A DNA stretch of 64,000 nucleotides from contig NW_027271164.1 of assembly GCF_040938485.1 (NCBI RefSeq), positions 2,080,064 through 2,144,063 on the forward strand. The letters are read 5' to 3'. Position 1 is the first letter of the stretch. Each line of letters begins with the position of its first letter. A program made the position numbers and the translations under genes. The notes beneath the pieces are model-generated. The model had not been told where the DNA came from, did not search any database, and saw only the letters and a program-made list of their open reading frames with translations. Below are positions 1 to 64,000 of the stretch, one piece after another. The stretch is from Diadema antillarum. Lineage: Eukaryota.

Positions 1-81
1 TCCGTAGAATTCGTACGACATCGCTGTTCCCGTCCGAAATCCGCCTCCGTGAATCCACACCATCACCGGAATATTCGATGA
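1..81 (-). CDS. CESL-0 exon 3 (truncated by window edge)
   Basis: Peptide [27 protein letters not shown]. Acceptor tcgcag at 82-87. Confidence 0.7.
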
Positions 82-99
82 CTGCGACATTTATGGATG

Positions 100-107
100 A
101 GGAGAGT

Positions 108-152
<45 letters not shown>

Positions 153-167
153 GGGGGGGGGGGGGGG
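100..167. repeat. (GA)n followed by a poly-G run of about 27 G
   Basis: Direct reading. The paralogous copy lies at 18966..19012. Confidence 0.9.
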
Positions 168-1014
168 CAATGAAAGAATCATACAAGGCTGACAATCTTT
201 TACTGAGAATGAAAAAGATGATAAGGAAACAGTGGTACCAGGGGATGTGGAGTGCCTTCCACCTTCCTCCTACCTGGTGCTACATTTTAAATTGTACTTG
301 TGAAATTCACTCCTCTCCCACCTTGTAATTCTCAGCACCCAATATCACAAAATTTGAGCAATGTTGAGATGAAATTACGACACAGGTGTTTTAAATTTTA
401 AAGGGAAATTCCGGTGGAGATGAAAGTTAGTCTGAAAAGAAGGAGTAAAATTTGCTTACAACATTGAAAATTTAATCAGAATCAGATGAAAAGTAAGGAA
501 GTTATGACATTTGAAGTTTCACTAATTTTCAGGTAACAGTTTTTGAACACGAGTCAATATGAATATGCAAATAGTGAAGTGATGATGTCATCCCCTCACA
601 ACTTGCCATATAATTTGTACAATTTCATTTTGACACTTCTTTTTTTTTTTCATTCAAACGCAATGATGCCCCAATCTCAAATCCTGATATATCTGACTGG
701 TTGTTATCATGAAGTTATTTATCCAGGAATAACATCATGTTTTACACTTCAGCAACAAAAACAGTGAATTTTCTTCATTTTTTTGTGTGTGTACAAGGTC
801 AATGGAAAACCAATGAAAACTGATGACATCATCAGCTGCTCACTTATTTGCATATTCATATCAACTGTACCAGAACTGTTCTGCAGAAATTAGCGGAACT
901 TCACAATTTCATGACTTCCCTAACTTCTATTCTGATCAATCAATTTTAACTGTTGTATTCGTAAGATTTTAGTCAATCTTACCAGACTGACTTATGAAGG
1001 ACTAGATTTTCTCT

Positions 1015-1430
1015 TTAAAAGGATGGTATAGTATTTGTACAGATGAGGATGGGGCTTTTAACTTTTTGCAAGATACAAAGAAACCACTTATGAAATAGTA
1101 CAGAGCATACCATTCTCAGAGGAATTCAAAGTGAATATGATGAAAACTTGCTCTGGAATGGCTGGGACATCCAAAAAACAAAACAAAACAAAACAAAACA
1201 AAGTAAATCAAATCGATCGTAATAAAAGCTGGGTCATAGCTTTCATTATTAGGATCGTTCTATTTTGGATATCTCAGCCATTTGAAAACCAATTTTTATC
1301 AAATAAATGTTCGATTCCTCTTGGAATTACATCCCCTCTCACATTTTGTAAGAGGTTTCTCATTATCTCACCAAAAATGTCAGAAACCTGAAGTTAGGTC
1401 TAAAGAAACCCCTACAGATCCCTTTAAGGT
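1015..1430. mobile_element. MITE-like palindromic element (family M1) in CESL-0 intron 2. It ends about 8 bp from the exon 2 splice donor and is absent from the paralogous CESL-1 intron.
   Basis: It shares GTACAG...GATATCTCAGCCATTTCAAAACC...CCCTTTAA structure with copies at 9650, 44788 and 45412. Confidence 0.55.
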
Positions 1431-1444
1431 AATTTCCCACTCAC

Positions 1445-1621
1445 AGATGTGCTTGGAGTGTAGACGTTGAGATAGAGACAATCCTCCGATCTGTTTGGGT
1501 AGAGAGGGTCAGGAATTTGTACGCAGGCTGGGGCAAACTCGGTGGCGTTTCTCTCTCCCGTCCATGGGGTCTTGCTTTCTGGCTTAGCGAAACGAGCAGG
1601 TGGATTGGCGTAGGGAACCCC
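1445..1621 (-). CDS. CESL-0 exon 2
   Basis: Peptide [35 protein letters not shown]...[14 protein letters not shown]. Acceptor cag, donor GTGAGT. Confidence 0.75.
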
Positions 1622-1844
1622 CTGTTTATGGAGTGTAAGAAAACATAAGCATTGTAATAACAATATCTTTTGTCAATTTCCTTATAACATGTATACATGT
1701 ATAACATGTATACAAGGCATTGAGAGTGAAACTGCATGATGCATTAAAAGCACAAATGATATACAGAAAAGACTGTAAAAACAGATTTGCGAAAATGTAC
1801 CACAATATTATACACAACGGATATACACTAAAGGCTAGTAACTG

Positions 1845-2165
1845 ATCATGGGAATCAGTGGGAATGCTGGGGATGCTTGTTCCATTCCTTGTGGGATTCA
1901 TCTAAGAGTATACATTATATATCTATTGTTGTGTGAAAATTATTTGCTTCAGAATGGTCTCATATTCAAGTAATGTGCAGTTTAATGTTTCCAGGTTAGC
2001 ATGCCTGTACAGTGGCGGGGCATTAAAATGCACATTACTTGAATATGAGACCGTTCTGAAGCAAACAATTTTCACGCAACAATAGATATATAATGTACTC
2101 TTAAATGAATCCCACAAGGATTGGAACAATCATTCCCCAGCATTCCAACTGATTCCCACTAATCA
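1845..2165. mobile_element. Hairpin (MITE-like) element of about 320 bp, a near-perfect palindrome, in CESL-0 intron 1. It is absent from CESL-1.
   Basis: Left arm ggaatgctggggatgcttgttccattccttgtgggattcat... Right arm ...atgaatcccacaaggattggaacaatcattccccagcattcc. The centre lies near 2010. Confidence 0.6.
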
Positions 2166-2685
2166 GTTACAGCCATCCCCTTTAAACAATATGAATACAT
2201 GTCATGGAAAGCTGTTTTGTGAGATTAGATTATACAGAGAGAGCACAGAATGTATAGGCCTACTTCTATTCTACCAATGTGTGTTTTTATTCACTGATCA
2301 CTTCAGTTTCTCCAGGGAGCAGAAAAATAATTCCCAGTTATTGTGACAAGGAAACATGAACGCTATTGAAGACAAGACCTATATGCTGATTAAACACTAA
2401 GAAGATACTGTCTGTAAAACGCATGAAAGTCAACAACATATTACATCTGGTCATAGTGCTCACTAACTTATTGGAACTAGAAAGACCAATTTTCTGCATG
2501 GGAACGCGGAAAATGCACTTGGAAAACCCATTCGCAACAGGAGCGAATTTGGAACTGAAGAATGTCAAATTGGCCTGTAAAATGACCGCCGAAATGAAGG
2601 CCGTGCACGTATGATACAAGAAGCCTTTATATAATTGGTATGACGAAAAACGAACACTGTACTAATGTAGTTGAAACTAATGGCA

Positions 2686-2772
2686 TTATCATTATTATTA
2701 TCATTATCATCATCATCATCATCATCATCATCAACAACATCATCATCATCATCAACAACATCATCATCATCA
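2686..2772. repeat. (ATC/ATT)n trinucleotide microsatellite
   Basis: Direct reading. It produces spurious poly-D, poly-I and poly-M ORFs in the track. Confidence 0.95.
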
Positions 2773-2882
2773 ATATAACCATCCGTAAAACTATATCCGA
2801 TAGAGTGCATGTATCAACACATACCTTGGTATTGAAATAAAAAGAGATTACCGATAGGATTTCTTCGGACAGCAACCCTTAC

Positions 2883-3044
2883 CAGAAATACATCGACATC
2901 GACTGTTTTGTTGATGAAGGTGTCTTCGCTGAATCGCACCGTTTTCCCCACAATGATTCCCTCAGCGACATTCACTACCGGGCTGCTGGCCCGACTTACC
3001 CCGAGGAAGGCACCGACCACCAGAACAAAAAGTTGAAGTTTCAT
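2883..3044 (-). CDS. CESL-0 exon 1 (signal peptide + N-terminus)
   Basis: ATG at 3044. Peptide MKLQLFVLVVGAFLGVSRASSPVVNVAEGIIVGKTVRFSEDTFINKTVDVDVFL. Donor GTAAGG follows CTG. Confidence 0.75.
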
Positions 3045-3245
3045 TTTCGCTATTGTCTAATGCGACTTGGCAGCACCAACAACATGCAATAAACTGTTCT
3101 GAAGGAAATTCTGCAAACTAATTACAACTTAAAACCCTACCAATCCCTCTTTGTTGTTTATCAAAGACTCGTATAATGTCATGTCATTGTTTGCTATATT
3201 CTATTTATACCCTCTATCTGTTTGCTTTACCAGTCAGGGAGACTA
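3045..3245 (-). promoter_or_regulatory. Candidate promoter-proximal region of CESL-0, conserved with the CESL-1 upstream region
   Basis: A conserved block including ctcgtataatgtcatgtcattgtttgctatattctatttataccct lies about 130 bp upstream of the ATG. Paralog similarity stops upstream of about 3245. Confidence 0.35.
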
Positions 3246-3942
3246 CCTATTTTGAGGGAAGATTGAAATCCCCCGTAGAGGGAACATTGAACCGCGAGCG
3301 GATGTTACGTAACGGAGCGACGCGATATGGTCAGAGCGAACCGTTACAGATGTTCTTTTTCCAGTCGCTATGAGAATAATTAACCGAGAGGGAGAGAGAG
3401 AAACACATGTACACACACGCAAGCGTACACACACGGCCCGGAGGCGCATTTTTAATTTACACGCAAGCCTGTGGCTTTTGGCAATTAAATTCAATGAAAC
3501 CGCTCCTGATGCGTCTATGCTTATTCTGTGGTACTATACATAAGAGTTCTGTGGGTACTGTACCCTCCGCTCGCGACGATTCGATTCGTACACGTGCATC
3601 AGTGAGTGTGTGCACGCGCTGAGAAAGTTTTGCTCGCCGTGGTAGACCCTCATCCAATTACTATACATGTAGTAGTACATGTATAAATACGTATAAAAAC
3701 GGGTGAGAGTGCGAAAAACGAGACAATACAAAACAAAACAAAAAATCTGACAAGAAGGAGAGGGGGAGAGAGAGAATCAGAAGGAAAGAGATAAAAAAAG
3801 CAATGAATATTCTGTGATATCTCATCAATCATGCACAACAGTGATGAATATTATTGCGGGTTCCATGGAAGATCACAACTTTATTGGTGTATGATGGGGA
3901 TGTGTAGGCCCCTAATGGGCTAGAGTGACCAAAGTTTATATA

Positions 3943-3993
<51 letters not shown>

Positions 3994-4899
3994 ATAAGTC
4001 CAAACATGTTGCGAATTCACGTATTGGCTACAAAATAATTATGTGGGGGAGGGAGGGGGGGGGGGGGAACCGAAGGTGAAGCCAATCCTGCCCGACCCCT
4101 CCGACCCCTCCCCCCACCGATATTGAAACGCATATCGACCAATAGGCTTACACAATGTCATGACGAGTAATGTATAATGTAACACTTTTTCGATCTCCGT
4201 AGATTGGTGATTGAAAAATTGACAGGAAAGATTGAAGGGAAAAGGAGTGGAGAAGAAGCGCATGGATGGAAAGCTTGAAGGGAGAGTAGTTGAAAGTTAT
4301 GGAATAGGCTATACAATGGTACATGTACATGTATCAGAAAGTTGTGAAATAACATGATCGCTTAAATCTATATACATTATGTACATATATTTATTTGTCA
4401 GCCTCCAACCCCCTCTGTTATATCTGTTGCTATTAAAGGCCCTAAATTTATCTTCATACTGATGGTATATTATTTTGTTTCTCAAACCTGCCCCTCTTTT
4501 CTTCATACTACTTTACACTCTGCATATTCATTTTCCGACCTCTCTCGACCTCCTCCTTTTTCAAATGCATAATTATGACTCCTGCATTTTTGTCCCTTCC
4601 TCGATCACTGCTTTAATTCTCATACAATTTATTTGTTTCTCATACTCTCTCTGTCTCTCCCCATCTCTCTTTCTCATGTTAAAACTTTACAATGTTTGTT
4701 TACAAGACCACTTTCTACTCTCTATACAGTGATCAGTTTGTCTAGAAACATGTTTAGTCAGTGCAAATATGTTGTGAAGGAAAATTACACCACTATTGCA
4801 TGAATTCATTACGCATTTTATTCACTTCTTTATGTTCAAGCACTTTTTTTTCATGAAGGTATACTGAGTATACAGATGTAATCTGATACTCCAATATTC

Positions 4900-7800
4900 A
4901 AGAAGACATTCTCAATACAAACTAGAACTATCACCCAATGTTGTATACACAGTTACTGACATTTGCCAAATCTCAAGTCAATTGCTCAAAACCTGAGTGA
5001 GTAAGTAAATAAATCAACAATTTCTATGTTTTTCATTAAAAATACTGTTACCATGGCAACACAATGTTTGACATTAAGAAAAAAAATGAAGTTTGCCCAG
5101 CTCTATCAGATAGCTGTCACATGTGCCAAATTTCAAGTCAAATGCTCAAAAACTGAGGGAGTTAAGTTAATCCACAATATTATTGTATGATTTTTATTCA
5201 AAATAAAATTATGCTGTCACCATATGTTGTGTCGAGCCCACTAATGTCAATAATATTCGACCACTAATATGGCTGTCGTATCTTTAAGCTATATGCTTAT
5301 TTGACGACAGTCTTCTGCATTTACGCTCCCGATCTTGTGCCATAATTCAGTGAGATCATTTATTTCGAATGGTTCGTGTTCTCTTACTCTTTTCGTTAAT
5401 CTGTACACGTATATCTCGGTTTTATATTCGAATGTACACACTGTATGTTCCATTCTCTTGTAAACAACAAGAAATGACTACTTAGTATTTCATTTTTGTA
5501 ATAAATGATCGATGCAGAAAATTCCTAATAAATTAATTTGAATTTGGATCGTGTAATGTCATAACATGTCGACAATAAATGTCAAAATCGGATTAACCAC
5601 AAATGTCATAACACGTCGACCAAAAATGTCAAAATTTCAATTTTTATTGCAAATGTGATAACACGTCGACGACAAATGTCATAACGACCACTGATGTCAT
5701 AACATGTCGACGACAAATGTCAAAATCGGATTAACCACAAACGTCATAACACGTCGACGACAAATGTCAAAATATAAATTTTTACTGTATATGTCATAAC
5801 ATGTCGACGACAAATGTCAACGACCATTAATGTCTTAACACCTCGACGACAAATGTCATAATGACCACAAATCACATGGGACAAATATCAAAGTCGGATT
5901 AACCACAAATATCATAACACATCGACGACAAATGTCAAAATTTCTGTCTTTATATACTGCAAATGTCATAACACGTCGACGACAATTGTCAAAATCGAAT
6001 TAACCACAAATGTCATAACGCGTCGACCACAAATGTCAGAATTTCCAAATTTACTGCAAATGTCATACTGCGTCACAGGGGAGGATCCAGGAATTCCGTA
6101 AAGGGGAGGCACCTTTACAAAATCAAAGTTTGGTGCAACCTCCTCCCTTTTTTTGATTTTATCAAAAATAGAGACGGGGAGGAGCGCCGCGGCCCCTTTA
6201 GATCAGCGACTGCGTCAGCCACAGGTTAATGGCAAAACCCAATGCTTGCATTACAAGGAGGCGACTTTTCAAAACTATACAAGCTGGCGCAACCCCCTAT
6301 TTTTTTTTCTTTTTATTTCTGTTGTTTGAACAAAAAAAAGGGTCATCAAAGGGGTTGCGCCCCCTCTCAACCCGCGATTGCGTCATCCACAAATGTCAAA
6401 ACTCATTGCTTGCATTTCATGGGCGGATCCAGGAATTCCGTGAAGGGGAGACACCTTTTCAAAATGAAAGGCTGGCGCAACCCCCCCCCCCTTGTTATTT
6501 TCCTCTTATTTCTTTTGTTTAAACGAAAAAAAGACAGAGAAGAAAGGAGTGGGTGCGGCAGTCTTTACTTTTGCAAAGGCGCCTCGCCTTTTCGGAATTC
6601 CGTGATCCGCCCCTGTAATGCAGCATTGGTTTTGCCATTAACATTTGTGGTCGTGTAACACATCGTGTTATGACATTTGCAGTAAAAATGGAAATTTTGA
6701 CGACGCAGTCGCGGATCTAGAGGGGGCGTGGCGCCCCTCCCCGTCTCTATATTTGCTAAAACAAAAGAAATAACATTAAAAAAGGGGAGGGGGTTGCGCC
6801 AGCCTTTGATTTTGTAAAGGCGTCTCCCCTTTACAGAATTCCTGGATCCTCCCCTGTGACGCGTTATGACATTTGCAGTAAATTTGGAGATCCACATATT
6901 TTGTAGTCGATGTGTTATGACATTTGTGATTAATTCGATTTTAACATTTGTCGTCGAGGTGGTATGGCATTTGCAGTAAAAACGGAAATTTTGACATTGT
7001 CGTCGACGTGTTATGACATTCGTCGTTAATCCGATTTTGATATTAGTCGTCGACGTGTTATGACATTAGTTGTCGTTATGAAATTTGTCGTCGACGTGTT
7101 GACATTTGCAGTAAAAAATTGATATTTTGACATTTGTCGTCGACGTGTTATGACATTTGTGGTTAATCCGATTTTGACAATTGTCGTCGACATGTTATGA
7201 CACTAGTGGTCGCTATGAAATTTGTCGTCGACGTGTCATGACATTTGCAGTAAAAATTGGAATTTTTGACATTTGTCTTCGACATGTTATGACATTAGTG
7301 GTCATTATGACATTTGTCGTCGACGTGTAATGACATTAGCGGTCGTTATGAAATTTGTCGTTTACGTCTTATGATGACATAAGTGGTTGTTATAACATTA
7401 CACGATATAAATTCAAATTAATAAGGAATTTTCTGCATCGGTCATATGTTACATTACAAAAATGAAATAGTCATTTCTTGTTGTTTACAAGAGAATGGAA
7501 CATACAGTGTGTACATTCGAATATAAAATTGAGATATACGTATACAGATTAAAGAAAAGAGTAAGAGAACACGTCGATTGGGAACCATTCGGAATAAATG
7601 ATCTCACTGAATTATGGCACTTAAGATCGGGAGTGTGAATGCAGAAGACTGTCGTCAAATAAGCATATAGCTTAAAGATACGACAGCCACATTAGTGGTC
7701 GAATATTGTTGACATTGATGGGCTCGACACACTATGGTGACTGCATAATTTCATTTTGAATGAAAATCGTACAATGATATTGTGAATTAACTTAAAGGAC

Positions 7801-8100
7801 AAGTCCACCTTCATATACATGTGGATTGAGTGAATGCAGCAATATCAATAGAGCACAACAGTGAAAGTTTGGGGGAAATCCGACAATCCGTTTCAAGAGT
7901 TATGAATTTTTAAAATATCTGCGTAGTCACTGCTGGATGAGACGACTACTACAGTGTTTGATGTCATATGCGTACAACCATTTTTTCTTAATATTAAACA
8001 TTGTCTTGCCATGGTAACAGTATTTTTAATGAAAATCATAGAAATTGTTGATTCATTTACTTACTTACTCAGGTTTTGAGCACTTTACTTGAGATGTGGC
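4900..8100. repeat. Perfect palindrome (foldback structure) of about 3.2 kb. Its arms contain tandem sub-repeats of about 60 bp that are rich in GTCGAC sites. A GC-rich nested hairpin (6060-6870) sits at the centre near 6480.
   Basis: 5230..5520 is the reverse complement of 7450..7745. 4980..5090 is the reverse complement of 7960..8100. The arm sub-repeat unit is aaatgtcataacacgtcgacgacaaatgtcaaaatcggattaaccac. Confidence 0.8.
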
Positions 8101-8102
8101 AT

Positions 8103-9460
8103 TTTCATCACTTTGATTTGATTTGATATTGTTTATTTATTCTCTGTATGACATCATTTACAATTCTATATATATATATATATATATATATTACGGAGAA
8201 ACTGAATACCTAATTTCAACCTATCTGGTTTTGAAAGTGTTGTTTATACTCTGAAAGTTTCATTTTCCTTGAAATTTTATTTCTAACATTTTAGGTAATT
8301 TTATGCAAGACGTTTTAAGAAAACGATGCCAACCTAACTATCATGAGATGATGCTCTAGTGAGACTAACGGCAGACTTAACTTTAAGAGAATCTTTATAC
8401 ATCTGCAGATGGCGGCAAAGTTCCTTGTAAAATTCACTTATTCACTGAAACATCACTGCTCAGGCTGATTGGAAAGCAAGCAGCAGCAACACAGTAAGGC
8501 TGCCGGAGATGCAAACAGTATTCCCCAACTATATTATTCAAATGTTAAAAAAATGGTAAAAGTTATTATAGTCATGTCTTGACAGCAGTAGTACGTTATT
8601 AGCATCATTGATTGTGACTATGTCTCAAAATGTAATCATCTCTTTCCCAGGTGAAAATCAAAATTGAAGAACAGATGCAATTGAAAAATCATGTGTTTAG
8701 AGTTGAAGCGTTCGAGAATAGTTTTGCTTCCGAGCTCAATTGAAATATGGAATAAGCTAGGTTCTAACTTAAAATAATTAAAGTGATATTGGTCCTAAAC
8801 TATTCTGACGGACTGACGGAGTCACGATGAAGAACCGTTTCGGTTGTCGTTCTCATAAGGTTTTCAATCAGTTACAGGTAGACCCTTGCTTGTACTCCTC
8901 GAATTCTTGTTGCCATCCAGTCAGTCCCGTTTTCCAGATACTAAAACTGTCTTGCCAATCCTTCTCTAGTTCGTCGATGTCTCCTGATAAAGAGGAATGA
9001 CATGATTTATCACATTTCATGTGCTCTTAACTCTTTTCAAAGTCTACATTTTGCTTCCGAATATTTGAAGATACCTCATAGGGTTGCACTGCTACATAGG
9101 GCCTAATATAATGTGAACAATGATGTTGAGTAGCGTTCCATCAACGTGTTATCCGATCATTCACATCATCTTTAAAATCTTAACTTTTCTAACATGGCTG
9201 TCATGGAAGCTTTGAATGCTTGTAAGTAAGTAACCGCTCGACTGACGGTTTTAACCTAACCATCATGGCATGATAGATGATAAGCAACCGCTCGACCGAC
9301 GGTTTTTAGTCCCCTATCCGAAAGACAAGGCAATGAGGGACAAGTGCCAAGGAACACATCCGCCGCATCCAGGAGTATTCGAACCAAAAACCTTGGATAG
9401 AAGCTTTGTATTAAGTCACCATTACCACCGTGGCACCATAGACGTAGAAATGGCATTCAA
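8103..9460. repeat. Duplicated 1.35-kb block, copy 1. It matches 23646..24960 and carries the orphan CESL terminal exon together with a tRNA-like (SINE-like) tail.
   Basis: The two copies are collinear with a few indels. A GGTTCGAATCC T-arm-like motif lies at the block edge, on the minus strand. Confidence 0.75.
8868..8983 (-). pseudogene. Orphan duplicate of the CESL-2 terminal exon. It has an intact acceptor, the same 37 codons and a stop. It lies 3.2 kb downstream of the CESL-1 stop with no upstream partner exons.
   Basis: It sits inside the duplicated block 8103..9460, which matches 23646..24960. It translates to SGDIDELEKDWQDSFSIWKTGLTGWQQEFEEYKQGSTCN followed by a stop. Confidence 0.55.
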
Positions 9461-9649
9461 CTCCAAGCTAGACCTTTCAGAATCAAGAAAACATGCTGTT
9501 TGTGGAAAAAAAAAGTCTTCCCCTGACCCGTGTCGGTATCACAATGGAGATTTCAATGCAGCTAATTTAATCCCATGACATCATACAGTATTTATATGAT
9601 TTGTCTGGTGTGTGTAATTCCTGGTAATTTCATGTAGCGATTGCCAATT

Positions 9650-10040
9650 TAAAGGGGTGGTACAGTATTGGTGGAGGCAAGGATTGGGATTTTAACTTTT
9701 TAAGATACCAAGAAACCCCTTATTGAAATAGTATAAAGTATACCATTCTAAGACAAATTCCAAGTTAATTTGATGAAAATAGATTTTGGAATGGCTGAGA
9801 AATTAAAAAACAAAGTAAAACAAAGTGATCGTAATGAAAGGTGGGTCTTACCTTTTATTAGGATTACTCTGTTTTGGGTATCTCACCCATTTCAAAACCA
9901 ATTTGTATCGATTAAATGTTGAATTTCTCTTGGAATTTGATCTTTCATATTCCATACGAGGTTTCTCATTATCTCCTCCCAAAATGCTAGAACCTGAACT
10001 TGTAGGTCTCATCCAAAACTATACGATCCCTCTAAAGAAA
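9650..10040. mobile_element. MITE-like element, family M1
   Basis: ttaaaggggtggtacagtattggtggaggcaagg ... gggtatctcacccatttcaaaaccaatttgtatcg ... ccctctaaag. Confidence 0.5.
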
Positions 10041-12231
10041 AAGAGACAAATAGGACTTGACCATAACATGGTTCATCTCTTTTTTTTGTATTCTCCTTTG
10101 TTTTGTATCCTATCTTGCTCTTTACTTCGTAAAATAATTGCGAGATAGTGTTTGTCAAATCATCCGAAAAGAAACGTCTGTGTATTGCTCAAACAGAATC
10201 TATATAGGGTAATCTAACTGAAATCCTAATGTAAAGTTAGCTTGAAATATTACGTGGCTGGATATTTTAAGAGATGCTTATGATGTACAAGACAAGCCAA
10301 TGGAGACAAATTAATATAATGACGTCACTTGGCGAATATAAGCATTCATACTTGGATCAAAATGTGATCAGATCTATTCATGTATAATCACGAACACTCA
10401 AATACGTCACCTGAACAACTGTGTTTGCTTTGCTCCCGTGACTTTATGCCAGAATTGTTGAATACTTTTGGGGCAGGAAGATAAGTTGTGCATTGCAACT
10501 TACTCAAGTGAAATCTGCATTTATTCGAACAACTATCAAAATATACAAAGTAAACATGATATATGAACATGCATTTCTCTCAATGCAAAACATTGGTTGC
10601 ATGAACCGTGATTAACGCTGCAGTTTGGTAGCTTTCAAAAGAGGAAGTTGCATGCGCAAAATAGTGTATAGTATTTTTCCCTTTTGTAGTTTGCATGCTG
10701 ATCAGTTTTGGGGCGATATTAGTGTGTTAAGTATCAGACAAATGACGTTGTGGATTCTATAATCTGATGCTCCTATGGGGACGAACAAGAGGTACATTGT
10801 GGGGTCTCCATATATGTTTTGCTTTATTTAGTCAGGTACTGTGGGGGGTATAAATGACATTATGGGAGCATTCTGTCTATAATGGGAGAAAGATACTACA
10901 CAAGAAAAGGAGAAAGAAGTACTACGGAGTATAAATATTGTTTATTGCGATAGTTGTTGCAAAGACTTAAGTATAGTTTAAGGATGTAGACATACTGTCA
11001 AAATGATTTATGTGTGTATCAAAATCAAAAGTTTGCAGTATGTTTTAGCCATTTTTATTTTCAATATTTAATGTGAATTCATATTTGGGGCGTATATTAT
11101 ATTCTCATTTTATCACACACATAAATACATGTGAGAAGAATCTTCTGTGCCCCGAGTATTAACAGTCATTCTCTTTTGTTTATCCTTACTTTTGGTCTTA
11201 ATTGTACCCGTGCTCCTCATCCTGTTCCCCTCACTAGGCTTTTGTTGGGACCTATACACTCAACAAGCTTTGCTTTTTAGTAGGTTCCATCGTATTTTTC
11301 TTTGCATCCTTTACTTTGATTGAAAATGACACATCGACCGTTATGTATTATTTTTGTATTCCTATTTCTTCATGTATATATCCAAGCTGGACATTCTGTA
11401 TTATTATATTTTGTTATATACCAGATATTTTCCATCGAGAAATACGAAAATAAAATTGAAATTGAAATTGAAATTGAAATTTGAACACACGCACATATAT
11501 ACACACATATACATACACATACGCGCACACACACAAACACACACACACTCATATACTGTTGATATCTGTTACTAAATATCTCACCCGGTTCACAGATATT
11601 ACAGATGCACAGATAATATATGCATGGCAACAGGTAATGCAGTATTTATTTCAACCAAATGATTTTACAAGCTTTTCATTGCCGATAACTAAAAGTACAT
11701 AAAGATCGCAGAGTTTCAAATTGTACATAGTTTTGCAGGTTCCAATTTTCATTGATTTTTTTTCACACCTGTTCCAATCACAATATCCTGAGACACAATC
11801 TCCTTATGTTACACGGCCAACTTTTACGGAAAGCATATAGTAGTCGTGTTTCACATAGACGCTGTGGAGAAGCAAAAGTATAAAAGTATACCCCGATATT
11901 AAAATTCCTTTAATCATTGAAGTGGTTTCGGTGCTAGATAAATCCTCGAGATTATGAAGTCACTCACTGTTGTTTGATGATTATCATAATTATGATAATA
12001 TTTTGCTGTTGAAACGATATGGATAGATCTTTGGCTTCAGTTGCTCACAAAAAGCCAAAGGCAAATGATAACGGAGTCCAGAATGGCCGTATCCATTGTC
12101 GTATCCCAGTCAAGTACAGTCACGTTTAATGTTATTGTCTCTCACATTCTCTCTCGCCTGTGTCACTATAATCAATCTTGCATGAACATTATCACGTGAT
12201 TATTGCCTATTATGTCGTCATTGTTGTAGCC

Positions 12232-12347
12232 TCAGTCACAGCTGGTTTCTTGCTGATATTCCTCGAACGCTTGTTGCCACTCAGTCATGTCTGTCTTCCA
12301 GCCATCGTAACTTTCCCGCCATTCTTGTTCCACGGGGTCCAAACTCT
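12232..12347 (-). CDS. CESL-1 exon 10 (terminal)
   Basis: Peptide ESLDPVEQEWRESYDGWKTDMTEWQQAFEEYQQETSCD followed by a stop (TGA at 12232-12234). Confidence 0.75.
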
Positions 12348-12723
12348 CTGTTTGGTTCAAGAAAAAAGGCTTAAAGTCCATGATTCTAGAAACAAAATAT
12401 TGTCCCTTTTATTAGGACTGTATTTAAGAATGTACACTTATCAACTTGACAAAACTGTTCACGTACCCCACGGTTATCCCAATTTGAGGTATAATCTTTT
12501 TGTTGCTGTCGTTGTTGTTATTATTATTCATCAGTTCTCACTCAAAATGTTAACAGGAAAAAGCTGTTTTCACACACAGAGTTCAACAAAACTGGTGAAT
12601 TTGTTAATGAATAGATTTAATCTGTCAGTTTCGATTCCATTTCTTATTTTGATATCAATCTTTTGTCATGTCGAGATAGAGAAGTAAATTTTCACGAGTG
12701 TTAAAGCTGATGAGTAAATATAC

Positions 12724-12905
12724 CTGTAAATGCTAGCAGACTAGGGAAGTACTCGTTCCAGAAGTGGCACTGTCTGGCTCGGAGAGCCCTTCCCACGGAG
12801 AGGTCCAGGGCCAGCTCTTTGTGACTGAGTTCCGGGATAGTGAACGTGGGCCAGAAATCGTCACCTTGCCCCGGGTCAGAAGAAGGGCTCCGTTTGCTGG
12901 GATTA
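12724..12905 (-). CDS. CESL-1 exon 9
   Basis: Peptide NPSKRSPSSDPGQGDDFWPTFTIPELSHKELALDLSVGRALRARQCHFWNEYFPSLLAFT. Donor GTATAT. Confidence 0.75.
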
Positions 12906-13532
12906 CTGCATGAAATAGAAAAAATGTACGCCTACATTCTCGCCTAGAACTTAACCCTTTCTGTGTCAGTGAGTCAAATTTGGACAAGTTTCACACACCT
13001 ATGGAGAGGAAATTACTGTGGCACATAGTGGGTTGATGATTTTATCGTATTTTATCGATTTTAATCGTAGAGGACATAAAAAAACTGAGGAGACTTTGAA
13101 GACAGGGACTGCCAATGCTAACCTTCTTTCTTAGTAATGGTAGAAATATGGTCGAAAAATTTCGTATAGGAAGATATCAGACTGGTTTCTCATTCTTTCT
13201 CTTATGCATGGTCCTACTCGTAAGTCATATCCTCACTGCATGACTTGTGGGGGTTACAATTAGCTATAACATGTTTGTTATTCCAGAGGTTCACTAATCC
13301 CAAAATGAGATCAGGTTTGTTATTGCGAAAGTTCGTAAATTCGAAAATGAAATAGAGTTTGTTATTACAAAGGTGCGTAATAGTCCCAAAGTTCGTTTAT
13401 ACGCATGCAACTTTGTTTCCCTTTCAGATGAATGAACCTAGTTCCTTTTTTTTTAATCAACGAACCTTCGAAATAACGAACACCATCCCTTTTTGGTTTC
13501 TGTCGGTGTCATCTTACTGCACGCATAATTAC

Positions 13533-13727
13533 CCAGACTTGGCAAAGTTTGTCCAGAATTCCATGAACTTAACAGAGAGGGCGTTTTCTTCTGCCGTCAT
13601 GTTGTGGCCCTTGATGTGATAGAGTTCGTCGATGAAAGGCATTCCCCAGACAAAGAGCAGATCCTCGGCGTGACCAGCGCCAAGCCATGGGGTCGAGGGC
13701 ACCAGGTCTCCGTTCTGAAAGAAGCTC
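13533..13727 (-). CDS. CESL-1 exon 8 (catalytic His)
   Basis: Peptide SFFQNGDLVPSTPWLGAGHAEDLLFVWGMPFIDELYHIKGHNMTAEENALSVKFMEFWTNFAKSG. Donor GTAATT. Confidence 0.8.
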
Positions 13728-14206
13728 CTAAAGGGCAAATGTTCAGAAGACAAAGGAAAGTATTGTAAGGGATCACTAATAGTCAGAAGTACAATTGGCA
13801 TCACATATTTTCTTAACAATCAATACCATACGGTTCATCCCCTCATTCTGGTGAATGGCAGGCCCTACATGATGCCTGCAGTTATTAAATATCCCTTTCG
13901 CCTTGTCTTGTCCCTTGCTCCAGTCTTCACAAAGCTTTTCCCTGATAGCTCGGTGAGACGTTTATTTCGTCGGCTTGAAGTCGTCCACCTAAATGTATCA
14001 AAGATTGATCATCTCTGTACCCATACCTTCCAATCCGACGAATCCGTAATCAAAATGTTTGGAAATGTCGCTAATTGGGGTCATACTTCTAAAATTACAT
14101 GCTCTTACACTACTCATTACTAACGGCACTTTATTACCAGCGTTATTATCATATTTGTATTCTCATTATCATCATAGTTACTTTCAGAGCAACATGTCCA
14201 ACTCAC

Positions 14207-14646
14207 TTCGAAGGCTCGTGTGTCATGTAGTATAAGTAGACAGGATCTCCAGCTTCTGCATGCTTCCTGATCGCCATGTCGATCGGGCAGCCGAAATCCA
14301 TGTCACCGGTGACGTCCTTATTGGACATGAAATAATCTGTCTCGGGGTCATCGGCCACCGTCCAGTCCACATACTCTTGGGTCACAGCATCGATGGCGAT
14401 TTCATCGTCGATTCCGTCGGAAGCTAGAGTCGTTTTGAGCGTTTCATCGAACGTGGCACGATTGATAGGGGGTGGTGTGAGACTGCCGACGTATTCGGGG
14501 TTTGCAAAGTATATATTAAGAGTGCCTTCATCCTTGTTGAAGCCAGCTAGAATGGGCACGTGGGCAAAGTCTCCAGTCTCGTATAGTGTTTGTGGTGAGG
14601 CATCGAGGAAATCCCCATCCCTTGTAACTGGGTAGCCTGGGTAGAA
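14207..14646 (-). CDS. CESL-1 exon 7 (catalytic Glu region)
   Basis: Peptide FYPGYPVTRDGDFLDA...VPILAGFNKDEGTLNIYF...DMDFGCPIDMAIRKHAEAGDPVYLYYMTHEPS. Donor GTGAGT. Confidence 0.8.
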
Positions 14647-15086
14647 CTATCAATATTTGGTCACACAACGCATGGTTAGAAGGTTTAATACTCAGCTTGA
14701 AAACTGAAACGTACGGTTTGCTTCGAATTGTAGTAAAATCAGTCAAACAGTCAAATCCCTCACATTTTTATCGTTATCGGAATCATTACCAGACAATGAT
14801 ACTCGTCAATAAGTAAGAAAGATGTTTCCTGATGGATAATGTACCTCATAAAAGCTTATCAATATTCATTATTGAAATTTATAGAGGAAAATAATGCATA
14901 TGGTTTTAACGACACTATCATCAATAGGCCTACTGATGTAGAAACCAAACGAAAGATGAGCCCTAATTAACCCTTCATGTGTCAATGAATCAACTGCACA
15001 AATTTCGCACACAAACCTATGAACATGTGTTTAATGTTGCACGCGGAGAGTTAAGATGAGGAGAAACGAAGGTGGTGTAGACTTAC

Positions 15087-15254
15087 GCGGTCTGCAGTCT
15101 CCCGCAACTCGTCAGCATCTTTGGTTCTAAGGCATGACACCAATAGTTCTGAGGTGGACGTGTCACACCCCATTGCTTCACCCAGTTCTCTGGCTAACTG
15201 TCTCTCCAACTCGGGGTCATCTCTAAAGGCCCAGTTTCCAAGAGAACTTGCACT
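15087..15254 (-). CDS. CESL-1 exon 6
   Basis: Peptide SASSLGNWAFRDDPELERQLARELGEAMGCDTSTSELLVSCLRTKDADELRETADR. Donor GTAAGT. Confidence 0.75.
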
Positions 15255-16099
15255 CTGGACGGAAGAACAAGACAGTAGTCCAGTTTGTGCAAAGAAATTT
15301 GCTCAGGCTATCAATGTTAGCTCTTTTTTTAATAGTCTATAAGCGCTCTTGCATATTATGACAGTCATTGTTTTTATGACTCAAGGCACTACATCAATAT
15401 AAGATGTTCAGATTGAAACATAATAAACGTTACACAATGATTGACAGTTCAATTATTATTTTGCTTACAAAACGCGATGTACAGCAGAACAATTTATATA
15501 AATTTTATTTGGGAGAAAAAACATCCATCCTTTCATTCATTATGTAAAGAATAATGATTTTGTCAGAATGGCTCAATCAGCATGCTTAGGCTGTTTCTCG
15601 ACAAGGTCCTGAAGTACTACAAGTCAAGTGCATTAACATAAATCATTCAACGGATTAAACAAATCGTCTGCCAGTAAGAGTGATAGTACCATGCAATAAT
15701 AGTAACTCGTGGAAAGAGAAGAGTGAAAAGTATGTCTTGTCACTAGCACTGAAATACACAGTGTTGAAATAGTTCCAATATTAATATCGCACTACTCTCA
15801 TTCTTCTGGCAGAGGTATAGTACATTCTAAGTCAAGAGCGCCCCCATACAACACTTGCACAAGGCGCACTTGTATACATCCACACCCACGTTTATAACGG
15901 TAGCAGTTTAATATTGTAAGGATTTGTGTGAAGAAACACTGCAGTGCATACATTGAATATGCGTTGCAATCAATTACTACCACAGTGTTTCAACAGCATT
16001 AATATTTCACAGGTGAAGAAACACCTGCTCATGAGGGTTATAAGGATGTAACACCCAAAGACTTTGAAACATTGAAAGAATGTTTTAATTAATCACCTA

Positions 16100-16303
<204 letters not shown>

Positions 16304-16396
16304 TCAAACAACGTTCCCATCTTCAGTTAGTTTTTCCCTTTGTTTGATTACCCACGCCGATGAAAATCGGCAGGGGGTTATGTAAAGGGTTCCGTA

Positions 16397-16490
16397 TGTT
16401 TGTTTGTTTGTTTGTTTGTTTGTTTGTTTGTTTGTTTTTTTGTTTGTTTGTTTGTTTGTTTGTTTGTTTGTTTGTTTGTTTGTTTGTTTG
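16397..16490. repeat. (GTTT)n microsatellite of about 23 units, in CESL-1 intron 4
   Basis: Direct reading of the sequence. Confidence 0.95.
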
Positions 16491-16840
16491 TGTACAAGAT
16501 AACAAGAGAACGGGTAAACGGATTTGCACGAAATGTTCAGGGAATGTTTGGATAATGACAGGAAAGAATCGATTAGATTTTGGTGATAATCGGTGGACCC
16601 TTGCAAATTCTTTGTGACCTTGAAGTTTTGACCCCATGGTATAGTGACCATTCCGAAAATTTCCCGTTTCTCACTTTGCGATTTTCCGCTACCATACGAA
16701 GACATAAACTCCCCAACGATCCGACTTCGCTGCTCAAATGTTCGTAAGAATTCCGAAATTTACGTTTAGGCCTATTTGAGGGACTATGTCCTTCTAGATT
16801 TATGAAAGTTCGTTCTCCGTCATCACAAACTGGCCCGTAT

Positions 16841-17534
16841 TTTGATGATTTTTCAAATTAACATTGATTGTTTTTTTCGTTGGAGGAGCATTTTGCTCGG
16901 TCGCAGTCACACTGCACGATATGCGTGCTCAATGTCAATGCGTGTGCAAGGCCGCTGAAAATGCATCGCGCTCTACACTGTTGGTGCAAAATTGCACCGG
17001 GGACGTTGCGGCGCTCGTTGGTGGCCGAATACTGTTGCAGTAGACATTTGCATTCAACCCTTGCATTGAATAATTCCCGTAGACACTAATCATAGGGGTA
17101 ATTGCCTAGGGGGTACGTAAATTTTGTTTTTCTTTTTTGCTTTTGTGGATACCATCAAAGATCGTACACTCATATGACCTTTGATATTTGATGATTTTTC
17201 AAATTAACATTGATTGTTTTTTTCGTTGGAGGAGCATTTTGCTCGGTCGCAGTCACACTGCACGATATGCGTGCTCAATGTCAATGCGTGTGCAAGGCCG
17301 CTGAAAATGCATCGCGCTCTACACTTTTGGTGCAAAATTGCACCGGGGACGTTGCGGCGCTCGTTGGTGGCCGAATACTGTTGCAGTAGACATTTGCATT
17401 CAACCCTTGCATTGAATAATTCCCGTAGACACTAATCATAGGGGTAATTGCCTAGGGGGTACGTAAATTTTGTTTTTCTTTTTTGCTTTTGTGGATACCA
17501 TCAAAGATCGTACACTCATACGACCTTTGATATC
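16841..17534. repeat. Tandem duplication of 2 x 347 bp in CESL-1 intron 4
   Basis: 16841..17187 matches 17188..17534. The track ORFs 16868..17089 and 17214..17435 are identical. Confidence 0.85.
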
Positions 17535-18207
17535 ATCACACTCTCGGCTTGCTATAATCAAAATATCCCGCAAGAAAACGGCGTATTTCTCGATTTTTAG
17601 CGCTTTTTCCGCGACCCGTCGCGTAGACAATACTCTTAAAACTGGACTTAATTCGCGCGCGCTTGGAAAAGTTCCGATTCTGCACTTTTGACGGTGGAAT
17701 TTGGGATTTTCGATGGATTTTTGGAGGAGACTTAAGGACTTTCCTGTACGTGAATGAGTGTTAATACCGTATGTGTAATTATGTGATTTGCGTGTGATGT
17801 GACTGTAGAACCAAAGATCGTACACTTCAGTGTACGATTTTGATTTGATTTGATTTCAATAGTAATAGCAATCCTCCTGTCTTAATCGATTCACATTTCT
17901 TGTTGTTTTTTGCTATTACTCAAATGTTTATCAGAGGGTTAAAGACTAAAAGACTCAAATTTTCATAAAACGGAGTAGGCATAAGAAAAGGGACAGCAAC
18001 CAAGTACATGCAGTGATTGTCTTATTAATTTTTTCCAAGGCAACAATGGAAGTAATGTATAAATAACCCTTACCTGTGTTCAGTACGTGTCTTCTTGTAA
18101 TCTGTATTCCGAACGCTGGGTGTGAGTCCTGGAATTTATTATAGACATTTGTATTTTGGGAGATCAAAATCCAGCATCTTAGTCAAACAAAATCATAGTA
18201 ATCTTAC

Positions 18208-18285
18208 CTTCTATATTGCTGTAGACCCACTCTATCGCGGCCACCTGATCCAACATACCATAATTTCCTGATGATACCCCATCAC
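18208..18285 (-). CDS. CESL-1 exon 4
   Basis: Peptide DGVSSGNYGMLDQVAAIEWVYSNIE. Donor GTAAGA. Confidence 0.75.
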
Positions 18286-18797
18286 CTGGTAGGAGGTAAC
18301 ACGACAGAAACATTATCCATCATTTTATTTAGGAGTAGTTGAATTAGTTTCGTTTGTATTTGGTCAAGAGTAGTTATTTTATATGGAATATATAGACATG
18401 CTTGACAGATATCAATCTAGAATCATTTATGGAAATAAATTAAGGAACTGATTGGTTGGAGTTGGAACAATGTGGTATGGCAGATAGGTTTAGACTCTTA
18501 AAAAGGAATCATAGGTTCGAATCCTGTGCTGCTGTTAACAGGGAGGTGAGTCTCACCTCCCTGCTATTAATGAACTAACAAGTGTGTACGATTCTCGTCC
18601 TGTCCCTTTAAGCTTGAAAAGTAATCCTGTATTATTTGTTGTTTTTGAAATCTAGTGTGTGAAAAACAAAGGTTTAGATATCGATCTTATCACAAGGTTT
18701 CTTTATTGCTATATCATGTTACTACGTCGACCACCTCTATGCAACAGAAGTGTACAACTATCATTCACTCACAGAACAGAATGCATTCAGATCTTAC

Positions 18798-18957
18798 CTG
18801 TTGTAAAGTGTGCAAAGATTGACAGTCGGTAGTTTATGGTTACGATTATGACGTCACCCACAGCAACCAATGGCAATCCGTAGAATTCGTGCGACATCGC
18901 TGTTCCCGTTCGAAATCCGCCTCCGTGAATCCACACCATCACCGGAATATTCGATGA
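18798..18957 (-). CDS. CESL-1 exon 3
   Basis: Peptide [53 protein letters not shown]. Acceptor ttgcag, donor GTAAGA, ends in phase 1. Confidence 0.75.
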
Positions 18958-18976
18958 CTGCAACATTATGGGTGAG

Positions 18977-19007
<31 letters not shown>

Positions 19008-19913
19008 GGGGGAAGCGAAGAAAGAATCATACACGGCTGACAATATCATAATACTAAGAATGACAAAAAAGATGAGAAGGAAACAGTGGTACCAGGGGAT
19101 GTGGAGTGTCTTCCACCTTCCTCCTACCTGGTGGTACATTTTATTTGTGAAACTCGTTCCTCTCCCACCTTGTAAGTCTCACCAAATATCACAAAATTTG
19201 AGCAGTGTTGAGATGAAATTACGACACAGGTGTTTTGAATCTTAAAGGGAAATTCCGGTGCAGCTGAAAGTTCGTCTGAAAAGAATGCGTAAAAGTTCTT
19301 TAGCACAACATTGAAAATTTGATCAAAATCAGATTAAAAATAAGGAAGCTTTGACATCTAAAGTTTCACTTATTTTCGGAAACTGTTCTTGAACAGTCAA
19401 CATGAATATGTAAATAGTGAAGTGATGATGTCACCCCCTCATAACTTGCCACATAATTTGTACAATTTCATTTTGACCTTTCCTTTTTTTTTTTCATTAA
19501 ATGCAATGATGCCCCAATCTCAAATCCTGGTATATCTGACTGGTTATTAATTTGAAGTTATTCAACCAGGAAAAACATCATGTTTTACACTTCAGTAACA
19601 AAAAACAGTGACTTTTCATCATTTTTTTTTTTGTACACGATCAATGGAAAACTGGTGAAAAATGATGACATCATCAGCTCACTTATTTGCATATTCATAT
19701 CAACTGTACGAGAATTGCTCTGCAGAAATTAGCGAAATTTCACAATTTCATAACTTCCTTAATCTTTATCAGATTTTGGTTAATTAATTCTCACTGTGGT
19801 ACTCGCATGAGTTTACTCTGTCTTATCAGACTGATTTAAAACTGGATTGGAATTCCTTTTTAACCCTCTGCGTGCCACAGTAACTTCCAGTCAATAGGTA
19901 GTTTCCCACTCAC

Positions 19914-20090
19914 AGATGTGCTTGGAGTGTAGACGTTGAGATAGAGACAATCCTCCGATCTGTTCGGGTAGAGAGGGTCAGGAATTTGTACGCAGGCTGG
20001 GGCAAACTCGGTGGCGTTTCTCTCTCCCGTCCATGGAGTCTTGCTTTCTGGCTTAGCGAAACGAGCAGGTGGATTGGCGTAGGGAACCCC
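19914..20090 (-). CDS. CESL-1 exon 2
   Basis: Peptide [59 protein letters not shown]. Donor GTGAGT. Confidence 0.8.
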
Positions 20091-20989
20091 CTGGAGTGTC
20101 AGATGACATACATAAGTTTTGCAACAGCAATACTTTCATCAGTTCCATCAAAATACGAAATCTAACTCAGGCAATGACAATGGAGCTCATGCGTTAATTT
20201 TACATATCAAACAAGAGAAGGTTGAAAGACTATAAAGGCACCTTTGTGAACTTTGATTTGATTTGATTTGATTTGATTTATTTCTGCTTAATTCCGTTTC
20301 ATCAAGATATGATTGTGTACAAGTCAGTTATGACAAACAGTATATCAACACATAGTTTTTAGTACAAAACAAAACAAATACAAACAGCTCAGGGAACTTG
20401 AACAGAAGGGTCTCCAAAATAAGCCGAGGCTTGACGGTATGGAGACCCTATACTTAGCTACTCTGGATAGAAGAAGGGATAGAGAGAGAGAGGGAAGGGT
20501 AGGGGGAAGGGGGAAAATTACAGAGTGTATGTGTACCACTCCTACTACTTTACTTTAAAAGTAATGATAATAAATGTAATACGATAATAATATTAAAGTT
20601 AACACGTTCAGTTGCCTTTCCCGTAGTAATGACCGAATATGCACTGTGAAAATAGTAATGAATGAATACAAAGCATTCTACATGAGGTTATCTGTCATGA
20701 AATAACAAACTATATCGTGGTTAAATGTGCACAGTAATGGTAAGGCACATGGTATACATACATAATGTGCTCATATACATAATATACATATGTGCCTATC
20801 CTATACATACACATACATACCCATATTTATGATATATATATGGATAGATAAATAAATCGATGTATGTATGCACACATACATGCATCATGTACCACGTACA
20901 TATTTATATACATTTGATTATGATACAATATAGATATCAAAATGTTATCCTTGGGAATACTGCTTGAGGAGGTGAAGTTTCACAGCCTT

Positions 20990-21400
20990 CTTGAATGAAT
21001 ACATAGTGGTCATGTTTTTAATTTCGTGTCTGAGTCTGAGTGTCTGATAGAATGATGCGCGAGTGCAGTTTTGGGGTTAAATAAATGTAAATTTGTGGAT
21101 TGTCTGGTAGGATAGGAGTGAATCTCTGAATTTGACGGAAATATTCTGCTAAATATTGGAGGCAAGAGATATGACTTGAGGCAACACATAAATACAGCTT
21201 TTTGGAGAAAGTTTATGTCATTTATCTTAACTCTTAAGAGATTTAAGCTGACAAAACAAGGGGTCGGTGTGATCTCGAGAGCGTGCTCGACTGCACACTC
21301 AATTGCTCTTTTCTGCAGGAGAAGTATACGGTCTGTGATACATTTGTGGGTTGCCCAAATAATGTTGCAATACGATATATATGGCAGGAACAAAGCATTA
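20990..21400 (-). mobile_element. 3' fragment of the same CR1/L2-like LINE family, in CESL-1 intron 1
   Basis: Minus-strand ORF 21010..21393 reads LPYISYCNIIWATHKCITDRILLLQKRAIE...HSYPTRQSTNLHLFNPK. This is homologous to the C-terminal region of the 39718..41238 ORF (LPYISYCNVVWGT...LQKKVIRI...HSYPTRICRNFHLLNPK). Confidence 0.6.
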
Positions 21401-22163
21401 TACAGGTTAAATAGTATACACGAGTTGGAAACTTTTACACTGCAGATATACCATATCTATAACACTGTGTATCATACGTCGGGGAAGGCTGTTTTTTTGT
21501 TACATTATTCGATTATAATGTCTAATCCCATTCGATACCATTGCGTAGTGCCAATTAGGGCTTCTAGCCCATCAATGTGATTGATCACACCGATAAACGC
21601 CTAGCAACGTGCAGAAAAATCAATCCCATTCGTTGAGAAACATGAACTCCATTGAAAACAACATCTATTCTGAATAAAGATTGAGAAGAGACCGTCTGTA
21701 GAACACATGAAAAGCAACGACACAGTATATCTGGTCATAATGGTCACTAGCTTATTGGAACTAGAATGACTAGTTTTCTGAAATACGAAATCAATTGAAC
21801 TGTGGTCTGACTTTCTACAATAAATGCGATGTTATTTATATCCAAAATAATATGTAGGACCGCGTAAAATGCATTTGGAGAAGCCATTCGCAGCGGAAGA
21901 CAATTGGATCCGACAGTATGTCATAGTGGCTTGTAAAATGACTGCGAAAAATTAAGGCGGTGCACGTATGATATATGAAGACTTACATGGTTGGCATAAC
22001 GACGAAAAACGCTCACTGTACTAATGTACTTGAAACTATATAGTGGCATTACTATAATCATCATCAATAGCCATCCGTAAAACTTCGATATAGAGTGCAT
22101 AATATACACGCACACCTTGGTATTGAAAGAAAAAGAGATTACGGATAGAACAGCAACCCTTAC

Positions 22164-22325
22164 CAGAAATACATCGACATCGATTGTTTTGTTGATGAAG
22201 GTGTCTTCGCTGAATCGCACGGTTTTCCCCACAATGATTCCCTCAGCGACATTCACTGCCGGGCTGCTGGCCCGACTTACCCCGAGGAAGGCACCGACCG
22301 CCAGAACAAAAAGTTGAAGTTTCAT
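22164..22325 (-). CDS. CESL-1 exon 1
   Basis: ATG at 22325. Peptide MKLQLFVLAVGAFLGVSRASSPAVNVAEG...DVDVFL. Donor GTAAGG. Confidence 0.8.
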
Positions 22326-22520
22326 TTTCGCTATCTAATGCGACTTGGCAGCACCGACAACATGCAGTAAACGGTTTCGAAGGAAATTCTGCAAAAAGTT
22401 AGACCTTGAAACTCTACCCATCCCATTTTGCTGTTTATCAAAGGCTTGTATAATGTCATGTCATTGTTTGCCATATTCTATTCATACCCTTTATCTGTTT
22501 GCTTTACCAAGCAAGATAAA
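22326..22520 (-). promoter_or_regulatory. Candidate promoter-proximal region of CESL-1
   Basis: It carries the same conserved block, cttgtataatgtcatgtcattgtttgccatattctattcataccct. Confidence 0.35.
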
Positions 22521-23216
22521 GAAAGATTTTTTGACTGAATAATGCTTTTAAAGGAGATAAGCAACGTTCTAATAGATTCTGCCGAAGAGCCTCGATGTTT
22601 TTCATTCTCACGTTGTTGTTCTATACCTGCCTAGGATCCTTAACCTTATTAAAAACAATGATTATCATTAACTCAAAATGTAAAATCAAATTTAAACAAT
22701 ATACGTTACCAGAAAATATGTTGGAAAGCAATATTCTCGCTATGCTGCATGGAATTGACCCTTTCCCCCTTAGAAACTAGATACCATTCCGTCCAATCGA
22801 AGTGACCTTTAATCAAGTACTGATAAGACTTATTATGTTCATTCTCCAAGATAATACGCATGCACAACGGATAAGAGTCACATTCCTTCGTCTTTTGAGA
22901 TCTGTATCACGACTGAGATTGTTTGTGCCAACGATGATGGCAAGCATGAGTTAATCTAGAGTTTCAATGAACATCACCCACCTCTTAGGATTGTATGTTA
23001 TTGGAATTGTTTCGCTGATCTCGATATCTTATACAAACGCCCAAAAAGGGGAAAAAAGAAAGATAACGATTGAAATAATCTCTGATTTTGAGTTGGAGGG
23101 CTTAAATTCAAGTGAATTTTTTATTGTATTGTTATTTAACTGAAGACTCATTAAGTGTAAATAAGAGTTTATGTGTACATATAAATGCATAATCATATTT
23201 CCACGTTCATATATAC

Positions 23217-23218
<2 letters not shown>

Positions 23219-23258
<40 letters not shown>
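23219..23258. repeat. (GT)n microsatellite
   Basis: Direct reading. Confidence 0.9.
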
Positions 23259-23259
<1 letters not shown>

Positions 23260-23645
23260 TGTGCTTGTGTAATATTAACTTGCTATCCCAAATATCGATC
23301 ACATAAAGCAACGACCTCGATTTGTTGCGTAATTCGATGGAGAGAGAAAGAGGAAGTGACAATTATTAGCTATTATAATAAGATATGACTTGTATTTATC
23401 TCCGTGCTTGTGCACGTGTGTGTCTTTGAGTATGCCACAACTGATTACACATCATACAGAAAACAGTTTATTAGAACAATTAATGCATTGATTGGACCAA
23501 AAGAAGCTTATTTTGCTGCAGAAACACAAACAACTTCTTCCTCTTTATCATGTACAAGGGTTTAAAAATTAAAAATTTAATGCACAAATAGGGAGATAAA
23601 ATCCATCATGATCAGGCTTTATACGATAAAATTGATTAACAAGTC

Positions 23646-23722
23646 ATTTTCATCACTTTGATTTGATTTGATATGGTTTATTTATTCTCCGTATGACATC
23701 ATTTACAATTCTTTTTAAAGCG

Positions 23723-23772
<50 letters not shown>

Positions 23773-24960
23773 CGGAGAAACTGAATACCTAATTTCAGCC
23801 TGTCTGGTTTTGAAAGTGTTATTTAAACTCTGAAAGTTTCATTTTCCTTGAAATTTTATTTCTGACATTTTAGGTAATTGTATGCAAGACGTTTTAAGAA
23901 AACGATGCCAACCTAACTATCATGAGATGATGCTTTAGTGAGACTAACGGCAGACTTAACTTTCTTTAAGAGAATCTTTGTACATCTGCTGATGGCTGCA
24001 AAGTTCCTTGTAAAATTCACCTATTCACTGAAACATCACTGCTCAGGCTGATGGGAAAGCAAGCAGCAGCAACACAGTAAGGCTGCAGGAGATGCAAACA
24101 GTAATCCCCAACTATATTATTCAAATGTTAAAAAATGGTAAAAGTTATTATAGTCATGTCTTGATAGCAGCAGTACGTTATTAGCATCATTGATTGTGAC
24201 TATGTCTCAAAATGTAATTATCTCTTTCCCAGGAGAAAATCAAAATTGAAGAACAGATGCAATATTGAAAAATCATGTGTTTAGAATTGAAGCGTTCGAG
24301 AATCGTTTTGCTTCCGAGCTCAATTGAAATATGGAATAAGCTAGATTCTAACTTAAAATAATTAAAGTAATAGTGGTCCTAAACTCTTCTGACGGACTGA
24401 CGGAGTCACGATGAAGAACCGTTTCAGTTGTCGTTCTCATAAGGTTTTCAGTCAGTTACAGGTAGACCCTTGCTTGTACTCCTCGAATTCTTGTTGCCAT
24501 CCAGTCAGTCCCGTTTTCCAGATGCTAAAACTGTCTTGCCAATCCTTCTCTAGTTCGTCGATGTCTCCTGATAAAGAGGAATGACATGATTTATCACATT
24601 TCATGTGCTCTTAATTCTTTTCAAATTGTACATTTTGCTTCCGAATATTTGAAGATACCTCATAGGGTTGCACTGCTACGTAATGTAATGTGAGCGATGA
24701 TGTTGAGTAGCGTTCCATCAACGTGTTATCCGATCATTCACATCATTTTTAAAGTCTGAACTTTTCTAACGTGGCTGTCAAGGAAGCAATGAATGCTTGA
24801 AGTAAGCAACCGCTGGACTGACGGTTTTAAGTCCCCTATCCGAAAGAAAACGCAATGAGGGACAATTGCCAAGGAACTCATCCGCCAAATCCAGGTGGAT
24901 TCGAACCACAAACCTCGGATTGACACTCCATCGTCTTTTCCACTGAGACACAGCATCCAA
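23646..24960. repeat. Duplicated 1.35-kb block, copy 2. It contains the functional terminal exon and 3' flank of CESL-2.
   Basis: See copy 1. Confidence 0.75.
24452..24567 (-). CDS. CESL-2 exon 10 (terminal)
   Basis: Peptide DIDELEKDWQDSFSIWKTGLTGWQQEFEEYKQGSTCN followed by a stop. Acceptor ttatcag. Confidence 0.75.
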
Positions 24961-25551
24961 CCTTCGAGACAAGATATTACTTTAGACTTTGCTCTGACTT
25001 CCTCGTCTCTTTAAATTCGACAACACCGACTCACTTCTCAGCTCAGATTGGTTGTAGTAGACAGCTGAACTCATTTCCTTCCCGAAGTCATTTGTAAATT
25101 TCAATGCTTTTTAGAAATATGGTAGAATACTGATCCATTTTCGTTGGAACTTTCAAAGTTTATAATCTCTTTCCTGTTTACAACAATAACTGTTAACCGT
25201 TGAAAGTATTCCTTCTCCTCTTGATATACCACTAATCCAAATCCAGCTTTGGACATCAAAGACATAATTATGGAATTATACAAGTACCTTCAAACAACCG
25301 TTTCACCAATGCTTCTCGTTGCGTAGTGTTGCTCAAGAAAGCCTATAATTATTTGTAATGACATAAGTAAAGCTTATTCAATCTTCGAGATTCAATTTTC
25401 AAGATTTCATCTGACGATACTGGTATACCGCATGTTAAAGTGAGTTTTGGACCGTGTATTCAATAAGTAATATCAAACATTATATAGTCTGACCATAGAA
25501 TCAGATGTGAAATGTTTCTTTGAAATGACTGAAACTGACGTCTAGACTTAC

Positions 25552-25733
25552 TTGCATGAGTGAGAAGAGTGGGCATGTAGGAGTTCCAGAAGTGGCACTG
25601 CCTGGCTCGAACAGCTCTACCGACTGCAAAGCCAGGAGCCAGCTCCTTGTAGTTGAGTTCAGGGATGGAGTAACTAGGCCAGAGATCCTCCCCGACTCCA
25701 GGTTCAGCATCAACGCTTGGCTTGCTTGGATCC
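25552..25733 (-). CDS. CESL-2 exon 9
   Basis: Peptide DPSKPSVDAEPGVGEDLWPSYSIPELNYKELAPGFAVGRAVRARQCHFWNSYMPTLLTHA. Donor GTAAGT. Confidence 0.75.
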
Positions 25734-26409
25734 CTGAATGCATATCATTTCACAACTGAGATTTTGGACTGGTAGAGGATGGTGAAAATGATGGTGATAA
25801 TGATAATAATGATAATGATGAGCAGCCTTTACATAGTACTATATGTCTGTAAAGAACATTAAAAGGCACCTGGCTCCCACTTTATATGTCACGTATTATT
25901 CACAAAGTTGCTGGATGAAACTTTACAATATTATGTAGAATGCATATCGCGTATTTCATAGCGTTTTACTACTGTGATAATTAGCATGGCTCCATTCCAG
26001 TCCATATTTAGTCAAGAATGTAGAACTTGCCATCCGCAAAGCACACGCCTTTTTTCCAGTTATTTTAATGCTTTTTTTGCCATATCGATATTGGCAAGAA
26101 AAAATTTGAAGTAAAGTCAACTGCTCAATGACATAGTTCTATTTGGACTGTGATCCCCTCTGTTATGTTCATGAGGTTACATGTACATCATGTTAGAAAT
26201 TATTTCAAGTGATCCTCAACTCCTTCCACAATGTTCTTCGTGTTCTCTTCTGTACGTACTCGTACATCATCTACGATAAATTTTACATATGTCATGGAAT
26301 ATCTGCCATGTGGTATCAGTACAGATTTCTATATTGGTTCCATGTTTTCTTATTCTATCATAGTTTAAGGTAACAAACAAAACCAAATCAAAGCTGTCAT
26401 TGTGCTTAC

Positions 26410-26604
26410 CCAGATTTTGCGAAGTTTGTCCAGAACTCCATAAATTTAACGGAGAGGGCGTTTTCCTCGTCGGTCATGTTATGTCCTTTGATGTGGTAGA
26501 GCTCATCTATGAAGGGGATTCCCCAGACAAAGGTGATGTCCTCAGCATGTCCCGCTCCAAGCCAGGGTGTCGTGGGGGCCAAACCCTGGTATTCCACATA
26601 GCTC
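26410..26604 (-). CDS. CESL-2 exon 8
   Basis: Peptide SYVEYQGLAPTTPWLGAGHAEDITFVWGIPFIDELYHIKGHNMTDEENALSVKFMEFWTNFAKSG. Donor GTAAGC. Confidence 0.8.
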
Positions 26605-27563
26605 CTGTACATCATAGTCGACAAATACACAGAAAAGAAACCCACTTTACACTGGCAGGGGCTGTTAGTAAGTATACACATGAACAATTTTTTTTTTTTA
26701 TTGGTATTCCAGGGACCTGTCTTATGAAGAGTTATAATTGATTAGGCCCTATAAAGTTGATTTATATGGTAAGTCTATGGCAGCCTTTGTAGTAAGGAAA
26801 TTTATAATCGGTTATATCTTTTGATAAAACGGAACCGGAATCAACAATCAACTAAATCAAAGTGGGTTTTATAGTGATTGACACACATGCTTCGCGGGGC
26901 AACGCGTAGTATTTGGTTATTCTGCTTGTCGGTCTCACCCGATTGGACGAAGAATTCAAGAGTTTTACTCGTTGGTTTTCCCTTGAATGGTAATGATCAA
27001 AATAACAATAATGACAACAATACGTTGCTTTTATAGAGTATCCCCGGATATTACCGCCATTGCGTATCAATGCTCTATTGCTATAATGCTAAAAATGTAA
27101 GTTATCGGAAGCAACATAATGGCAGGTAAACTGAAATATATAACTTTGCGCGAAGTGATAGGGAGGTACAGTTGTGTCAGTGCAAGAGTTTTTCCACTTG
27201 ATCCTTTTCAATGTTTCTCTTTAGTTTGATCAGGATCATCATTACGATAATAAAAGTGTGGAAAAATATTTTCACTGTCTTTAGAATGAAGCAGGCAAGG
27301 TAGCAAATAGCATAGTTTGGAAAGTAGATTTACTCAACACATGGATACTGAAATCAGAGAAGGACCAAGTTCTGCGCAATACACCATGCATAATTATGCG
27401 ATCATCATCCTCTTTTCAATTAAAGATGTGTTGATATTTCTGTGCAGTAAATTTCGATGTGCGATCACAATCCATGTTTTAATCTAAAAATTGGTGAATA
27501 TTTTGCTCTTATAGGAATGTATAAGTCTGGCATGAGATATACACGGTCATGGGCCTGGCTAAC

Positions 27564-28018
27564 CTTGTTGGTGCGTATGGCATGTAGTACTTATAAACAG
27601 TCCCTCCTGCTTGATAGTGCGCCCTCACGAGTGCATCAGTTGGACAGTTGAAAGCGAAATCGCCGAAAAATGCTACCAGGGCATCAAAATACGAGGCGTT
27701 GGTGTTATCGTAAGTCGCCCAGTGTGTGTACTCCTGATCCACTGAATTGAGTACTACTTCATCCGGAAGCACGTATGAAGTGAGATAAGTATGCATGCTG
27801 GCAAGGTATACTTCTCGGCTGACAGGGGGCGGTGTTGGGCTTCCAATATATTCCGCGGCTGCCTGGGTATAAAGAAATAGCGTCCCCTCGTCCTTGTTAA
27901 AGCCGGTAAGAATTGGAATCTTCGCAAAGTCTCCCTTCCGGTAGAGGTTTAACGGAGAATCCTCAAGAAAGACGCCATCCAGGGTGACAGGGTAAACTGA
28001 ATAATGGTCCGAGTAAAT
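27564..28018 (-). CDS. CESL-2 exon 7
   Basis: Peptide IYSDHYSVYPVTLDGVFLEDSPLNLYRKGDFAKIPILTGFNKDEGTLFLY...NCPTDALVRAHYQAGGTVYKYYMPYAPT. Donor GTTAGC. Confidence 0.75.
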
Positions 28019-28832
28019 CTTAAAGAGAAATGATAATGTTCGAGAAAATAAGTCATTCATTGATTTCATCTGTAAATATGCGTAGCAGTTATCAAATCAA
28101 AATGCTTGCCTGGAAAAGACGATTATTTAAGCATTTAAGATTGAGTTTTGACTTGCTCAAGTTCGACAAAATTCGTTATAAAACCATCGTTATGACGATA
28201 GTAAGCGTTAAAGAGATTTTAAACGATCACAGTGCAACACGCCTCCAACTTTCCTTCGGGTTTGAACCTCTTACAAAGGAGCCTGAAGGAAACTGTTGTT
28301 ATTGTTGTTGTTTTGTTGCTGACTTTATCAAATTATTACAAAAGTAAATGTAATACAAGGATGATGCCATTACAGATGACCATAAATATTGGGTGTATAT
28401 GCGCGCAAGGTAGAGTGGTGGGAATACAAATAGTAAGTCATTCAGACCCCAGTCAAGTACTGCATGTATCTGGTTATTAAACCGAACAAAATATTGTTAA
28501 AACTCTATAATGATGCATTGAGACGACAGCTATGTGCTATTTATCCGTTACTTTTATTGTATTTTTTACGAGGCAAGGAAGGCTTGGTTCACAAGACATA
28601 TATGAATTCATTGATGTAGTTCATGAACTTCGAGAACTTGAATCTTTTGACTGTCAAGTCACATATGCATTGTGTAATATAGGTATACCTACACAGGGGG
28701 AGTTCTGCTTGAAAAGACCACAGTACGAGGGAGTGAAACGAATTAATTATATCAAGTCATACATGTAGTTCATAAAGCAATGCAGTCTGTAGGTATCATA
28801 AACCTTGTACACTCATGATTGATAAGAGTTAC

Positions 28833-29000
28833 CTGATCAGCTGTGTTACTCAGGTTACGGGCATCTACTCCCCTCAGACACTCGACAAGGATAGATGATG
28901 TAGACACGTCACAGCCCAACGCTAGGCCCAGATCTCGGGATAGCCGTCGTTCTCTGTCCGGGTCATCTTCGAAGGCCCAGCTACTGAACACATTCCCACT
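28833..29000 (-). CDS. CESL-2 exon 6
   Basis: Peptide SGNVFSSWAFEDDPDRERRLSRDLGLALGCDVSTSSILVECLRGVDARNLSNTADQ. Donor GTAACT. Confidence 0.75.
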
Positions 29001-29566
29001 CTACAGCCAACGATAGCCAATATTAAAGGGATAGTGTGATGTGGTAAAATGAAGTTGGATCGACTACGTCAGCTGGAATATTTGTGTGTGTGTGTGTGTG
29101 TTTGTGTGTTTTGTTCAAAGTAATTTTATCGTGAAAAAGAGCGGCCTGATGTTGAATGAAATTCAAACAGAGAATATCATTAAAAAGTGTGCGTATATGT
29201 GTGTGCAAATGACACTAACACTGTGAAACATTTTATCAGTTTAACAGAAACAGAAATTAATGCAATCAACAATAGTATGTATCACATCACACGTTTTCTA
29301 TCGCTATATGAGAATCAATTTTGTTATTATTATTATTTTTAGAATGGTTTATTAGGTAAAAGTTTGCAAAATCGTAGCCCGAAGGCTAAAATACATTGCA
29401 CTGACAACTAGATACATTGAACTGTCATACACTACATCCACATTAAAAATCACAATCAGTCATAAAATATATTGCAAAAAAGAAAAATTACCACATAATA
29501 CTACACAGAAAAAAACCAAATCTATTCATACATCCCAATTGTATAAGATTATATGAATATATTTCA

Positions 29567-29959
<393 letters not shown>

Positions 29960-30028
29960 TTATCTTTAAATAGGTAGGCTTGCAATATATCAATGCTTTA
30001 CGTAATTAGTTGTCTTTTTTTTTCTTAC

Positions 30029-30106
30029 CTTCAATGTTTTCATAGATCCATTTAAGGGCTGCTGCTTGGTCGAGCATACCAACATTTCCCCGAGCTGAGT
30101 CATCCT
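30029..30106 (-). CDS. CESL-2 exon 4
   Basis: Peptide DDSARGNVGMLDQAAALKWIYENIE. Donor GTAAGA. Confidence 0.75.
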
Positions 30107-30143
30107 CTGGAAATAAAAATGCATTTCATTGTTTGTTATACAC

Positions 30144-30270
30144 AAAAACAAACAAACAAACAAACTAAAAATACAACCCCCCAAAAAAGACAATACCCAG
30201 AACAAAAAACAAAACAAAACAAAATAACAACAGCGACAAACAAACAAAAAAAGATGACAAACAACAACTA
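30144..30270. repeat. (CAAA)n-rich low-complexity tract, in CESL-2 intron 3
   Basis: Direct reading. Confidence 0.85.
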
Positions 30271-30664
30271 CCACATTGCCTCAATCAGTTGTCTTCGTTT
30301 TCCTAGTCTCCTAGTTTTAGTATAAAAGAACGAGAAGTGAAAATCACATGTCTGTAATCACAGAATTCTACAAATTGCCTATCGCTTAGGAATAATGTCT
30401 GGCAACTTCGGAGAACAATAATGAGCAATGTCCCTACTAACTCCACGGTCCTCTGAATGACGTTACTGAATGCGAAATAAGCTACCAAACAATGATTAGT
30501 GGGAAAAAATCTTCAGGAAGTGACAAATTGTATAGACGTCAGAAAAAGACATACTATCGAGTATTAAAGTCATCGCTTTACCATAGAGATAACAGCTCAT
30601 CTTACTGAAATTGGGGTTACAGGTTTTAGTTCCCATTCAATTGGCATGATATATTCATACTAAC

Positions 30665-30824
30665 CAGTGGAAAACTGTCCAAAGATCGCTAGTCTGTAGT
30701 TGATTGCTACAACAATGACGTCACCTACAACAGCCAATGGGACGCCGTAATGGTCATAGATCATTGCTGAGCCAGAGTTGAACGACCCCCCGTGAATCCA
30801 CACCATAACTGCCATGCCTGAAGT
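30665..30824 (-). CDS. CESL-2 exon 3
   Basis: Peptide [53 protein letters not shown]. The donor is GTTAGT, which is non-consensus. Confidence 0.7.
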
Positions 30825-31294
30825 CTTGAGTAAAACAATGATATGAATGCCATCAAAAAACAGAGAACCACTGTATACTTCACATACTGTATTTTTTTTC
30901 AAGACATGCGTTTTTGTACTTATGCATTAACTTATTTTCTATTGACATTCGGTACCTGAGGGGCCCACATTCTACAAGCTCTGTCTTCTTAGTGGTCCCT
31001 CAATTATTCGAAGTTTGCGTATTGCTATCTTATTTTCATCACTTTGATCTTTATGGCAATGTATAAGTAGTATAAGGTTCCATATTTCATACTCTCCTCA
31101 GTTTACTTTGTTTTGCTTATGAAACCTGATTCTCTGTTACCAAGAAAGGGAAATTTCTATGTTCTTTTCGAAAAATGAAATATAGCTTGAATTGAATTGA
31201 ATTGAATTGAATTGAATTGAATTAAAAAGAAATGCTTACATAATAATAATTCTATATCATTGTTACCATTGATTGTTCTTTCTTCTCTACATAC

Positions 31295-31468
31295 CCTTGA
31301 TGTCGGCGCGTAGACGTTCAGATAGAGGCAATCCTCGGAGGTAAAAAAGTCAAAAGTGTTGGTCTGCTCACAAGCAGGAGAAAACTCCGTGGCATTCCTT
31401 TCCCCTGACCATGACGTCATGTTTGTGGGCGGGGCAAATCGTATGGGCGGGGCCGCGTAAGGTACACC
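31295..31468 (-). CDS. CESL-2 exon 2
   Basis: Peptide [58 protein letters not shown]. Donor GTATGT. Confidence 0.75.
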
Positions 31469-33303
31469 CTGTAGGCATGATTAGCATCTTTCAGTCAGAA
31501 ACATTAAAAACACACCTAATCAATATTAGATATGTACAAATATTACTCCTCTGAACTTCGATATAACGTCCAATTTTCCTGTTATATACAGGTTGTACAT
31601 GCCTTATTCGAGTCATAAATCATTGATGATAGCAATCTTGATGTACGGCAGTCGGTCGCAGGCAAGATAATAGGGAGCTTTAGATTTTAGACGCGCGGAC
31701 GTTCAAAGGAAAAAAAACCATGATCTGAGCTTGCGCAGTAGCGCGCGTAAAGTCAATCTATTTTTAGCTTGCGTCGCCTGAGTTGTTTACTACGCGTAGT
31801 GGGCTATTTTCACGTCCGCACAGTTTGCGACGTAGAGAGCTTTTTCATGCACTGATCATATGGGGGCGCGATTTTATTTTTTATACGTTGCGTCCCAGCG
31901 TAATCTAAAGCTACTTTTCCACATGACGCAGGGAGAGGAGAACGTCCAGCGCAAGCGTCGGCTCAAACGTCCGCGCGTCAAAATCTAAAGCTCCCTAATA
32001 TGTGCACTGTGCTGGAATTAAGTTGTCGTTCAAAGTTTAATCAAATGGATTGTAAAAGAGTCCTTCAATACGCCATCAAGGGACATGACACCAAACGAAA
32101 CAAGTGTATAGATAATTGGTCTAAATTGATGCGGATTGTGTTGTTTTAGCCCATGGGCTCTATTTCTCGGAAACGTAACAACAAAATAATTTGTCATGAC
32201 CATGTCGTATTGACATTATTGATGTTCCTCTAGTTTGCCAGTAAACACAATTAACTTGCACAATTAACCAGAACTTACGACATGACCATGTAGGAAGAAA
32301 AAAAAAATGTCGCAAGACTTGACCTTAAAACATTTAAGTAGTGATATTATGTCCTTTGGCGTGGACATATCCCTTGTTCATATTTTAATTCTCGCGAGGT
32401 AGATTTTCTTATCGAGCATTACTGACAGGATATAGGATGAATTCCGGTCAGCCATGTCAATCCCCAAATCCAAATGAAAGTAAACCCTGGTTTGGTCTAC
32501 TACTTGAGTGAAAATGATAAGGATGTGATACAGTGGACTCCCGTTATAACATAGTCCTCGGGACAGGCAGTTTTTTTTTTCGTTATATCGAAATTTCGTT
32601 ACAACCGACCAGACAAACAATAAACACACACACACAGGGGATAATGTTACGGCATGAATTTTTACTTCGTGTTCAACTGAATTTCGTTATAACAGTGTTT
32701 ATTATATCCGGAGTGCGCTATAGTCACATGACCAAAACGAAACGGTGAATTCAAGATGCCATGCTTTTTCATATTCGACAACCAAGCTATTTCAACTTTA
32801 TCGATATCATGTGAACTACGTATTTCTTAAAGTGACTACTCTTTGTCTCTGTCCTTAACATCAAGTATTTTACAGAAAGGCAATCGACGAGAGAATGTCG
32901 AAGCCGTGAATTCTAGGACTCAATCCTGTGGAAAGAGGATTTTCTTTTGTCTCTAAATGTACCATAGTAACTGCATAATCGCTTCTTAACTATGATTATT
33001 GTTGTTGTAATCCCTGCTGCATAGACATGCATACTGTATATTATATCATTATTTCCCTTTTATATCTTTGTTTATGCAAGTCAAACGACTCTGGGTTGAA
33101 TTTACTTTGTATATTCCCTACATGTTCATGATTATGTAACTTATGTGTATTGATTTGCAGAAAATAAAGTATCTATCAATATCAATATCAATTTCAACTT
33201 TACAAAACGTCAAAGAGAGTAGCTATAATATTGTTCCTTTGTTGTCAAACAAAATGATTCGCGCCGTGATCGAGGAAAGAGAAACCCGAACATAAGGTCT
33301 TAC

Positions 33304-33465
33304 CAGAAACAAGTCGACATCTCGGGTCTTGTTGATGAACCTGTTTTCACTGAAAGTCACGGTCTTTCCTACCAGAATTCCTTCGTTGACGGTGACTCGT
33401 GGACCCTCAGCACTTGCCAGGCCCACTGTGATAATCATAACCAGCACAATTCGACGAAGCGCCAT
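33304..33465 (-). CDS. CESL-2 exon 1
   Basis: ATG at 33465. Peptide MALRRIVLVMIITVGLASAEGPRVTVNEGILVGKTVTFSENRFINKTRDVDLFL. Donor GTAAGA. Confidence 0.75.
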
Positions 33466-33943
33466 TTTTCCGAATGACGTGAAACTTGATTCAGATCCGC
33501 TCCTCGCCTTTCTTAGATTCATGTATTTCACTATATACTTGCGCTCAGAATATGGATTGCTCATACTTCTTAAGAGCGTGAGCGTGTTTGCGTGTGTTTC
33601 ATTTAACCTAATATTCAATATATTCGTTTTGAGGACCAGCGCAATACTTGGTTGAACTTTGTCCGGGCTTCTGTTGTCATATCAAAAAAAGGTCTGTAGT
33701 TCCATAATTGAATATTATGGTGGGTCAGGTGACTACCAAATTACAATGGCCGATGTTTTCAGAAGAGAATCCATGTTTACACAGTTATTTCATGGTATTT
33801 GTAGTACATCTGCAAGTTATTTGCACACCTTTCCTATACACACTCTAAAGCCTGTGTGTTTTGCTTCACGCAAGTTATACTGAAAACATATTGAAATCTC
33901 AATATTGAGGGAACGAATATTTGAATATTTATTATACTAATTT

Positions 33944-33945
<2 letters not shown>

Positions 33946-33978
<33 letters not shown>

Positions 33979-33982
33979 TGTG

Positions 33983-34013
<31 letters not shown>

Positions 34014-34134
34014 GTACATATATACTGTGTATATAAATATGTATATATAATTATATATTGTATATAATTTCCTTTCTCATATCTCCTATATATATATGAT
34101 TATATATATAAATATATATGCATATTTTATAATC

Positions 34135-34165
<31 letters not shown>

Positions 34166-34166
34166 C
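33946..34166. repeat. Compound (TA)n / (TATATA) / (GT)n microsatellite region in the CESL-2/CESL-3 intergenic spacer. (AC)n lies at 34324..34360.
   Basis: Direct reading. Confidence 0.9.
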
Positions 34167-36049
34167 GTTTTATTTTCCCCATATAGTTATGTTTAGTTCT
34201 CTTTTCATTGAACCAAGGAAACATTATCGTGATTATGTACATAATATATCCAGCAGGATGTTGAAAAAATACGAGGTCAGTGTGAAATGGATGTCCTTTT
34301 CCAATAACAAAAAAACAACAACAACACACACACACACACACACATACACATACACACAAAATCTTTCCGCCGCATTTCCAGCTCAGACTCTTTCCCCACA
34401 TGAAACAGGACAACTGTCCATATGATCTCTTTAATACGTGCTTCAGGCAAGCATAAATAAGTCTAGGTGACATTGTGATTCTTTAGCTGTGATGTTGACA
34501 GGATAAAGCCAAATATTGAAACTGGGTAAAAGTTCAAAATTTTCAATCTTTTCTCTGACGCATATATTGTAGCTGAATAAATATTCAAGTCCAAACGAGT
34601 CCAAGTGAAACTCGCGTTCAGTGAGTTGCATTTCCCTATATTTGAAACGTTCTCTTCAAACAGTGCAGTTCTGACGATGCTTCACACAGATATTGGTTTA
34701 CATTAGCATAAGCTCTCCTTTATTTGCGGGGAATTTCTGTATTGGATTAAATAAAGGATGAAAGAAATAAGAGTTGTATAAAAGAATGACTGAATGATGA
34801 TCGTCTCTTGTATGCGATGAATTTTGATCTGATATTGGCTGTAACTTGTGCTGTGAAATCACACCAATCACACCAGACAGATTTACTCTTATAGCCCAGA
34901 GATACACAATAACAGCGCACATTCGACTCTAAACTGAACACCATAGAAACAATACATAGTCTATGATATCAAGGGTCTCATCCATACATGAATGTAAAAA
35001 GGGTCTAATCCTTGGAATGAATTGACAAACTCCTCTTGTTCTTGGTATTCGAGGCAAAATAACCTAAATTACGAAAGAATATGATATACAGATTACGTCT
35101 ATTCAAACATATGTATCAATGCTTCCATGCTTATATTATTTGCATTTGTATTATAAATATCAGAAGAAAGTACATGGATATAGCAGCATTGCGTTTATCT
35201 TTAAATACCCGATTTTCATTCCCCCTCTCTCTTTTTCCATGTATTATTGCAAACGATTATTGATAAACATGTCTTATTTTTTGTTAGTATTTAGCCACTT
35301 AACAAAACAGACATGATTTTTTTTTCGTTATCGTGAATATGTTGTAAAGGAAGATATTCACGTCAATGGCTAAGAAATCATGACAGTCAAAGGTAGGAAA
35401 CTTTAAAAATGATACACAAAGACAACATCAAGGAGAGTTTCCCTTTTATTCGCTCCACTTAGGTCACTGCTAAATAATGTCACTAAAACTGCTTGACAGA
35501 GCAATACTGCATACGCAAAAGAGAAAGAACAGCGATAGGTAGAGAAAATATGTGAAAATTGAAGGCATTACGACACTTTACACCACATAAACTGGTGGCT
35601 GGGATTATGTACAGTCTTCTGTCACAACTTCAATTAACTGAAACCTTTACAGCTCTACTTTTATATTCATATTGTGTTACCATCACCAAAATGATGGATA
35701 AATTGTAACTAGCCTTGTAATTTTGAACTGTACCAGGAAAATGACATTATCGTATGATGTGTAAATTAGTGTTAGGTATATCTAGACGTGTACCCAAAAT
35801 TCGAAACCAAATTACATCCTAAACTGCTACAAAAAGTGATGACATTAGTTCAAGGACATGCAGCTGTAAAGGGATTCCAATATTATTCTAGTATATAGTA
35901 TCGATGTAATTGTGATAGCTTCATCATGAATTAATCAAACAAAACATAAACGACAAGACGACGAAACAATGAAGTACGCATACTAAGCCATGCTCGAGCT
36001 ATCACGTGACATTTTCTTTTGACAGGTTTGAGATTCGTGACAAAGAAGG

Positions 36050-36165
36050 TTAATTGCAGGTAGGTTCATTCTTGTATTCCTCAAACGCCTGCTGCCATGC
36101 TGTCATCTCAGTCTTCCAGTCATCATAAATTTCTCGCCATTCCTTCTCAGTGTCACTAATGTCGT
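36050..36165 (-). CDS. CESL-3 exon 10 (terminal)
   Basis: Peptide DDISDTEKEWREIYDDWKTEMTAWQQAFEEYKNEPTCN followed by a stop. Confidence 0.75.
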
Positions 36166-36764
36166 CTGGATAAAATGAACGTAAAACCAAGGTTTTTAAT
36201 CTGAGTATTTTCCTCTGTACAAAAATTCAGTACATGTAGTCGTATATATATTAATTTCTGTCCAGCCATTGAAAGACTGAAAATAGTGGTAAAAATATTG
36301 TATCATACGTGTTATAATGAATGATTTGACTGAGCGTAGCGCCAACAGTCTTACAATGTACACGAACAATAAAAGGAAGATCCGAGCGGTGTTGATTTTT
36401 CTGTTAATAAACGAAATGGTCAACCTTTTACAAGTAGGTCCTAAATATTTAAAACAAAAGTAGAGAGGGTATGTTTATTACTTCAGAAGACCAACTTTAA
36501 AATGGAATGAGCGTCTGCTCCTGACACCATGCCATATTAAGCATCTCATCATTCCAAGCATAGAATCCTTGTTATTTTGGTGTTTAATATCTATTCCTCC
36601 ACGTAAATACAACATTAGATATGTCTAGATCTGTGTATTATTCTTTATATAGACGGATATATCATGATCTATCACCTTTAAAATTAAACTGTGAGAGAAA
36701 GCCTGACCCTTAATGCATGTGCTTTGAGATGTAGCTAAACACAAAGACGAGGCATGAATGGTAC

Positions 36765-36946
36765 CTGTGAAGGCAGCGAGGGAAGGGATGTACTGGTTCC
36801 AGAAATGACACTGCCTGGCTCTGACAGCCCTCCCCGTGGGTAGCCCTACTGTCATCTCCTTGTATGTGAGGTCAGGAATGGTGTACTCTGGCCAGGCGTA
36901 CTGTCCTTCCCATGGGTCTGAATCCATGCTCGGCTTACTGGGATTT
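36765..36946 (-). CDS. CESL-3 exon 9
   Basis: Peptide NPSKPSMDSDPWEGQYAWPEYTIPDLTYKEMTVGLPTGRAVRARQCHFWNQYIPSLAAFT. Donor GTACCA. Confidence 0.7.
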
Positions 36947-37279
36947 CTTTGTAGAAGGAAACAGAAGGAAAACGGAAATCACTTTTTGCTTCTGTTTGTA
37001 ATGAAAACGTTATAAACCGAGCCTGAAGATTTATGTACCATTAGTTCACAACAGCAGGAAATCAAAGAATTTCAGTAGAACAATTCAAAAGTTGAAAGAA
37101 GTCCCAATATACATGGAAAATCTTGAACTGCTATAATCTTCCAAACATAGCCTGCATTAGTAAAACATATACATTTGAAAAAAAAAATATCATTGCCGCT
37201 TTGGGTGACATTTTACAATAAGTAATCTAATTGTAATCTGAATTAGTCTTACAGAAGACAAAGAACAAGGCGACCTTAC

Positions 37280-37474
37280 CCCGACTTTGCAAAGTTCGTC
37301 CAAAATTCCATGAACTTAACAGAGAGGGCGTTTTCATCTGCCGTCATGTTATGGCCCTTGATGTGATAAAGTTCGTCAATAAATGGAATACCCCATACGA
37401 ACGTCAGATCTTCTGAATGGGTTGCCCCAAGCCATGGAGTCGAGGGAACGATGTCTCCATACTGGAAATAGCTC
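37280..37474 (-). CDS. CESL-3 exon 8
   Basis: Peptide SYFQYGDIVPSTPWLGATHSEDLTFVWGIPFIDELYHIKGHNMTADENALSVKFMEFWTNFAKSG. Donor GTAAGG. Confidence 0.8.
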
Positions 37475-38415
37475 CTTAAAAAAGAAAACAGAAAAGGAGA
37501 GAAAGACTTGCACATATAGTATATAGGTGAAACTTGTCATAAACTGAACTGATAACTGTGGATCAAAAGTTATTTGGAAATTAAACTTATCCAAAATAGT
37601 AACGGTAATAATGATGATAATGTGTTCTCGTATTCATCATGAAATTAAAAAAAAAAACTACTATGGCTTCCAATTCCTGATACTTGCTAAACAAGCTCGG
37701 CGCATGTCTTTTCCATATCCATAAAATTAACGAGATGTACAAGATGATGATGATGACAGTAATGGCATTTAGAAAGTGCGGTATCGAGGTTGTTACAATT
37801 ACGAAGTGGGATTGGTAGAGTTCCACAGACGTAGTGCAACAGAAGAGAAGGCTCTACCCTCATAGACTTTTAGGCGGGTACTGGACACATGGAGAGTCAA
37901 TTTAGGGTAGGCCAACATAAAACAACAACAACAAACAAACAAAATGATGATGATAATAATAATAATACGTTGTAGTGTATACTTTTATAGCGCAACAGTC
38001 CATCAAAGAGATGCTCATGGCGCTTTTAGTCTTAAGGTTAGGAGAAGAAAAAAAAAGATGAACAAGAAGAAAAAGGAATTATGTGACATCTTCACTTTTT
38101 TGTTTCCTACAACATATTGAACAGATATGTTTTTAGAGATGTTTTAAATGATTCCACAGAGGATGATTGGCGAACAGTGACAGGGATATCTTTCCAAACT
38201 TTTGGTCCAATGCGGGAGAAAGAACGAGTTCACCATGAATGCTTAACCTTAGGTATCTGAAATGAAAAGTAAGTAGATGGTCGAAGTCTGCAAAGAGGGT
38301 TATAACAATATAAAGAATTCTGGATATACTCGGGTGCAGTCATAGGTAATTCAATACTGTCAAACTATAGGCAAATGAATATGTTACTGGAAAGAAAAGA
38401 AAAGTAAATGCTCAC

Positions 38416-38858
38416 TTGGTTGGTTGATGAGTCATGAAATATTGAAAGACAGGATAGCCAGCCTCGGCGTGCTCCCTGACCACCAGATCGGTCGGGCACC
38501 CGAAGTCCATGTCTCCGGACACGTCCACTATGGATCGGAAGTAGTCGGCCAAGGGGTCATCAGCCACAGTCCAGTCCACGTACTCATGTGTCGTAGCATC
38601 GACAATGATGGCGTCGTCCATTTCGACCCATGCGAGTGTGTTTTGAAGTATCTCATCAAACACGGTTCGATTGAGGTGCGGATGTTCCTCAGCTCCTGCG
38701 TAGGAGGGATAGGCGAAGTACACGAACAAGGCGGCTTTGTCCTTGTTGGATCCAACGAGGATTGGAACATCGGGAAAGTCTCCCTTGTTGTACATAGAGC
38801 GAGGGCTCTCCTGCAGAAACACCCCGTCTAGAATCACGGGATATCGGTCTGAATGAAT
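38416..38858 (-). CDS. CESL-3 exon 7 (catalytic Glu replaced: NKDKA)
   Basis: Peptide IHSDRYPVILDGVFLQESPRSMYNKGDFPDVPILVGSNKDKAALFVYF...GCPTDLVVREHAEAGYPVFQYFMTHQPT. Donor GTGAGC. Confidence 0.8.
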
Positions 38859-39418
38859 CTGGAAATGCCAAACGTTACAATTAGAAATTTATCTCGGGGT
38901 TTGGACAGTATCTCTAAGTGTAAGCAAACCTCCCACCTAACGTGTGCTGTAGGAGGAGAAAGAGATAAGTAAGAACACAGACATTCTTTCCCCATCATTT
39001 ACTCTCTTTTTTTTTGGGGGGGGGGGGGGTAATGCAAGAATTCTAATTCGCAGTCAAAATAAGAGTGGATTAAAATAATTCAAAGCGAAAAAGGCTATTT
39101 CTAAATCACAGTTTGCCGCATAACTTCCTTAAGTATTGGTCCAGGGCTCAGCAGTCAAGATATCAAGATGATATAAGTGAAAATGTTCTTGTTCACTATG
39201 TCGGTAAGACGTCCAATTGACTTTGCATCAGAATCGCAACATTTTCACATCAAGCAACTATGACCTAAATGCCGTTACGCAATACCGGTCTGTTTTTCAA
39301 AGGTTGTACGATCAAAAGTGCTGAATTCGGATCATTTTTACTACAGTGAAATGGAAAAATTAGTAAATGAAAGTAAGCAATGAGAAATTCGTGACTTTGA
39401 TCTCATTTTTTTTCTTAC

Positions 39419-39586
39419 CCTATCTCCAACTTCGCGTAGTTGAAGGGGATCCTTGGTTCTAAGGCACGACACCAATAGTTCTGAGGTGGACGTGTTACAC
39501 TCCATTGCTTCACCCACTTCTCTGGCTAACTCTCTCTCCAATTCAGGGTCATCTCTAAAGGCCCAGTTAGTCAGGGAAGTCCCACT
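39419..39586 (-). CDS. CESL-3 exon 6
   Basis: Peptide SGTSLTNWAFRDDPELERELAREVGEAMECNTSTSELLVSCLRTKDPLQLREVGDR. Donor GTAAGA. Confidence 0.75.
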
Positions 39587-39699
39587 CTGCACACAGAGAC
39601 AAGAAAGACGAAAACTACAACCATATTCACACAGTCTCTGATGTGTAAATATCAAGATATGGAAAAAAAAAAGGTTGACTATAAACGCTAAATACTTCT

Positions 39700-41670
39700 A
39701 AAAGTGGACATCTGTGAGTGACAGAATTCATCATATCCAATACTCAGTACTTCCCATATGATAGACAGCAGTGTGAAAATAAATCAGTAGCATGGATTCA
39801 TCAGCATGGTGATATGTTTCAAAGACCTCTTAATAGTGGCAGCATAATTCTGAAAATGCTGAAAATAGCGAAAGTTAATCCTGTACATAAAAAAGATGAT
39901 CCTCATGAAATTAGTAATCATCGTCCTATTTCTTTATTGCCTAGTATATCCAAAATCTTAGAAAAAATTGTTTATGATAGACTTCTTAAATTTATTAATA
40001 AGTATGATTTACTTATTCCCAATCAATATGGTTTCAGAAAAAATTATTCAACTGATTTAGCACTAATACAAATTTATGACAAAATTACGAGTGCTTTTGC
40101 AAACAAAGAACATGTTGCAGGTATATTTTGTGATTTGAGTAAAGCATTCGATACTCTTGATCATTCTATTTTACTCACCAAACTTAGTCATTATGGTATT
40201 CGAGGACAAGCACTTTTATGGCTTACAGATTATCTAACTAATAGAAGACAATATGTTATTTTTAATGGTTGTGAATCTGACCCCCTTTTAATTAAATGTG
40301 GTGTTCCTCAAGGCTCAATTCTAGGCCCATTATTATTCCTTCTTTATGTTAATGATATCATAAATACATCCTCTCTTCTCTCTTTTGTTCTATTTGCTGA
40401 TGATACGAATATATTTTATTCTCATAAAGATCTTAAGATTTTAAATGACACTTTAAATATTGAAATTAGTAAAGTATCAAATTGGTTTAAGTCTAATAAA
40501 CTTTCTTTGAATATAAAAAAGACTCATTTTATTCATTTCAAACTTCATTCTCATAATGAAGATACGTTGATACATATTAACATTGATGATATCCCATTAG
40601 AAAAGAAAATGAATTCAAAATTTCTAGGAGTATATATAGATGAAAGTTTGACTTGGAATGAGCATTTACATCATGTTACAACGTGTATTTCTAGAAATAT
40701 AGGGATAATTTCCAAGCTGAAGTTCTTTCTTCCTCGTTCAACTTTATTTCTATTATATAATTCCTTAATTCTCCCATATATAAGTTATTGCAATGTTGTA
40801 TGGGGTACTTGCGGCTCTACCAAAATAAATTCTATATTTAAATTACAAAAGAAAGTTATACGTATTTGTACAGGATCGCATTTTCCGGCTCATACTGATT
40901 CTTTATTTCATGAGCTTAAAACATTGAAGGTTTTTGATTTGAATATTATTCAAGTAGCAGTAATTATGTTCAAATATATACATCATCAACTTCCATCATC
41001 GTTTGATAACATGTTTAGGTTCAATACTTCTGTCCATTCGTACCCTACTCGTATATGTAGAAATTTCCACCTTTTGAATCCCAAATTGTTAGTGACACAT
41101 AAATCTACAAGATATTCGGGTCCGGATATTTGGAATAATCTCCCGGATAATATAAAGTCTTGTTCAAGTATTTATTCTTTGAAAGCTTCACTTAAACGAT
41201 ATTTGATACAATTATATTCTCCAAACCAATTGAGCTAACAAATATTTATAGTATAGATTGTCATCTTATTGTCAATCTCTATTTTCTTCCTTCAACTGCA
41301 TCTTGCACTCTCACCTGCAACTGCACTGCACTCACCTGATCACCTTCCTCCAAGAGAGTTATGTCGTTGGATAGTCATTTTATGAGGCCTCCATCCATTT
41401 CAAGCTTAATCGCTTATGATGGTGGTCTCCTGCATTCAATTATCTCTGTTGTTTACTGAAAAATACTGTATATTTTATTTTATGTTTCTGTGTATCTACA
41501 TTGCTCAATGCAATCACCTATGTGAATCTATTTATGTACTGTTATCGATTTATTTCACTGCACTTGTTATTCTTTGTCTTTGTACTTTTTGAAGTTTGCA
41601 TTCAAATTGCATCTGATTGAATGCAGAAATAAAAGCAAACAAACAAACAAACAAACAAATAATTCTCAAA
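39700..41670 (+). mobile_element. 5'-truncated non-LTR retrotransposon (CR1/L2-like LINE). The RT ORF is intact, there is no endonuclease domain, and the 3' end carries a (CAAA)n tail. It is antisense within CESL-3 intron 5.
   Basis: RT motifs present: RPISLLPSISKILEKIV, FRKNYSTDLAL, CDLSKAFDTLDHSILLTKL, GVPQGSILGPLLFLLYVNDI and FADDTNIF. The (CAAA)n run is at about 41632-41668. Confidence 0.8.
39718..41238 (+). CDS. LINE ORF2 reverse transcriptase, 506 aa, uninterrupted
   Basis: Taken from the six-frame track. All RT blocks are in frame, including the FADD (YXDD-type) box. Confidence 0.8.
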   Translation: MTEFIISNTQYFPYDRQQCENKSVAWIHQHGDMFQRPLNSGSIILKMLKIAKVNPVHKKDDPHEISNHRPISLLPSISKILEKIVYDRLLKFINKYDLLIPNQYGFRKNYSTDLALIQIYDKITSAFANKEHVAGIFCDLSKAFDTLDHSILLTKLSHYGIRGQALLWLTDYLTNRRQYVIFNGCESDPLLIKCGVPQGSILGPLLFLLYVNDIINTSSLLSFVLFADDTNIFYSHKDLKILNDTLNIEISKVSNWFKSNKLSLNIKKTHFIHFKLHSHNEDTLIHINIDDIPLEKKMNSKFLGVYIDESLTWNEHLHHVTTCISRNIGIISKLKFFLPRSTLFLLYNSLILPYISYCNVVWGTCGSTKINSIFKLQKKVIRICTGSHFPAHTDSLFHELKTLKVFDLNIIQVAVIMFKYIHHQLPSSFDNMFRFNTSVHSYPTRICRNFHLLNPKLLVTHKSTRYSGPDIWNNLPDNIKSCSSIYSLKASLKRYLIQLYSPNQLS

Positions 41671-42010
41671 CCAGTTACATTTTGGAGCGGTGCTTTTTTC
41701 TTTCTTCCTCATGCATTCGAACATTATCAAGTATCAAATTTTACGATGTCGTGCAATGGGCTATAACTTCCCTGCGTAAAACAAATGTCTCATTCGATAG
41801 AATGATGAATAAACCAAGGCATGCGAGATAAGTACACAGAAAAGACACTAATTAGAAATATATGTTCCTCAGAAGAAAAGAAAAGAGAAAGGAAATTTTT
41901 AAGAAGTAAGGAAGAAACAACTTGGGAAGACGCTATGGTTATAGAGACAGCATCTCAAATAGACAATTTCAAGTCATGGAATAGATGCCCCTAACCTATC
42001 TACCATATAC

Positions 42011-42129
42011 CTGCATGATGATTTTGCTGATATAAGGCCTACTCAGCTTGGAGAGGAGGAGGAGGTTGACACAAGCTGCACCCGCGCTCTGACCGAAGAG
42101 AGTTATCTGGTCCTTGTCTCCTCCAAAGG
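42011..42129 (-). CDS. CESL-3 exon 5 (nucleophile elbow, variant GQSAGA)
   Basis: Peptide [40 protein letters not shown]. Donor GTATAT. Confidence 0.8.
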
Positions 42130-42290
42130 CTGACAGCAGGCATGGAAAAAAAAAATCAGCATTTTTTAAAATCATCTGGTACAATATCTTACTTTTTGCA
42201 CTGATATCAATTTCGACAGAAGAATCATTTCAACAAAACAAATGGAACTAGAATAACATAAAATGGTTTTCTTTGTTTAGTAGCCATATA

Positions 42291-42291
<1 letters not shown>

Positions 42292-42347
<56 letters not shown>

Positions 42348-42360
42348 CATATATACATAT
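42292..42360. repeat. (AT)n microsatellite, in CESL-3 intron 4
   Basis: Direct reading. Confidence 0.9.
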
Positions 42361-42602
42361 ATTATGTACTATAAATCTACGGTATTCCTTTTTCAAAATT
42401 ACTTTGGAAATTCCTCAATATGACGACAGCCTGCGTTGCACTGAATTATGTGAGTTGAATCAAAACAGTACCTAGATATCTCTTCAAACATGCGTACGAA
42501 CCAAAGCAATAATTTATAGAGTCGTTACAATGAACTGAACTGAACTGAACTGAGCTGAACAATAGATTACAACATGCAAGACCGTTTCCAAGGAATTGTT
42601 AC

Positions 42603-42680
42603 CTTCGATATTATTGTAGACCCACTCCAGCGCTGCCACCTGATCCAACATGGCGAAATTTCCTGGTGCAACATCATCCA
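42603..42680 (-). CDS. CESL-3 exon 4
   Basis: Peptide DDVAPGNFAMLDQVAALEWVYNNIE. Donor GTAACA. Confidence 0.7.
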
Positions 42681-43145
42681 CTGAAGACGGATGTAATAGA
42701 TTCAGTAGGGTTATGAAAATGAATTACTGCGCAGTATCACCATCACTACATCAGCAGCGAAGGAAACTTTTAAATAAATTTGAACTAATCCATTTTTCAA
42801 TAATGATAGAGGATGTCAGTGTTTTCTCATTAAACCGTTATTGTAGACGGTTTAGTCTGGATACGTAACTATTGTTCACATTTTGTGTATTAAACAATAC
42901 TTAACAACGATTATACAGATTCAAAATTTTACAGTGGTTGTTTCTGTCCCTAACTTACACTTTAGAACTATTCTAAAGCACTAATGTTGGGTTTTTGTTT
43001 CTTCTGCAAATGGTAGATTATGCCTTTAACAACATCACTTTCGTAAGACTCATTATGTTTTGTGACGTCGTCTTGCATTTCTTCAGTCGATACTGATATA
43101 AGAATTGTGACTCTTACAAGAACTGTAATCGTACGAGAGTCTTAC

Positions 43146-43305
43146 TTGTAGTAAATTGTCCAAAGATCGATAATCGGTAGTTAACAGTCACGATAATGAC
43201 GTCACCGACAGCAGCTAATGGAACGCCGTAAAAGTCATACGTCATAGCAGTTCCTGTTCTGATTCCTCCTCCATGAATCCATACCATCACAGGAACAGCA
43301 GATGA
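43146..43305 (-). CDS. CESL-3 exon 3
   Basis: Peptide [53 protein letters not shown]. Donor GTAAGA. Confidence 0.75.
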
Positions 43306-43779
43306 CTGCAACATAATGTACACGGACAGAGGGTGAAAGAGAAAGAGAGCAAGCAAGAAAACAACATTTAAACCTATATTTTACAGCTTCGGGGAAGTGC
43401 ATGCTCTTACCAGGGAGGTGGAAGAGAAGCATTTTCTACCTCGCTGCTCTCACACAGTTTTTACAAGCCTTACCTTTAATTTTTTCATGAGGAGCATCCT
43501 CGCAGGTTGGTAATGGTAAAGCGCGTGACAATAATGTTGGTTAGACGTTTATGAAATTGGCTTTTCAGTTTTCATCTATTTTTTTTCTTTCGTAGGATCA
43601 CGTATATATGAAAATGGTCGGAGTAACCATGGAGCTGTGGCTCCATGGAGTAACCAATTAATTGCTCGTGCATTGTATACTGTGGGAATTTTATCCATGA
43701 GTCACACAGCCCACGAGCTCGACACTAGGTAAACAAGGCCCACAAGTCCGATACTCATTACATTATTTGGCTTAATGTA

Positions 43780-44375
43780 GCAAGGTCGGTCTCGTGGGCC
43801 TTGAATGGTTTGCCTATAGTGTCAGACTCATGGGCCTTTTTTATCTAGTGTCGGACACGTGGGCCTTGGTTGTCTACTGTCTGACTCATGGGCCCTATTT
43901 GCCTCGCGTCAAGCTCATGGACCATTTTTCATTGTCGAGCCCGTGGGCCGTAATGACTCGTGGGTATCGGGCTCGTGGGATGACTCCAAATCAAAGCCTA
44001 GATTTTTCCTAAAATATCGAGGCGTCAAGCTCATGGACCATTTTTCATTGTCGATTTCGTGGGCCGTAATGACACGTGGGTATCGGGCTCGTGGGATGAC
44101 TCAGAATCAAAGGCTAGATTTTTCCTAAAATATCGAGGCGTCAAGCTCATGGACCATTTTTCATTGTCGATTTCGTGGGCCGTAATGACTCGTGGGTATC
44201 GGGCTCGTGGGATGACTCCAAATCAAAGCCTAGATTTTTCCTAAAATATCGAGACGTCAAGCTCATGGACCATTTTTCATTGTCGATTTCGTGGGCCGTA
44301 ATGACACGTGGGTATCGGGCTCGTGGGATGACTCCAAATCAAAGCCTAGATTTTTCCTAAAATATCGAGGCGTCA
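43780..44375. repeat. Minisatellite with a 116-bp unit in about 5 copies, in CESL-3 intron 2
   Basis: The repeated unit is ggccgtaatgacNcgtgggtatcgggctcgtgggatgactcNNaatcaaagNctagatttttcctaaaatatcgagNcgtcaagctcatggaccatttttcattgtcgatttcgtg. The track ORFs 43859, 44059 and 44175 give identical peptides. Confidence 0.85.
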
Positions 44376-44452
44376 TATCTTTAAAATGAAGAGAAAATGG
44401 AATTAGACAATCCAGCCAGAGACATCTCGTGAGAGGGACAGATATTACTCAC

Positions 44453-44629
44453 CTTGTTACTCGGGGAGTACACGTTCAGATAGAGACAGTCCTCTGACAT
44501 GTAGGGGATTTCAGTGTTGTTAACCTGCAGGCAGGCTGGGGCAAACTCGGTGGCGTTTCTCTCGCCCGTCCATGGAGTCTTGCTCACTGGCTTCGCGAAA
44601 CGCTCCGGTGGATCTGCGTAGGGAATTCC
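44453..44629 (-). CDS. CESL-3 exon 2
   Basis: Peptide [59 protein letters not shown]. Donor GTGAGT. Confidence 0.8.
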
Positions 44630-44787
44630 CTACAGGCACCAACAGAAATTGTCGTCAATAATTTTAGCTCATGTATCATGCTCACTGATAGAAGTAACAG
44701 CAAGATTTCACGAGCCAAATGATATACATATCAACAGCATTGATATTATCATCACGAAGTGTCATTGAATGCAATTGTTAGTATCAA

Positions 44788-45170
44788 AGGGACTGTACAG
44801 TATACTGGTTGAGGTGAGGATTCAGGTTTATAACATTCCTAAGTGAGATAATGAGAAACCTCTTCTGAAATATGAAAGAGTATGTAATTCTAAGAAGGAT
44901 TCAATGTTTACTTGATAAAAATCGGTTTTCAAATGGCTGAGATATCCAAAAAAGTCGAAAAGGCGACAGGCCATGCCTTTTACCAGGATCTCTTTATTTC
45001 ACCTTGTTTTTGGATATCTCAGCCATTTCACAACCGATTTTCATCAAATAAACTTTTGATACCCCTTAGAATTGCATGCTCTTTGACATCTCTTAGAGTG
45101 GTTTCTGAATATCTTGCAAAACGTTAAAAGCTAAATCTTCACCTCAACCAGAACTGTACACACCCTTTAA
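44788..45170. mobile_element. MITE-like palindromic element, family M1, in CESL-3 intron 1. It is the first of a tandem pair.
   Basis: The 5' end gggactgtacagtatactggttgaggtgagga is the reverse complement of the 3' end tcacctcaaccagaactgtacacaccc. Confidence 0.6.
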
Positions 45171-45411
45171 CATGTCTCGTAATTAAATAAGGGCAGAAAA
45201 CACGAGTTCAAATAAAATATTAAGTAGAAAAGTGCGGAGGTGTGCACCTTCTCGAGCGCGTCTCTTTAATGAATGTATGATACATCTACTCAAAAGTTCT
45301 GCCTTATAACTTTATACTTTTGTTTCGTCTTTAATCTATAATGTTTACCCATTTAATCGTGTGATTTTAATGCTTTTTTTTCCCATACTGACATATTTTT
45401 TCAAGCACTTT

Positions 45412-45748
45412 AAAGGGGCTGTACAGTACTGGCTGAGGTGGGGATTCATGTTTTTTTACATTTCTAAGTGAGATAATGAGAAACCTCATATGAAATATGA
45501 AAGAGCATGGCTGAGATATTCCAAAAAGTAAAAGACTACTAGTATACAGGCCACGCCTTTTATTAGGATCTCTTTGTTTCACCTTGTTTTGGTATCTCGG
45601 CCATTTCAAAACCGATTTTCATCAAATAAACTTTTGATGCCCCTTAGAATTGCATGCTCGTTGCCATCTCATAGAGTGGTTTCTGAATATCTCGCAAAAT
45701 GTTAAAAGCTAAATCCTCGCCTCGACCAGAACTGTACACACCCTTTAA
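45412..45748. mobile_element. MITE-like palindromic element, family M1, second of the tandem pair
   Basis: It runs ggggctgtacagtactggctgaggtgggga ... ctcgaccagaactgtacacaccctttaa. Confidence 0.6.
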
Positions 45749-45878
45749 AACCATCTCCAAGTTGTTAAATGGGAGTCATTACAAGCAGCTTATTAGTATT
45801 TTATATTTAGCCTAAAGGATAAGAGAACCGAGCATTACTTGTAAAAGAATGCGTTCAGATATAGCTCATTGGACTCAC

Positions 45879-46040
45879 CAGAAATACATCGACATCGACC
45901 GTCTTGTTGATGTAAGTGCTTTCGCTGAACCTCACCATTTCCCCTACCAGGATTCCCTCAGTGACATTCACTTTGGGATCAGCGGACTCACCCTTCCCAA
46001 TGAGGGCAATACTTATCAGCACCACAAAGCCCAATTTCAT
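45879..46040 (-). CDS. CESL-3 exon 1
   Basis: ATG at 46040. Peptide MKLGFVVLISIALIGKGESADPKVNVTEGILVGEMVRFSESTYINKTVDVDVFL. Donor GTGAGT. Confidence 0.8.
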
Positions 46041-47094
46041 TTTCCCCTCGTGGTGTTATATCGACTGTAACAGTTCAAAATATGGCGTGTAAGTCCCTGG
46101 AAACTATCAAAGAAATCTGTCGGGAAAAGGAGCAAGCATTGAAATTCGTAACACCTGACAAGTATCCCCTCTTTGAAGCCATGCACTATCAATTGAATGT
46201 CAATGTTTGTCCTCCTTTCCCTCTCCCGCGCTGTCTCAGAAAAAAAAAAATCACCATTATTGACATACAAGGCTGGATAGCAAGATATGCAAGTCATACA
46301 ATGTTTTGTTGACAGTATTCATCACGGGACTCTTGAAAGAAATATCATCGGGGTCTTCGAGGTTATCAGAGCTACTTAAAACTCCTTAAACCTTTATTAA
46401 ATTGAAATCATAACCGTCAAGAGGGTCGTTACGTATGGCAAAGCGGCAAGGTGTGGTATTGCAGAGATAGATATTAATCAATTTTACACCATTATTTTCT
46501 GTGTGATATGCTTTCTGTCATAATAAACAAGAATGTTGAATTAATTTCTAGTCGCACTTTATTGCCTTGATGACTCGATGAGCAACGCAGATTTGTTTGG
46601 TGTTTAAATAAATATTTATGTTGAATGTAGATTTTATATGCTTACCTCACTTTTTACAGTCATGATAGTAATCTGGTTTAGATATGGAGAGGAGTTGACC
46701 AACCTAACTCAAGAGCAGGGATGAGACTGCAAGACATCATGCGAAATACAATTCACTCTAATTTCATTCATTATCACTCAATGTTTATTTCAATTGTTTG
46801 TCAAATTGCGACTTATTTCATTGATGAAAATATGAAAGGTGCAAATTTTGCAAATAATCAAAGATTCCCAACGAGTCCGATCCCTGACCACCCTGTCTTC
46901 TCGTACATTTGAACTCGACATCATGAACTCGGGGCCATGACAGTGTCAGCGTGTGTCACTGTGTGCATAGCGTGTCGTGTTTTGTGTATAATGAATACCG
47001 TGAACCAGCGCGTGACGTTCATCGCCGAAAAACAATTGTCAACATTCAGAATAAAGGTTATAACCGGAGGGCCAAACCCCAAAAAGTCGCTTAC

Positions 47095-47965
47095 TTAACG
47101 AGTGAGTTGCACTCTCTCTACAAACTAAGTAGACCATGCTTATTTTCAAGTTTTTATTGTAACAAACAACATTCCACTGGTCTACCTCAAAAAATTTGTT
47201 GCGAAAGCCTCCAAATCCAAGATGGCGTCCAAGATGGCCGCCATATTTACTGAATTTGTTATTTGAAAGATAGAATTTGATTGAAAGATCAGATTTCAAC
47301 AAATGTGATGTCATATGAAAGAGAATAAAATTTTCTACAAGTTGATACTATTTTTGTGGGTTTGAGATTTTAAGGAAAAAACACTCATTTTTTGATATTT
47401 TTCTGAAAAAAGGAAAATCATGAAAATGCTTGATTCAGCATAAATCAGAGAAAGACTGAAGGATTATCTTGAAACGTTTCAAGAATTTTGTTTGACATAT
47501 AATTAATATTTCGAGAAAATTAGGGGTCAGTACCTATTTTGGTTCAGGAGTTATAATGTCTCAAACTTGAAAACTCACTATGTAAAAATGGCCACTTTAG
47601 TTGTGACAATACCTTGTTGGTCGTAAAAAGAGCCTGCGCGCGCCAAGACTACTACACGCACCACTTACACTGGCGCTTGTAGCAGTGCCAGTGGTGCGTG
47701 TAGTAGTCTTGGCAAACGCAGACATTTTCTTTGACAAACAAGGGTTTGTGCCTGCAAACTAACTTTTCATACCAAGTGGCAGCTCAGGTGACGCTGATTG
47801 CTATTATTTCAAAGTAGATTGTTCTGAAGCAGATGAGATGAAGCAAAAATATCTTTCAAATAGAGGTAGAAGCTTGAAATAACCTTGCTATAGAAAGTTT
47901 AAAACAAAATCTGGATCAATCACTCAAAAAATTCAAGATTGCAGGCCATCAAAGCTGACATAGTG
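47095..47965. repeat. Left arm of a large inverted-repeat complex (about 870 bp). It contains a 170-bp internal sub-palindrome at 47590..47760.
   Basis: This arm is the reverse complement of 50575..51470. The track ORFs 47039..47314(-) and 51233..51559(+) share an identical 70-aa translation. Confidence 0.8.
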
Positions 47966-48179
47966 TATTGCGCCAAAGTAAATGTATTATTTCGTTTTTG
48001 ATACAATTTTGTCTGTTGTGCTATCTTAAACCGTCTTAGGTTTTTATGGACACATTTTTAGAACTAGTGATATTCTACTCTCCGAAAAAGAAAAAAAAAA
48101 TCGAGTGGAAGTTTTTGCTTTTGATGTGAGGAGTGAATAACAAGAAAACGGTGAATTTAGAGTGAAATTGGAGTGACTT

Positions 48180-48480
48180 TTGAGTGAAAATGTTCATTTT
48201 CACTCATTTTAGAGTGACCTTAATAGGCAGGGCTCTACACTAACTTTTATTTTTGGTGGCCCAAAGGCAAATATCCGATCTTTATTGGTGGCCCGATCAG
48301 GCCACCTATGTTCTTCATTTCTGACATTTTGGTGGCCCGACGTGCGTTTTTGGTGGCCCCGGGCCACCGGACCACCGTTAGTGTCGAGCCCTGCCTTAGG
48401 GATCACTTGTCACTCTTCGAGTGATCCCCGAGGTCACTCTAAAATGAATGAAAATGAACATTTTCACTCTCGAGTGATCC
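48180..48480. repeat. Inner hairpin at the core of the 47-51.5 kb inverted-repeat complex
   Basis: gagtgaaaatgttcattttcactcattttagagtgacc is the reverse complement of ggtcactctaaaatgaatgaaaatgaacattttcactc. The loop is GC-rich, with ggtggccc repeated. Confidence 0.65.
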
Positions 48481-50574
48481 TGATATCTAATATGGGAAAG
48501 CATCTACCAATGGCATAAGCTCATATCAATTGTGACACTATAACCCACATGAAATCAGCCTAAAAACAATGTAAGAAAAATCTGGTAACAGAAAATACAG
48601 TTTCAGCATGCTTATTTGTAAATGTGAATATACAGCACGAATAATCAATTTGGACAATTTTATTCGAACAATATACTGAAAAGTAATTTCGCACAACACA
48701 TTTTGCACAACAAAGTTGAGAAATTGCCGCCATGTCGGATTTTTTTTTAATTTTATTTATTTATTTTTTTGGGGGGAGGGGGTTCGGATCAGAAGGGCTT
48801 TCAAGGACATCTACGGATCAGACATTATTACACATATACCATCATCATTCAGGCGTTTCTACAACAGCAGAGTAACATACAAGTAAAAAAGCATATCTTT
48901 GATACAGAAGCATTTCTTTTTTATCAAAGATTGGGCCTTACCCTAACACTGGAATGAGCTCCACCCCCCACCCCCCACCCAAAAAAAAAAGACCCTCAAT
49001 ATGGTTTACACTAGCACAATATCGTTCGGATGTATAGGAACATGTAATAGACAGCAATATAAGAAGATTAAAAAAATATATCAAATTATAAGTTATAAGT
49101 TGAGATTTAACTTTGACGCAACACACTAAAGGTATTCTACCATTGGGAGAGATATCACATTCGATTTATATGTGCAGGTTAGTTGTATTACAAAACATTC
49201 TACCATGTAAAAAAATTATGATAAAGCCTAAAACATACGGAGATATCACCATTGCTTTTCAAGAAACCATAGCCATAACTGTTGACAATTTAGTATATAA
49301 AAAAAACATTCTTATCAGATCTATTTAGTATATCTAACAATATTTAGCATTGATTATACTGATTTCAGTTTGTACATTAGTTGTTCTATCCCTAACTCAC
49401 AGTTTAGAACTAGTTTGAGGAATTAAGTAAAGCTGGGTTTTTGTTTTACGTGCACTAATGGTAAATAATGCCTTGAACGACAACCTCGATTAATTAACGC
49501 CATCTTGAATTTTGTGTGGATACTATTTTTATCGCTAAATATTACACATTGGCAAAATTTGTGCCAAATTCCAAGCTCCTATCTCTTTTTGGAAAATACT
49601 TTCTGTTCAATTTTATCTGCCTCAGAACAATCTACTATGATGAAATGCTACAGTAATAGCGATCAGCGTCACCTACCACTTGGCATGAAAAGTTAGTTTG
49701 CAGGTACTTGCAAGTCACTAGACCGTTACAGTATTACATGTGACCATGTAAACACATTGTATGCAAAATTTATAATGCATAAATGTAATTTGTTCAAGTT
49801 TTAGACGTTAACTTGTCAATAGTGTATGATATTGCCTGTAATTCCAGAAATATGAATTATATCTCAATCTCAGTAAATCTCAATCTCAATCGCAGGTTTC
49901 AAAATAATTCTTCAGTTCTTCTTTGATAAATACTAAATCATGCATTTTCACATTTCTTCCTTTTTCCAAACAATATAAAAATATGGATCCCCCCCCCCCC
50001 AATTTATCACAATACACAGCTAAAGTGGTATCGACTTTTAGGAAGTTTTACTCTCCTTCATATGACATCAAATGTGTTGCAATCCAATGTCTCTATCAAA
50101 TTTTATGTTTGAAATGTTAACTTCAATAAAAATGGCGGCCCTATTGGACCGCATTTGTACTTTGGAGGTTTTTGCAACAAATCTATTGAGGTGTACTTAA
50201 GGAACATTGCTTAGTATGCTTAATATTATGTATGGTCTTGTTTATAGAGAGAGTGGAACTCGATAGTAAGCTTGATCTTGGATTTGACCCTCTGTGACGT
50301 CTTTGGGAACAGATGCGTGTAAATGCATATTATATAAAATGGGATTTCAAGTTTGAGACATTATAACTCCTGAACCAAATACAATACTGACCTCTAATTT
50401 TTTAAAAACTTTTTAGAGAAATATTCATGGTGCATTCTGAAAAAAAAAATGTCTCCGTAAAAACCTAAGATGGTTTGAAATGGCATTAAAATGTTCAGAA
50501 TATATAAAAACCATATAAATAGACAGCAAAACAGACAAAATTGTTTCAAAATCGAAATGATACATTTACTTTGG

Positions 50575-51470
50575 CTCAATACACTATGTCAGCTTTGATG
50601 GCCTGCAATCTTGAATTTTTTGAGTGATTGATCCAGATTTTGTTTTAAACTTTCTATAGCAAGGTTATTTCAAACTTCTACCTCTATTTGAAAGATATTT
50701 TTGCTTCATCTCATCTGTTTCAGAACAATCTACTTTGAAACAATAGCAATCAGCGTCACCTGAGCTACCACTTGGTATGAAAAGTTAGTTTGCAGGCACA
50801 AACCCTTGTTTGTCAAAGAAAATGTCTGCATTTGCCAAGACTACTACACGCACCACTGGCACTGCTACAAGCGCCAGTGTCAGTGGTGCGTGTAGTAGTC
50901 TTGGCGCGCGCAGGCTCTTTTTACGACCAACAAGGTATTGTCACAACTAAAGTGGCCATTTTTACATAGTGAGTTTTCAAGTTTGAGACATTATAACTCC
51001 TGAACCAAAAACGGTACTGACCCCTAATTTTCTCGAAATATCAATTATATGTCAAACAAAATTCTTGAAACGTTTCAAGATAATCCTTCAGTCTTTCTCT
51101 GATTTATGCTGAATCAAGCATTTTCATGATTTTCCTTTTTTCAGAAAAATATCAAAAAATGAGTGTTTTTTCCTTAAAATCTCAAACCCACAAAATTAGT
51201 ATCAACTTGTAGAAAATTTTATTCTCTTTCATATGACATCACATTTGTTGAAATCTGATCTTTCAATCAAATTCTATCTTTCAAATAACAAATTCAGTAA
51301 ATATGGCGGCCATCTTGGACGCCATCTTGGATTTGGAGGCTTTCGCAACAAATTTTTTGAGGTAGACCAGTGGAATGTTGTTTGTTACAATAAAAACTTG
51401 AAAATAAGCATGGTCTACTTAGTTTGTAGAGAGAGTGCAACTCGACCTCTGTTTTTAGCTTTTGGCCCCC
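50575..51470. repeat. Right arm of the inverted-repeat complex. A partial third copy lies at 50100..50440.
   Basis: This arm is the reverse complement of the left arm. The same gtttgcaggcacaaacccttgt...ccaagactactacacgcaccac sub-palindrome lies at 50770..50940. Confidence 0.8.
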
Positions 51471-52101
51471 CGGTTATTATAAGAAATGCGTCCTCCTCCA
51501 CGTTACAGATGAAGATATTTGCCTCTTTAGAAGAACGTGTACTGAAGAATGTTTTGTAACTTGGCCTATTGAATTCAAGCTTTGTTTGATGCTGAACCCA
51601 ATTTCCCCCAGTCAATATGGTATAATGTATAATGTCTTGGTAAGCACACCTTGTGTAACATTTTGTGAATAATAATGTTATGAAAAAGACGATTCACCCC
51701 TTCTTTTTTTATGTTTGAAGGTCAGTATAATGTGATTCTTTGTGGCTGAATCTTGCCGACAGAGATTGCTAGATTGGAGTCAATAAAATCCTAGGAACTA
51801 GATCTCAAAATATCCAGAAATCTTGTGGCATCAAGTTATGGGATAATGCATATATATGAAGAGTTTGTTTGCAAAAACCGATAAGTCCATATTTGCCAAA
51901 TGGAGATATTTGCAATTAAAGGTCGAGAAAAATAAAGAGAATAATAAGAAAACTTTTGCTTCTTTTGACCATAACTTCAGAAATGTACCTTTATATGTAG
52001 TTACCAATATATTATTTACGAGGTATTATTTTGTACTTTATGACAGAGACCGTCCTTCAAAATCTTCAAAAATGGACTTATCGGTTTTTGCGAACAAACT
52101 C

Positions 52102-52143
<42 letters not shown>

Positions 52144-53778
52144 GTTATCTTGGAACTTTCCACGTGTTGGACTTCGAATGTTGTAATTATTAGAAGGAAG
52201 AGTCTCAAGTACGCTATGGATCCAACGATTGCAAAATTTTTTGTTACAAAATTTTCGGTCTGCCTCAGACCTTCGTCAGTGCAAAGACAATGATGGACAA
52301 TGTTTATCATTAAGTCTCTCGACTTCGTCTCGGGACTTATAACCTTCCTCAATAGCATTTCAAACCCTTCGGGTGGAACATTCGGTATATTCCCTCCCCC
52401 GCCAGTCATCATCTATTATACTGTTTTTATCACCACACGGTCGAAAGAGATATATACTTCATCTGCATTGACTGGTAAAGCAAACCACTCTCTGTGCAAC
52501 GTTCAGTTCTATGTATCATCATATGAGACGGTGATGGGTTTGGTATATAATATCCTGCATTTCATTGTTTCAGTCTTAAAGAATTAATACAATTATTAAT
52601 TCTATGACATAATGGGGAAATATGTTATATAAAAAAGTTTAATTCAATGGGTTTATTAAGGTTCATATATCTTAGTTTTGTCTCTTTAAGGTGAAACGTT
52701 TGGTACGTTTTAACCATTCTTTCGACTAAATGATTTAAGCAAACTTATGATACTTACACACTACAATGCAAATTGGACATACTATGTTGGATTACACACT
52801 GAAGAATGACGCGACAAAAAAAAATGAAATAAAACAGAACTCTCAAAGAGAAAACTGATAGATGACAAGCAAGCGGAATGTATGTGCAAATGTCGTGGAG
52901 CAAACAATTCAGACTGTTTATATTGACAATTCCTTTGGAATATCACCGTTGTAGAAAGATATGTCCTTTAGGATACTCCTGGTCAGATTTAGATTGTTCG
53001 TCAGTCATTTGACATGTCGATCATTTTTCCACTAGTCCTACAATACTTCACGGCAGAATTCGCTTACTCAGGTCTTCGCTTAAGATTTTAATCTAAGAAA
53101 ACTGCTGTTGTACTTTTATTTACAAGTAAAACCAGAATGACCACATGACTGCCACGTATCCAATGGTATCCGTGTTGTTGGTATCAGAAGGGCTCACATT
53201 TGATTCTTTAAAGACAACTTTTGAAAACTCAAAAAGAATTTGAATAACGATCAAGAATTAAAACAACTTTGTCAATCAGATGACGGGCACTGTCAGAGAT
53301 AATTATGATCAATGTAGACCTATTCAGACGCTAGCTTAAACATAACAAGTACATGATAAGCCAAAGCATGCCCCTTAATTCAAATTCTGCATTATATGAA
53401 ATCATATAAAAAAATGTAAAACTATTAGAAAAGATAACAAATGAGGCAAAGAGGTCATGTGATCGAAGGAAGGTCTCGTGTTCGAACGGTGAAGATTTGT
53501 AATCAACTTTAGATCTTAGATTGCATTTTATATTATTATAACGGGGAGTTCATGTAACTTTTCATTGCTGATTGATAACAATATTTTAATATCTTTTATG
53601 ATTATTTCAGACACCATGATCTACACACTATGTGCTTCAAGTCATTCTGTTTTGCAATTTCCAGGCAATATTAAACTGACTCGGGTACTGTGTTGTCAAA
53701 CTAGCTCCAATTCAAATAAAGACATGTAGATGTAAATCGACTCAGTGCATTCAAGGTAGCTTATACGATCAAGCCAGA

Positions 53779-53894
53779 TTAACTGCAGGTAGGTTCATTC
53801 TTGTATTCCTCGAACGCCTGCTGCCATGCTGTCATCTCAGTCTTCCAGTCATCATAACTTTCCCGCCATTCCTTCTCAATGTCACTAATGTCGT
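53779..53894 (-). CDS. CESL-4 exon 10 (terminal)
   Basis: Peptide DDISDIEKEWRESYDDWKTEMTAWQQAFEEYKNEPTCS followed by a stop. Confidence 0.75.
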
Positions 53895-54270
53895 CTGGAA
53901 AGAGAGTGAGACAGAATGAAGAATCGTTGTAATTATCACAATTAGCGCTCTTTCTTTTTAGAGTTCAAACTTACATACTGCTCGTCAGGCCGTGCAGACC
54001 ATTGGCAAATCTCAAAAACGTTTTGAAGTTGCTTTTCTGCCGAGGAATTTCTTATAAATCTCATATTTTAGTGAAGTTCTGTGATTGATGACATCTATAC
54101 CCAATTTCATAAAAAAACGAAGATGGCACATTCACACTCTTTACCTTGGAAGAAGATATGGCGTTGAAAAAAAAAAATTAAAAAGCCGAAGACAAATTAT
54201 AAGGTTAATTGCTGAGCGATTTATATCAAACATAAAGTATAACGAAGTGATTATGCTCTCGAAAAAATAC

Positions 54271-54452
54271 CTGTAAAAGCAACGAGGGATGGGAAGTACT
54301 GGTTCCAGAAATGGCACTGCCTGGCTCTGACAGCCCTCCCTGTTGGCAATCCTATGGCTATCTCCTTGTATGTGAGTTCAGGGATCGTGTACTCTGGCCA
54401 GGTGTACTGTCCTTCCCACGGGTCTGAATCCATGCTCGGCTTACTGGGATTT
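54271..54452 (-). CDS. CESL-4 exon 9
   Basis: Peptide NPSKPSMDSDPWEGQYTWPEYTIPELTYKEIAIGLPTGRAVRARQCHFWNQYFPSLVAFT. Donor GTATTT. Confidence 0.75.
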
Positions 54453-54722
54453 CTACGATATACATATAATAGTTGCAATCCATTAATGCATTCAGTTTTT
54501 TTTTTCAAATGCCTTCCTCACACTGTCACATGCAAAATGGAATCAGTGTTTTTAAAGGCACTCAGAATTAAAATGAAGAAAGGAATTTTGTCTTCAGTAA
54601 AATACAAAGAAGAATATTATCTATCCAGAGCACAGAACAATATCATATAAGATAAGAGGTATTTGTAGCTTTTTAAATATTAACAAACTATTTCATTATA
54701 GTAAATCAAATGACTGGCTTAC

Positions 54723-54917
54723 CCGGTCTTGGCAAAGTTGGTCCAGAATTGCATCATTATAACGGAGAGGGCGTTCTCCTCGTCGGTCATGTTGTGTCCT
54801 TTGACGTGGTAGAGCTCATCAATGAAAGGGACGCCAAACACAAAAGTCATTTCTTCTCCATGTGCTGCGCCAAGCCAAGGAGTGTTGGGAGCAATTCCTT
54901 CGTATTCATAGAAGCTC
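54723..54917 (-). CDS. CESL-4 exon 8
   Basis: Peptide SFYEYEGIAPNTPWLGAAHGEEMTFVFGVPFIDELYHVKGHNMTDEENALSVIMMQFWTNFAKTG. Donor GTAAGC. Confidence 0.8.
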
Positions 54918-55460
54918 CTTGAAAAAAAAAAACAAAAACATAAACAATATTACGCTGTTCTTATCAACACAAAACAACTGATAAGAAAGAATACTTAAAT
55001 GAGTTTGGAAAGCCTCTAACTGAATAAAAATTGAAATATTGTGTAGTTGAATTCACTCAACATACCAATATCCTCAACTGTCTCTCTAAAAGTGTCTAAA
55101 GTAAAAACAACAAACAAACGGACAGACAAACATCGACATTAATTGTTGTCCACTTAAGGATTAGGTTGCATCTGTTTTGGGTTTGAGAATGGCAGGCAAT
55201 TTTATTTTGTAAATTATGTATTGATGTGTCGCCAATAACAAATAACGCGTGTGTTAAACCAAGGTGTGAGACTTTCCAGGCTTGACAGACCAAGTCGCAC
55301 GGAAGCATATAATTTTATGAAATAATAGCAATTATTACAAACTACATGATTAGGTTCTGTGAGAGAAATGCTTCCAATTATGGGCATGAGGTAAGCCTAC
55401 TTATGTTGCTGTGTGACTATAATAATGACCGATCACAGAAGGTATGTCGAGCTACTTAGG

Positions 55461-55640
55461 TAGGTGATAGAGTAGTTTGCAGGCACAAACCCTTGTTGGT
55501 CGTAAAGGAGTCTGCGCCAAGACTACTACATGCACCACTTTGGCACTGTCCCATAGGCCCTGTGTTGAAGCTTCTCCCATCATATTAGTCTTGGCGCATG
55601 CAGACTCCTATACGACCAACAAGGGTTTGTGCCTGCAAAC
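55461..55640. mobile_element. Solo 180-bp hairpin MITE of the same family as the sub-palindromes in the 47-51 kb complex
   Basis: agtttgcaggcacaaacccttgttggtcgtaaaggagtctgcgccaagactactacatgcaccac ... is a perfect reverse complement of ... ggcgcatgcagactcctatacgaccaacaagggtttgtgcctgcaaact. Confidence 0.7.
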
Positions 55641-56289
55641 TAGTGATAGAGCGTGTGTGTGTGTGTGGGGGGGGGGGGGGGTCCTCCCAGGCCTTTTCGC
55701 CATAAAAACTCCAAAAGGGCATATTTTTGGTGTACATATTCTTTTTAGTGTTCCTCACAAATGTAAGTGAAACATTGTGCAATCAAAATATTTTCTAAAG
55801 TATTCTGTTGTTTCTTTAATTTCTGACGTATTTCCTTGTCTGTCGACTTTTTGTTTTTCATCGTTTTTCGATGATCTTTGTCGGTGACACTGCTGCGAGG
55901 GTGAAAATATGTCACTGACTGAATATCGACAAAAAAGAAAAACAAAAGGAAAAATAAACATTTACAAATGAAATTTTGCAGAATGTTAATTTACATCGAA
56001 GTTGTACATGGATTCACGTTTTTGAGCAAGTTAGGTCTGACATGTATGTAGAGCCTACATAATATCGTTACGCGTAATTTCAAAACCGCTCGCCCAGGCG
56101 GCGCAAATTTGATCTCAAAAGGTGCGAGAGACTGGAAAGTAAAAGAGTAGTGAAACATCGCGAAGATAGTTGTTTCTTTCTTCTTTTTTTTCGATGGTGA
56201 CATGTCGCGTGAAATGTCGAAGGGGGCTCCCAGCAACCCCCCCCCCCCTCGATTTAGTAAAGGTTAAGGGGACGGCTGGTAATCCATAC

Positions 56290-56735
56290 TTAGTAGGTAC
56301 GTGGGTCATGAAGTACTGATAGACGGGCCCGCCGTGTGCTGCATGTGCTCTAGTGACATAATCAGTAGGACAAACGAACAGCAAATCTCCTAAGAAATCC
56401 ACCACCAAGTCAAAGTAATCCGCAGTAATGTTGTCTGCAATACTCCAGTCGGTATACTCCTGGTCTACAGAGTCGTATATGATGGCATCATCCAGACCGT
56501 TGTAGAAAGCCAGCTGGAATTGAATCGCTGCAAGGTAGGCAGCTCGGTCGTAAGGGGGCGGTGTTTCGCTACCCCAGTAGGCGGGAAAAGTTCCGTATAG
56601 TAAGAAAGTCCCCTCATCCTCGTTGAAGCCGGCAATGATTGGTACATGGGCAAAGTCCCCTTTGCTGTAGAGGTTTTTTGGTGTATCTTCGAGAAACGTA
56701 CCGTCCAGAGTCACTTGATACCCTCCAATATATAC
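56290..56735 (-). CDS. CESL-4 exon 7
   Basis: Peptide VYIGGYQVTLDGTFLEDTPKNLYSKGDFAHVPIIAGFNEDEGTFLLY...VCPTDYVTRAHAAHGGPVYQYFMTHVPT. Donor GTATGG. Confidence 0.8.
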
Positions 56736-57555
56736 CTGAGCATTGTGGTGGCGGAAGAGGGTACTATTTACATAAAAAACAAATGATGTGTGAGCAACTT
56801 GTTTGACAAAGCATAATCTCATATAGCCTATAAGGTGATACACGAAGTATTGGCAGCTGATAGTTTGCGCATGTCACAATCTTTAACAGTAATTATTTTA
56901 ATGGTTTGGGGTTCTTGTTCGTAGTTACTGAAAACAGAACAGACAACATCATGTGTTGGTGTGTACACCACTAATCTATCTACGAATCCTGCACGCACGC
57001 CCGCATACACACGCACACATCGACTTTTCTTATTTGGTATTTATTGCCTACAGAGGCTTGGAAATTGAGCAAATCTGGAACCTATCTCCAGAAATAAGCA
57101 TGAATTTAGTAACAATTATTTATGGTATGAAGCCAACTCCAAACAATTTACAGCACATTTTAGCTATTACCGGCCGTGTCAATTTTATTCACATTATGTT
57201 TTTAAACATCTTGTGATAATTCTTAAAGATGTTATAAGAATGGATATTGCAGTAAATTCTAGTAAATTATGAATTGAAAGACGGAATCAATGCCCTTGTC
57301 AATCCAGCAGAAACATCTTTTTAATTTCTTTTATAGTAGAGGTCATGACATCATCGCCTCATCTAGTGTGATCTGCCATCTCATAATATTTCATGAGAAA
57401 ATGTGAAATTTGATACTTTTACTACTCTTCTTCTGAGTTTACCCTATCCATGAACGCGTCCATGAAAATCCATCAACTGGTGGACTGATTTTTTCTTTAG
57501 ATGGAGAGTACTAGGGTACTACAAATGGTGCACCGCGTTGCCATGGCAGCCATAC

Positions 57556-57720
57556 CTTCTCGGCGGTCTCTCGTAGTTTGTTGGCATCCTTCTCTCTGAG
57601 ACATTCCACCAGAGCCTCAGAACTCGACGTGCTGCAATTCATGGCCACGCCCACAGCTCTCGACTGCTCAAGCTCCCTATCTAGATCGTTGAAAGCCCAG
57701 TCAGCCACTGCCGTCCCACT
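57556..57720 (-). CDS. CESL-4 exon 6
   Basis: Peptide SGTAVADWAFNDLDRELEQSRAVGVAMNCSTSSSEALVECLREKDANKLRETAEK. Donor GTATGG. Confidence 0.75.
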
Positions 57721-57929
57721 CTGCATCAGTATTAACATAAAAAAGGAAATGAAATAGGTCACTGGAATGTATCCGCAGAAAACATACACAGAAAACAGCA
57801 GATGCAGAAGTAAAAGCATTGAAACACTGGAACACCTTTTACTGGAAAGTCATCATGTATGTAGTTTTGGGGAAGAATATCTAAAATGATGACACACGAA
57901 ATTTGATGTCAGCCTTTAGTCGAAGGACG

Positions 57930-60600
57930 AATGACTGTCGGGCTTCCACTGCCAAGAAAGCGGTATGCCACAATGATCAGCGCCTACACACCCACGATGA
58001 CCAGCCCTGATGATGTCAAGGAAAGGTTCAATGAGAACCTGCAAGCAACCATTCCCACTGTGTCCAGATTAGATAAACTCATCACCCTTGGTGACTTCAA
58101 AGCTAGGGTCAGCACCGACTATGCATCATGGAAAGGAGTCCCAGGGAAGATGGTCTGGGCAAATGCAATAGATGGCTTATTGCTACTGGAAACCTGCGCC
58201 TTCACCGAGCAGACCTCAACGACCCGACATCAGCGTCCAAGAAAGCTGCTTTTTTTTTCAACATCAGAAGAAGCGTACAGCTGGAACTACGGCAAATGCA
58301 GAATGCACGGCTGAGCGATAAAGCTGTTAAGATCCAGTCTTATCCTAATGGCAACGACATGGAAAACTGCTACAGAGAATACCGGATCACTTCAAACAAA
58401 ATTTGAAGATCTAGTTAAGTATTTTTATATCCCTTTATATGCACTGGACTTGTACTGCCACTGCCTGGTAATTTGTATATAAATTATATGTTATCTCCTA
58501 TGGCGACCAAGGATGACATCTCATAGCGCTTTTTATAGTGAAAAAGGCGCTCTTAAAATATCAACTATTATTAGAGCGCTCAAGATTTGTATTTGGACCA
58601 ACTTCGTTGGGACTGTCTCCCCCAGTGCAGATGGAAACTACTGATCACAGATCAGAAAAAGGTTCTTGAACGCTGGGCAGAACAGTTCAGAAATGTCCTC
58701 AATGGTCGATCCAGCTGCCATCAGCGAGGAAGCGATCACAAGGCTGCTCCAGGTTCCAACCAATCACTCACTTGCCAATATCGCCACAGAAGCTGTCGTG
58801 CGATGGAAGAAGCAGTAAAACACATATCTTGTGAAAAAGCACCCGGCGCTGACTCCATCCCTGCAAAAATCTGCGCCTCTGGTCGCCAAACCCTCACCAG
58901 AAAGCTCACTGAGCTATTCCAATCTGTATGGAACCAAGAGAAAATCCCGCAGAAACCCTTTGGATGCTTCTATCGTCCATTTGTACATGAGCGCAAAGGA
59001 AATCGACAAGCGTGCGACAACCACCACGGCATCTCGTTGCTATTTGTTATCGAAAAGATCTTTTGCCAGAATCTTGTTGAACCGCCTGATCGACCACTTA
59101 GAGGAAGGCTGACTACCTGAACGTCAACGCGGGTTCAGACAGGGTCGCAGTACAGTGGTTATGATTTTCGCAGTACGTCAACTCCAAGAGAAATGCCAGG
59201 AGCAGAGCTAGTGTCGGTATCTACACCACCTTCGTAGACCTGACTAAGGCTTTTGACACCGTATGCCGAGAAGGACTCCGGATGATCATGCCCAAGTTTG
59301 GCTGCCCTGCAACGCTCATCTCACTGGTCAGACAGTTCCATGACTGCATCCGAGCTAACGTGCAGGATGGTGATGAACGCTCAGAGCCCTTCCCTGTCAT
59401 AAACGGCGTGAAACAAGGCTGCGTCCTCGCCCCTACCCTCTTTAGTATGGTGTTCGCTCATCTATGCAGACAGATGCATTTCGTGAGGGTGGCATCGGAG
59501 TGGACTGCAAATTTAGAACTGATGGAAATCTGTTCAACGTACGGAGACTGCAGACAAAATCAAAACTCCAGGGGGGTATCGCCCGTGACTTTCTTTTTGC
59601 TGATGACTGTGCCCTGTATGGCAGAACCCAGTCTGACATGCAGGAAAGCATTGACCAATTCGCCAATGCCTGTGACGACTTCGGTCTGACGATAAGCATA
59701 AAGAAGACTTTAGTGATGCATCAGCCCAGGGAAGTGGGAAGAGAGTTTCCCACCTCCCTGATCAGCCAGCTCCTGCAATAATTCACTATACACAAAGCCA
59801 ACCATCACGGTCAACGGCGAGAAGTTGAAAGTGGCAGAAAAATTTGTTTACCTATCTAAAGTAGCACACTGTCACGAAATATCTACATTGAAGAAGTCGC
59901 GAAGTTTCCCGCAGAATTGCCAGGGCCTGCTCGGCTGTCAGCAGACTCAGAGACAGGGTGTAGGAGAGAAGAGGAAAATCTTCAAAACAAAGTAAAGCTG
60001 TGCCGCGCAGTCGTCATACCCTCTCTACTGTACACCTGCCAAACATGGACAGTGTACAGCCGGCATGCCAGGCAGGTGAACTCCTTCCACATGAGATGCC
60101 TCCGAAATCTGCTACACGTAAAATGGCAAGGGAAGGTGCCAGACACCGAAATACTTCAGGGAGACCAGATGGAGAGTTTTGATGCGATGCTCAAGCGCTC
60201 CCAACTCAGATGGGCCGGGCATGTACTTCGAATGGCCGACGAACATTTGCCAAAGTGACTGCTCTACGGTGAACTAATGGAAGGCAAGCGCTCTCAAGGA
60301 GGTCAGAAGATTGAAGCGCTACAAGGACACACTATATAAAAGCTTGGATGAAATGCTGCAGCGTCAATCGTGACACATGGGAAGTAACGGCACAAGACCG
60401 ATCTTCCTGGCGATCCGTGGTCAGCTCTGGTTTATAAGGCTACGAAGTGAAACGTGTGGACGAGCAGGAACAACTACGGCAGCAACGAAAAATAGCAGAG
60501 CAACCTCTCAGCCTGGCCTACCTTCGGCATTTCCATGTACACACAAACACACTGCACCAGATTTTTCAGAACGAGGATCGGACTGATTAGCCATCTTCGC
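57930..60600 (+). mobile_element. Decayed non-LTR retrotransposon carrying an APE endonuclease C-terminal part, an RT and a C-terminal domain. It is broken by frameshifts and stops and lies antisense in CESL-4 intron 5.
   Basis: Track ORFs show LITLGDFKARV (APE), GVKQGCVLAPTLFSMVF, FLFADDCALY and GLTISIKKTLVMHQ (RT), and MRCLRNLLHVKWQGKVPDTEILQ...RWAGHVLRMADEHLPK (C-terminal domain). These lie in different frames. Confidence 0.7.
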
Positions 60601-61620
60601 ACCCACGGTACGTAGTGTTACTGGAAGTTATGGTCGTGTTCACATGCGAAGGACGAACATCATCATCAAATTATTGAATTGCCATTGCAAAACAGTCATT
60701 GTATACATGCAGGTCACTTGGAATTCTTTCCACCTTTTATGGTTGTGTTGTTTTATTGGTGAAGTTGGAAAAGATAAATAAAGCATAGAAGTTAATTGCA
60801 ATCCAGAAGAGAAAAATGGGTAAGCTGGAAAGTAAATGGAAGGACATATCTAATGAAGAGCACTCTTAATATGGCTGCATTATCTATATTGAGTTTGTCT
60901 TATGTTGAGAAACATGGTGTGGAGAATTTGGAGATTTTTTTTTTTTCAGATCCGTATGTAACAATTAAGAAGCAGAGAACACCAACTACCTTGATTGTAT
61001 CAAGTTATGTATTTTTTAATGTGATTTGTATGTGTTTTTATCTTTTATATGCAATTGGAAAATGAAACCAAATCAAAGAGAGAGGGAGAAAATAAAAGGA
61101 CGATTAAGCAATGTGAACAAGGAGAACTGAAACAACGGGCATGATAATAAACCGAGTCAAATTACTCATATCACGGAACACCCTACAAACATTGCAAAAA
61201 CCCATTTGCAGGTTAATTAGTTTGTTCTTGTGAATGAAGCATGCATGTACACCATGTACACGTGCAAATATTTACATTGGCAAGTACAACGACAAAAGAT
61301 ATTGTGGATCGTGATTTGTGAGAGCATTGCCCTAACAGAGAGTATAGTTTATTGATTATGAAATTGAGAAATCATGTCATGGTACTTGCACTTGAACACC
61401 GCGGAAATTCTCTGACTGGTAAATTCGCAGACCTGTACAACAAAGTGTAAGTGTAAGTGTCTTGGTGCGGTATATTTGAAATTGTTTGTCACATTAATTT
61501 TCTCCGCTCAAATAAACTGATAATATAACAACAATATAACTTGATAAATAATGATGAATCAACAGGTAATTATATTTCTTTTCTGTCACATTGATTACAG
61601 TTTTGTTAAAGAAAGTTTCA

Positions 61621-61785
<165 letters not shown>

Positions 61786-61931
61786 TCATAATAAAATAAA
61801 AAATACAAATTTAAGAAAATAAAAAATGGATGGATGATGTATTCAAATATAGGCGGGTGAGTACTACTAGCAATGGGTAGGTCCTTTAAGGGTTAACTGG
61901 CTGACTTTATAAAGAGGAAGGAAAAAGAAAG

Positions 61932-62025
<94 letters not shown>
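61932..62025. repeat. (TA)n followed by (GA)n microsatellite, in CESL-4 intron 4
   Basis: Direct reading. Confidence 0.9.
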
Positions 62026-62026
<1 letters not shown>

Positions 62027-62448
62027 AAGGACATTTATCAAAAACATGAGATTCATGCCAGTATTCGAAATGGTTAAATCAGAAAGATTTGATAATCTGA
62101 CTTAAATATGAAATATGACTGCAGTATTAATGAAGTACTGTGATTTGAACAAACATACACACACACACACATATACATATATCATAATTATTATTTAAAG
62201 CATTGTGTTCATGTACATATATCTGTCTGTCTTACAGTCTTATGGAAATAAGTAGACCCATATTCCTTTTAATTGTTACCGATATCATCTGAGATATTTC
62301 CACTGAATCCTGCAATATCTTGCTACCCTGCTGAACTACATTTAATGTGATTATTAAAACAAATGGTTAATACATGAAATCAAGGAATAAATGCCATATC
62401 TATCCCAATATCAGATACCTACTTTGCTCTGATACCTGGGTATTTTAC

Positions 62449-62526
62449 CTTCAATGTTAGTATAGACCCACTTGAGAGCTGCCACCTGATCCAGCATACC
62501 AACATTACCAGGAGCTTCTTCATCAG
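62449..62526 (-). CDS. CESL-4 exon 4
   Basis: Peptide DEEAPGNVGMLDQVAALKWVYTNIE. Donor GTAAAA. Confidence 0.7.
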
Positions 62527-62936
62527 CTGGTGGAAGATAAGATTGAGAAGAATTATCATTTAAAGAACAGGTGTAGAAAGTAATGTCAGGAATGACTAAT
62601 CAGAACAATGTCCGTATTTCATGTCCGTATTACATGATTAAATCGCTCCGTTTTATATTCATTAGGCATCTGTTGATCATTAGCGTCATTGGGACTACTT
62701 TTTTATCTTGTTTGGAGCGGGGATATTTGCCTACATTTTCTTCATATCTTTTCTTCTTGTGAGTCGATAGTTATTTTGGATCCATCGACAGGCTGTATTG
62801 ACATGCTGTATCTTAATCTATAGCTTCTATATATTTCATTACGAATGCACTGGTCACACATGATCTAAACAGCTGTGACAAAAAAAAAAAATCTTTTTTT
62901 TTTTTTTAAATCTATATAAGTGATATAGGAACTGAC

Positions 62937-63096
62937 CTGTGGTGAAAAACGAAAAAATGTTCAGGCGGTAGTTGATAGTTACGATTATGACGTCACCAAC
63001 AGAAACCAATGGGACGCCACTATATTCCGCTGTCATCGCGGTTCCCATGGAGAAGCTGCCACCATGAATAAAGACCATGACCGCCGAACCGTTCAT
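62937..63096 (-). CDS. CESL-4 exon 3
   Basis: Peptide [53 protein letters not shown]. Donor GTCAGT. Confidence 0.7.
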
Positions 63097-63759
63097 CTTT
63101 ATCATTCAAAACAATATAATCATTCATTCAGATATTACTGTATATCTGTTGGAATTAACATTCATAGCGCTGGAATTGATATCTATCACAGATAAATTAT
63201 CATAAAATAATTTCGAAGACACTAATCCTGATGGCTGATATTCTATGCTAAAAAAGATCAATGAATTTCCTTTCCATATTATGAAACAAGATTATCATGT
63301 TTAATATGCAATCAACAAAACACATTTGTCCTAATAACTATAGACAAATAAGTGGTTAAAGGGGTTAGCATTATATTATTACATTCTGTTCTATTGGATT
63401 ATTATTATCATTATCATTATATTACAAAAGGAAACTCCGAAGCCATTCTATTTACTCTAAATTTATCCAACGAATTGTCATGTATATGCTTCTAAAAATA
63501 AAATAATGCCTGTTTCTTTTCATTTTACACTGTGTTAGAAATAATGCTGGATATTTGAACTGATCATTTTTCTGTTTTTATTGTCAGATTCAAATCAAAT
63601 TGTGCTCAATTAGTTCTTTCAATTGACACTGTATTTCATTTATCTTGTTTATGCATGAAAAAGATATTCAGAAATAAAAGCAAAATCGATCAAATCAAAC
63701 CCCATCGCTTTGCGGTAAAAAACTCTAGCGCAAAGACACTTTCCCTAGATGAATCCTAC

Positions 63760-63945
63760 CTTTGGATTAGGAGCAAACACGTTCAAATACAGACAGTCTT
63801 CTGACATCTTCTCGACAGGAGGGAAAAAGTCAAATACACCTTGCTGACAGACAGATTCAAATTCCGTAGCGTTCCTCGCTCCTTCCCATGACGTCATATT
63901 TGTGGGTGGGGCGAATCTTTCAGGAGGGGCCGCATAAGGCACCCC
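63760..63945 (-). CDS. CESL-4 exon 2
   Basis: Peptide [62 protein letters not shown]. Donor GTAGGA. Confidence 0.75.
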
Positions 63946-64000
63946 CTATATACGTTGGTAGAAATAAAACAAAAACACACAAAACACAACAAATACAATC

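What the first reader, a model, noticed from the sequence alone, without database searches (positions are those of the whole stretch)
4900..8100. Perfect 3.2-kb palindrome with internal tandem GTCGAC-containing sub-repeats and a GC-rich nested hairpin at its centre
The two arms of about 1.5 kb each are reverse complements down to single bases. Examples are 5230..5520 against 7450..7745 and 4980..5090 against 7960..8100. Each arm holds about 10 tandem copies of a roughly 60-bp unit (aaatgtcataacacgtcgacgacaaatgtcaaaatcggattaaccac). The centre from 6060 to 6870 is a second, GC-rich inverted repeat around a C/G homopolymer. This is the architecture of a Foldback-type transposon, or of a recombination-prone cruciform hotspot, sitting just upstream of the CESL-0 promoter. 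The near-identity of the arms implies very recent origin or ongoing homogenisation by gene conversion.
Basis: seen in the sequence. Interest (0 to 1): 0.6.

Follow-up and report, generated by a model that had tools for sequence, protein, structure and literature searches.

The report
Decayed foldback-type inverted repeat, sea urchin
A 3.1-kb stretch between two sea-urchin esterase genes is a long but clearly imperfect inverted repeat with internal tandem sub-repeats, most likely the worn-out, non-coding remnant of a foldback-type transposon, which is an ordinary kind of genomic repeat.

Summary
The inverted repeat is real, at 4964-8101, but it is not perfect. The arms are collinear from the ends to a roughly 58-nt central loop. 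They match at 91% of aligned bases and at only 75% of all alignment columns, with 104 mismatches and 49 indel events. One 77-bp block faces a 185-bp block, and the longest exact inverted match is 61 nt. Mismatches favour transitions (57:34), so this is natural decay, not an assembly artefact, recent origin or homogenisation.

Each arm has three parts:
- a roughly 590-700-bp non-tandem flanking domain;
- a roughly 500-bp tandem array with a 23-bp base unit, a 47-bp period (not 60) and a 137-138-bp higher order;
- a GC-richer inner unit.

The centre (46% GC, C11 at 6481-6491) continues the same symmetry. The element has no coding capacity, no RNA-family match and no other copy in the window or in the searchable collections.

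A paralogous gene-array unit lacks the element, and homology to it resumes exactly at the right arm end (8100). The left flank has no such match, and the target-site duplication is ambiguous.

My best reading is an old, non-autonomous foldback-like long-TIR element in an echinoid cholinesterase-like gene cluster. A non-mobile inverted duplication remains a serious rival. Interest is low.

The parts
4964..5084 (.). Left arm, outermost block of the flanking domain. It pairs with 7981-8101.
   Evidence: 92.6% complementary, 121 nt, no gaps. It is a diverged tandem relative of 5119-5224 (D9, 89% over 44 nt).
5085..5161 (.). Left arm block that faces a much longer block in the right arm (77 bp against 185 bp).
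   Evidence: Global alignment. Only 35.7% of columns match.
5162..5553 (.). Left arm, non-tandem flanking domain. It pairs with 7400-7795.
   Evidence: 94.7% of aligned bases, 10 gap events. Holds the longest exact inverted matches, 61 and 52 nt.
5554..6055 (+). Left arm tandem sub-repeat array. Base unit about 23 bp (AATGTCATAACACGTCGACSACA), period 47 bp, higher order 138 bp. AATGTCA recurs about every 23 bp.
   Evidence: TRF rows 5555-5820, 5554-5862 and 5955-6074. D3 family of 15 copies, 14 of them in this array. 16 AATGTCA and 8 GTCGAC in the left half of the element.
6056..6216 (+). Left inner GC-rich unit (U1), with an internal CCTCCTCCC/GGGAGGAGG hairpin. It pairs with 6702-6901.
   Evidence: I2 and I20. 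88.8% of aligned bases.
6217..6701 (.). Central segment. It holds further copies of the GC-rich unit: partial + copy 6259-6380, + copy 6411-6516, and - copy 6546-6635. These sit around a roughly 58-nt loop that starts within the C11 run (6481-6491). One stray sub-repeat unit lies at 6661-6701.
   Evidence: D8, D11, I8, I13, I19. C11 run. Nested hairpin fold, z = -22.9. The ORFs here have no Pfam family and the 138-aa ORF has no homologue.
6702..6901 (-). Right inner GC-rich unit. It pairs with 6056-6216.
6902..7399 (-). Right arm tandem sub-repeat array (period 47, higher order 137).
   Evidence: TRF 6900-7337 (9.5 copies of 47 bp) and 6946-7361 (3.1 copies of 137 bp). 15 TGACATT and 7 GTCGAC in the right half of the element. 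90.0% of aligned bases against the left array, with 17 gap events.
7400..7795 (.). Right arm, non-tandem flanking domain.
7796..7980 (.). Right arm 185-bp block without a proper partner in the left arm.
7981..8101 (.). Right arm, outermost block. The right end of the inverted repeat.
   Evidence: Homology to the paralogous unit (23645 onward, 97%) starts at 8100.
4957..4964 (.). Candidate left copy of a target-site duplication (TGACATTT). An alternative is ATTT at 4961-4964.
   Evidence: It matches 7 of 8 bases with TGGCATTT at 8097-8104, but that site overlaps the last 5 bp of the inverted repeat. ATTT/ATTT is the only in-register perfect repeat. Not statistically convincing.
8097..8104 (.). 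Candidate right copy of a target-site duplication (TGGCATTT). An alternative is ATTT at 8101-8104.
23645..23712 (+). Paralogous site in the next unit of the gene array. It lacks the element, and its homology to the element's right flank begins here.
   Evidence: 8100-8167 against 23645-23712 at 97%; 8167-9254 against 23746-24830 at 94.8%. There is no left-flank homology.

Best explanation
The region 4964-8101 is an old, non-autonomous foldback-type (long terminal inverted repeat) DNA element. It lies in the spacer between two tandem cholinesterase-like genes of a sea urchin.

Shown:
- Each arm has an outer non-tandem flanking domain, a roughly 500-bp array of 23/47/138-bp sub-repeats, and an inner GC-rich unit.
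- The symmetry runs almost to the centre, leaving a loop of about 58 nt.
- The element encodes nothing recognisable.

Inferred:
- It arrived by cut-and-paste transposition, mobilised in trans by a transposase encoded elsewhere.
- The AATGTCA-containing units, iterated about every 23 bp, served as multiple transposase-binding sites. This has been shown for Galileo and proposed for FB-like elements.
- Since then the two arms have decayed independently, to about 8% substitutions and about 49 indels, so the element is now almost certainly immobile.
- As single-stranded DNA or as a transcript it would still fold into a long hairpin.
For: Collinear arms from the ends to the centre.

Domain layout. 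It matches the FD / tandem-repeat OD / ID / M scheme described for Tetris, which also lacks ORFs (PMC4079207).

Sub-repeat motif.
- It is strongly concentrated in the element and is strand-specific by arm. AATGTCA occurs 16 times in the left half and its complement TGACATT 15 times in the right half. Outside the element the 61 kb of window holds 11 and 13.
- Tandem repeats inside long TIRs carry transposase-binding sites in Galileo (PMC3688188).

Age of the arrays. Cross-arm identity within the arrays (best blocks 91-93%) exceeds the identity between higher-order copies in one arm (85-87%). So the arrays predate the arm duplication and have not been homogenised since.

Discrete boundary.
- The element's sequence occurs nowhere else in the 64-kb window. 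Only its own two arms match each other, so it does not derive from neighbouring sequence.
- A paralogous unit lacks it, and homology resumes exactly at the right arm end, 8100 = 23645.

No coding or RNA signal. No Pfam family, no RNA family and no tRNA.

Arm divergence.
- It has a natural spectrum, with 57 transitions to 34 transversions.
- It is of the order seen in other foldback families. Tm1 arms average 93% identity (PMC3169594).

A second, unrelated long-TIR structure in the same window (47104-51443) shows that such structures occur in this genome.
Against: - No second copy could be found in the window, in two metagenome scans or through the central ORF. Multi-copy status and mobility are therefore untested.
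- There is no convincing 8-10-bp target-site duplication at the ends of the inverted repeat. The candidates are a 4-bp ATTT, or a 7/8 match that overlaps the last 5 bp of the repeat.
- The left flank (3233-4963) has no homology to the paralog, so the 'empty site' is defined on one side only.
- The arms are more diverged (about 8%) than the adjacent paralogous block (3.8%). A simple 'inserted after the duplication with identical arms' history does not fit without extra assumptions.
- No transposase partner has been identified.
Confidence: 0.58

Rival explanations
1. The palindrome is a non-mobile local inverted duplication. A roughly 1.5-kb intergenic segment that already held a 47-bp minisatellite and GC-rich units was copied in inverted orientation next to itself. 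The likely routes are fold-back priming or template switching during replication or break repair. The two arms have decayed since.
For: - The symmetry continues almost to the centre with only a roughly 58-nt loop. This is typical of fold-back or template-switch palindromes.
- It is a single copy as far as could be searched.
- There is no clean target-site duplication.
- The region sits in a tandemly duplicated, rearrangement-prone gene array whose blocks differ in divergence.
Against: - Neither arm is present in the paralogous unit, and the boundary of homology falls to the base at the outer end of the right arm. This is what an inserted discrete unit predicts.
- The three-domain arm layout, with motif-bearing sub-repeats, matches described foldback families.
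- The centre is itself built of several unit copies in -> -> <- <- order, which needs more than one simple fold-back step.
Confidence: 0.3
2. The palindrome is an assembly artefact, either a chimeric inverted join or a missed-adapter long read.
For: Large palindromes are a known failure mode of long-read assembly (general knowledge). No read data are available here to rule it out directly.
Against: - The arms differ by 104 substitutions and 49 indel events, including indels of 6-26 bp and a 77-against-185-bp block.
- The substitution spectrum is transition-biased, 57:34, with 17 transitions at CpG contexts.
- The tandem arrays differ in unit arrangement between the arms.
- The symmetry stops at defined ends, and the flanks are unique and non-symmetric. 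One flank continues into a paralog-matched sequence.
- A chimeric join would give near-identical arms, or error-type 1-bp indels, and symmetry running out to the read end.
Confidence: 0.03
3. Whatever its origin, the structure is now a functional locus. It could be a hairpin-RNA or small-RNA source, or a cis-regulatory module with arrayed factor-binding sites that acts on the esterase gene 1.9 kb away.
For: - A transcript through the region would fold into a roughly 1.3-kb imperfect hairpin (MFE -1143 against -305 kcal/mol for shuffles, computed with DNA parameters).
- About 31 iterated TGACATT/AATGTCA motifs lie upstream of a gene start.
Against: - There is no expression or small-RNA data.
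- The only RNA-family hit is far below threshold (MIR7504, 27 bits against a gathering score of 83, E = 0.11).
- The arms are decaying freely with many indels, which shows no sign of constraint.
- The paralogous gene does without the structure.
Confidence: 0.05

Closest known systems
Tetris (Drosophila virilis foldback transposon; PMC4079207)
   Same: - Long TIRs are divided into an outer non-tandem flanking domain, a tandem-repeat domain and an inner domain, around a non-coding middle.
- There are no conserved ORFs, and no autonomous partner is known.
   Different: - There is no sequence similarity. The comparison is of architecture only.
- Tetris repeats are about 220 bp, against 23/47/138 bp here.
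- Tetris has verified 8-10-bp target-site duplications and many genomic copies. Neither could be shown here.
Galileo and other Foldback-like long-TIR elements of Drosophila (P superfamily; PMC3688188, PMC3573991)
   Same: The TIRs exceed 1 kb and are internally repetitive. Tandem repeats in the TIR carry iterated short motifs, which in Galileo are bound by the transposase THAP domain.
   Different: - Complete Galileo copies encode a P-type transposase, and Galileo has 7-bp target-site duplications (from memory).
- This element has no coding sequence, and its motif (AATGTCA) is not known to bind any protein.
TU elements of Strongylocentrotus purpuratus (Liebermann et al. 1983; Hoffman-Liebermann et al. 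1985). Recalled from memory and cited in PMC4079207; the papers were not readable here.
   Same: - Both are foldback elements in sea-urchin genomes.
- Both have long modular inverted repeats with tandemly repeated domains, variable or absent middle segments and no obvious coding capacity.
   Different: - As I recall, TU inverted repeats have short (about 15-bp) tandem repeats in the OUTER domain and 8-bp target-site duplications.
- Here the tandem array is internal to a roughly 590-bp non-tandem flanking domain, and its units are 23/47 bp.
- No sequence comparison was possible.
Tm1 Mutator/Foldback family of root-knot nematodes (PMC3169594)
   Same: - The TIRs are composite and built largely of short tandem repeats.
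- Many members are non-coding.
- The two arms of one element are on average 93% identical.
- A paralogous empty site was used as evidence of mobility.
   Different: - Tm1 has clean 9-bp target-site duplications, defined terminal motifs and many copies.
- Tm1 repeats are 13-15 bp.
- Here the paralogous 'empty site' matches on one side only.

Membership tests
Foldback-type (FB-like) long-TIR DNA transposons (a structural class) | Very long terminal inverted repeats make up most of the element. | tested here: met
   The arms 4964-6216 and 6702-8101 (1253 and 1400 bp) make up 85% of the 3138 bp. They are collinear, and the symmetry continues to a roughly 58-nt loop.
Foldback-type (FB-like) long-TIR DNA transposons (a structural class) | The arms are internally repetitive, with tandem sub-repeats inside the TIRs. 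| tested here: met
   Arrays at 5554-6074 and 6900-7361, with 47-bp period, 23-bp base unit and 137-138-bp higher order.
Foldback-type (FB-like) long-TIR DNA transposons (a structural class) | A target-site duplication flanks the element. It is 8-10 bp in FB, Tetris and Tm1. | tested here: inconclusive
   In register there is only a 4-bp ATTT. An 8-bp match at 7 of 8 bases (TGACATTT/TGGCATTT) overlaps the last 5 bp of the inverted repeat. My rough calculation puts this near what chance would give within a few bases of the ends.
Foldback-type (FB-like) long-TIR DNA transposons (a structural class) | Multiple dispersed copies in the genome, or insertion polymorphism (evidence of mobility). | not testable with these tools
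   There is no other copy in the 64-kb window. Two metagenome pattern scans and an ORF-based protein search found nothing. No echinoid genome DNA collection is available.
Foldback-type (FB-like) long-TIR DNA transposons (a structural class) | An empty site exists at a paralogous or orthologous locus. | tested here: inconclusive
   On the right, paralog homology (97%) starts at 8100, at the arm end. On the left, 3233-4963 has no homology to 22510-23644.
Mutator/Foldback or P superfamily (transposase-defined) | The element encodes a superfamily transposase, or is demonstrably mobilised by one, or has diagnostic termini. | tested here: not met
   - No ORF of 50 aa or more inside the element looks like a real gene.
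- The three central ORFs match no Pfam family.
- Pfam scans of window ORFs found only reverse transcriptase and carboxylesterase. A transposase encoded elsewhere in the genome cannot be excluded.
Sea-urchin TU elements | Sequence homology to the TU inverted repeats, with an outer domain of short tandem repeats. | not testable with these tools
   TU sequences and papers were not retrievable. By recalled description, the domain order differs, because the tandem array here is internal and not outermost.
Perfect palindrome or cruciform-forming hotspot | Near-perfect arms with a short spacer. | tested here: not met
   The longest exact inverted matches are 61 and 52 nt, separated by about 2 kb. The innermost pair, 6411-6487 with 6546-6622, is only 78% complementary.

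The most novel reading that the evidence does not exclude
The most novel reading is an undescribed echinoid foldback family that is still being used. One possibility is that it is transcribed into a roughly 1.3-kb hairpin RNA that feeds an endo-siRNA or piRNA pathway. The other is that it is a mobile cassette of arrayed AATGTCA/ACGTCGAC binding sites that rewires expression of neighbouring cholinesterase-like genes. My evidence does not exclude this, but nothing positive supports it.
Probability: 0.05. Interest if true: 0.45.

Novelty: new member of a known kind. Interest (0 to 1): 0.15.

Why it matters
It matters little beyond annotation. This looks like a degenerate long inverted-repeat element of a class known since the 1980s, including in sea urchins.

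It should be masked or annotated as a repeat when the cholinesterase-like gene cluster is analysed. It also marks one of the places where two paralogous units of the array differ structurally.

If genome-wide copies exist, the element could define a new echinoid foldback family, with iterated 23-bp motif-bearing units that would be candidate transposase-binding sites.

The main value of this check is negative. The 'perfect palindrome, recent origin or ongoing homogenisation' claim does not hold, and an assembly artefact is unlikely.

Tried and rejected
1. I looked for other copies in the window with blastn (word size 11, E <= 1e-3). There were none. The only hits were (TA)n and the paralogous right flank.
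2. I ran two exact-pattern scans of JGI metagenome contigs. One used the sub-repeat core GTCATAACAYGTCGACGACAAATGTCA and the other the GC-unit core GGATCCAGGAATTCYGTRAAGGGGAG. Both returned 0 hits.
3. I searched the 5.8-billion-protein collection with the 138-aa central ORF, hoping to reach other copies through called ORFs. There were no hits.
4. I tried to fetch the Diadema antillarum contig of the best esterase homologue. It is not on record.
5. An Rfam scan in E-value mode gave only a sub-threshold miRNA-family hit. There are no tRNAs, and the central ORFs match no Pfam family. This rules out a SINE or tRNA-derived origin, a coding element and any known RNA family.
6. I tested left-flank homology to the paralog with word size 7 and Smith-Waterman against shuffles. 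The result was at chance level.
7. I scanned for target-site duplications over +/-20 bp at both ends. The result was ambiguous.
8. I tried to read the original TU-element paper by DOI. It is not held. Text searches for sea-urchin foldback literature returned only secondary citations.
9. I rejected a Transib-like reading based on a 5-bp CATTT duplication. The ends are out of register by one base, and the termini do not carry a CACAATG-type heptamer at the very end.
10. I did not use structure prediction, the representative-protein search or the phage, plasmid and E. coli collections. The element is non-coding and eukaryotic.
Full report
**Context.** The window is eukaryotic, at 37.8% GC.
- It carries a tandem array of carboxylesterase/cholinesterase-like genes on the minus strand. 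ORF 56115-56843 matches Pfam COesterase.
- The best homologue of that ORF is 'cholinesterase 1-like' of the sea urchin Diadema antillarum, at 76-88% identity across exons of the gene at about 56-62 kb. The in-window paralogues match it at only 41-88%.
- The source is therefore an echinoid, probably not D. antillarum itself.
Its signal-peptide exon is 2814-3044 on the minus strand.
- The structure begins 1.9 kb upstream of that gene's ATG.

**Observation.** A very long inverted repeat is present at 4964-8101.
- Minus-strand self-alignment pairs 5162-6216 with 6702-7795, at 80.0% identity over 1126 columns with 46 gap openings (E = 0).
- It also pairs 4964-5084 with 7981-8101, at 92.6% with no gaps.
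- A global alignment of the left half against the reverse complement of the right half is collinear from the outer ends almost to the centre.
- The repeat is not perfect. Over the arms there are 1095 matches, 104 mismatches and 49 gap events. That is 91.3% of aligned bases and 75.3% of all columns.
- A 77-bp block (5085-5161) faces a 185-bp block (7796-7980).
- The longest exact inverted matches are 61 and 52 nt, about 2 kb apart.

**Anatomy of each arm, from outside inward.**
- First comes a non-tandem flanking domain, 4964-5553 on the left and 7400-8101 on the right. Its outermost part holds two diverged copies of a roughly 110-160-bp unit (D9 and D13).
- Next comes a roughly 500-bp tandem array, 5554-6055/6074 on the left and 6900-7399 on the right.
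  - The base unit is about 23 bp (AATGTCATAACACGTCGACSACA), the period is 47 bp, and the higher-order unit is 137-138 bp.
- The period is not about 60 bp.
- Last comes a GC-rich inner unit, 6056-6216 on the left and 6702-6901 on the right.

**The centre.** The segment 6217-6701 holds further copies of the same GC-rich unit in -> -> <- <- order, around a roughly 58-nt loop next to a C11 run at 6481-6491.
- It is 46% GC, against 33-36% in the arms.
- As single-stranded DNA it folds into a nested hairpin, -264 against -111 kcal/mol, z = -22.9.
- The whole element folds at -1143 against -305 kcal/mol.
- The centre is therefore the continuation of the same palindrome, not a second one.

**Nature of the arm differences.**
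- Mismatches are transition-biased, 57 transitions to 34 transversions, with 17 transitions in CpG contexts.
- Indels range from 1 to 26 bp.
- The arrays differ in unit arrangement between the arms.
- This is the signature of natural, independent decay. It is not sequencing or assembly error, and it contradicts 'very recent origin or ongoing homogenisation'.
- Cross-arm identity of the best-aligned array blocks (91-93%) exceeds identity between higher-order copies in one arm (85-87%). So the array predates the arm duplication and has not been homogenised since.

**Content.**
- ORFs of 50 aa or more inside the element are short, and those in the centre are low-complexity.
- The three central ORFs match no Pfam family, and the 138-aa ORF has no homologue among 5.8 billion proteins.
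- There is no tRNA.
- There is no Rfam family, only a sub-threshold miRNA hit at 27 bits against a gathering score of 83.
- The AATGTCA motif is strongly concentrated and arm-oriented. It occurs 16 times in the left half of the element, and its complement TGACATT 15 times in the right half. Outside the element the window holds 11 and 13.
- GTCGAC occurs 15 times in the element, out of 21 in the whole window.

**Boundaries.** The gene array contains paralogous units.
- Block 1-3232 matches 18877-22509 at 79-98%, and block 8100-9398 matches 23645-24920 at 89-97%.
- Between these blocks, unit A holds 4867 bp (3233-8099), including the element. Unit B holds an unrelated 1135 bp.
- Homology resumes at 8100, which coincides to within one base with the outer end of the right arm (8101). 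This argues that the palindrome is a discrete inserted or deleted unit.
- The 1.7 kb to the left of the element has no counterpart in unit B, so the empty site is one-sided.
- The arms (about 8% substitutions) are more diverged than the adjoining paralogous block (3.8%).
  - One possibility is that the element predates the last homogenisation of that block, with a conversion tract stopping at the non-homology.
  - The other is that the arms were already imperfect when the element arrived.
- The target-site duplication scan is ambiguous. The candidates are a 4-bp ATTT in register, or TGACATTT/TGGCATTT at 7 of 8 bases overlapping the last 5 bp of the repeat.

**Search for relatives.**
- There is no other copy in the window.
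- Two metagenome pattern scans were empty.
- The Diadema contig could not be retrieved.
- No echinoid genome DNA collection is available, so copy number and mobility remain untested.

**Interpretation.** The architecture matches described foldback elements.
- The layout is flanking domain / tandem-repeat domain / inner domain / short non-coding middle. This is the layout of Tetris, which has long TIRs up to 1.7 kb, no ORFs and 8-10-bp TSDs (PMC4079207).
- Galileo's long, internally repetitive TIRs carry transposase THAP-binding sites in their tandem repeats (PMC3688188).
- In Tm1 the two arms average 93% identity (PMC3169594).
- Foldback elements (TU) were described in sea urchins in the 1980s. 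This is cited in PMC4079207, and the details I give are from memory.
- I therefore favour, at about 0.58, an old, non-autonomous, now immobile foldback-like long-TIR element whose iterated 23-bp units were transposase-binding sites. That last point is inferred by analogy.
- A non-mobile local inverted duplication, by fold-back or template switch, of a minisatellite-bearing segment is a serious rival at about 0.3. The symmetry runs nearly to the centre, and neither a clean TSD nor a second copy was found.
- An assembly artefact is unlikely, at about 0.03.
- A current function as a hairpin-RNA source or regulatory array is not excluded, but nothing supports it.

**Verdict.** The structure, its coordinates, the sub-repeats and the GC-richer centre are real. 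'Perfect', the '60-bp unit' and a separate 'second' inverted repeat are wrong.

Noticed in passing
window 47104-51443: A second long inverted repeat, much better preserved. The arms 47104-48026 and 50521-51443 are 923 nt, 98.3% complementary, with no gaps and 2494 nt between them.
- An older partial direct copy of the arm lies inside (49568-50401 matches 50667-51363 at 75-93%).
- There is no ORF of 110 aa or more.
- There is no obvious target-site duplication, and weaker inverted similarity continues in the outer flanks (47060-47086 against 51461-51487).
- It is unrelated in sequence to the 4964-8101 element.

It may be a younger long-TIR or foldback-like element, and it looks more promising than the finding itself.
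   Followed up: partly
window 1-3232 against 18877-22509, and 8100-9398 against 23645-24920: Paralogous units of the esterase gene array show very uneven identity. An exon block, 1427-1624 against 19896-20093, is 98.5% identical. Neighbouring blocks are 79-88%, and the block right of the element is 95-97%. This suggests patchy gene conversion between tandem paralogues.
   Followed up: partly
window 1911-2097: A small hairpin element with arms 1911-1987 and 2021-2097 (77 nt, 95% complementary, 33-nt spacer). It lies in what is probably an intron of the leftmost esterase-like gene and looks MITE-like.
   Followed up: no
window 16841-17533 and 43906-44375: Two young tandem duplications or minisatellites. 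One has a 346-bp unit in 2.0 copies at 99% identity. The other has a 116-bp unit in 4.1 copies at 96%, preceded by a related 29-bp repeat at 43817-43894.
   Followed up: no
window 39718-41238 (+) and 57931-60258 (+): Non-LTR retrotransposon remnants. The first is an intact 506-aa ORF with an RVT_1 domain (E = 8e-35). The second is a set of several frame-broken ORFs that look RT-like by eye and lie in the GC-richest part of the window. A further RT-like C-terminal fragment lies at 21010-21393 on the minus strand.
   Followed up: partly
window 1054-1392, 9648-9975, 44531-45749: A dispersed repeat family is shared between these places in both orientations at 73-89% identity. It includes local hairpins at 44866-45092 and 44866-45671. 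It is probably another MITE-like family.
   Followed up: no

Follow-up and report, generated by a model that had tools for sequence, protein, structure and literature searches.

Between the esterase genes CESL-0 and CESL-1, in the 64-kb stretch of DNA analysed here (the window), lies a terminal exon that has no upstream exons of its own. The question raised by this locus is where such an orphan exon came from, and whether it could be used by the neighbouring gene. The exon is located on the minus strand at 8868..8983 and is 116 nt long, consisting of 2 nt, 37 codons and a TGA stop. Its translation, GDIDELEKDWQDSFSIWKTGLTGWQQEFEEYKQGSTCN, is a predicted tetramerisation peptide of the AChE (WAT/T) type with 37 residues, in which W9, W16 and W23 (7-residue spacing) and a near-terminal C36 could be read directly. 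In comparison to the terminal exon of CESL-2 (24452-24567) a single difference was found, AGT/AGC, both coding for Ser. The AG acceptor was retained (context ...ctctttatcAG), the 40 nt upstream of it were identical between both copies, and the AATAAA signals were kept at 8281 and 8141/8137 (minus strand). The preliminary description of this DNA had reported exactly such an exon, with its AG, 37 codons, stop and one synonymous difference, and had placed it 3.2 kb downstream of the authentic terminal exon of CESL-1. Both statements were borne out, as the CESL-1 terminal exon (12232..12347) is also on the minus strand, and the end of CESL-1 exon 9 was found at 12724 as described.

The terminal-exon family has five members in the window, and the other four each form the 3' end of a CESL gene. 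The orphan exon is therefore not the interior of a transposon. With the Pfam model PF08674 (AChE_tetra) the orphan peptide scored 21.9 bits (E = 1.4e-4) against a cutoff of 25 bits, and the CESL-2 peptide scored the same, whereas the CESL-1 terminal-exon peptide reached 26.3 bits, above the cutoff. The catalytic domains were equally close to carboxylesterase 1 and to cholinesterases. When a CESL-1 exon was searched against proteins, a single match at 38% identity was returned, and exact-pattern scans of a metagenome collection, for the exon as well as for the SINE core described below, returned none.

Based on blastn, the exon is part of a longer copy of the CESL-2 3' end. Positions 8100-9254 (copy A) paired with 23645-24830 (copy B), both on the minus strand, the latter being the original 3' part of CESL-2, from the end of intron 9 through the terminal exon into the 3' flank. 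Copy A comprises the CESL-2 3' UTR and flank (8100..8867, K2P 0.037), the exon, and 263 nt from the 3' end of CESL-2 intron 9 (8984..9254), including a 29-36-nt fragment of the 3' tail of a SINE, SINE-B, at 9226-9254. Alignment with MAFFT gave 1146 aligned positions with 96.1% identity, 45 substitutions, 6 indel events including a 34-nt deletion, and a K2P of 0.040 between the copies. Exon, adjoining intron and 3' flank were copied together at similar identity (99.1%, 93.9% and 96.3%, respectively). Identity was uniform along the block (93-100%) except for the last 85 nt (9170-9254), which were 10.7% diverged and held 9 of the 45 substitutions (Fisher p = 0.004 as compared to the rest). The sole CESL-2 exon in copy A was exon 10. 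Homology halted within intron 9 (24568-25550 in CESL-2), no counterpart of CESL-2 exon 9 (25551-25735) was found near copy A, and past 9401/24923 homology was gone (48% identity).

The duplicated block of the preliminary description was thus recovered, with other dimensions. It measures 1.16 kb and not 1.35 kb, and its high identity stops at 9254/24830 and not at 9460/24960. As the SINE body beyond this point is separate, the intron 9 part amounts to 263 nt at high identity, or 356 nt with the SINE body, instead of the ~390 bp proposed. The wording 'perfectly preserved' holds for the encoded peptide and not for the whole block, which carries 4% substitutions, the 34-nt deletion and other indels. 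The view of the block as a young relic of a partial CESL-2 duplication was upheld; the duplication was at the DNA level, with intron and 3' flank included, and blastn detected exactly two copies in the window, neither of which matched anything else there.

Beside the right end of copy A lies a second SINE of the same family. SINE-B, in CESL-2 intron 9 (24806..24957, minus strand), has a tRNA-like head at 24887-24957 with a B-box at 24897-24907, and this head matched the full Rfam tRNA model RF00005 (1-71) at 21.9 bits, where the gathering score is 29 (231 nt searched, E = 0.02). SINE-A (9281..9401, minus strand) has a tail, a body, a B-box (GGTTCGAATAC) and its own flank, unrelated to that of SINE-B, and no tRNA-like head. 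Its body was 88.4% identical to 24803-24923 (K2P 0.126), a divergence significantly above that of the block (Fisher p = 8e-4). With its own flank, and 88% identity as compared to 96% for the block, SINE-A is a separate copy, which would mark the start of the next unit. The exact motif GGTTCGAATCC was seen at 24897-24907 of copy B, whereas copy A has GGTTCGAATAC in its place; a third GGTTCGAATCC at 18514 showed no further similarity to this SINE family. No Rfam tRNA match was found in SINE-A, and neither ARAGORN nor Rfam at the gathering threshold detected tRNA genes. The SINE at the right edge, the tRNA-like segment with which the block was said to end, is 88% identical and of a different layer, and the sub-threshold tRNA-like head was seen in SINE-B only. 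SINE-A and SINE-B are the only two copies of the family in 64 kb, with no further copies of SINE or block in the window. They are in direct orientation, and the distance between them, 15.5 kb, equals the offset between the blocks.

The right junction lies ~30 nt inside the SINE-B tail on the B side and 0-26 nt from the SINE-A tail on the A side. The order is a SINE-B tail fragment, a filler of 22-26 nt (9253..9280) and then the full SINE-A tail; a single in-register chimeric SINE was absent at this junction. Positions 9253-9274 of the filler (AACCTAACCATCATGGCATGAT) matched block-internal positions 8331-8352 (equivalent to 23910-23931) at 19/22, differing from the template at 3/22, and in local alignment 0/500 shuffles attained the observed score. 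The SINE beside copy A is not SINE-B and has a flank of its own, and both filler and a duplicated SINE tail separate it from the block, which was therefore not carried along as 3' flanking sequence of its SINE. The SINE-mediated transduction of a stand-alone copy suggested in the preliminary description was accordingly not supported, SINE-A being a distinct, 88%-identical element. The SINEs seem to have served as homeologous pairing sites for the junction.

On the left, copy A passes from ...GATGAAAATG straight into the right terminus of a 3.1-kb foldback-type non-autonomous transposon (4964..8101), the block edge and the transposon terminus coinciding to the nucleotide. The junction shares a 2-nt CA microhomology (...GTGGCA followed by TTTTCATC as compared to ...AGTCA followed by TTTTCATC). 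The terminal arms of the transposon (4964-5084 / 7981-8101) were 93% complementary and the inner arms (5162-6216 / 6702-7795) 79%. It contained subterminal tandem repeats of 23/47/137 nt, no ORF of transposase size (the longest being 138 aa), and as target-site duplication only an ambiguous 4-nt ATTT. Capture of the fragment by the transposon, in a Pack-MULE/Helitron-like way, was considered and rejected, as the block is outside the inverted termini and copy B has no such element alongside.

The block is also collinear with a larger paralogy between the 5' parts of CESL-0 and CESL-1, on the same strand, in the same order and with offsets of 15.5-19.3 kb. The 5' part of CESL-0 (1..3232, minus strand), with exon 1 from ATG 3044, exon 2 from 1621 and the start of exon 3 at 1-75, corresponded to 18877-22509 of CESL-1 in three blastn segments (1-1018/18877-19863, 1427-1678/19896-20144 and 2319-3232/21611-22509). 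Exons 1 and 2 of these two genes were 98-100% identical and the introns 80-95% (about 87%), whereas the CESL-3 copies of the same exons showed 66-74% identity. CESL-0 and CESL-1 are by far the closest paralogues in the window. Divergence within this pair was uneven, with about 0.04 in exons and block and about 0.13 in introns, and in intron 2 12.5% of positions differed. For non-coding sequence K2P was 0.037-0.064 in the block but 0.14-0.24 in the CESL-0/CESL-1 introns, which makes the block 3-4 times less diverged (Fisher p = 3e-13). In CESL-1 intron 1, a 148-aa ORF suspected to be LINE-derived had no Pfam match.

The homology edge at 3232/22509 is sharp. Non-homologous stretches also occur inside the paralogy (1018-1427 as compared to 19863-19896, and 1678-2319 as compared to 20144-21611), and since replaced segments are common there, the gap of 3233-8099 as compared to 22510-23644 is not exceptional. 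In local alignments of 3233-4963 with 22510-23644, and of the 160 nt beside each boundary, scores did not exceed those of shuffles. The absence of homology left of the foldback element means that there is no proof that the transposon merely interrupts a longer copy. The two non-homologous gap segments were unique in the window, microsatellites aside. That part of the presumed unit which falls in the window was collinear but uneven in identity (96% in the block, about 87% in introns), the left 9.6 kb of the first unit, including the CESL-0 3' flank, being beyond it.

The orphan exon is most likely an ordinary leftover of a local DNA duplication. In the specific form of this explanation, to which we give about an even chance, a tandem duplication of ~15.5 kb between two SINEs would have made CESL-0 from CESL-1 and left the exon at its trailing edge, after which the exon would have been homogenised with its source. 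To account for the two copies with their boundaries, collinearity, divergence layers and junction filler, we infer a single 15.5-kb event as the source of all, a pairing role for the SINEs and later conversion. The start would have been two diverged tRNA-derived SINE copies in the same orientation, 15.5 kb apart, SINE-A ~3 kb downstream of CESL-1 and SINE-B within CESL-2 intron 9. With the SINEs as guides, everything between them would have been duplicated, either by unequal exchange or by template switching during replication. The duplicated segment would have held the whole of CESL-1, which became CESL-0, and the 3' end of CESL-2, with 263 nt from intron 9, the WAT-peptide exon and ~0.8 kb of 3' flank, which became the orphan block. 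The join would have been imprecise, with SINE-A following the SINE-B tail piece only after 22 nt of filler, the template of which lies 0.9 kb within the block. The paralogy would afterwards have been fragmented by indels and by the insertion of transposons, among them the foldback element at 4964-8101. The surviving 1.1-kb island would have been homogenised with its source by gene conversion, which would explain its 96% identity in comparison to about 87% for the CESL-0/CESL-1 introns.

Several features favour the tandem duplication, among them the collinearity, the position of the right junction at the two SINE tails and the separate identity of SINE-A. An 'old' level of divergence persists beside the junction (10.7% in the last 85 nt, 3/22 in the filler, 12.5% in CESL-0/CESL-1 intron 2), and the templated filler is a signature of repair or template switching. 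Template-switch signatures of such kind have been described at duplication join-points (PMC6902434), SINE pairs guide such rearrangements and SINE/SINE deletions are common (PMC6071635), and partial duplicates at duplication edges are very frequent in animals (PMC3449122). Against it, the lower divergence of the block than of the CESL-0/CESL-1 introns means that a single event needs an extra step homogenising ~1.07 kb, and conversion tracts are typically a few hundred bp (PMC3924818). The sharp edge at 3232/22509 could itself be an older duplication junction, the left edge at the transposon terminus is equally well explained by a break there in a separate event, and the right junction is not a clean chimeric SINE, unlike in classical SINE/SINE rearrangements. 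The preliminary description had proposed a duplication of 1.35 kb. The partial copying of CESL-2 that this implies was retained, whereas a tandem duplication of ~15.5 kb fits the collinear CESL-0/CESL-1 5' paralogy better than a separate event of 1.3 kb does.

The strongest competitor is a separate, younger event, which we consider possible though doubtful. At the right end of the foldback element, beside SINE-A, a double-strand break or a stalled fork would have been repaired by a templated insertion of the SDSA, MMBIR or alt-EJ type, with 1.16 kb copied from the nearby CESL-2 3' end and the template tethered by SINE-A/SINE-B homology. The CESL-0/CESL-1 duplication would then be older and unrelated, with its junction at 3232/3233. 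The uniformly lower divergence of the block, the sharp edge at 3232/22509 with no homology in between, the left junction exactly at the transposon terminus with its CA microhomology, and the templated filler all agree with such an insertion, and the fragility of long palindromic elements also counts in its favour. It would, however, be a coincidence, put at roughly 4% for random sites up to 30 kb away on each side, that the copy landed with unchanged orientation and in the only intergenic interval where collinearity is kept, and the two independent SINE copies would have come to equivalent positions by chance. Very error-prone synthesis would also be needed, as ~11% of positions differ in the last 85 nt and 3/22 in the filler.

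A functional explanation of the exon was judged unlikely. CESL-1 would read past its own poly(A) site, splice 12724 to 8983 and gain a CESL-2-type tetramerisation tail, and the near-perfect exon (1 synonymous change in 116 nt, as compared to ~4% in the flanks) would have been kept by selection or conversion. CESL-1 exon 9 (end at 12724), when joined in silico to the orphan exon, gave an in-frame product, ...LLAFTGDIDELEKDW...STCN and the stop. The intron phase is compatible, and acceptor, stop and both AATAAA signals of the orphan exon are intact for use after CESL-1 exon 9. As judged from the sequence, an alternative last exon of CESL-1 is therefore formally possible. However, the substitution count in the exon (1/116 nt) did not differ clearly from that elsewhere in the block (44/1030 nt; Fisher p = 0.08, and weaker if only copy A was free to change), so the low divergence of the exon is no evidence of constraint. 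Without upstream exons of its own, the orphan exon is most probably non-functional.

Also unlikely is that the block is what remains of a complete gene: duplication of a unit of CESL-1 and CESL-2 would have been followed by a deletion between the intron 9 SINE and SINE-A that removed exons 1-9 from the CESL-2 copy. The same collinearity and SINE-associated junction that suggest the tandem duplication also agree with this, and SINE/SINE deletions are common (PMC6071635). It takes two large events as compared to one, and 9402-12228 holds no trace of CESL-2-like upstream sequence, the matches there being to transposon families only. An assembly artefact, in which a haplotype variant of the CESL-2 3' end was misplaced, is very improbable. 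Alleles of highly heterozygous invertebrates can differ as much as two copies at 96% identity do, but the window has no gaps and zero N bases, both flanks are unique and run without a break into a SINE and a complete transposon, the filler gives the junction a specific structure, and the CESL-0 region is far too diverged from CESL-1 for alleles.

Least probable of all is an RNA-mediated copy, either a 5'-truncated retrocopy of unspliced CESL-2 pre-mRNA or a SINE-B read-through (3' transduction): the gene-3' end of the block, 807 nt past the stop and 32-38 nt past the last AATAAA(TAAA), could be an mRNA cleavage site, and the 5' end of the block is inside a SINE, but the 3' end of copy A carries no poly(A) or other tail, no convincing target-site duplication was found, intron sequence was kept, only 29-36 nt of SINE-B are contiguous at high identity, the neighbouring SINE is a distinct copy, and the filler suggests DNA repair. 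Retrocopy and SINE transduction were set aside on these grounds, the source SINE not having been carried whole. A multi-copy mobile unit was unsupported, as the block is present only twice in the window.

The value of the locus is mainly in annotation and in its history. The orphan exon is a caution for gene predictors, since a stray terminal exon of this kind should not be joined to CESL-1 or CESL-0. The esterase array may have grown by SINE-guided local duplications whose breakpoints cut neighbouring genes. The right junction gives a clean example of a templated filler, and a single paralogous pair shows uneven divergence. If the exon were spliced onto CESL-1, it would be a small natural experiment in which oligomerisation tails were swapped between esterases.

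Alternative 3' exons are known from cholinesterase genes, where AChE has H, T and R splice variants and the T exon encodes the WAT tetramerisation peptide. The orphan exon resembles such T exons, as it is predicted to be a self-contained WAT-type terminal exon with the same intron phase, downstream of the T exon of CESL-1 itself. Unlike the alternative 3' exons of cholinesterases, it is at most a candidate for splicing, and the catalytic domains are no closer to cholinesterases than to carboxylesterase 1. The right junction is similar to templated-insertion junctions of alt-EJ and MMBIR, in which the filler is copied from nearby sequence (here 19/22).

The 96% island within an older paralogy of about 87%, with higher divergence at one edge, is like the outcome of interlocus gene conversion between tandem paralogues, although about 1.07 kb would have been homogenised here, more than in typical single tracts (PMC3924818); with only two sequences, conversion is not formally demonstrable. 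The locus also resembles human Alu/Alu rearrangements (PMC6071635) and microhomeology-guided template switching (PMC6902434) in having two diverged direct SINEs, tens of kb or less apart, at the breakpoints, together with signatures of repair. Its junction differs from that of Alu/Alu events, as ~30 nt of one SINE tail are followed by 22 nt of templated filler, after which the second SINE begins at its 3' end, and the SINE is here a tRNA-derived invertebrate element and not an Alu.

Partial duplicates of genes, found where tandem segmental duplications end, have been catalogued in C. elegans and Drosophila (reviewed in PMC3449122). Like those, the block is a young fragment that holds only the 3'-most exon of its parent with non-coding flanks, near the parent, in direct orientation and beside a neighbour gene presumed to be fully duplicated. 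It is unlike them only in degree, as it has diverged less than the other parts of the presumed unit, and this calls for later homogenisation or a second event. The orphan block reflects an ordinary kind of event.

The window (eukaryotic, 37.8% G+C, zero N bases) carries tandem genes of the carboxylesterase/cholinesterase family, CESL-0 to CESL-4, on its minus strand, with exon families repeating every ~11-20 kb. The N-terminal half of CESL-1 matched Pfam COesterase (E = 7e-44), and its similarity to solved carboxylesterase 1 structures was about equal to that to butyrylcholinesterase and acetylcholinesterase. Five minus-strand members of the terminal-exon family were detected in the window. 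Four of them end CESL-1 (12229-12352, exon 12347-12232), CESL-2 (24449-24572, exon 24452-24567) and CESL-3 and CESL-4 (36047-36170 and 53776-53899), and the fifth (8865-8988) is an orphan. The last exon of every array gene encodes an acetylcholinesterase-type tetramerisation (WAT/T) peptide, on genes with a catalytic domain equally near carboxylesterase 1 and the cholinesterases. Carboxylesterase-like genes that bear oligomerisation tails of cholinesterase type may be worth closer attention. Several local repeats were also observed in the array. About six tandem copies of a 116-nt unit (43790-44485, inner copies 95-97% identical) lie in the CESL-3 5' part, adjoining exon 2, and a CESL-1 intron holds two copies of a 300-nt segment, 100% identical and spaced at a period of 346 nt (16841-17140 and 17187-17486), a very recent local tandem duplication. 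Between CESL-3 and CESL-4, inverted repeats of 923 nt (47104-48026 and 50521-51443, 98% complementary) surround a 2.5-kb stretch; ORFs reaching at least 120 aa were not found in this region, and the pair represents a young non-autonomous element with long TIRs or else an inverted duplication of recent date.

Based on blastn and MAFFT, the block at 8100-9254 (copy A) pairs with 23645-24830 at the CESL-2 3' end (copy B) and with no other window sequence. The copies aligned over 1146 positions with 96.1% identity, 45 substitutions (K2P 0.040) and six indels, including a 34-nt indel that adjoins a TA microsatellite. The preliminary description had called the exon copy perfectly preserved and the duplication 1.35 kb long; the block as a whole is not perfectly preserved, and its high-identity part covers 1.16 kb, ending at 9254/24830. 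The duplicated exon itself is real, and its coordinates, frame and single synonymous difference were confirmed. The orphan exon (8868-8983, minus strand, 116 nt) has an AG acceptor followed by 2 nt, 37 codons and TGA, and differs from 24452-24567 only by AGT/AGC, Ser in both, with no difference in the 40 nt 5' of the acceptor. Its peptide, GDIDELEKDWQDSFSIWKTGLTGWQQEFEEYKQGSTCN, has three Trp at seven-residue spacing and a Cys adjoining the C terminus. It scored 21.9 bits against the Pfam acetylcholinesterase tetramerisation domain PF08674, under the 25-bit cutoff, in comparison to 26.3 bits, over the cutoff, for the equivalent CESL-1 peptide. On this pattern and match, the duplicated unit is a self-contained terminal module.

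On the left, block homology starts at 8100-8102, exactly where a foldback-type element of 3.1 kb (4964-8101) has its right terminus. This element is a near-complete palindrome (terminal arms 93% complementary, inner arms 79%) with subterminal arrays of 23-, 47- and 137-nt tandem repeats (unit AATGTCATAACACGTCGACGACA), and neither a transposase-size ORF nor a clear target-site duplication was found for it. At the join, only CA is common to the foldback terminus and the block, and the sequences left of the element and left of copy B did not match.

On the right, the block ends within a SINE. SINE-B lies on the minus strand in CESL-2 intron 9 (24568-25550, minus), with a head at 24887-24957 that matches tRNA over the full length but below threshold (21.9 bits; E = 0.02 when 231 nt were searched), a B-box at 24897-24907, and body and tail extending down to ~24806. 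Block-like identity reaches only the last 29-36 nt of its tail in copy A (9226-9254). Next comes the filler AACCTAACCATCATGGCATGAT, a 19/22 copy of block-internal sequence 0.9 kb away (8331-8352; score reached by 0 of 500 shuffles), and then SINE-A (9281-9401), which restarts at the tail and has a different tail-side flank. The tRNA-like segment previously placed at this edge belongs to a stretch, 9281-9401 against 24803-24923, with just 88.4% identity. This stretch is outside the block and exceeds it significantly in divergence (p = 8e-4), and homology stops beyond. No tRNA-like head was found in SINE-A, and the window holds only these two copies. As the SINE-B tail is fragmentary and is followed by filler and a separate, diverged SINE-A, the block was not carried by a SINE as had been suggested. 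The right junction lies at the 3' tails of two SINE copies that have diverged, and it carries a signature of imprecise repair. A CESL-1 intron (18456-18560) contains a third exact GGTTCGAATCC, at 18514-18524 on the plus strand, with a 15-nt hairpin after it; besides GGTTCGAATCC this segment had no similarity to the block-edge SINE, and it may represent another tRNA-derived element. A ~400-nt dispersed repeat (1014-1427, 9648-10035, 44821-45168, 45556-45749; 70-75% identity, both orientations) has one copy inserted in CESL-0 intron 2, missing from the CESL-1 counterpart, and another directly right of SINE-A.

The first two exons of CESL-0 and the beginning of its exon 3 (1-3232) are collinear with the CESL-1 5' part (1-1018/18877-19863, 1427-1678/19896-20144, 2319-3232/21611-22509), and the peptides differ at three residues in exon 1 and at none in exon 2. 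With the block pair, the same plus-strand order (gene 5' part, non-homologous gap, CESL-2-type 3' end) therefore occurs twice. The block-to-block offset, 15.5 kb, equals the SINE-A to SINE-B distance. The CESL-0/CESL-1 exons 1-2 (1427-1624 and 2880-3044 versus 19896-20093 and 22160-22325) show three synonymous (dS about 0.03-0.04) and three non-synonymous changes in 339 nt, the introns differ by 12-24%, and identity falls sharply at exon borders, which points to homogenisation confined to exons or to strong constraint at synonymous sites. CESL-0 intron 1 also holds a 342-nt near-perfect palindrome (1833-2174, 86% self-complementary) without CESL-1 counterpart; in CESL-1 the equivalent segment, 20144-21611, is unrelated and contains an ORF of 148 aa for which Pfam gave no match.

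Divergence was uneven, with K2P of 0.138 and 0.243 for CESL-0/CESL-1 introns 2 and 1 and 0.037-0.064 for non-coding parts of the block, which is less diverged than intron 2 (p = 3e-13). The block would thus be either a younger separate event or part of an old unit homogenised later. We give about an even chance to the latter, in which everything between SINE-A and SINE-B would have been duplicated in tandem, CESL-0 arising from the whole of CESL-1 and the orphan exon from the CESL-2 portion on the near side of SINE-B, with the block homogenised afterwards. The offset equal to the SINE spacing and the repeated order are the pattern expected from such an event. Homogenisation is also favored by the junction-side last 85 nt of the block, where divergence is 10.7% and 9 of all 45 substitutions fall (post-hoc test, p = 0.004), and by the filler, with 3 mismatches to its template in 22 positions; both values are near intron level. 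However, the homogenised stretch would be ~1.07 kb, and typical single conversion tracts are shorter (PMC3924818). A separate, younger templated insertion is possible, if doubtful: it would explain the low block divergence, the left edge exactly at a transposon terminus, as with a break there, and the sharp homology edge at 3232/22509, which could be the real old junction. It would, however, call for highly error-prone synthesis to account for the near-intron-level divergence beside the junction, and landing in the right orientation in the sole interval that keeps collinearity has, by rough estimate, a chance of a few per cent.

Other origins are minor. Duplication of two genes followed by deletion requires an extra event, and no trace of it was found within 9402-12228. 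Retrocopying or transduction would fit the block end ~35 nt past an AATAAA signal, but intron sequence is present, neither tail nor target-site duplication was found, and the neighboring SINE is the wrong copy; the earlier alternative, a young relic of partial duplication, is supported, with copying at the DNA level. Misassembly is opposed by the zero gaps and the specific junctions.

The orphan exon retains its acceptor, reading frame, stop codon and both AATAAA signals. It had been proposed as an alternative last exon of CESL-1, and the geometry holds: CESL-1 exon 9, whose end is at 12724, joins it in frame, and the terminal exon of CESL-1 is 3.2 kb upstream of it. However, it has no upstream exons of its own and lies beyond that terminal exon and its poly(A) signals, and its lower divergence than in its flanks is not significant (p = 0.08). 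By default, we read it as a probable non-functional relic, an ordinary by-product of local duplication within an array of tandem genes; the SINE-associated junction is easily read. Such fragments form a large share of young duplicates among animals (PMC3449122), and SINE pairs are established guides of such rearrangements, diverged copies probably acting through template switching (PMC6071635, PMC6902434).

Follow-up and report, generated by a model that had tools for sequence, protein, structure and literature searches.

A lysine at the catalytic-acid position in one copy of a cholinesterase-like gene of Diadema antillarum

The CESL-3 gene and its protein

The window, a stretch of 64,000 nucleotides of Diadema antillarum contig NW_027271164.1, carries a tandem gene array in the order D-C-B-A on the minus strand, and its synteny is conserved on D. 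setosum OZ188199.1. CESL-3, gene C of this array of secreted cholinesterase-like (type-B carboxylesterase) genes, extends from start to stop codon over 36050..46040 on the minus strand and comprises 10 exons, with GT-AG at every intron and an intact 1800-nt ORF. Splicing and translating these exons gives exactly RefSeq XP_071492981.1 (P0001), a cholinesterase-like protein of 599 aa from D. antillarum. Exon 1 (45879..46040) contains the start codon and the signal peptide (MKLGFVVLISIALIGKGES...), exon 2 (44453..44629) the motif GIPYA together with an omega loop (Cys87-Cys102) that is short and lacks a counterpart of AChE Trp86, and exon 3 (43146..43305) the WIHGGG oxyanion-hole motif. Exon 4 (42603..42680) is followed by exon 5 (42011..42129) with the FGQSAGA nucleophile elbow, by exon 6 (39419..39586) and by exon 7 with the acid turn GSNKDKAA, which lies exactly at 38416..38858 as predicted. 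Exon 8 (37280..37474) provides the catalytic His455 in GATHSED, and exons 9 (36765..36946) and 10 (36050..36165) complete the gene, the latter encoding a putative AChE-type T peptide and the stop codon. The window copy has neither frameshifts nor premature stops, and all its splice sites are kept, in agreement with the original prediction that the frame, splice sites, signal peptide and His motif are intact and that the gene is not an obvious pseudogene.

The Pfam profile PF00135 (COesterase) matched residues 21-547 over positions 2-515 of its 515, scoring 423.1 bits where the cutoff is 27. The C-terminus is formed by the putative T peptide, 50 residues beyond this domain, which contains Trp571, Trp578 and Trp585 in heptad spacing as well as Cys598, and this region aligned with the human and Torpedo AChE T peptides when phmmer was run against the PDB. 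The AChE_tetra profile gave 20.6 bits (E=3.6e-4), a sub-threshold match since its gathering score is 25. The best PDB matches were AChE structures (6euc, E=5.5e-93; 1f8u, 3.1e-87). The signal peptide, the oxyanion GGG and the disulfide cysteines are all present, while neither a transmembrane segment nor an extra domain was detected in CESL-3, and its Pfam matches were of the COesterase type only.

Echinoderm cholinesterase-like and cholinesterase 1-like type-B carboxylesterases (PF00135) share the fold and the 10-exon structure with CESL-3, together with the signal peptide, the short omega loop, three disulfide pairs and the putative T peptide. The identity of CESL-3 is 56-68% to the window paralogs A, B and D, and about 57% to the S. 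purpuratus and Lytechinus proteins. Vertebrate AChE (T form) and BChE resemble it in the Ser and His positions, the oxyanion GGG and, apparently, the WAT/T peptide with three heptad-spaced Trp residues and a terminal Cys. However, when the AChE pocket and peripheral-site residues (PMC12447245) were mapped onto CESL-3, several differences were seen. First, a 12-residue gap in the omega loop (AChE Cys69-Cys96) removes the choline-binding Trp86; the CESL-3 loop has 14 residues between the cysteines, and paralogs A and B likewise have no Trp86. Second, the acyl-pocket residues F295 and F297 are replaced by His and Asp. Third, Y72, D74 and Y124 of the peripheral site are replaced by Val, Asn and Arg, W286 falls in a gap and Y341 is Phe. 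Finally, E202 is Gln and E334 is Lys. In this alignment CESL-3 has neither the Trp86 nor the aromatic acyl pocket and peripheral site of a true cholinesterase.

A LINE with a reverse transcriptase had also been predicted antisense in intron 5, and a 5'-truncated fragment is indeed located there at 39852..41658 on the plus strand (RVT_1 E=7.9e-35). The element is only 1.8 kb long, its RT ORF is open and its tail is (CAAA)n; it is flanked by an 8-bp target-site duplication, ATAATTCT, at 39844-39851 and 41659-41666. It is missing in D. setosum, where the empty site lies at L001 ~17580-17594.

The catalytic residues

The nucleophile elbow F-G-Q206-S207-A-G-A contains Gln206 (CAG) and Ser207 (AGC) at 42086..42091, and Gln206 stands where human AChE (hAChE) has E202 before the nucleophile. 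His455 (CAT, 37417..37419), in the motif G-A-T-H455-S-E-D, aligns with His447 of hAChE. At the catalytic-acid position, in the turn G-S-N-K-D-K329-A-A, the codon AAA (38736..38738) encodes Lys329. In the phmmer comparison with the PDB, the CESL-3 segment vgsnkdKaalfvyf was aligned with vgvvkdEgsyflvy of human AChE and with gvnkdEgsffll of Torpedo AChE. Since the alignment block with AChE is free of gaps and has maximal posterior probability, Lys329 is assigned to the position of Glu334 in hAChE and Glu327 in Torpedo AChE, and the predicted replacement of the acid Glu by Lys is therefore at the true triad position. While the elbow, HGGG and His are present, the catalytic Glu or Asp after strand beta7 is absent from the window copy. 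Replacement of E334 in hAChE reportedly leads to loss of activity. This residue electrostatically stabilises the transition state (PMC6152020). Lys329 should severely impair hydrolysis, and the window copy is a structural type-B carboxylesterase whose catalytic competence, for that copy only, is doubtful.

We then counted the residues in the acid column and at the elbow over 136 aligned homologs. The acid column contained E in 130, D in 4 and K in 2, so that the motif described as universally conserved is acidic in about 99% (134/136), and Lys in this column is truly exceptional. The only other K was found in P0080 of Patiria miniata (GSNAEKGT). The acid turns of paralogs A, B and D read GFNKDEGT, GFNKDEGT and GFNEDEGT, just as had been claimed, and the GSNKDKAA and GQSAGA given for CESL-3 are likewise confirmed. 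The Gly after the acid is likewise replaced, by Ala330, but this Ala also occurs in the Glu-bearing orthologs and in 9 of the 136 homologs, several of them with complete triads, and does not distinguish the window copy. As for the elbow, the residue before Ser is Q in 14/136 homologs, drawn from several lineages within and outside the echinoderms, while a further 16 have G or V; GQSAGA is therefore not special in the cholinesterase-like family. The same elbow is found in insect juvenile-hormone esterases (PMC7432913), but the motif is non-diagnostic given these counts, and we rejected CESL-3 as an ortholog of the arthropod enzyme, since its nearest relatives are all echinoderm cholinesterase-like proteins. 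An engineered E202Q mutant of hAChE (PDB 1F8U) has an elbow, FGQSAGAA, identical to that of CESL-3, in which the Gln is natural and common to the orthologs. This mutant retains Glu334, and we take it to be an active though altered enzyme.

Ser-His dyads in other hydrolases can keep some activity. Lys329 might be compatible with catalysis in CESL-3, either through such a dyad or with another acidic side chain, such as that of Asp328, in place of the Glu. In favour of this, Asp328 directly precedes Lys329, nothing is altered at Ser207, His455 or the oxyanion hole, and the window copy has gained three private Glu residues (K34E, Q251E and G261E). On the other hand, an acid column that is acidic in 134 of 136 homologs implies a strong functional need, Asp328 is just as conserved in enzymes for which the Glu is needed too, and the gained Glu residues would lie, judging from the AChE alignment, in N-terminal or surface regions far from the triad. 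We consider retained catalysis very improbable.

Comparison with the other D. antillarum copy and with D. setosum

The 90% cluster of the CESL-3 protein includes XP_071499733.1, encoded on a 1.26-Mb contig of D. antillarum, and XP_072174380.1 of D. setosum, the syntenic ortholog. Both contain GQSAGA, NRDEAA and GATHSED, and their Ser-Glu-His triad is intact. The acid codon is GAA (Glu) in D. setosum and AAA (Lys) in the window, which corresponds to one G-to-A transition; the second D. antillarum copy was compared by protein sequence. Q206 and A330 are common to all three copies, and among the changes at or adjacent to the triad only E329K is private to the window copy. Compared with the echinoderm relatives, Lys at the acid belongs to the window copy alone, whereas Gln before Ser and Ala after the acid belong to the CESL-3 lineage.

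When D. setosum was used as the outgroup, parsimony placed 12 amino-acid changes on the window copy, of which E329K is one. Only one base (G to A) distinguishes the Lys codon from that of the ortholog, and the protein sequence of the other copy points to the same one-base difference, as would be expected if the Lys were a sequencing or assembly error in a gene that really encodes Glu. We regard such an error as highly unlikely, however: it is a substitution and not a homopolymer-length error, and the 11 other private changes, two of which (A323V and R327K) lie within six codons of K329, indicate that the window haplotype is truly distinct.

Every gene in the single array of D. setosum is matched by one gene on each of two D. 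antillarum contigs, and for one protein of the family, P0009, there are identical entries on two contigs. From these observations, the most likely explanation for the D. antillarum pair is that two haplotypes were assembled into different contigs, the alternative being a young segmental duplication. If the haplotype reading is true, E329K is an allele-specific missense change. The two CESL-3 copies differ in 4.4% of residues, which comes close to the distance of either one from D. setosum, while genes A and B differ between the D. antillarum copies by only 0.5-0.8%. Because of this higher divergence, the CESL-3 pair may consist of long-separated haplotypes or of true paralogs, and E329K could be an old rather than a recent change.

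Selection was estimated against the D. setosum ortholog. The dN/dS of CESL-3 was 0.176 (bootstrap 0.11-0.28; 0.146 for exons 2-8 alone), a value that describes the lineages carrying Glu and not, in isolation, the branch on which E329K arose; those of the array neighbours A, B and D were 0.151, 0.072 and 0.251, respectively. The protein encoded by exons 2-5 is 98-100% identical between the species. CESL-3 evolved under purifying selection, and its dN/dS is not the value near 1 of a neutrally evolving pseudogene.

Nevertheless, each of the three copies has a different lesion at an otherwise conserved feature, which would fit an incipient pseudogenisation: the whole CESL-3 lineage in Diadema would be on its way to dispensability, with E329K as one among several early degenerative lesions that arose independently. 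In the window copy the lesion is E329K itself, in a column that is 96% E. The second D. antillarum copy has lost Cys598 and the stop codon through a 15-nt deletion and carries G464D in a column that is 92% G. In D. setosum, exon 1 is split, downstream of the signal peptide, by a 6.4-kb insertion with terminal inverted repeats of about 450 bp, and the acceptor of intron 6 reads AT in place of AG; the annotation gets round these lesions with a substitute first exon and a micro-exon. No comparable lesions were seen in the neighbours A, B and D. However, the dN/dS of 0.15-0.18 is not above those of A and D, the protein from exons 2-5 is nearly identical in the two species, and no frameshifts or stop codons were found in any of the three copies. 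In addition, a phase-compatible GT/AG pair, found by eye, could splice out the D. setosum insertion. Decay of the whole lineage is therefore, in our assessment, unlikely, if less so than the error or retained catalysis considered above.

The origin and consequence of E329K

The original prediction had placed CESL-3 among dedicated non-catalytic cholinesterase-like proteins, analogous to neuroligins, glutactin and thyroglobulin and selected for ligand binding or sequestration. CESL-3 resembles these proteins in its COesterase fold and incomplete triad, and the intact reading frame and splice sites, the signal peptide, the disulfide cysteines and the putative T peptide, a dN/dS well below 1, and the exchange of the acid for an oppositely charged residue are all in keeping with such a role. 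Neuroligins, gliotactin, glutactin, neurotactin and the ChEL domain of thyroglobulin, however, lack a functional triad across orthologs (PMC5943944), and such proteins have added domains or membrane anchors along with this lineage-conserved defect. In contrast, the defect of CESL-3 is private to one copy, the Ser is kept, and no transmembrane segment or added domain accompanies it; its nearest relatives and best PDB matches are catalytic enzymes. Since the D. setosum ortholog and the second D. antillarum copy keep Glu along with Ser and His, triad loss is not a feature of the lineage, and the measured constraint pre-dates or excludes the loss. The assignment to the neuroligin-like group was not upheld, and we judge it improbable.

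We suggest instead, with fair confidence, that E329K is a missense allele or a young-duplicate variant that probably cripples hydrolysis, within a fast-turnover tandem family and not in an established non-catalytic lineage. A private variant is preferred to a non-enzymatic family because the other two copies keep Glu. The ancestral CESL-3 would have had a complete Ser-Glu-His triad, still kept in those copies, with Gln before Ser and Ala after Glu as lineage-wide substitutions adjoining it. The window copy would then have gained the single transition from GAA to AAA and hence Lys at the catalytic acid. Acylation and deacylation should be strongly impaired, because the carboxylate on which the catalytic His depends for its orientation and for electrostatic support would give way to a cation, while the variant probably leaves folding, secretion, glycosylation and oligomerisation through the T peptide unchanged. 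Judged from sequence comparison, the variant is likely a hypomorphic or null esterase allele of a gene that appears moderately constrained and is possibly dispensable.

The Patiria miniata protein P0080 shares the Lys in the acid column with CESL-3, but it comes from a starfish and is no ortholog, and its nucleophile is also lost (FGEGAGA), leaving it fully triad-less. We also observed that exon 10 of CESL-3 is nearer to the neighbouring gene D than to the D. setosum ortholog, and that exon 9 is about equally near to both, which suggests gene conversion.

The cholinesterase-like array and the acid position of CESL-3

The window DNA is AT-rich and eukaryotic, and it holds a tandem array of cholinesterase-like genes, every member of which lies on the minus strand. 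At 1-3044 lies a partial gene, truncated before its nucleophile elbow, for which XP_071492955.1 is the best match. The other members are gene A (CESL-1, 12232-22325), gene B (CESL-2, 24452-33465), gene C (CESL-3, 36050-46040) and gene D (CESL-4, 53779 to beyond 63945), and their spliced models are exactly identical to XP_071492941.1, XP_071492942.1, XP_071492981.1 and XP_071492944.1, respectively. CESL-3 is already on record as an annotated 'cholinesterase-like' gene. Its model, spliced from the raw sequence, encodes 599 amino acids in ten exons with GT-AG borders, and exon 7 was located at 38858-38416, where it had been placed originally. For exon 9, an acceptor at 36937 was rejected in favour of the one at 36946, 9 nt upstream, with which both the SGNPSKPS motif of the paralogs and the RefSeq protein are reproduced. 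An orphan copy of the last exon of gene B was also observed on the minus strand at 8871-8981, between the partial gene and gene A. It shows 100% amino-acid identity with residues 566-602 of XP_071492942.1, and was probably left behind by unequal crossing-over.

The Pfam COesterase profile matches CESL-3 along its whole length (423 bits), and the best solved relatives of the protein are acetylcholinesterases (AChEs), namely 6euc (E=5.5e-93) and human AChE 1f8u (E=3.1e-87). In the alignments with AChE, 'VGSNKDKAALFVYF' of CESL-3 is aligned on 'VGVVKDEGSYFLVY' of human AChE, and the acid-turn block has no gaps and maximal posterior probability, which places Lys329 (codon AAA, window 38738-38736) at Glu334 of human AChE. 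Since the alignment is gap-free and the ortholog has Glu at this same codon position, the identification of Lys329 as the acid position is unambiguous. The corresponding motif is GFNKDEGT in genes A and B and GFNEDEGT in gene D. When 136 homologs were aligned, the acid column contained Glu in 130, Asp in 4 and Lys in 2, and the sole other Lys belongs to a starfish protein in which the catalytic Ser is also missing. These alignments, motifs and residue counts confirm the replacement of the acid Glu by Lys, as stated in the original prediction, which is far from being a chance pattern.

His455 and the oxyanion GGG are present in CESL-3, as are the cysteine pairs 87/102, 262/273 and 409/547, eight N-glycosylation sequons and a hydrophobic N-terminus. 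The elbow reads FGQS207AGA, which is the same as in the engineered E202Q chain of human AChE (1f8u). The GQSAGA form had been presented as a second mark of a disabled enzyme; it is indeed present, but it is not distinctive within the family, as the residue preceding Ser is Gln in 14, Gly in 8 and Val in 8 of the 136 homologs. GQSAG is typical of insect juvenile hormone esterases (PMC7432913), whereas its occurrence in CESL-3 represents an independent recurrence. The elbow also varies elsewhere in the family, being GESAG in gene A, GVSAG in gene D (exon 5, 61624-61742), with HGGS as the oxyanion motif, and GGSAG in XP_071492955.1.

Orthologous copies and the origin of E329K

The 90%-identity cluster of CESL-3 adds two sequences, XP_071499733.1, encoded on another D. 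antillarum contig (1.26 Mb), and XP_072174380.1 from chromosome OZ188199.1 of D. setosum. Both contain GQSAGA, NRDEAA and GATHSED, and the acid Glu is therefore kept in both. The D. setosum locus is syntenic, with the gene order D-C-B-A, and its acid codon is GAA, as compared with AAA in the window copy of CESL-3. By this comparison, E329K is one G-to-A transition that only the window copy carries, and parsimony counts it among 12 amino-acid changes private to that copy. Since Gln206 and Ala330 are shared by both Glu-bearing copies, they are features of the CESL-3 lineage, and their coexistence with Glu indicates that they are compatible with a complete triad. In other respects CESL-3 is an ordinary member of a tandem family that evolves fast, and the finding amounts to a missense change of the catalytic acid in this one copy.

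Three of the private changes, A323V, R327K and E329K (four nucleotide changes), lie inside seven codons at window 38736-38756, and R327K (AGA to AAG) yields the codon found in the paralogs. Gene conversion was considered as the source of the Lys329 codon and was rejected, because every paralog has Glu at position 329.

Every gene in the single D. setosum array is matched by exactly one gene on either D. antillarum contig, and one other protein of the family is recorded identically on two contigs. On these grounds, we prefer to read the two D. antillarum copies as uncollapsed haplotypes. However, the uneven identity among the array genes speaks against a simple allelic picture, since the amino-acid identity between the two contigs is 99.2% for gene A and 99.5% for gene B, but 97.3% for gene D and 95.6% for gene C. 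For genes C and D, the distance between the two D. antillarum copies nearly equals that of either copy from D. setosum, and the C-D block would thus represent either two long-separated haplotypes or a recent duplication; it may be the former, or it may have a history unlike that of A-B. The split of the two D. antillarum copies is the only bound on the age of E329K. We consider it very improbable that the Lys329 form is an old, maintained haplotype rather than a fresh mutation, kept as a balanced polymorphism or as a duplicated pair of a catalytic and a dead subunit. In that case, both subunits would carry the same T-peptide tail and the dead subunit could co-assemble with active ones, or alternatively it could serve as a stoichiometric scavenger of esters or toxins.

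Selection, lesions and predicted function

We calculated dN/dS by the NG86 method from codon alignments of the window genes with their D. setosum orthologs, with bootstrap 95% intervals. The ratios were 0.151 (0.10-0.27) for gene A, 0.072 (0.04-0.13) for gene B and 0.251 (0.12-0.46) for gene D, with dS values of 0.06-0.19 over the window genes. The ratio for gene C was 0.176 (0.11-0.28), which says nothing on selection for the Lys form because it is measured over Glu-bearing lineages, and exons 2-8 only gave 0.146. CESL-3 is under purifying selection as its neighbours are and is not a neutrally drifting pseudogene, in agreement with the original prediction. The proposed comparison of CESL-3 with its paralogs gave 0.12-0.18, values of little weight with dS saturated (1.3 to >2, or undefined). 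The protein divergence of CESL-3 from D. setosum looked about twice that of its neighbours, and the excess comes partly from exons 9-10, which appear to be gene-converted. The idea that CESL-3 is unusually relaxed was dropped, as its ratio of 0.15-0.18 compares with 0.15, 0.07 and 0.25 for genes A, B and D. Gene D has an unusually low dS between the window and D. setosum, 0.064 as compared with 0.13-0.19.

The other two copies carry lesions of their own. The second D. antillarum protein, XP_071499733.1, ends in ...NEPTLSRISNLSKENVT, and this C-terminus corresponds to window 36035-36058 minus 15 nt (TGCAATTAACCTTCT), that is, to the read-through sequence of the window; a 15-nt deletion in this copy has taken out both the stop codon and Cys598. 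A further change in this protein, G464D, falls in the conserved FVWG motif, at a column that is 92% Gly. In the D. setosum locus (L001), exon 1 of the ortholog is split right after the signal peptide by a 6.4 kb insert (L001 5308-11751), an element within this insert that adjoins the breakpoint has terminal inverted repeats of ~450 bp (L001 6982-7458 and 11245-11727), and the intron-6 acceptor is AT, not AG (L001 ~18645). The annotated D. setosum model spans both lesions with a substitute first exon lacking the signal peptide and a micro-exon. Three different lesions in three copies are suggestive of incipient decay of a possibly dispensable CESL-3, but dN/dS does not set CESL-3 apart, and we therefore keep decay as a rival to the copy-specific missense change rather than as the main conclusion.

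CESL-3 carries the signature of the cholinesterase fold together with a signal peptide, and its C-terminus resembles the T peptide of AChE, ending in a Cys and having three Trp at heptad spacing (AChE_tetra scores 20.6 bits, slightly below the gathering score of 25). In the sea-urchin family represented by genes A, B, C and D, the Cys-Cys omega loop is only 13-14 residues long (CESL-3 exon 2, 44453-44629), and because the loop is short, the equivalent of the choline-binding Trp86 of AChE is absent. Also missing are the peripheral site and an aromatic acyl pocket, as judged from the AChE alignment and a published residue list (PMC12447245). The family nevertheless retains a tail resembling the AChE T peptide, with three heptad-spaced Trp and a Cys at the C-terminus. 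Rather than enzymes specific for acetylcholine, its members are probably carboxylesterases that are secreted and oligomerise. E334 of AChE was reportedly subjected to mutagenesis by Shafferman et al. in 1992. The triad Glu gives electrostatic stabilisation of the transition state (PMC6152020). Lys329 would be expected to repel the protonated His and to strongly reduce both acylation and deacylation, and for this reason the window copy is probably a hypomorphic or null esterase in which folding and assembly are retained.

It had been proposed that CESL-3 is a non-catalytic protein of the neuroligin kind, and this held only in part. The Lys at the acid position and the purifying selection favour it, while the Glu kept in the orthologous copies and the lack of added architecture argue against a neuroligin-type lineage. 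The classical non-catalytic cholinesterase-like proteins, namely neuroligins, gliotactin, glutactin, neurotactin and the thyroglobulin ChEL domain (PMC5943944), have lineage-conserved triad defects together with added architecture, whereas CESL-3 has neither. Triad-deficient members are common in the carboxylesterase/cholinesterase family, and when one copy in an assembly shows a striking active-site change, comparison with its allelic or duplicate copy and with the closest ortholog should come before any inference of a new non-catalytic lineage. Were the Lys allele common and expressed, it would provide a natural experiment on the triad acid in the cholinesterase fold and on the earliest step from an enzyme to a binding protein. 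As it stands, the variant is an ordinary one within a sea-urchin gene family of rapid turnover, and its significance is low unless the Lys form is shown by population or expression data to be maintained.

Possible sequence exchange and inserted elements

When exons 9-10 of CESL-3 (36050-36946) were compared with those of gene D (53779-54452), the nucleotide identity of exon 10 was 95.6% with gene D, as against 86.8% with the D. setosum ortholog of CESL-3, while that of exon 9 was about equal (89.1% and 89.6%, respectively). For exons 3, 6 and 8, the closest paralog is gene A. This pattern suggests gene conversion or unequal exchange between the tandem paralogs.

A recent-looking LINE with an intact reverse transcriptase had been predicted in intron 5, antisense to the gene. 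The reverse-transcriptase ORF is real (RVT_1, E=7.9e-35), but the element is only a 5'-truncated fragment of 1.8 kb, located on the plus strand at 39852-41658, ending in a (CAAA)n tail and flanked by target-site duplications of 8 bp. Since the site is empty in D. setosum, the insertion occurred after speciation, and it has no obvious effect on the CESL-3 ORF. Intron 2 (window 43906-44375) contains a 116-bp tandem repeat of 4.1 copies with 96% identity, which is present as a single unit in D. setosum (L001 12982-13100). Finally, intron 1 contains a repeated element (44779-45170 and 45584-45749) matching the D. setosum intron at L001 11944-12350 in both orientations, and resembling a palindromic insert of the MITE/SINE kind that occurs twice.

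What the first reader, a model, noticed from the sequence alone, without database searches (positions are those of the whole stretch)
47040..51560. 4.5-kb nested inverted-repeat complex between CESL-3 and CESL-4, built from a hairpin MITE family that also occurs as a solo element
Arms of about 870 bp (47095..47965 against 50575..51470) flank a core of about 2.6 kb. Each arm contains a 170-bp sub-palindrome (gtttgcaggcacaaacccttgt...ccaagactactacacgcaccac...), and a third partial arm copy lies at 50100..50440. The core has its own inverted repeat at 48180..48480 with GGTGGCCC repeats. The same sub-palindrome occurs alone as a perfect 180-bp hairpin at 55461..55640. The whole looks like a composite or foldback DNA transposon assembled from MITE-like units. 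No transposase ORF is visible.
Basis: seen in the sequence. Interest (0 to 1): 0.55.

Follow-up and report, generated by a model that had tools for sequence, protein, structure and literature searches.

The report
Long inverted repeat from transposon debris
Two near-identical 1-kb non-coding segments face each other across 2.4 kb of repeat debris between two carboxylesterase genes; this is most likely a dead, non-autonomous long-inverted-repeat DNA transposon, an ordinary feature of animal-type genomes.

Summary
The gapless arms are 47104-48026 and 50521-51443 (923 nt, 98.3% identical). With indels they extend outward to 47060/51477 and inward to about 48067/50434.

The window is eukaryotic: tandem carboxylesterase genes on the minus strand, with LINE reverse transcriptases in their introns. 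Nothing in the 4.4-kb complex codes for protein, and the arms contain no tandem sub-repeats.

- **Arms:** Each arm carries the same one-end-truncated copy of a hairpin MITE, about 15% of the arm.
- **Solo MITE:** A complete copy lies at 55473-55642 and has a perfect 9-bp target-site duplication.
- **Core:** The core is a mosaic of repeats. It holds a 317-bp palindromic MITE, a 250-bp dispersed repeat, an old arm copy (49540-50300, 72-75% identical) and an 80-bp arm fragment.
- **Outer ends:** The old copy ends within about 8 nt of the repeat's outer ends. This argues for transposon termini rather than arbitrary duplication breakpoints.
- **Target-site duplication:** The junctions lie in a palindromic motif, so the duplication is ambiguous. 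The best candidate is GGTTATAA/GGTTATTA.

No public collection searched held related DNA, so copy number and mobility remain untested.

Verdict: an ordinary, foldback-like, non-autonomous transposon relic. Interest is low.

The parts
47056..47063 (+). Candidate left target-site duplication, GGTTATAA. It is part of the 10-bp palindrome GGTTATAACC.
   Evidence: it matches GGTTATTA at 51472-51479 in 7 of 8 positions. Alternative readings are TTA, CCGG and GGTTAT. The evidence is weak: on random control grids of the same size (26 x 28 boundary positions) an exact direct repeat of 6 nt or more appears in 19%.
47064..48067 (+). Left arm (long terminal inverted repeat, about 1.0 kb). The gapless core is 47104-48026.
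   Evidence: 923 nt at 98.3% to the right arm. nhmmer covers 47060-48059 (E = 1.9e-274).
47604..47761 (-). Hairpin-MITE copy embedded in the left arm, truncated at one end.
   Evidence: 71-75% identical to the solo MITE. It lacks the terminal GTTTGTGCCTGCAAACTA on one side.
48168..48484 (.). Nested palindromic MITE-like element in the core, with four TTGGTGGCCC motifs in its centre.
   Evidence: pair I9: 39-nt arms, 97%; self reverse-complement hit, E = 1e-20; z = -14.7.
49273..49524 (+). Copy of a dispersed repeat that also occurs at 42834-43093, in an intron of the neighbouring esterase gene.
   Evidence: 74% over 161 nt; nhmmer E = 4e-16.
49540..50300 (+). Old, inner-truncated third copy of the arm ('T'), in the orientation of the right arm. 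It lacks most of the hairpin MITE.
   Evidence: 72-75% identical to both arms (nhmmer E = 6e-63 and 9e-61). Its outer end lies within about 8 nt of the repeat's outer end.
50330..50408 (+). Orphan fragment of about 80 nt from arm module B.
   Evidence: 84% over 79 nt; 93% over 57 nt to 50975-51031, 89% to 47516-47572.
50434..51471 (-). Right arm (long terminal inverted repeat). The gapless core is 50521-51443. It carries a 43-nt insertion near the inner end and a rearranged segment of about 20 nt near the outer end.
50786..50943 (+). Hairpin-MITE copy embedded in the right arm, truncated at one end.
   Evidence: DNA fold -51.9 kcal/mol, z = -10.
51472..51479 (+). Candidate right target-site duplication, GGTTATTA.
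55464..55651 (+). Complete solo hairpin MITE (55473-55642, 170 nt, 43-nt terminal inverted repeats starting TAGTTTGCAGGCAC). It is flanked by a perfect 9-bp target-site duplication GTGATAGAG (55464-55472 and 55643-55651) and lies in an intron of the fourth esterase gene.
   Evidence: pair I7; z = -15; 9/9 direct repeat exactly at the repeat ends.

Best explanation
The complex at about 47064-51471 is one degenerate, non-autonomous class II (cut-and-paste) transposon with very long terminal inverted repeats, a foldback-like architecture.

**Structure.**
- The two arms of about 1.0 kb are its terminal inverted repeats.
- The 2.4-kb middle domain has no coding capacity. It is a mosaic of other repeats: a nested palindromic MITE, a dispersed 250-bp repeat, an old arm-like copy and an arm fragment.
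- The hairpin MITE inside each arm is a passenger. It was already in the arm sequence, and already truncated, before the two arms became copies of each other. This could have happened by arm duplication, by elongation of the inverted repeats, or by gene conversion between arms.

**How it would work (inferred, not shown).**
- A transposase encoded elsewhere would bind the outer termini, 5'-(G)GAGGGCCAAA. It would then excise and reinsert the whole unit, duplicating a short target sequence.
- The best candidate target duplication is 8 bp, GGTTATWA, in a palindromic site.
- The element is probably now immobile, because its right terminus is rearranged. It has no host function beyond possible side effects of a long inverted repeat about 1 kb upstream of an esterase gene.
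For: **Shown by tool results.**
- The arms are 923 nt at 98.3% identity. With indels they extend to symmetrical outer and inner ends.
- No Pfam match at E <= 1 was found for the ten longest (64 aa or more) of the 19 stop-free frames of 55 aa or more.
- An independent, much older copy of the arm (T, 72-75% identical) stops being homologous to the arms at GAGGG(C/T)CAAA. Only 2 of the next 8 positions match, where about 72% would be expected (binomial p = 0.008). The repeat's outer ends therefore coincide, within about 8 nt, with the end of a repeat unit that exists independently. That is expected for transposon termini and not for arbitrary duplication breakpoints.
- Neither arm alone has flanking direct repeats above background (a single 4-nt match for the left arm and two for the right). 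The whole unit has several candidates of 5-8 nt at its junctions, up to 8 nt with 7 matches.
- Both arms carry the identical truncated MITE at the mirrored position.
- The MITE family is truly mobile: the solo copy has a perfect 9-bp target-site duplication.

**From the literature.** Transposase-less copies of long-inverted-repeat transposons with this geometry are documented.
- A 4,306-bp Galileo copy has inverted repeats of 1,575 and 1,608 bp at 97.5% identity. Its repeats were extended by insertion of other elements and by recruitment of non-repeat sequence, and it prefers a palindromic target motif (PMC4168063).
- Foldback elements have non-coding middle domains of variable composition (PMC4079207).
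Against: - **Target-site duplication.** The junctions sit in the palindrome GGTTATAACC, which yields alternative direct repeats of 3, 4, 6 and 8 nt. On random control grids an exact direct repeat of 6 nt or more occurs in 19%, and a 4-nt palindrome in the terminal 8 nt occurs in about 30%.
- **Copy number.** No second full L-core-R copy is known. Copy number and mobility could not be tested, because no accessible collection contains this genome.
- **Sub-repeats.** The arms lack the tandem sub-repeats typical of classical foldback elements.
- **Unpaired old copy.** The old copy T sits alone, with no inverted partner, so the arm unit can exist outside an inverted pair.
- **Right terminus.** About 20 nt near the right terminus are rearranged relative to the left arm and to T.
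- **Uneven divergence.** Mismatches per quarter of the arm, from outer to inner, are 0, 4, 3, 9 (chi-square p = 0.015). This hints at gene conversion or a composite history rather than one simple event.
Confidence: 0.5

Rival explanations
1. Local inverted segmental duplication. A transposon-derived segment of about 1 kb already present here, next to the older copy T, was copied in reverse orientation 2.4 kb away by a replication or repair error. It may since have been kept similar by gene conversion. The structure as a whole never transposed.
For: - No other copy of the young arm exists in the 64-kb window.
- The target-site duplication is ambiguous.
- Divergence is uneven along the arms (0, 4, 3, 9 mismatches per quarter, p = 0.015), as gene-conversion tracts would produce.
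- The arms share up to 8 nt (ATAACCGG, 47060-47067) beyond the terminus defined by T.
Against: - The repeat ends within about 8 nt of the independent terminus of the arm family, as defined by T. A random duplication breakpoint would not be expected to land there.
- The shared extra nucleotides are equally well read as a near-palindromic target-site duplication.
- The spacer is large and asymmetrical. That is not what fold-back priming at a short hairpin would leave without later insertions.
Confidence: 0.22
2. Two independent insertions of the same young repeat of about 1 kb, in opposite orientations near an older relative. This would be a transposon nest or local-hopping hotspot. The DNA between the arms would be ordinary intergenic sequence.
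For: - The arm unit exists on its own (copy T).
- Several MITEs and repeat fragments crowd the 7.7-kb intergenic region, whereas the two neighbouring intergenic regions are only about 2.1-2.4 kb.
- The outermost 20-45 nt differ between the arms, as two family variants might.
Against: - Neither arm has terminal inverted repeats of its own, nor a flanking direct repeat above background.
- The arms have no poly-A tail on the appropriate strand, nor any other sign of a retroposed unit (sequence).
- Two insertions with exactly matching inner ends, 2.4 kb apart, would be required.
Confidence: 0.15
3. The inverted repeat is used by the host as a hairpin-RNA locus. Read-through from the upstream esterase gene (minus strand) would transcribe both arms. 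The resulting stem of about 1 kb would be diced into small RNAs that silence the arm family.
For: - Only the geometry supports this: arms of about 1 kb at 98% identity.
- The complex lies about 2.3 kb downstream of the 3' end of the fourth esterase gene, on the transcribed side.
- Hairpin-RNA loci of this type are documented in Drosophila (PMC10317233, listed; only its title and abstract were read).
Against: There is no expression or small-RNA evidence. Rfam gives only sub-threshold, generic hairpin matches to miRNA models. The 2.4-kb loop and the transposon-debris content fit neutral junk equally well.
Confidence: 0.05
4. Assembly artefact: a chimeric or mis-joined contig creates a false inverted duplication.
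For: Inverted duplications are a known class of long-read assembly error (general knowledge). No read data were available to check.
Against: - The arms differ at 16 positions and by indels.
- The spacer is 2.4 kb of unique, asymmetrical sequence, and the window has no N gaps.
- Artefactual palindromes are normally perfect and have no spacer.
Confidence: 0.03

Closest known systems
Transposase-less long-inverted-repeat copies of Galileo (P superfamily, Drosophila)
   Same: - Overall geometry matches: a copy of about 4.3 kb with terminal inverted repeats of about 1-1.6 kb at 97-98% identity and no transposase.
- Galileo's inverted repeats were lengthened by embedded foreign elements and recruited internal sequence.
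- It prefers a palindromic target motif (PMC4168063).
   Different: - There is no sequence relationship, and the host is not identified.
- Galileo makes 7-bp target-site duplications with consensus GTANTAC. Here the candidates are 3, 4, 6 or 8 nt and none is 7.
- No THAP-type transposase or its binding repeats could be looked for.
Classical foldback elements (FB of Drosophila, Tetris, Tm1, the sea-urchin foldback element of Liebermann et al. 1983, FARE)
   Same: Long inverted termini, a non-coding middle domain of variable composition, frequent rearranged forms, and target-site duplications of 8-10 bp (PMC4079207; PMC3169594). The best candidate here is 8 bp.
   Different: The arms have no tandem sub-repeat (outer) domain, which is the hallmark of these families. 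A true example with 47-50-bp sub-repeats sits in the same window at 4965-8100, and its termini are not significantly similar to those of this complex.
Foldback-type or Mutator-like MITEs with 9-bp target-site duplications (for the solo hairpin element)
   Same: It is 170 nt, almost entirely self-complementary and non-coding, and has a perfect 9-bp target-site duplication. Duplications of 8-10 bp are the signature cited for Mutator/foldback families (PMC4079207, PMC3169594).
   Different: No autonomous partner or transposase is known. Merlin-type elements (8-9 bp, from my own knowledge) cannot be excluded. Only one complete copy and two truncated copies were seen.
PIF/Harbinger (Tourist-like) non-autonomous elements
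   Same: One reading of the junctions gives a TTA target-site duplication, the TWA type of this superfamily (own knowledge), with about 5% chance expectation. The termini are G/C-rich (GGGCC...).
   Different: The TTA reading requires termini (TAACCGG...) that the older copy T does not share. Inverted repeats of 1 kb are atypical for this superfamily. No transposase or Myb-like ORF is present.

Membership tests
Foldback-like / long-inverted-repeat class II transposon | Long terminal inverted repeats (hundreds of bp to kb) of high identity | tested here: met
   923 nt gapless at 98.3%, about 1.0 kb with indels.
Foldback-like / long-inverted-repeat class II transposon | Middle domain of variable composition without coding capacity (non-autonomous copies) | tested here: met
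   The ten longest stop-free frames (64 aa or more) gave no Pfam hit at E <= 1. The core is a mosaic of other repeats.
Foldback-like / long-inverted-repeat class II transposon | Tandem sub-repeats (outer domain) within the inverted repeats | tested here: not met
   Tandem Repeats Finder finds only a 12-nt unit x 1.9 in each arm.
Foldback-like / long-inverted-repeat class II transposon | Target-site duplication flanking the complete element (8-10 bp in most families) | tested here: inconclusive
   GGTTATAA / GGTTATTA (7 of 8) lies directly outside the T-defined termini, within 1-3 nt. The junctions are palindromic, and the controls show such repeats are common by chance.
Foldback-like / long-inverted-repeat class II transposon | Multiple dispersed copies with different flanks (mobility) | not testable with these tools
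   The genome is absent from all searchable collections. The only external hit was a chance 22-mer. Within the window there is one extra old arm copy (T).
MITE (solo element 55473-55642) | Short (<600 bp), non-coding, with terminal inverted repeats | tested here: met
   170 nt with 43-nt inverted repeats at 98%; fold z = -15.
MITE (solo element 55473-55642) | Target-site duplication exactly at the ends of the inverted repeats | tested here: met
   Perfect 9-bp GTGATAGAG on both sides.
MITE (solo element 55473-55642) | High copy number in the genome | not testable with these tools
   Three copies in 64 kb, two of them inside the arms.
Composite transposon built from two independent elements | Each flanking unit is itself a complete element with its own termini | tested here: not met
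   The arms have no inverted repeats of their own, and no flanking direct repeat above background (a single 4-nt match for the left arm, two for the right). The embedded MITE is truncated.
PIF/Harbinger | 3-bp TWA target-site duplication | tested here: inconclusive
   TTA/TTA is possible with termini TAACCGG (chance about 5%), but T does not share those termini.
Galileo / P superfamily | 7-bp target-site duplication (GTANTAC) and a THAP-domain transposase | tested here: not met
   The ten best-ranked junction candidates (4-8 nt) include no 7-bp repeat, and there is no coding capacity.
DIRS-like retroelement (inverted terminal repeats plus internal complementary region) | Reverse transcriptase and tyrosine-recombinase ORFs, plus an internal region closely matching the ends of the terminal repeats | tested here: not met
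   No ORFs. The internal arm-like copy is only 72-75% identical.
Penelope-like element with inverted pseudo-LTRs | Hammerhead ribozyme motif in the repeats; reverse transcriptase and GIY-YIG ORF | tested here: not met
   The Rfam scan at E <= 1 gave no hammerhead hit, and there are no ORFs.
Hairpin-RNA (endo-siRNA) locus | Transcription through both arms and small RNAs mapping to the stem | not testable with these tools
   No expression data. Only the inverted-repeat geometry is met.

The most novel reading that the evidence does not exclude
The inverted repeat is a transcribed hairpin-RNA locus. Read-through from the upstream esterase gene would yield a double-stranded RNA stem of about 1 kb, whose small RNAs repress the arm and MITE families, or influence the esterase gene 1 kb downstream. 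In that case a dead transposon would have been co-opted for RNA silencing inside a tandem detoxification-gene cluster.
Probability: 0.05. Interest if true: 0.45.

Novelty: new member of a known kind. Interest (0 to 1): 0.15.

Why it matters
It matters little beyond annotation.
- The region should be masked as transposon-derived, and its boundaries corrected.
- A 1-kb inverted repeat at 98% identity inside a tandem carboxylesterase cluster is a potential substrate for ectopic recombination, inversion, or mis-assembly.
- The hairpin MITE with a clean 9-bp target-site duplication is a usable seed for defining a Mutator- or foldback-type family in this genome.
- If the inverted repeat proved to be transcribed, it would be a candidate endo-siRNA source.

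Tried and rejected
**External copies.**
- Exact-product look-ups of the two arm ORFs found nothing.
- A protein search with an esterase exon, meant to identify the organism, found nothing. The protein collection therefore seems to lack this lineage, and I ran no further search on arm ORFs.
- A metagenome scan for the arm terminus found nothing.
- Scans for the MITE terminus gave no viral hit and one metagenome hit, which was a chance 22-mer in an unrelated contig with no BLAST similarity to the window.

**Empty sites in paralogous regions.** The flanks of the complex and the intron around the solo MITE have no detectable homology to the corresponding regions of the other gene copies. No empty-site test was possible.

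**Link to the other foldback element (4965-8100).** The termini looked similar by eye (GCCAAA...GAGTGAGT). However, local-alignment scores of 21-26 equal the background over the whole window, so I rejected the link.

**The 60 nt left of the solo MITE.** nhmmer extended the match into arm module C, but the alignment is weak and equivocal. I did not rely on it.

**Other element classes.** DIRS-like, Penelope-like, Helitron and SINE/LINE-tail readings were considered and rejected. There are no ORFs, no hammerhead, and no 3' poly-A in the sense orientation, and the internal copy is too diverged.

**miRNA matches.** The Rfam matches are all far below gathering scores (22-30 bits against 58-100) and are generic to perfect hairpins.

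**CCGG as a target-site duplication.** I rejected this as evidence, because a 4-nt palindrome in the last 8 nt of the repeat occurs in about 30% of controls.

Full report
**Context.**
- The window is eukaryotic: about 38% G+C with abundant microsatellites.
- It holds a tandem array of intron-containing genes on the minus strand whose exons match Pfam COesterase (PF00135; E = 1e-13, 1e-13 and 8e-8 for three exons).
- LINE-type reverse-transcriptase ORFs lie in the introns (RVT_1, E = 8e-35).
- From the paralogous exon repeats and ORFs, the gene copies lie at about 12200-22334, 24450-33600, 36047-46049 and 53776 to beyond 64000.
- The finding lies in the 7.7-kb spacer between the third and fourth copies, about 1 kb upstream of the first exon of the third. 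The two neighbouring spacers are only 2.1-2.4 kb.
- The organism could not be identified. The large protein collection returned nothing for an esterase exon.

**The observation.**
- The inverted repeat is real. Arms 47104-48026 and 50521-51443 are 923 nt without gaps and have 16 mismatches, 8 transitions and 8 transversions (98.3%).
- A MAFFT alignment with flanks shows the repeat continuing outward. It crosses a rearranged stretch of 20-30 nt to ATAACCGG(A/G)GGGCCAAA at 47060 / 51477.
- It also continues inward, across a 43-nt indel, to about 48067 / 50434.
- Each arm is therefore about 1.0 kb, the unit about 4.4 kb and the spacer about 2.4 kb.
- Mismatches are not spread evenly. By quarters from outer to inner they number 0, 4, 3, 9 (chi-square p = 0.015).

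**Anatomy of the arms.**
- From the outer to the inner end, an arm contains the terminus, module A, module B, a hairpin sub-palindrome, module C and an inner segment of about 210 nt.
- Module A holds a conserved pair of AAGATGGCGGCC-like motifs (7 matches in the window against 0.18 expected). Module B is about 80 nt.
- The sub-palindrome (47604-47761 / 50786-50943) is 71-75% identical to the complete 170-nt element at 55473-55642. It lacks about 17 nt of one terminus.
- The sub-palindrome makes up about 15% of an arm and is truncated identically in both arms. It was therefore already part of the arm when the arms became copies of each other.
- The arms have no tandem sub-repeats.
- The ten longest stop-free frames (64 aa or more) gave no Pfam match at E <= 1.
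- Rfam gives only sub-threshold matches of the perfect hairpins to miRNA models.

**Anatomy of the core.** Between the arms lie:
- a palindromic MITE-like element at 48168-48484, with 39-nt arms at 97%, fold z = -14.7 and four exact TTGGTGGCCC;
- low-complexity sequence;
- a 250-nt repeat (49273-49524) that also occurs in an intron of the third gene at 42834-43093;
- an old third copy of the arm, T (49540-50300). It has the orientation of the right arm and is 72-75% identical to both arms. It lacks the inner 210 nt and most of the sub-palindrome but retains the palindrome's first 14 nt;
- an orphan module-B fragment of about 80 nt (50330-50408), 93% identical to the right arm.

**The hairpin MITE is a genuine mobile element.**
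- The solo copy has 43-nt terminal inverted repeats (98%) and folds at -63.8 kcal/mol (z = -15).
- It is flanked exactly at the ends of its inverted repeats by a perfect 9-bp direct repeat, GTGATAGAG.
- It is not a perfect hairpin, since about 60 central nucleotides are unpaired.
- Target-site duplications of 8-10 bp are the signature cited for foldback/Mutator-type families (PMC4079207; PMC3169594).

**Is the 4.4-kb unit one element, two insertions, or a local duplication?** The key internal evidence is copy T.
- Its homology to the arms stops at GAGGG(C/T)CAAA. Only 2 of the next 8 positions match, where about 72% would be expected (p = 0.008).
- The outer ends of the repeat thus fall within about 8 nt of the end of a repeat unit that exists independently. 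This is expected for transposon termini and unexpected for an arbitrary duplication breakpoint.
- The nucleotides the arms share beyond that terminus belong to a 10-bp palindrome (GGTTATAACC). They can equally be read as a direct repeat, GGTTATAA (47056-47063) against GGTTATTA (51472-51479).
- Other readings (TTA, CCGG, GGTTAT) exist. Controls show how weak this is. An exact direct repeat of 6 nt or more occurs in 19% of random grids. A 4-nt palindrome in the last 8 nt occurs in about 30%. A 3-nt repeat at offsets 0-1 occurs in 5%.
- Neither arm alone has inverted repeats of its own or a flanking direct repeat above background. This argues against two independent insertions and against a composite of two complete elements.

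**Best explanation (confidence about 0.5).**
- This is one non-autonomous class II element with very long terminal inverted repeats and a scrambled, non-coding middle domain. It is probably immobile now, because about 20 nt near the right terminus are rearranged relative to the left arm and to T.
- Mobilisation by a transposase supplied in trans is inferred, not shown.
- The closest documented parallels are transposase-less Galileo copies. One example is 4,306 bp with inverted repeats of 1,575 and 1,608 bp at 97.5% identity. Galileo's inverted repeats were lengthened by embedded elements and recruited internal sequence, and it has a palindromic target motif (PMC4168063).
- Foldback elements in general are also close parallels (PMC4079207).
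- The complex fails one hallmark of classical foldback elements, the tandem sub-repeat domain, so I describe it as foldback-like rather than as a member.

**Rivals.**
- A local inverted duplication kept similar by gene conversion (about 0.22).
- Two independent insertions (about 0.15).
- A co-opted hairpin-RNA locus (about 0.05).
- An assembly artefact (about 0.03). The arms differ at 16 sites and by indels, the spacer is unique, and there are no N gaps.

**What could not be done.** Copy number and an empty-site test would be decisive, but they need the source genome or related genomes. None of the accessible collections contains them. Paralogous spacers and introns within the window are too diverged to serve as empty sites.

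**Verdict.** The interpretation as a transposon-derived foldback-like structure is reasonable, but 'assembled from MITE units' is not supported. This is an ordinary kind of repeat structure for an animal-type genome, and interest is low.

Noticed in passing
window 4965-8100: A second, unrelated palindromic structure of about 3.1 kb, with classical foldback architecture. The arms are about 1.2-1.5 kb at 87-94% identity and are packed with 47-50-nt tandem sub-repeats (AATGTCATAACACGTCGACGACAAATGTCAAAAT...). There is almost no middle domain. Its right end coincides exactly with the point where homology to the paralogous spacer resumes (8100 ~ 23645, 92% over 1 kb). The candidate target-site duplication is ATTT or CATTT. 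Its termini are not significantly similar to those of the 47-51-kb complex.
   Followed up: partly
window 51850-52112: Another MITE-like element (263 nt, 46-nt terminal inverted repeats at 96%), abutting a (TA)n microsatellite on its right side. The target-site duplication cannot be called because of the TA repeats.
   Followed up: partly
window 47219-47247, 51300-51328, 50129-50140: AAGATGGCGGCC-like motifs, which from memory resemble a YY1/PHO-type core, are paired in each arm and retained in the 72%-identical old copy T. There are 7 matches in the window against 0.18 expected. This may be a conserved protein-binding or promoter motif of the arm family.
   Followed up: no
window 1427-3053 vs 19896-22334: Segments around the first exon of two esterase gene copies are 98% identical, whereas the other copies are 64-82% identical (66-74% for these same first-exon segments). 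This indicates a very recent duplication or gene conversion within the tandem array.
   Followed up: no
window 16841-17140 and 17187-17486: A 300-nt direct repeat, 100% identical, at 346-nt spacing inside an intron.
   Followed up: no
window 43790-44485: A 116-nt tandem repeat array of about 6 copies, with the central copies 95-97% identical, inside the third esterase gene region.
   Followed up: no
window 39718-41238 and 58587-60258: LINE-type reverse-transcriptase ORFs on the plus strand inside introns of the minus-strand esterase genes. One is an intact 506-aa ORF (RVT_1, E = 8e-35) and the other is fragmented.
   Followed up: partly
window 49273-49524 vs 42834-43093: A dispersed repeat of about 250 nt is shared between the core of the complex and an intron of the adjacent esterase gene, immediately next to an exon. 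The family is unknown.
   Followed up: no
window 55660-55682 and 56237-56248: A long G run directly follows the solo MITE's right target-site duplication and a (GT)n tract. It has an inverted C-run partner about 550 nt away (35 nt, 74% complementary). Similar (GA)n-poly-G tracts occur at 114-169 and 18963-19018.
   Followed up: no
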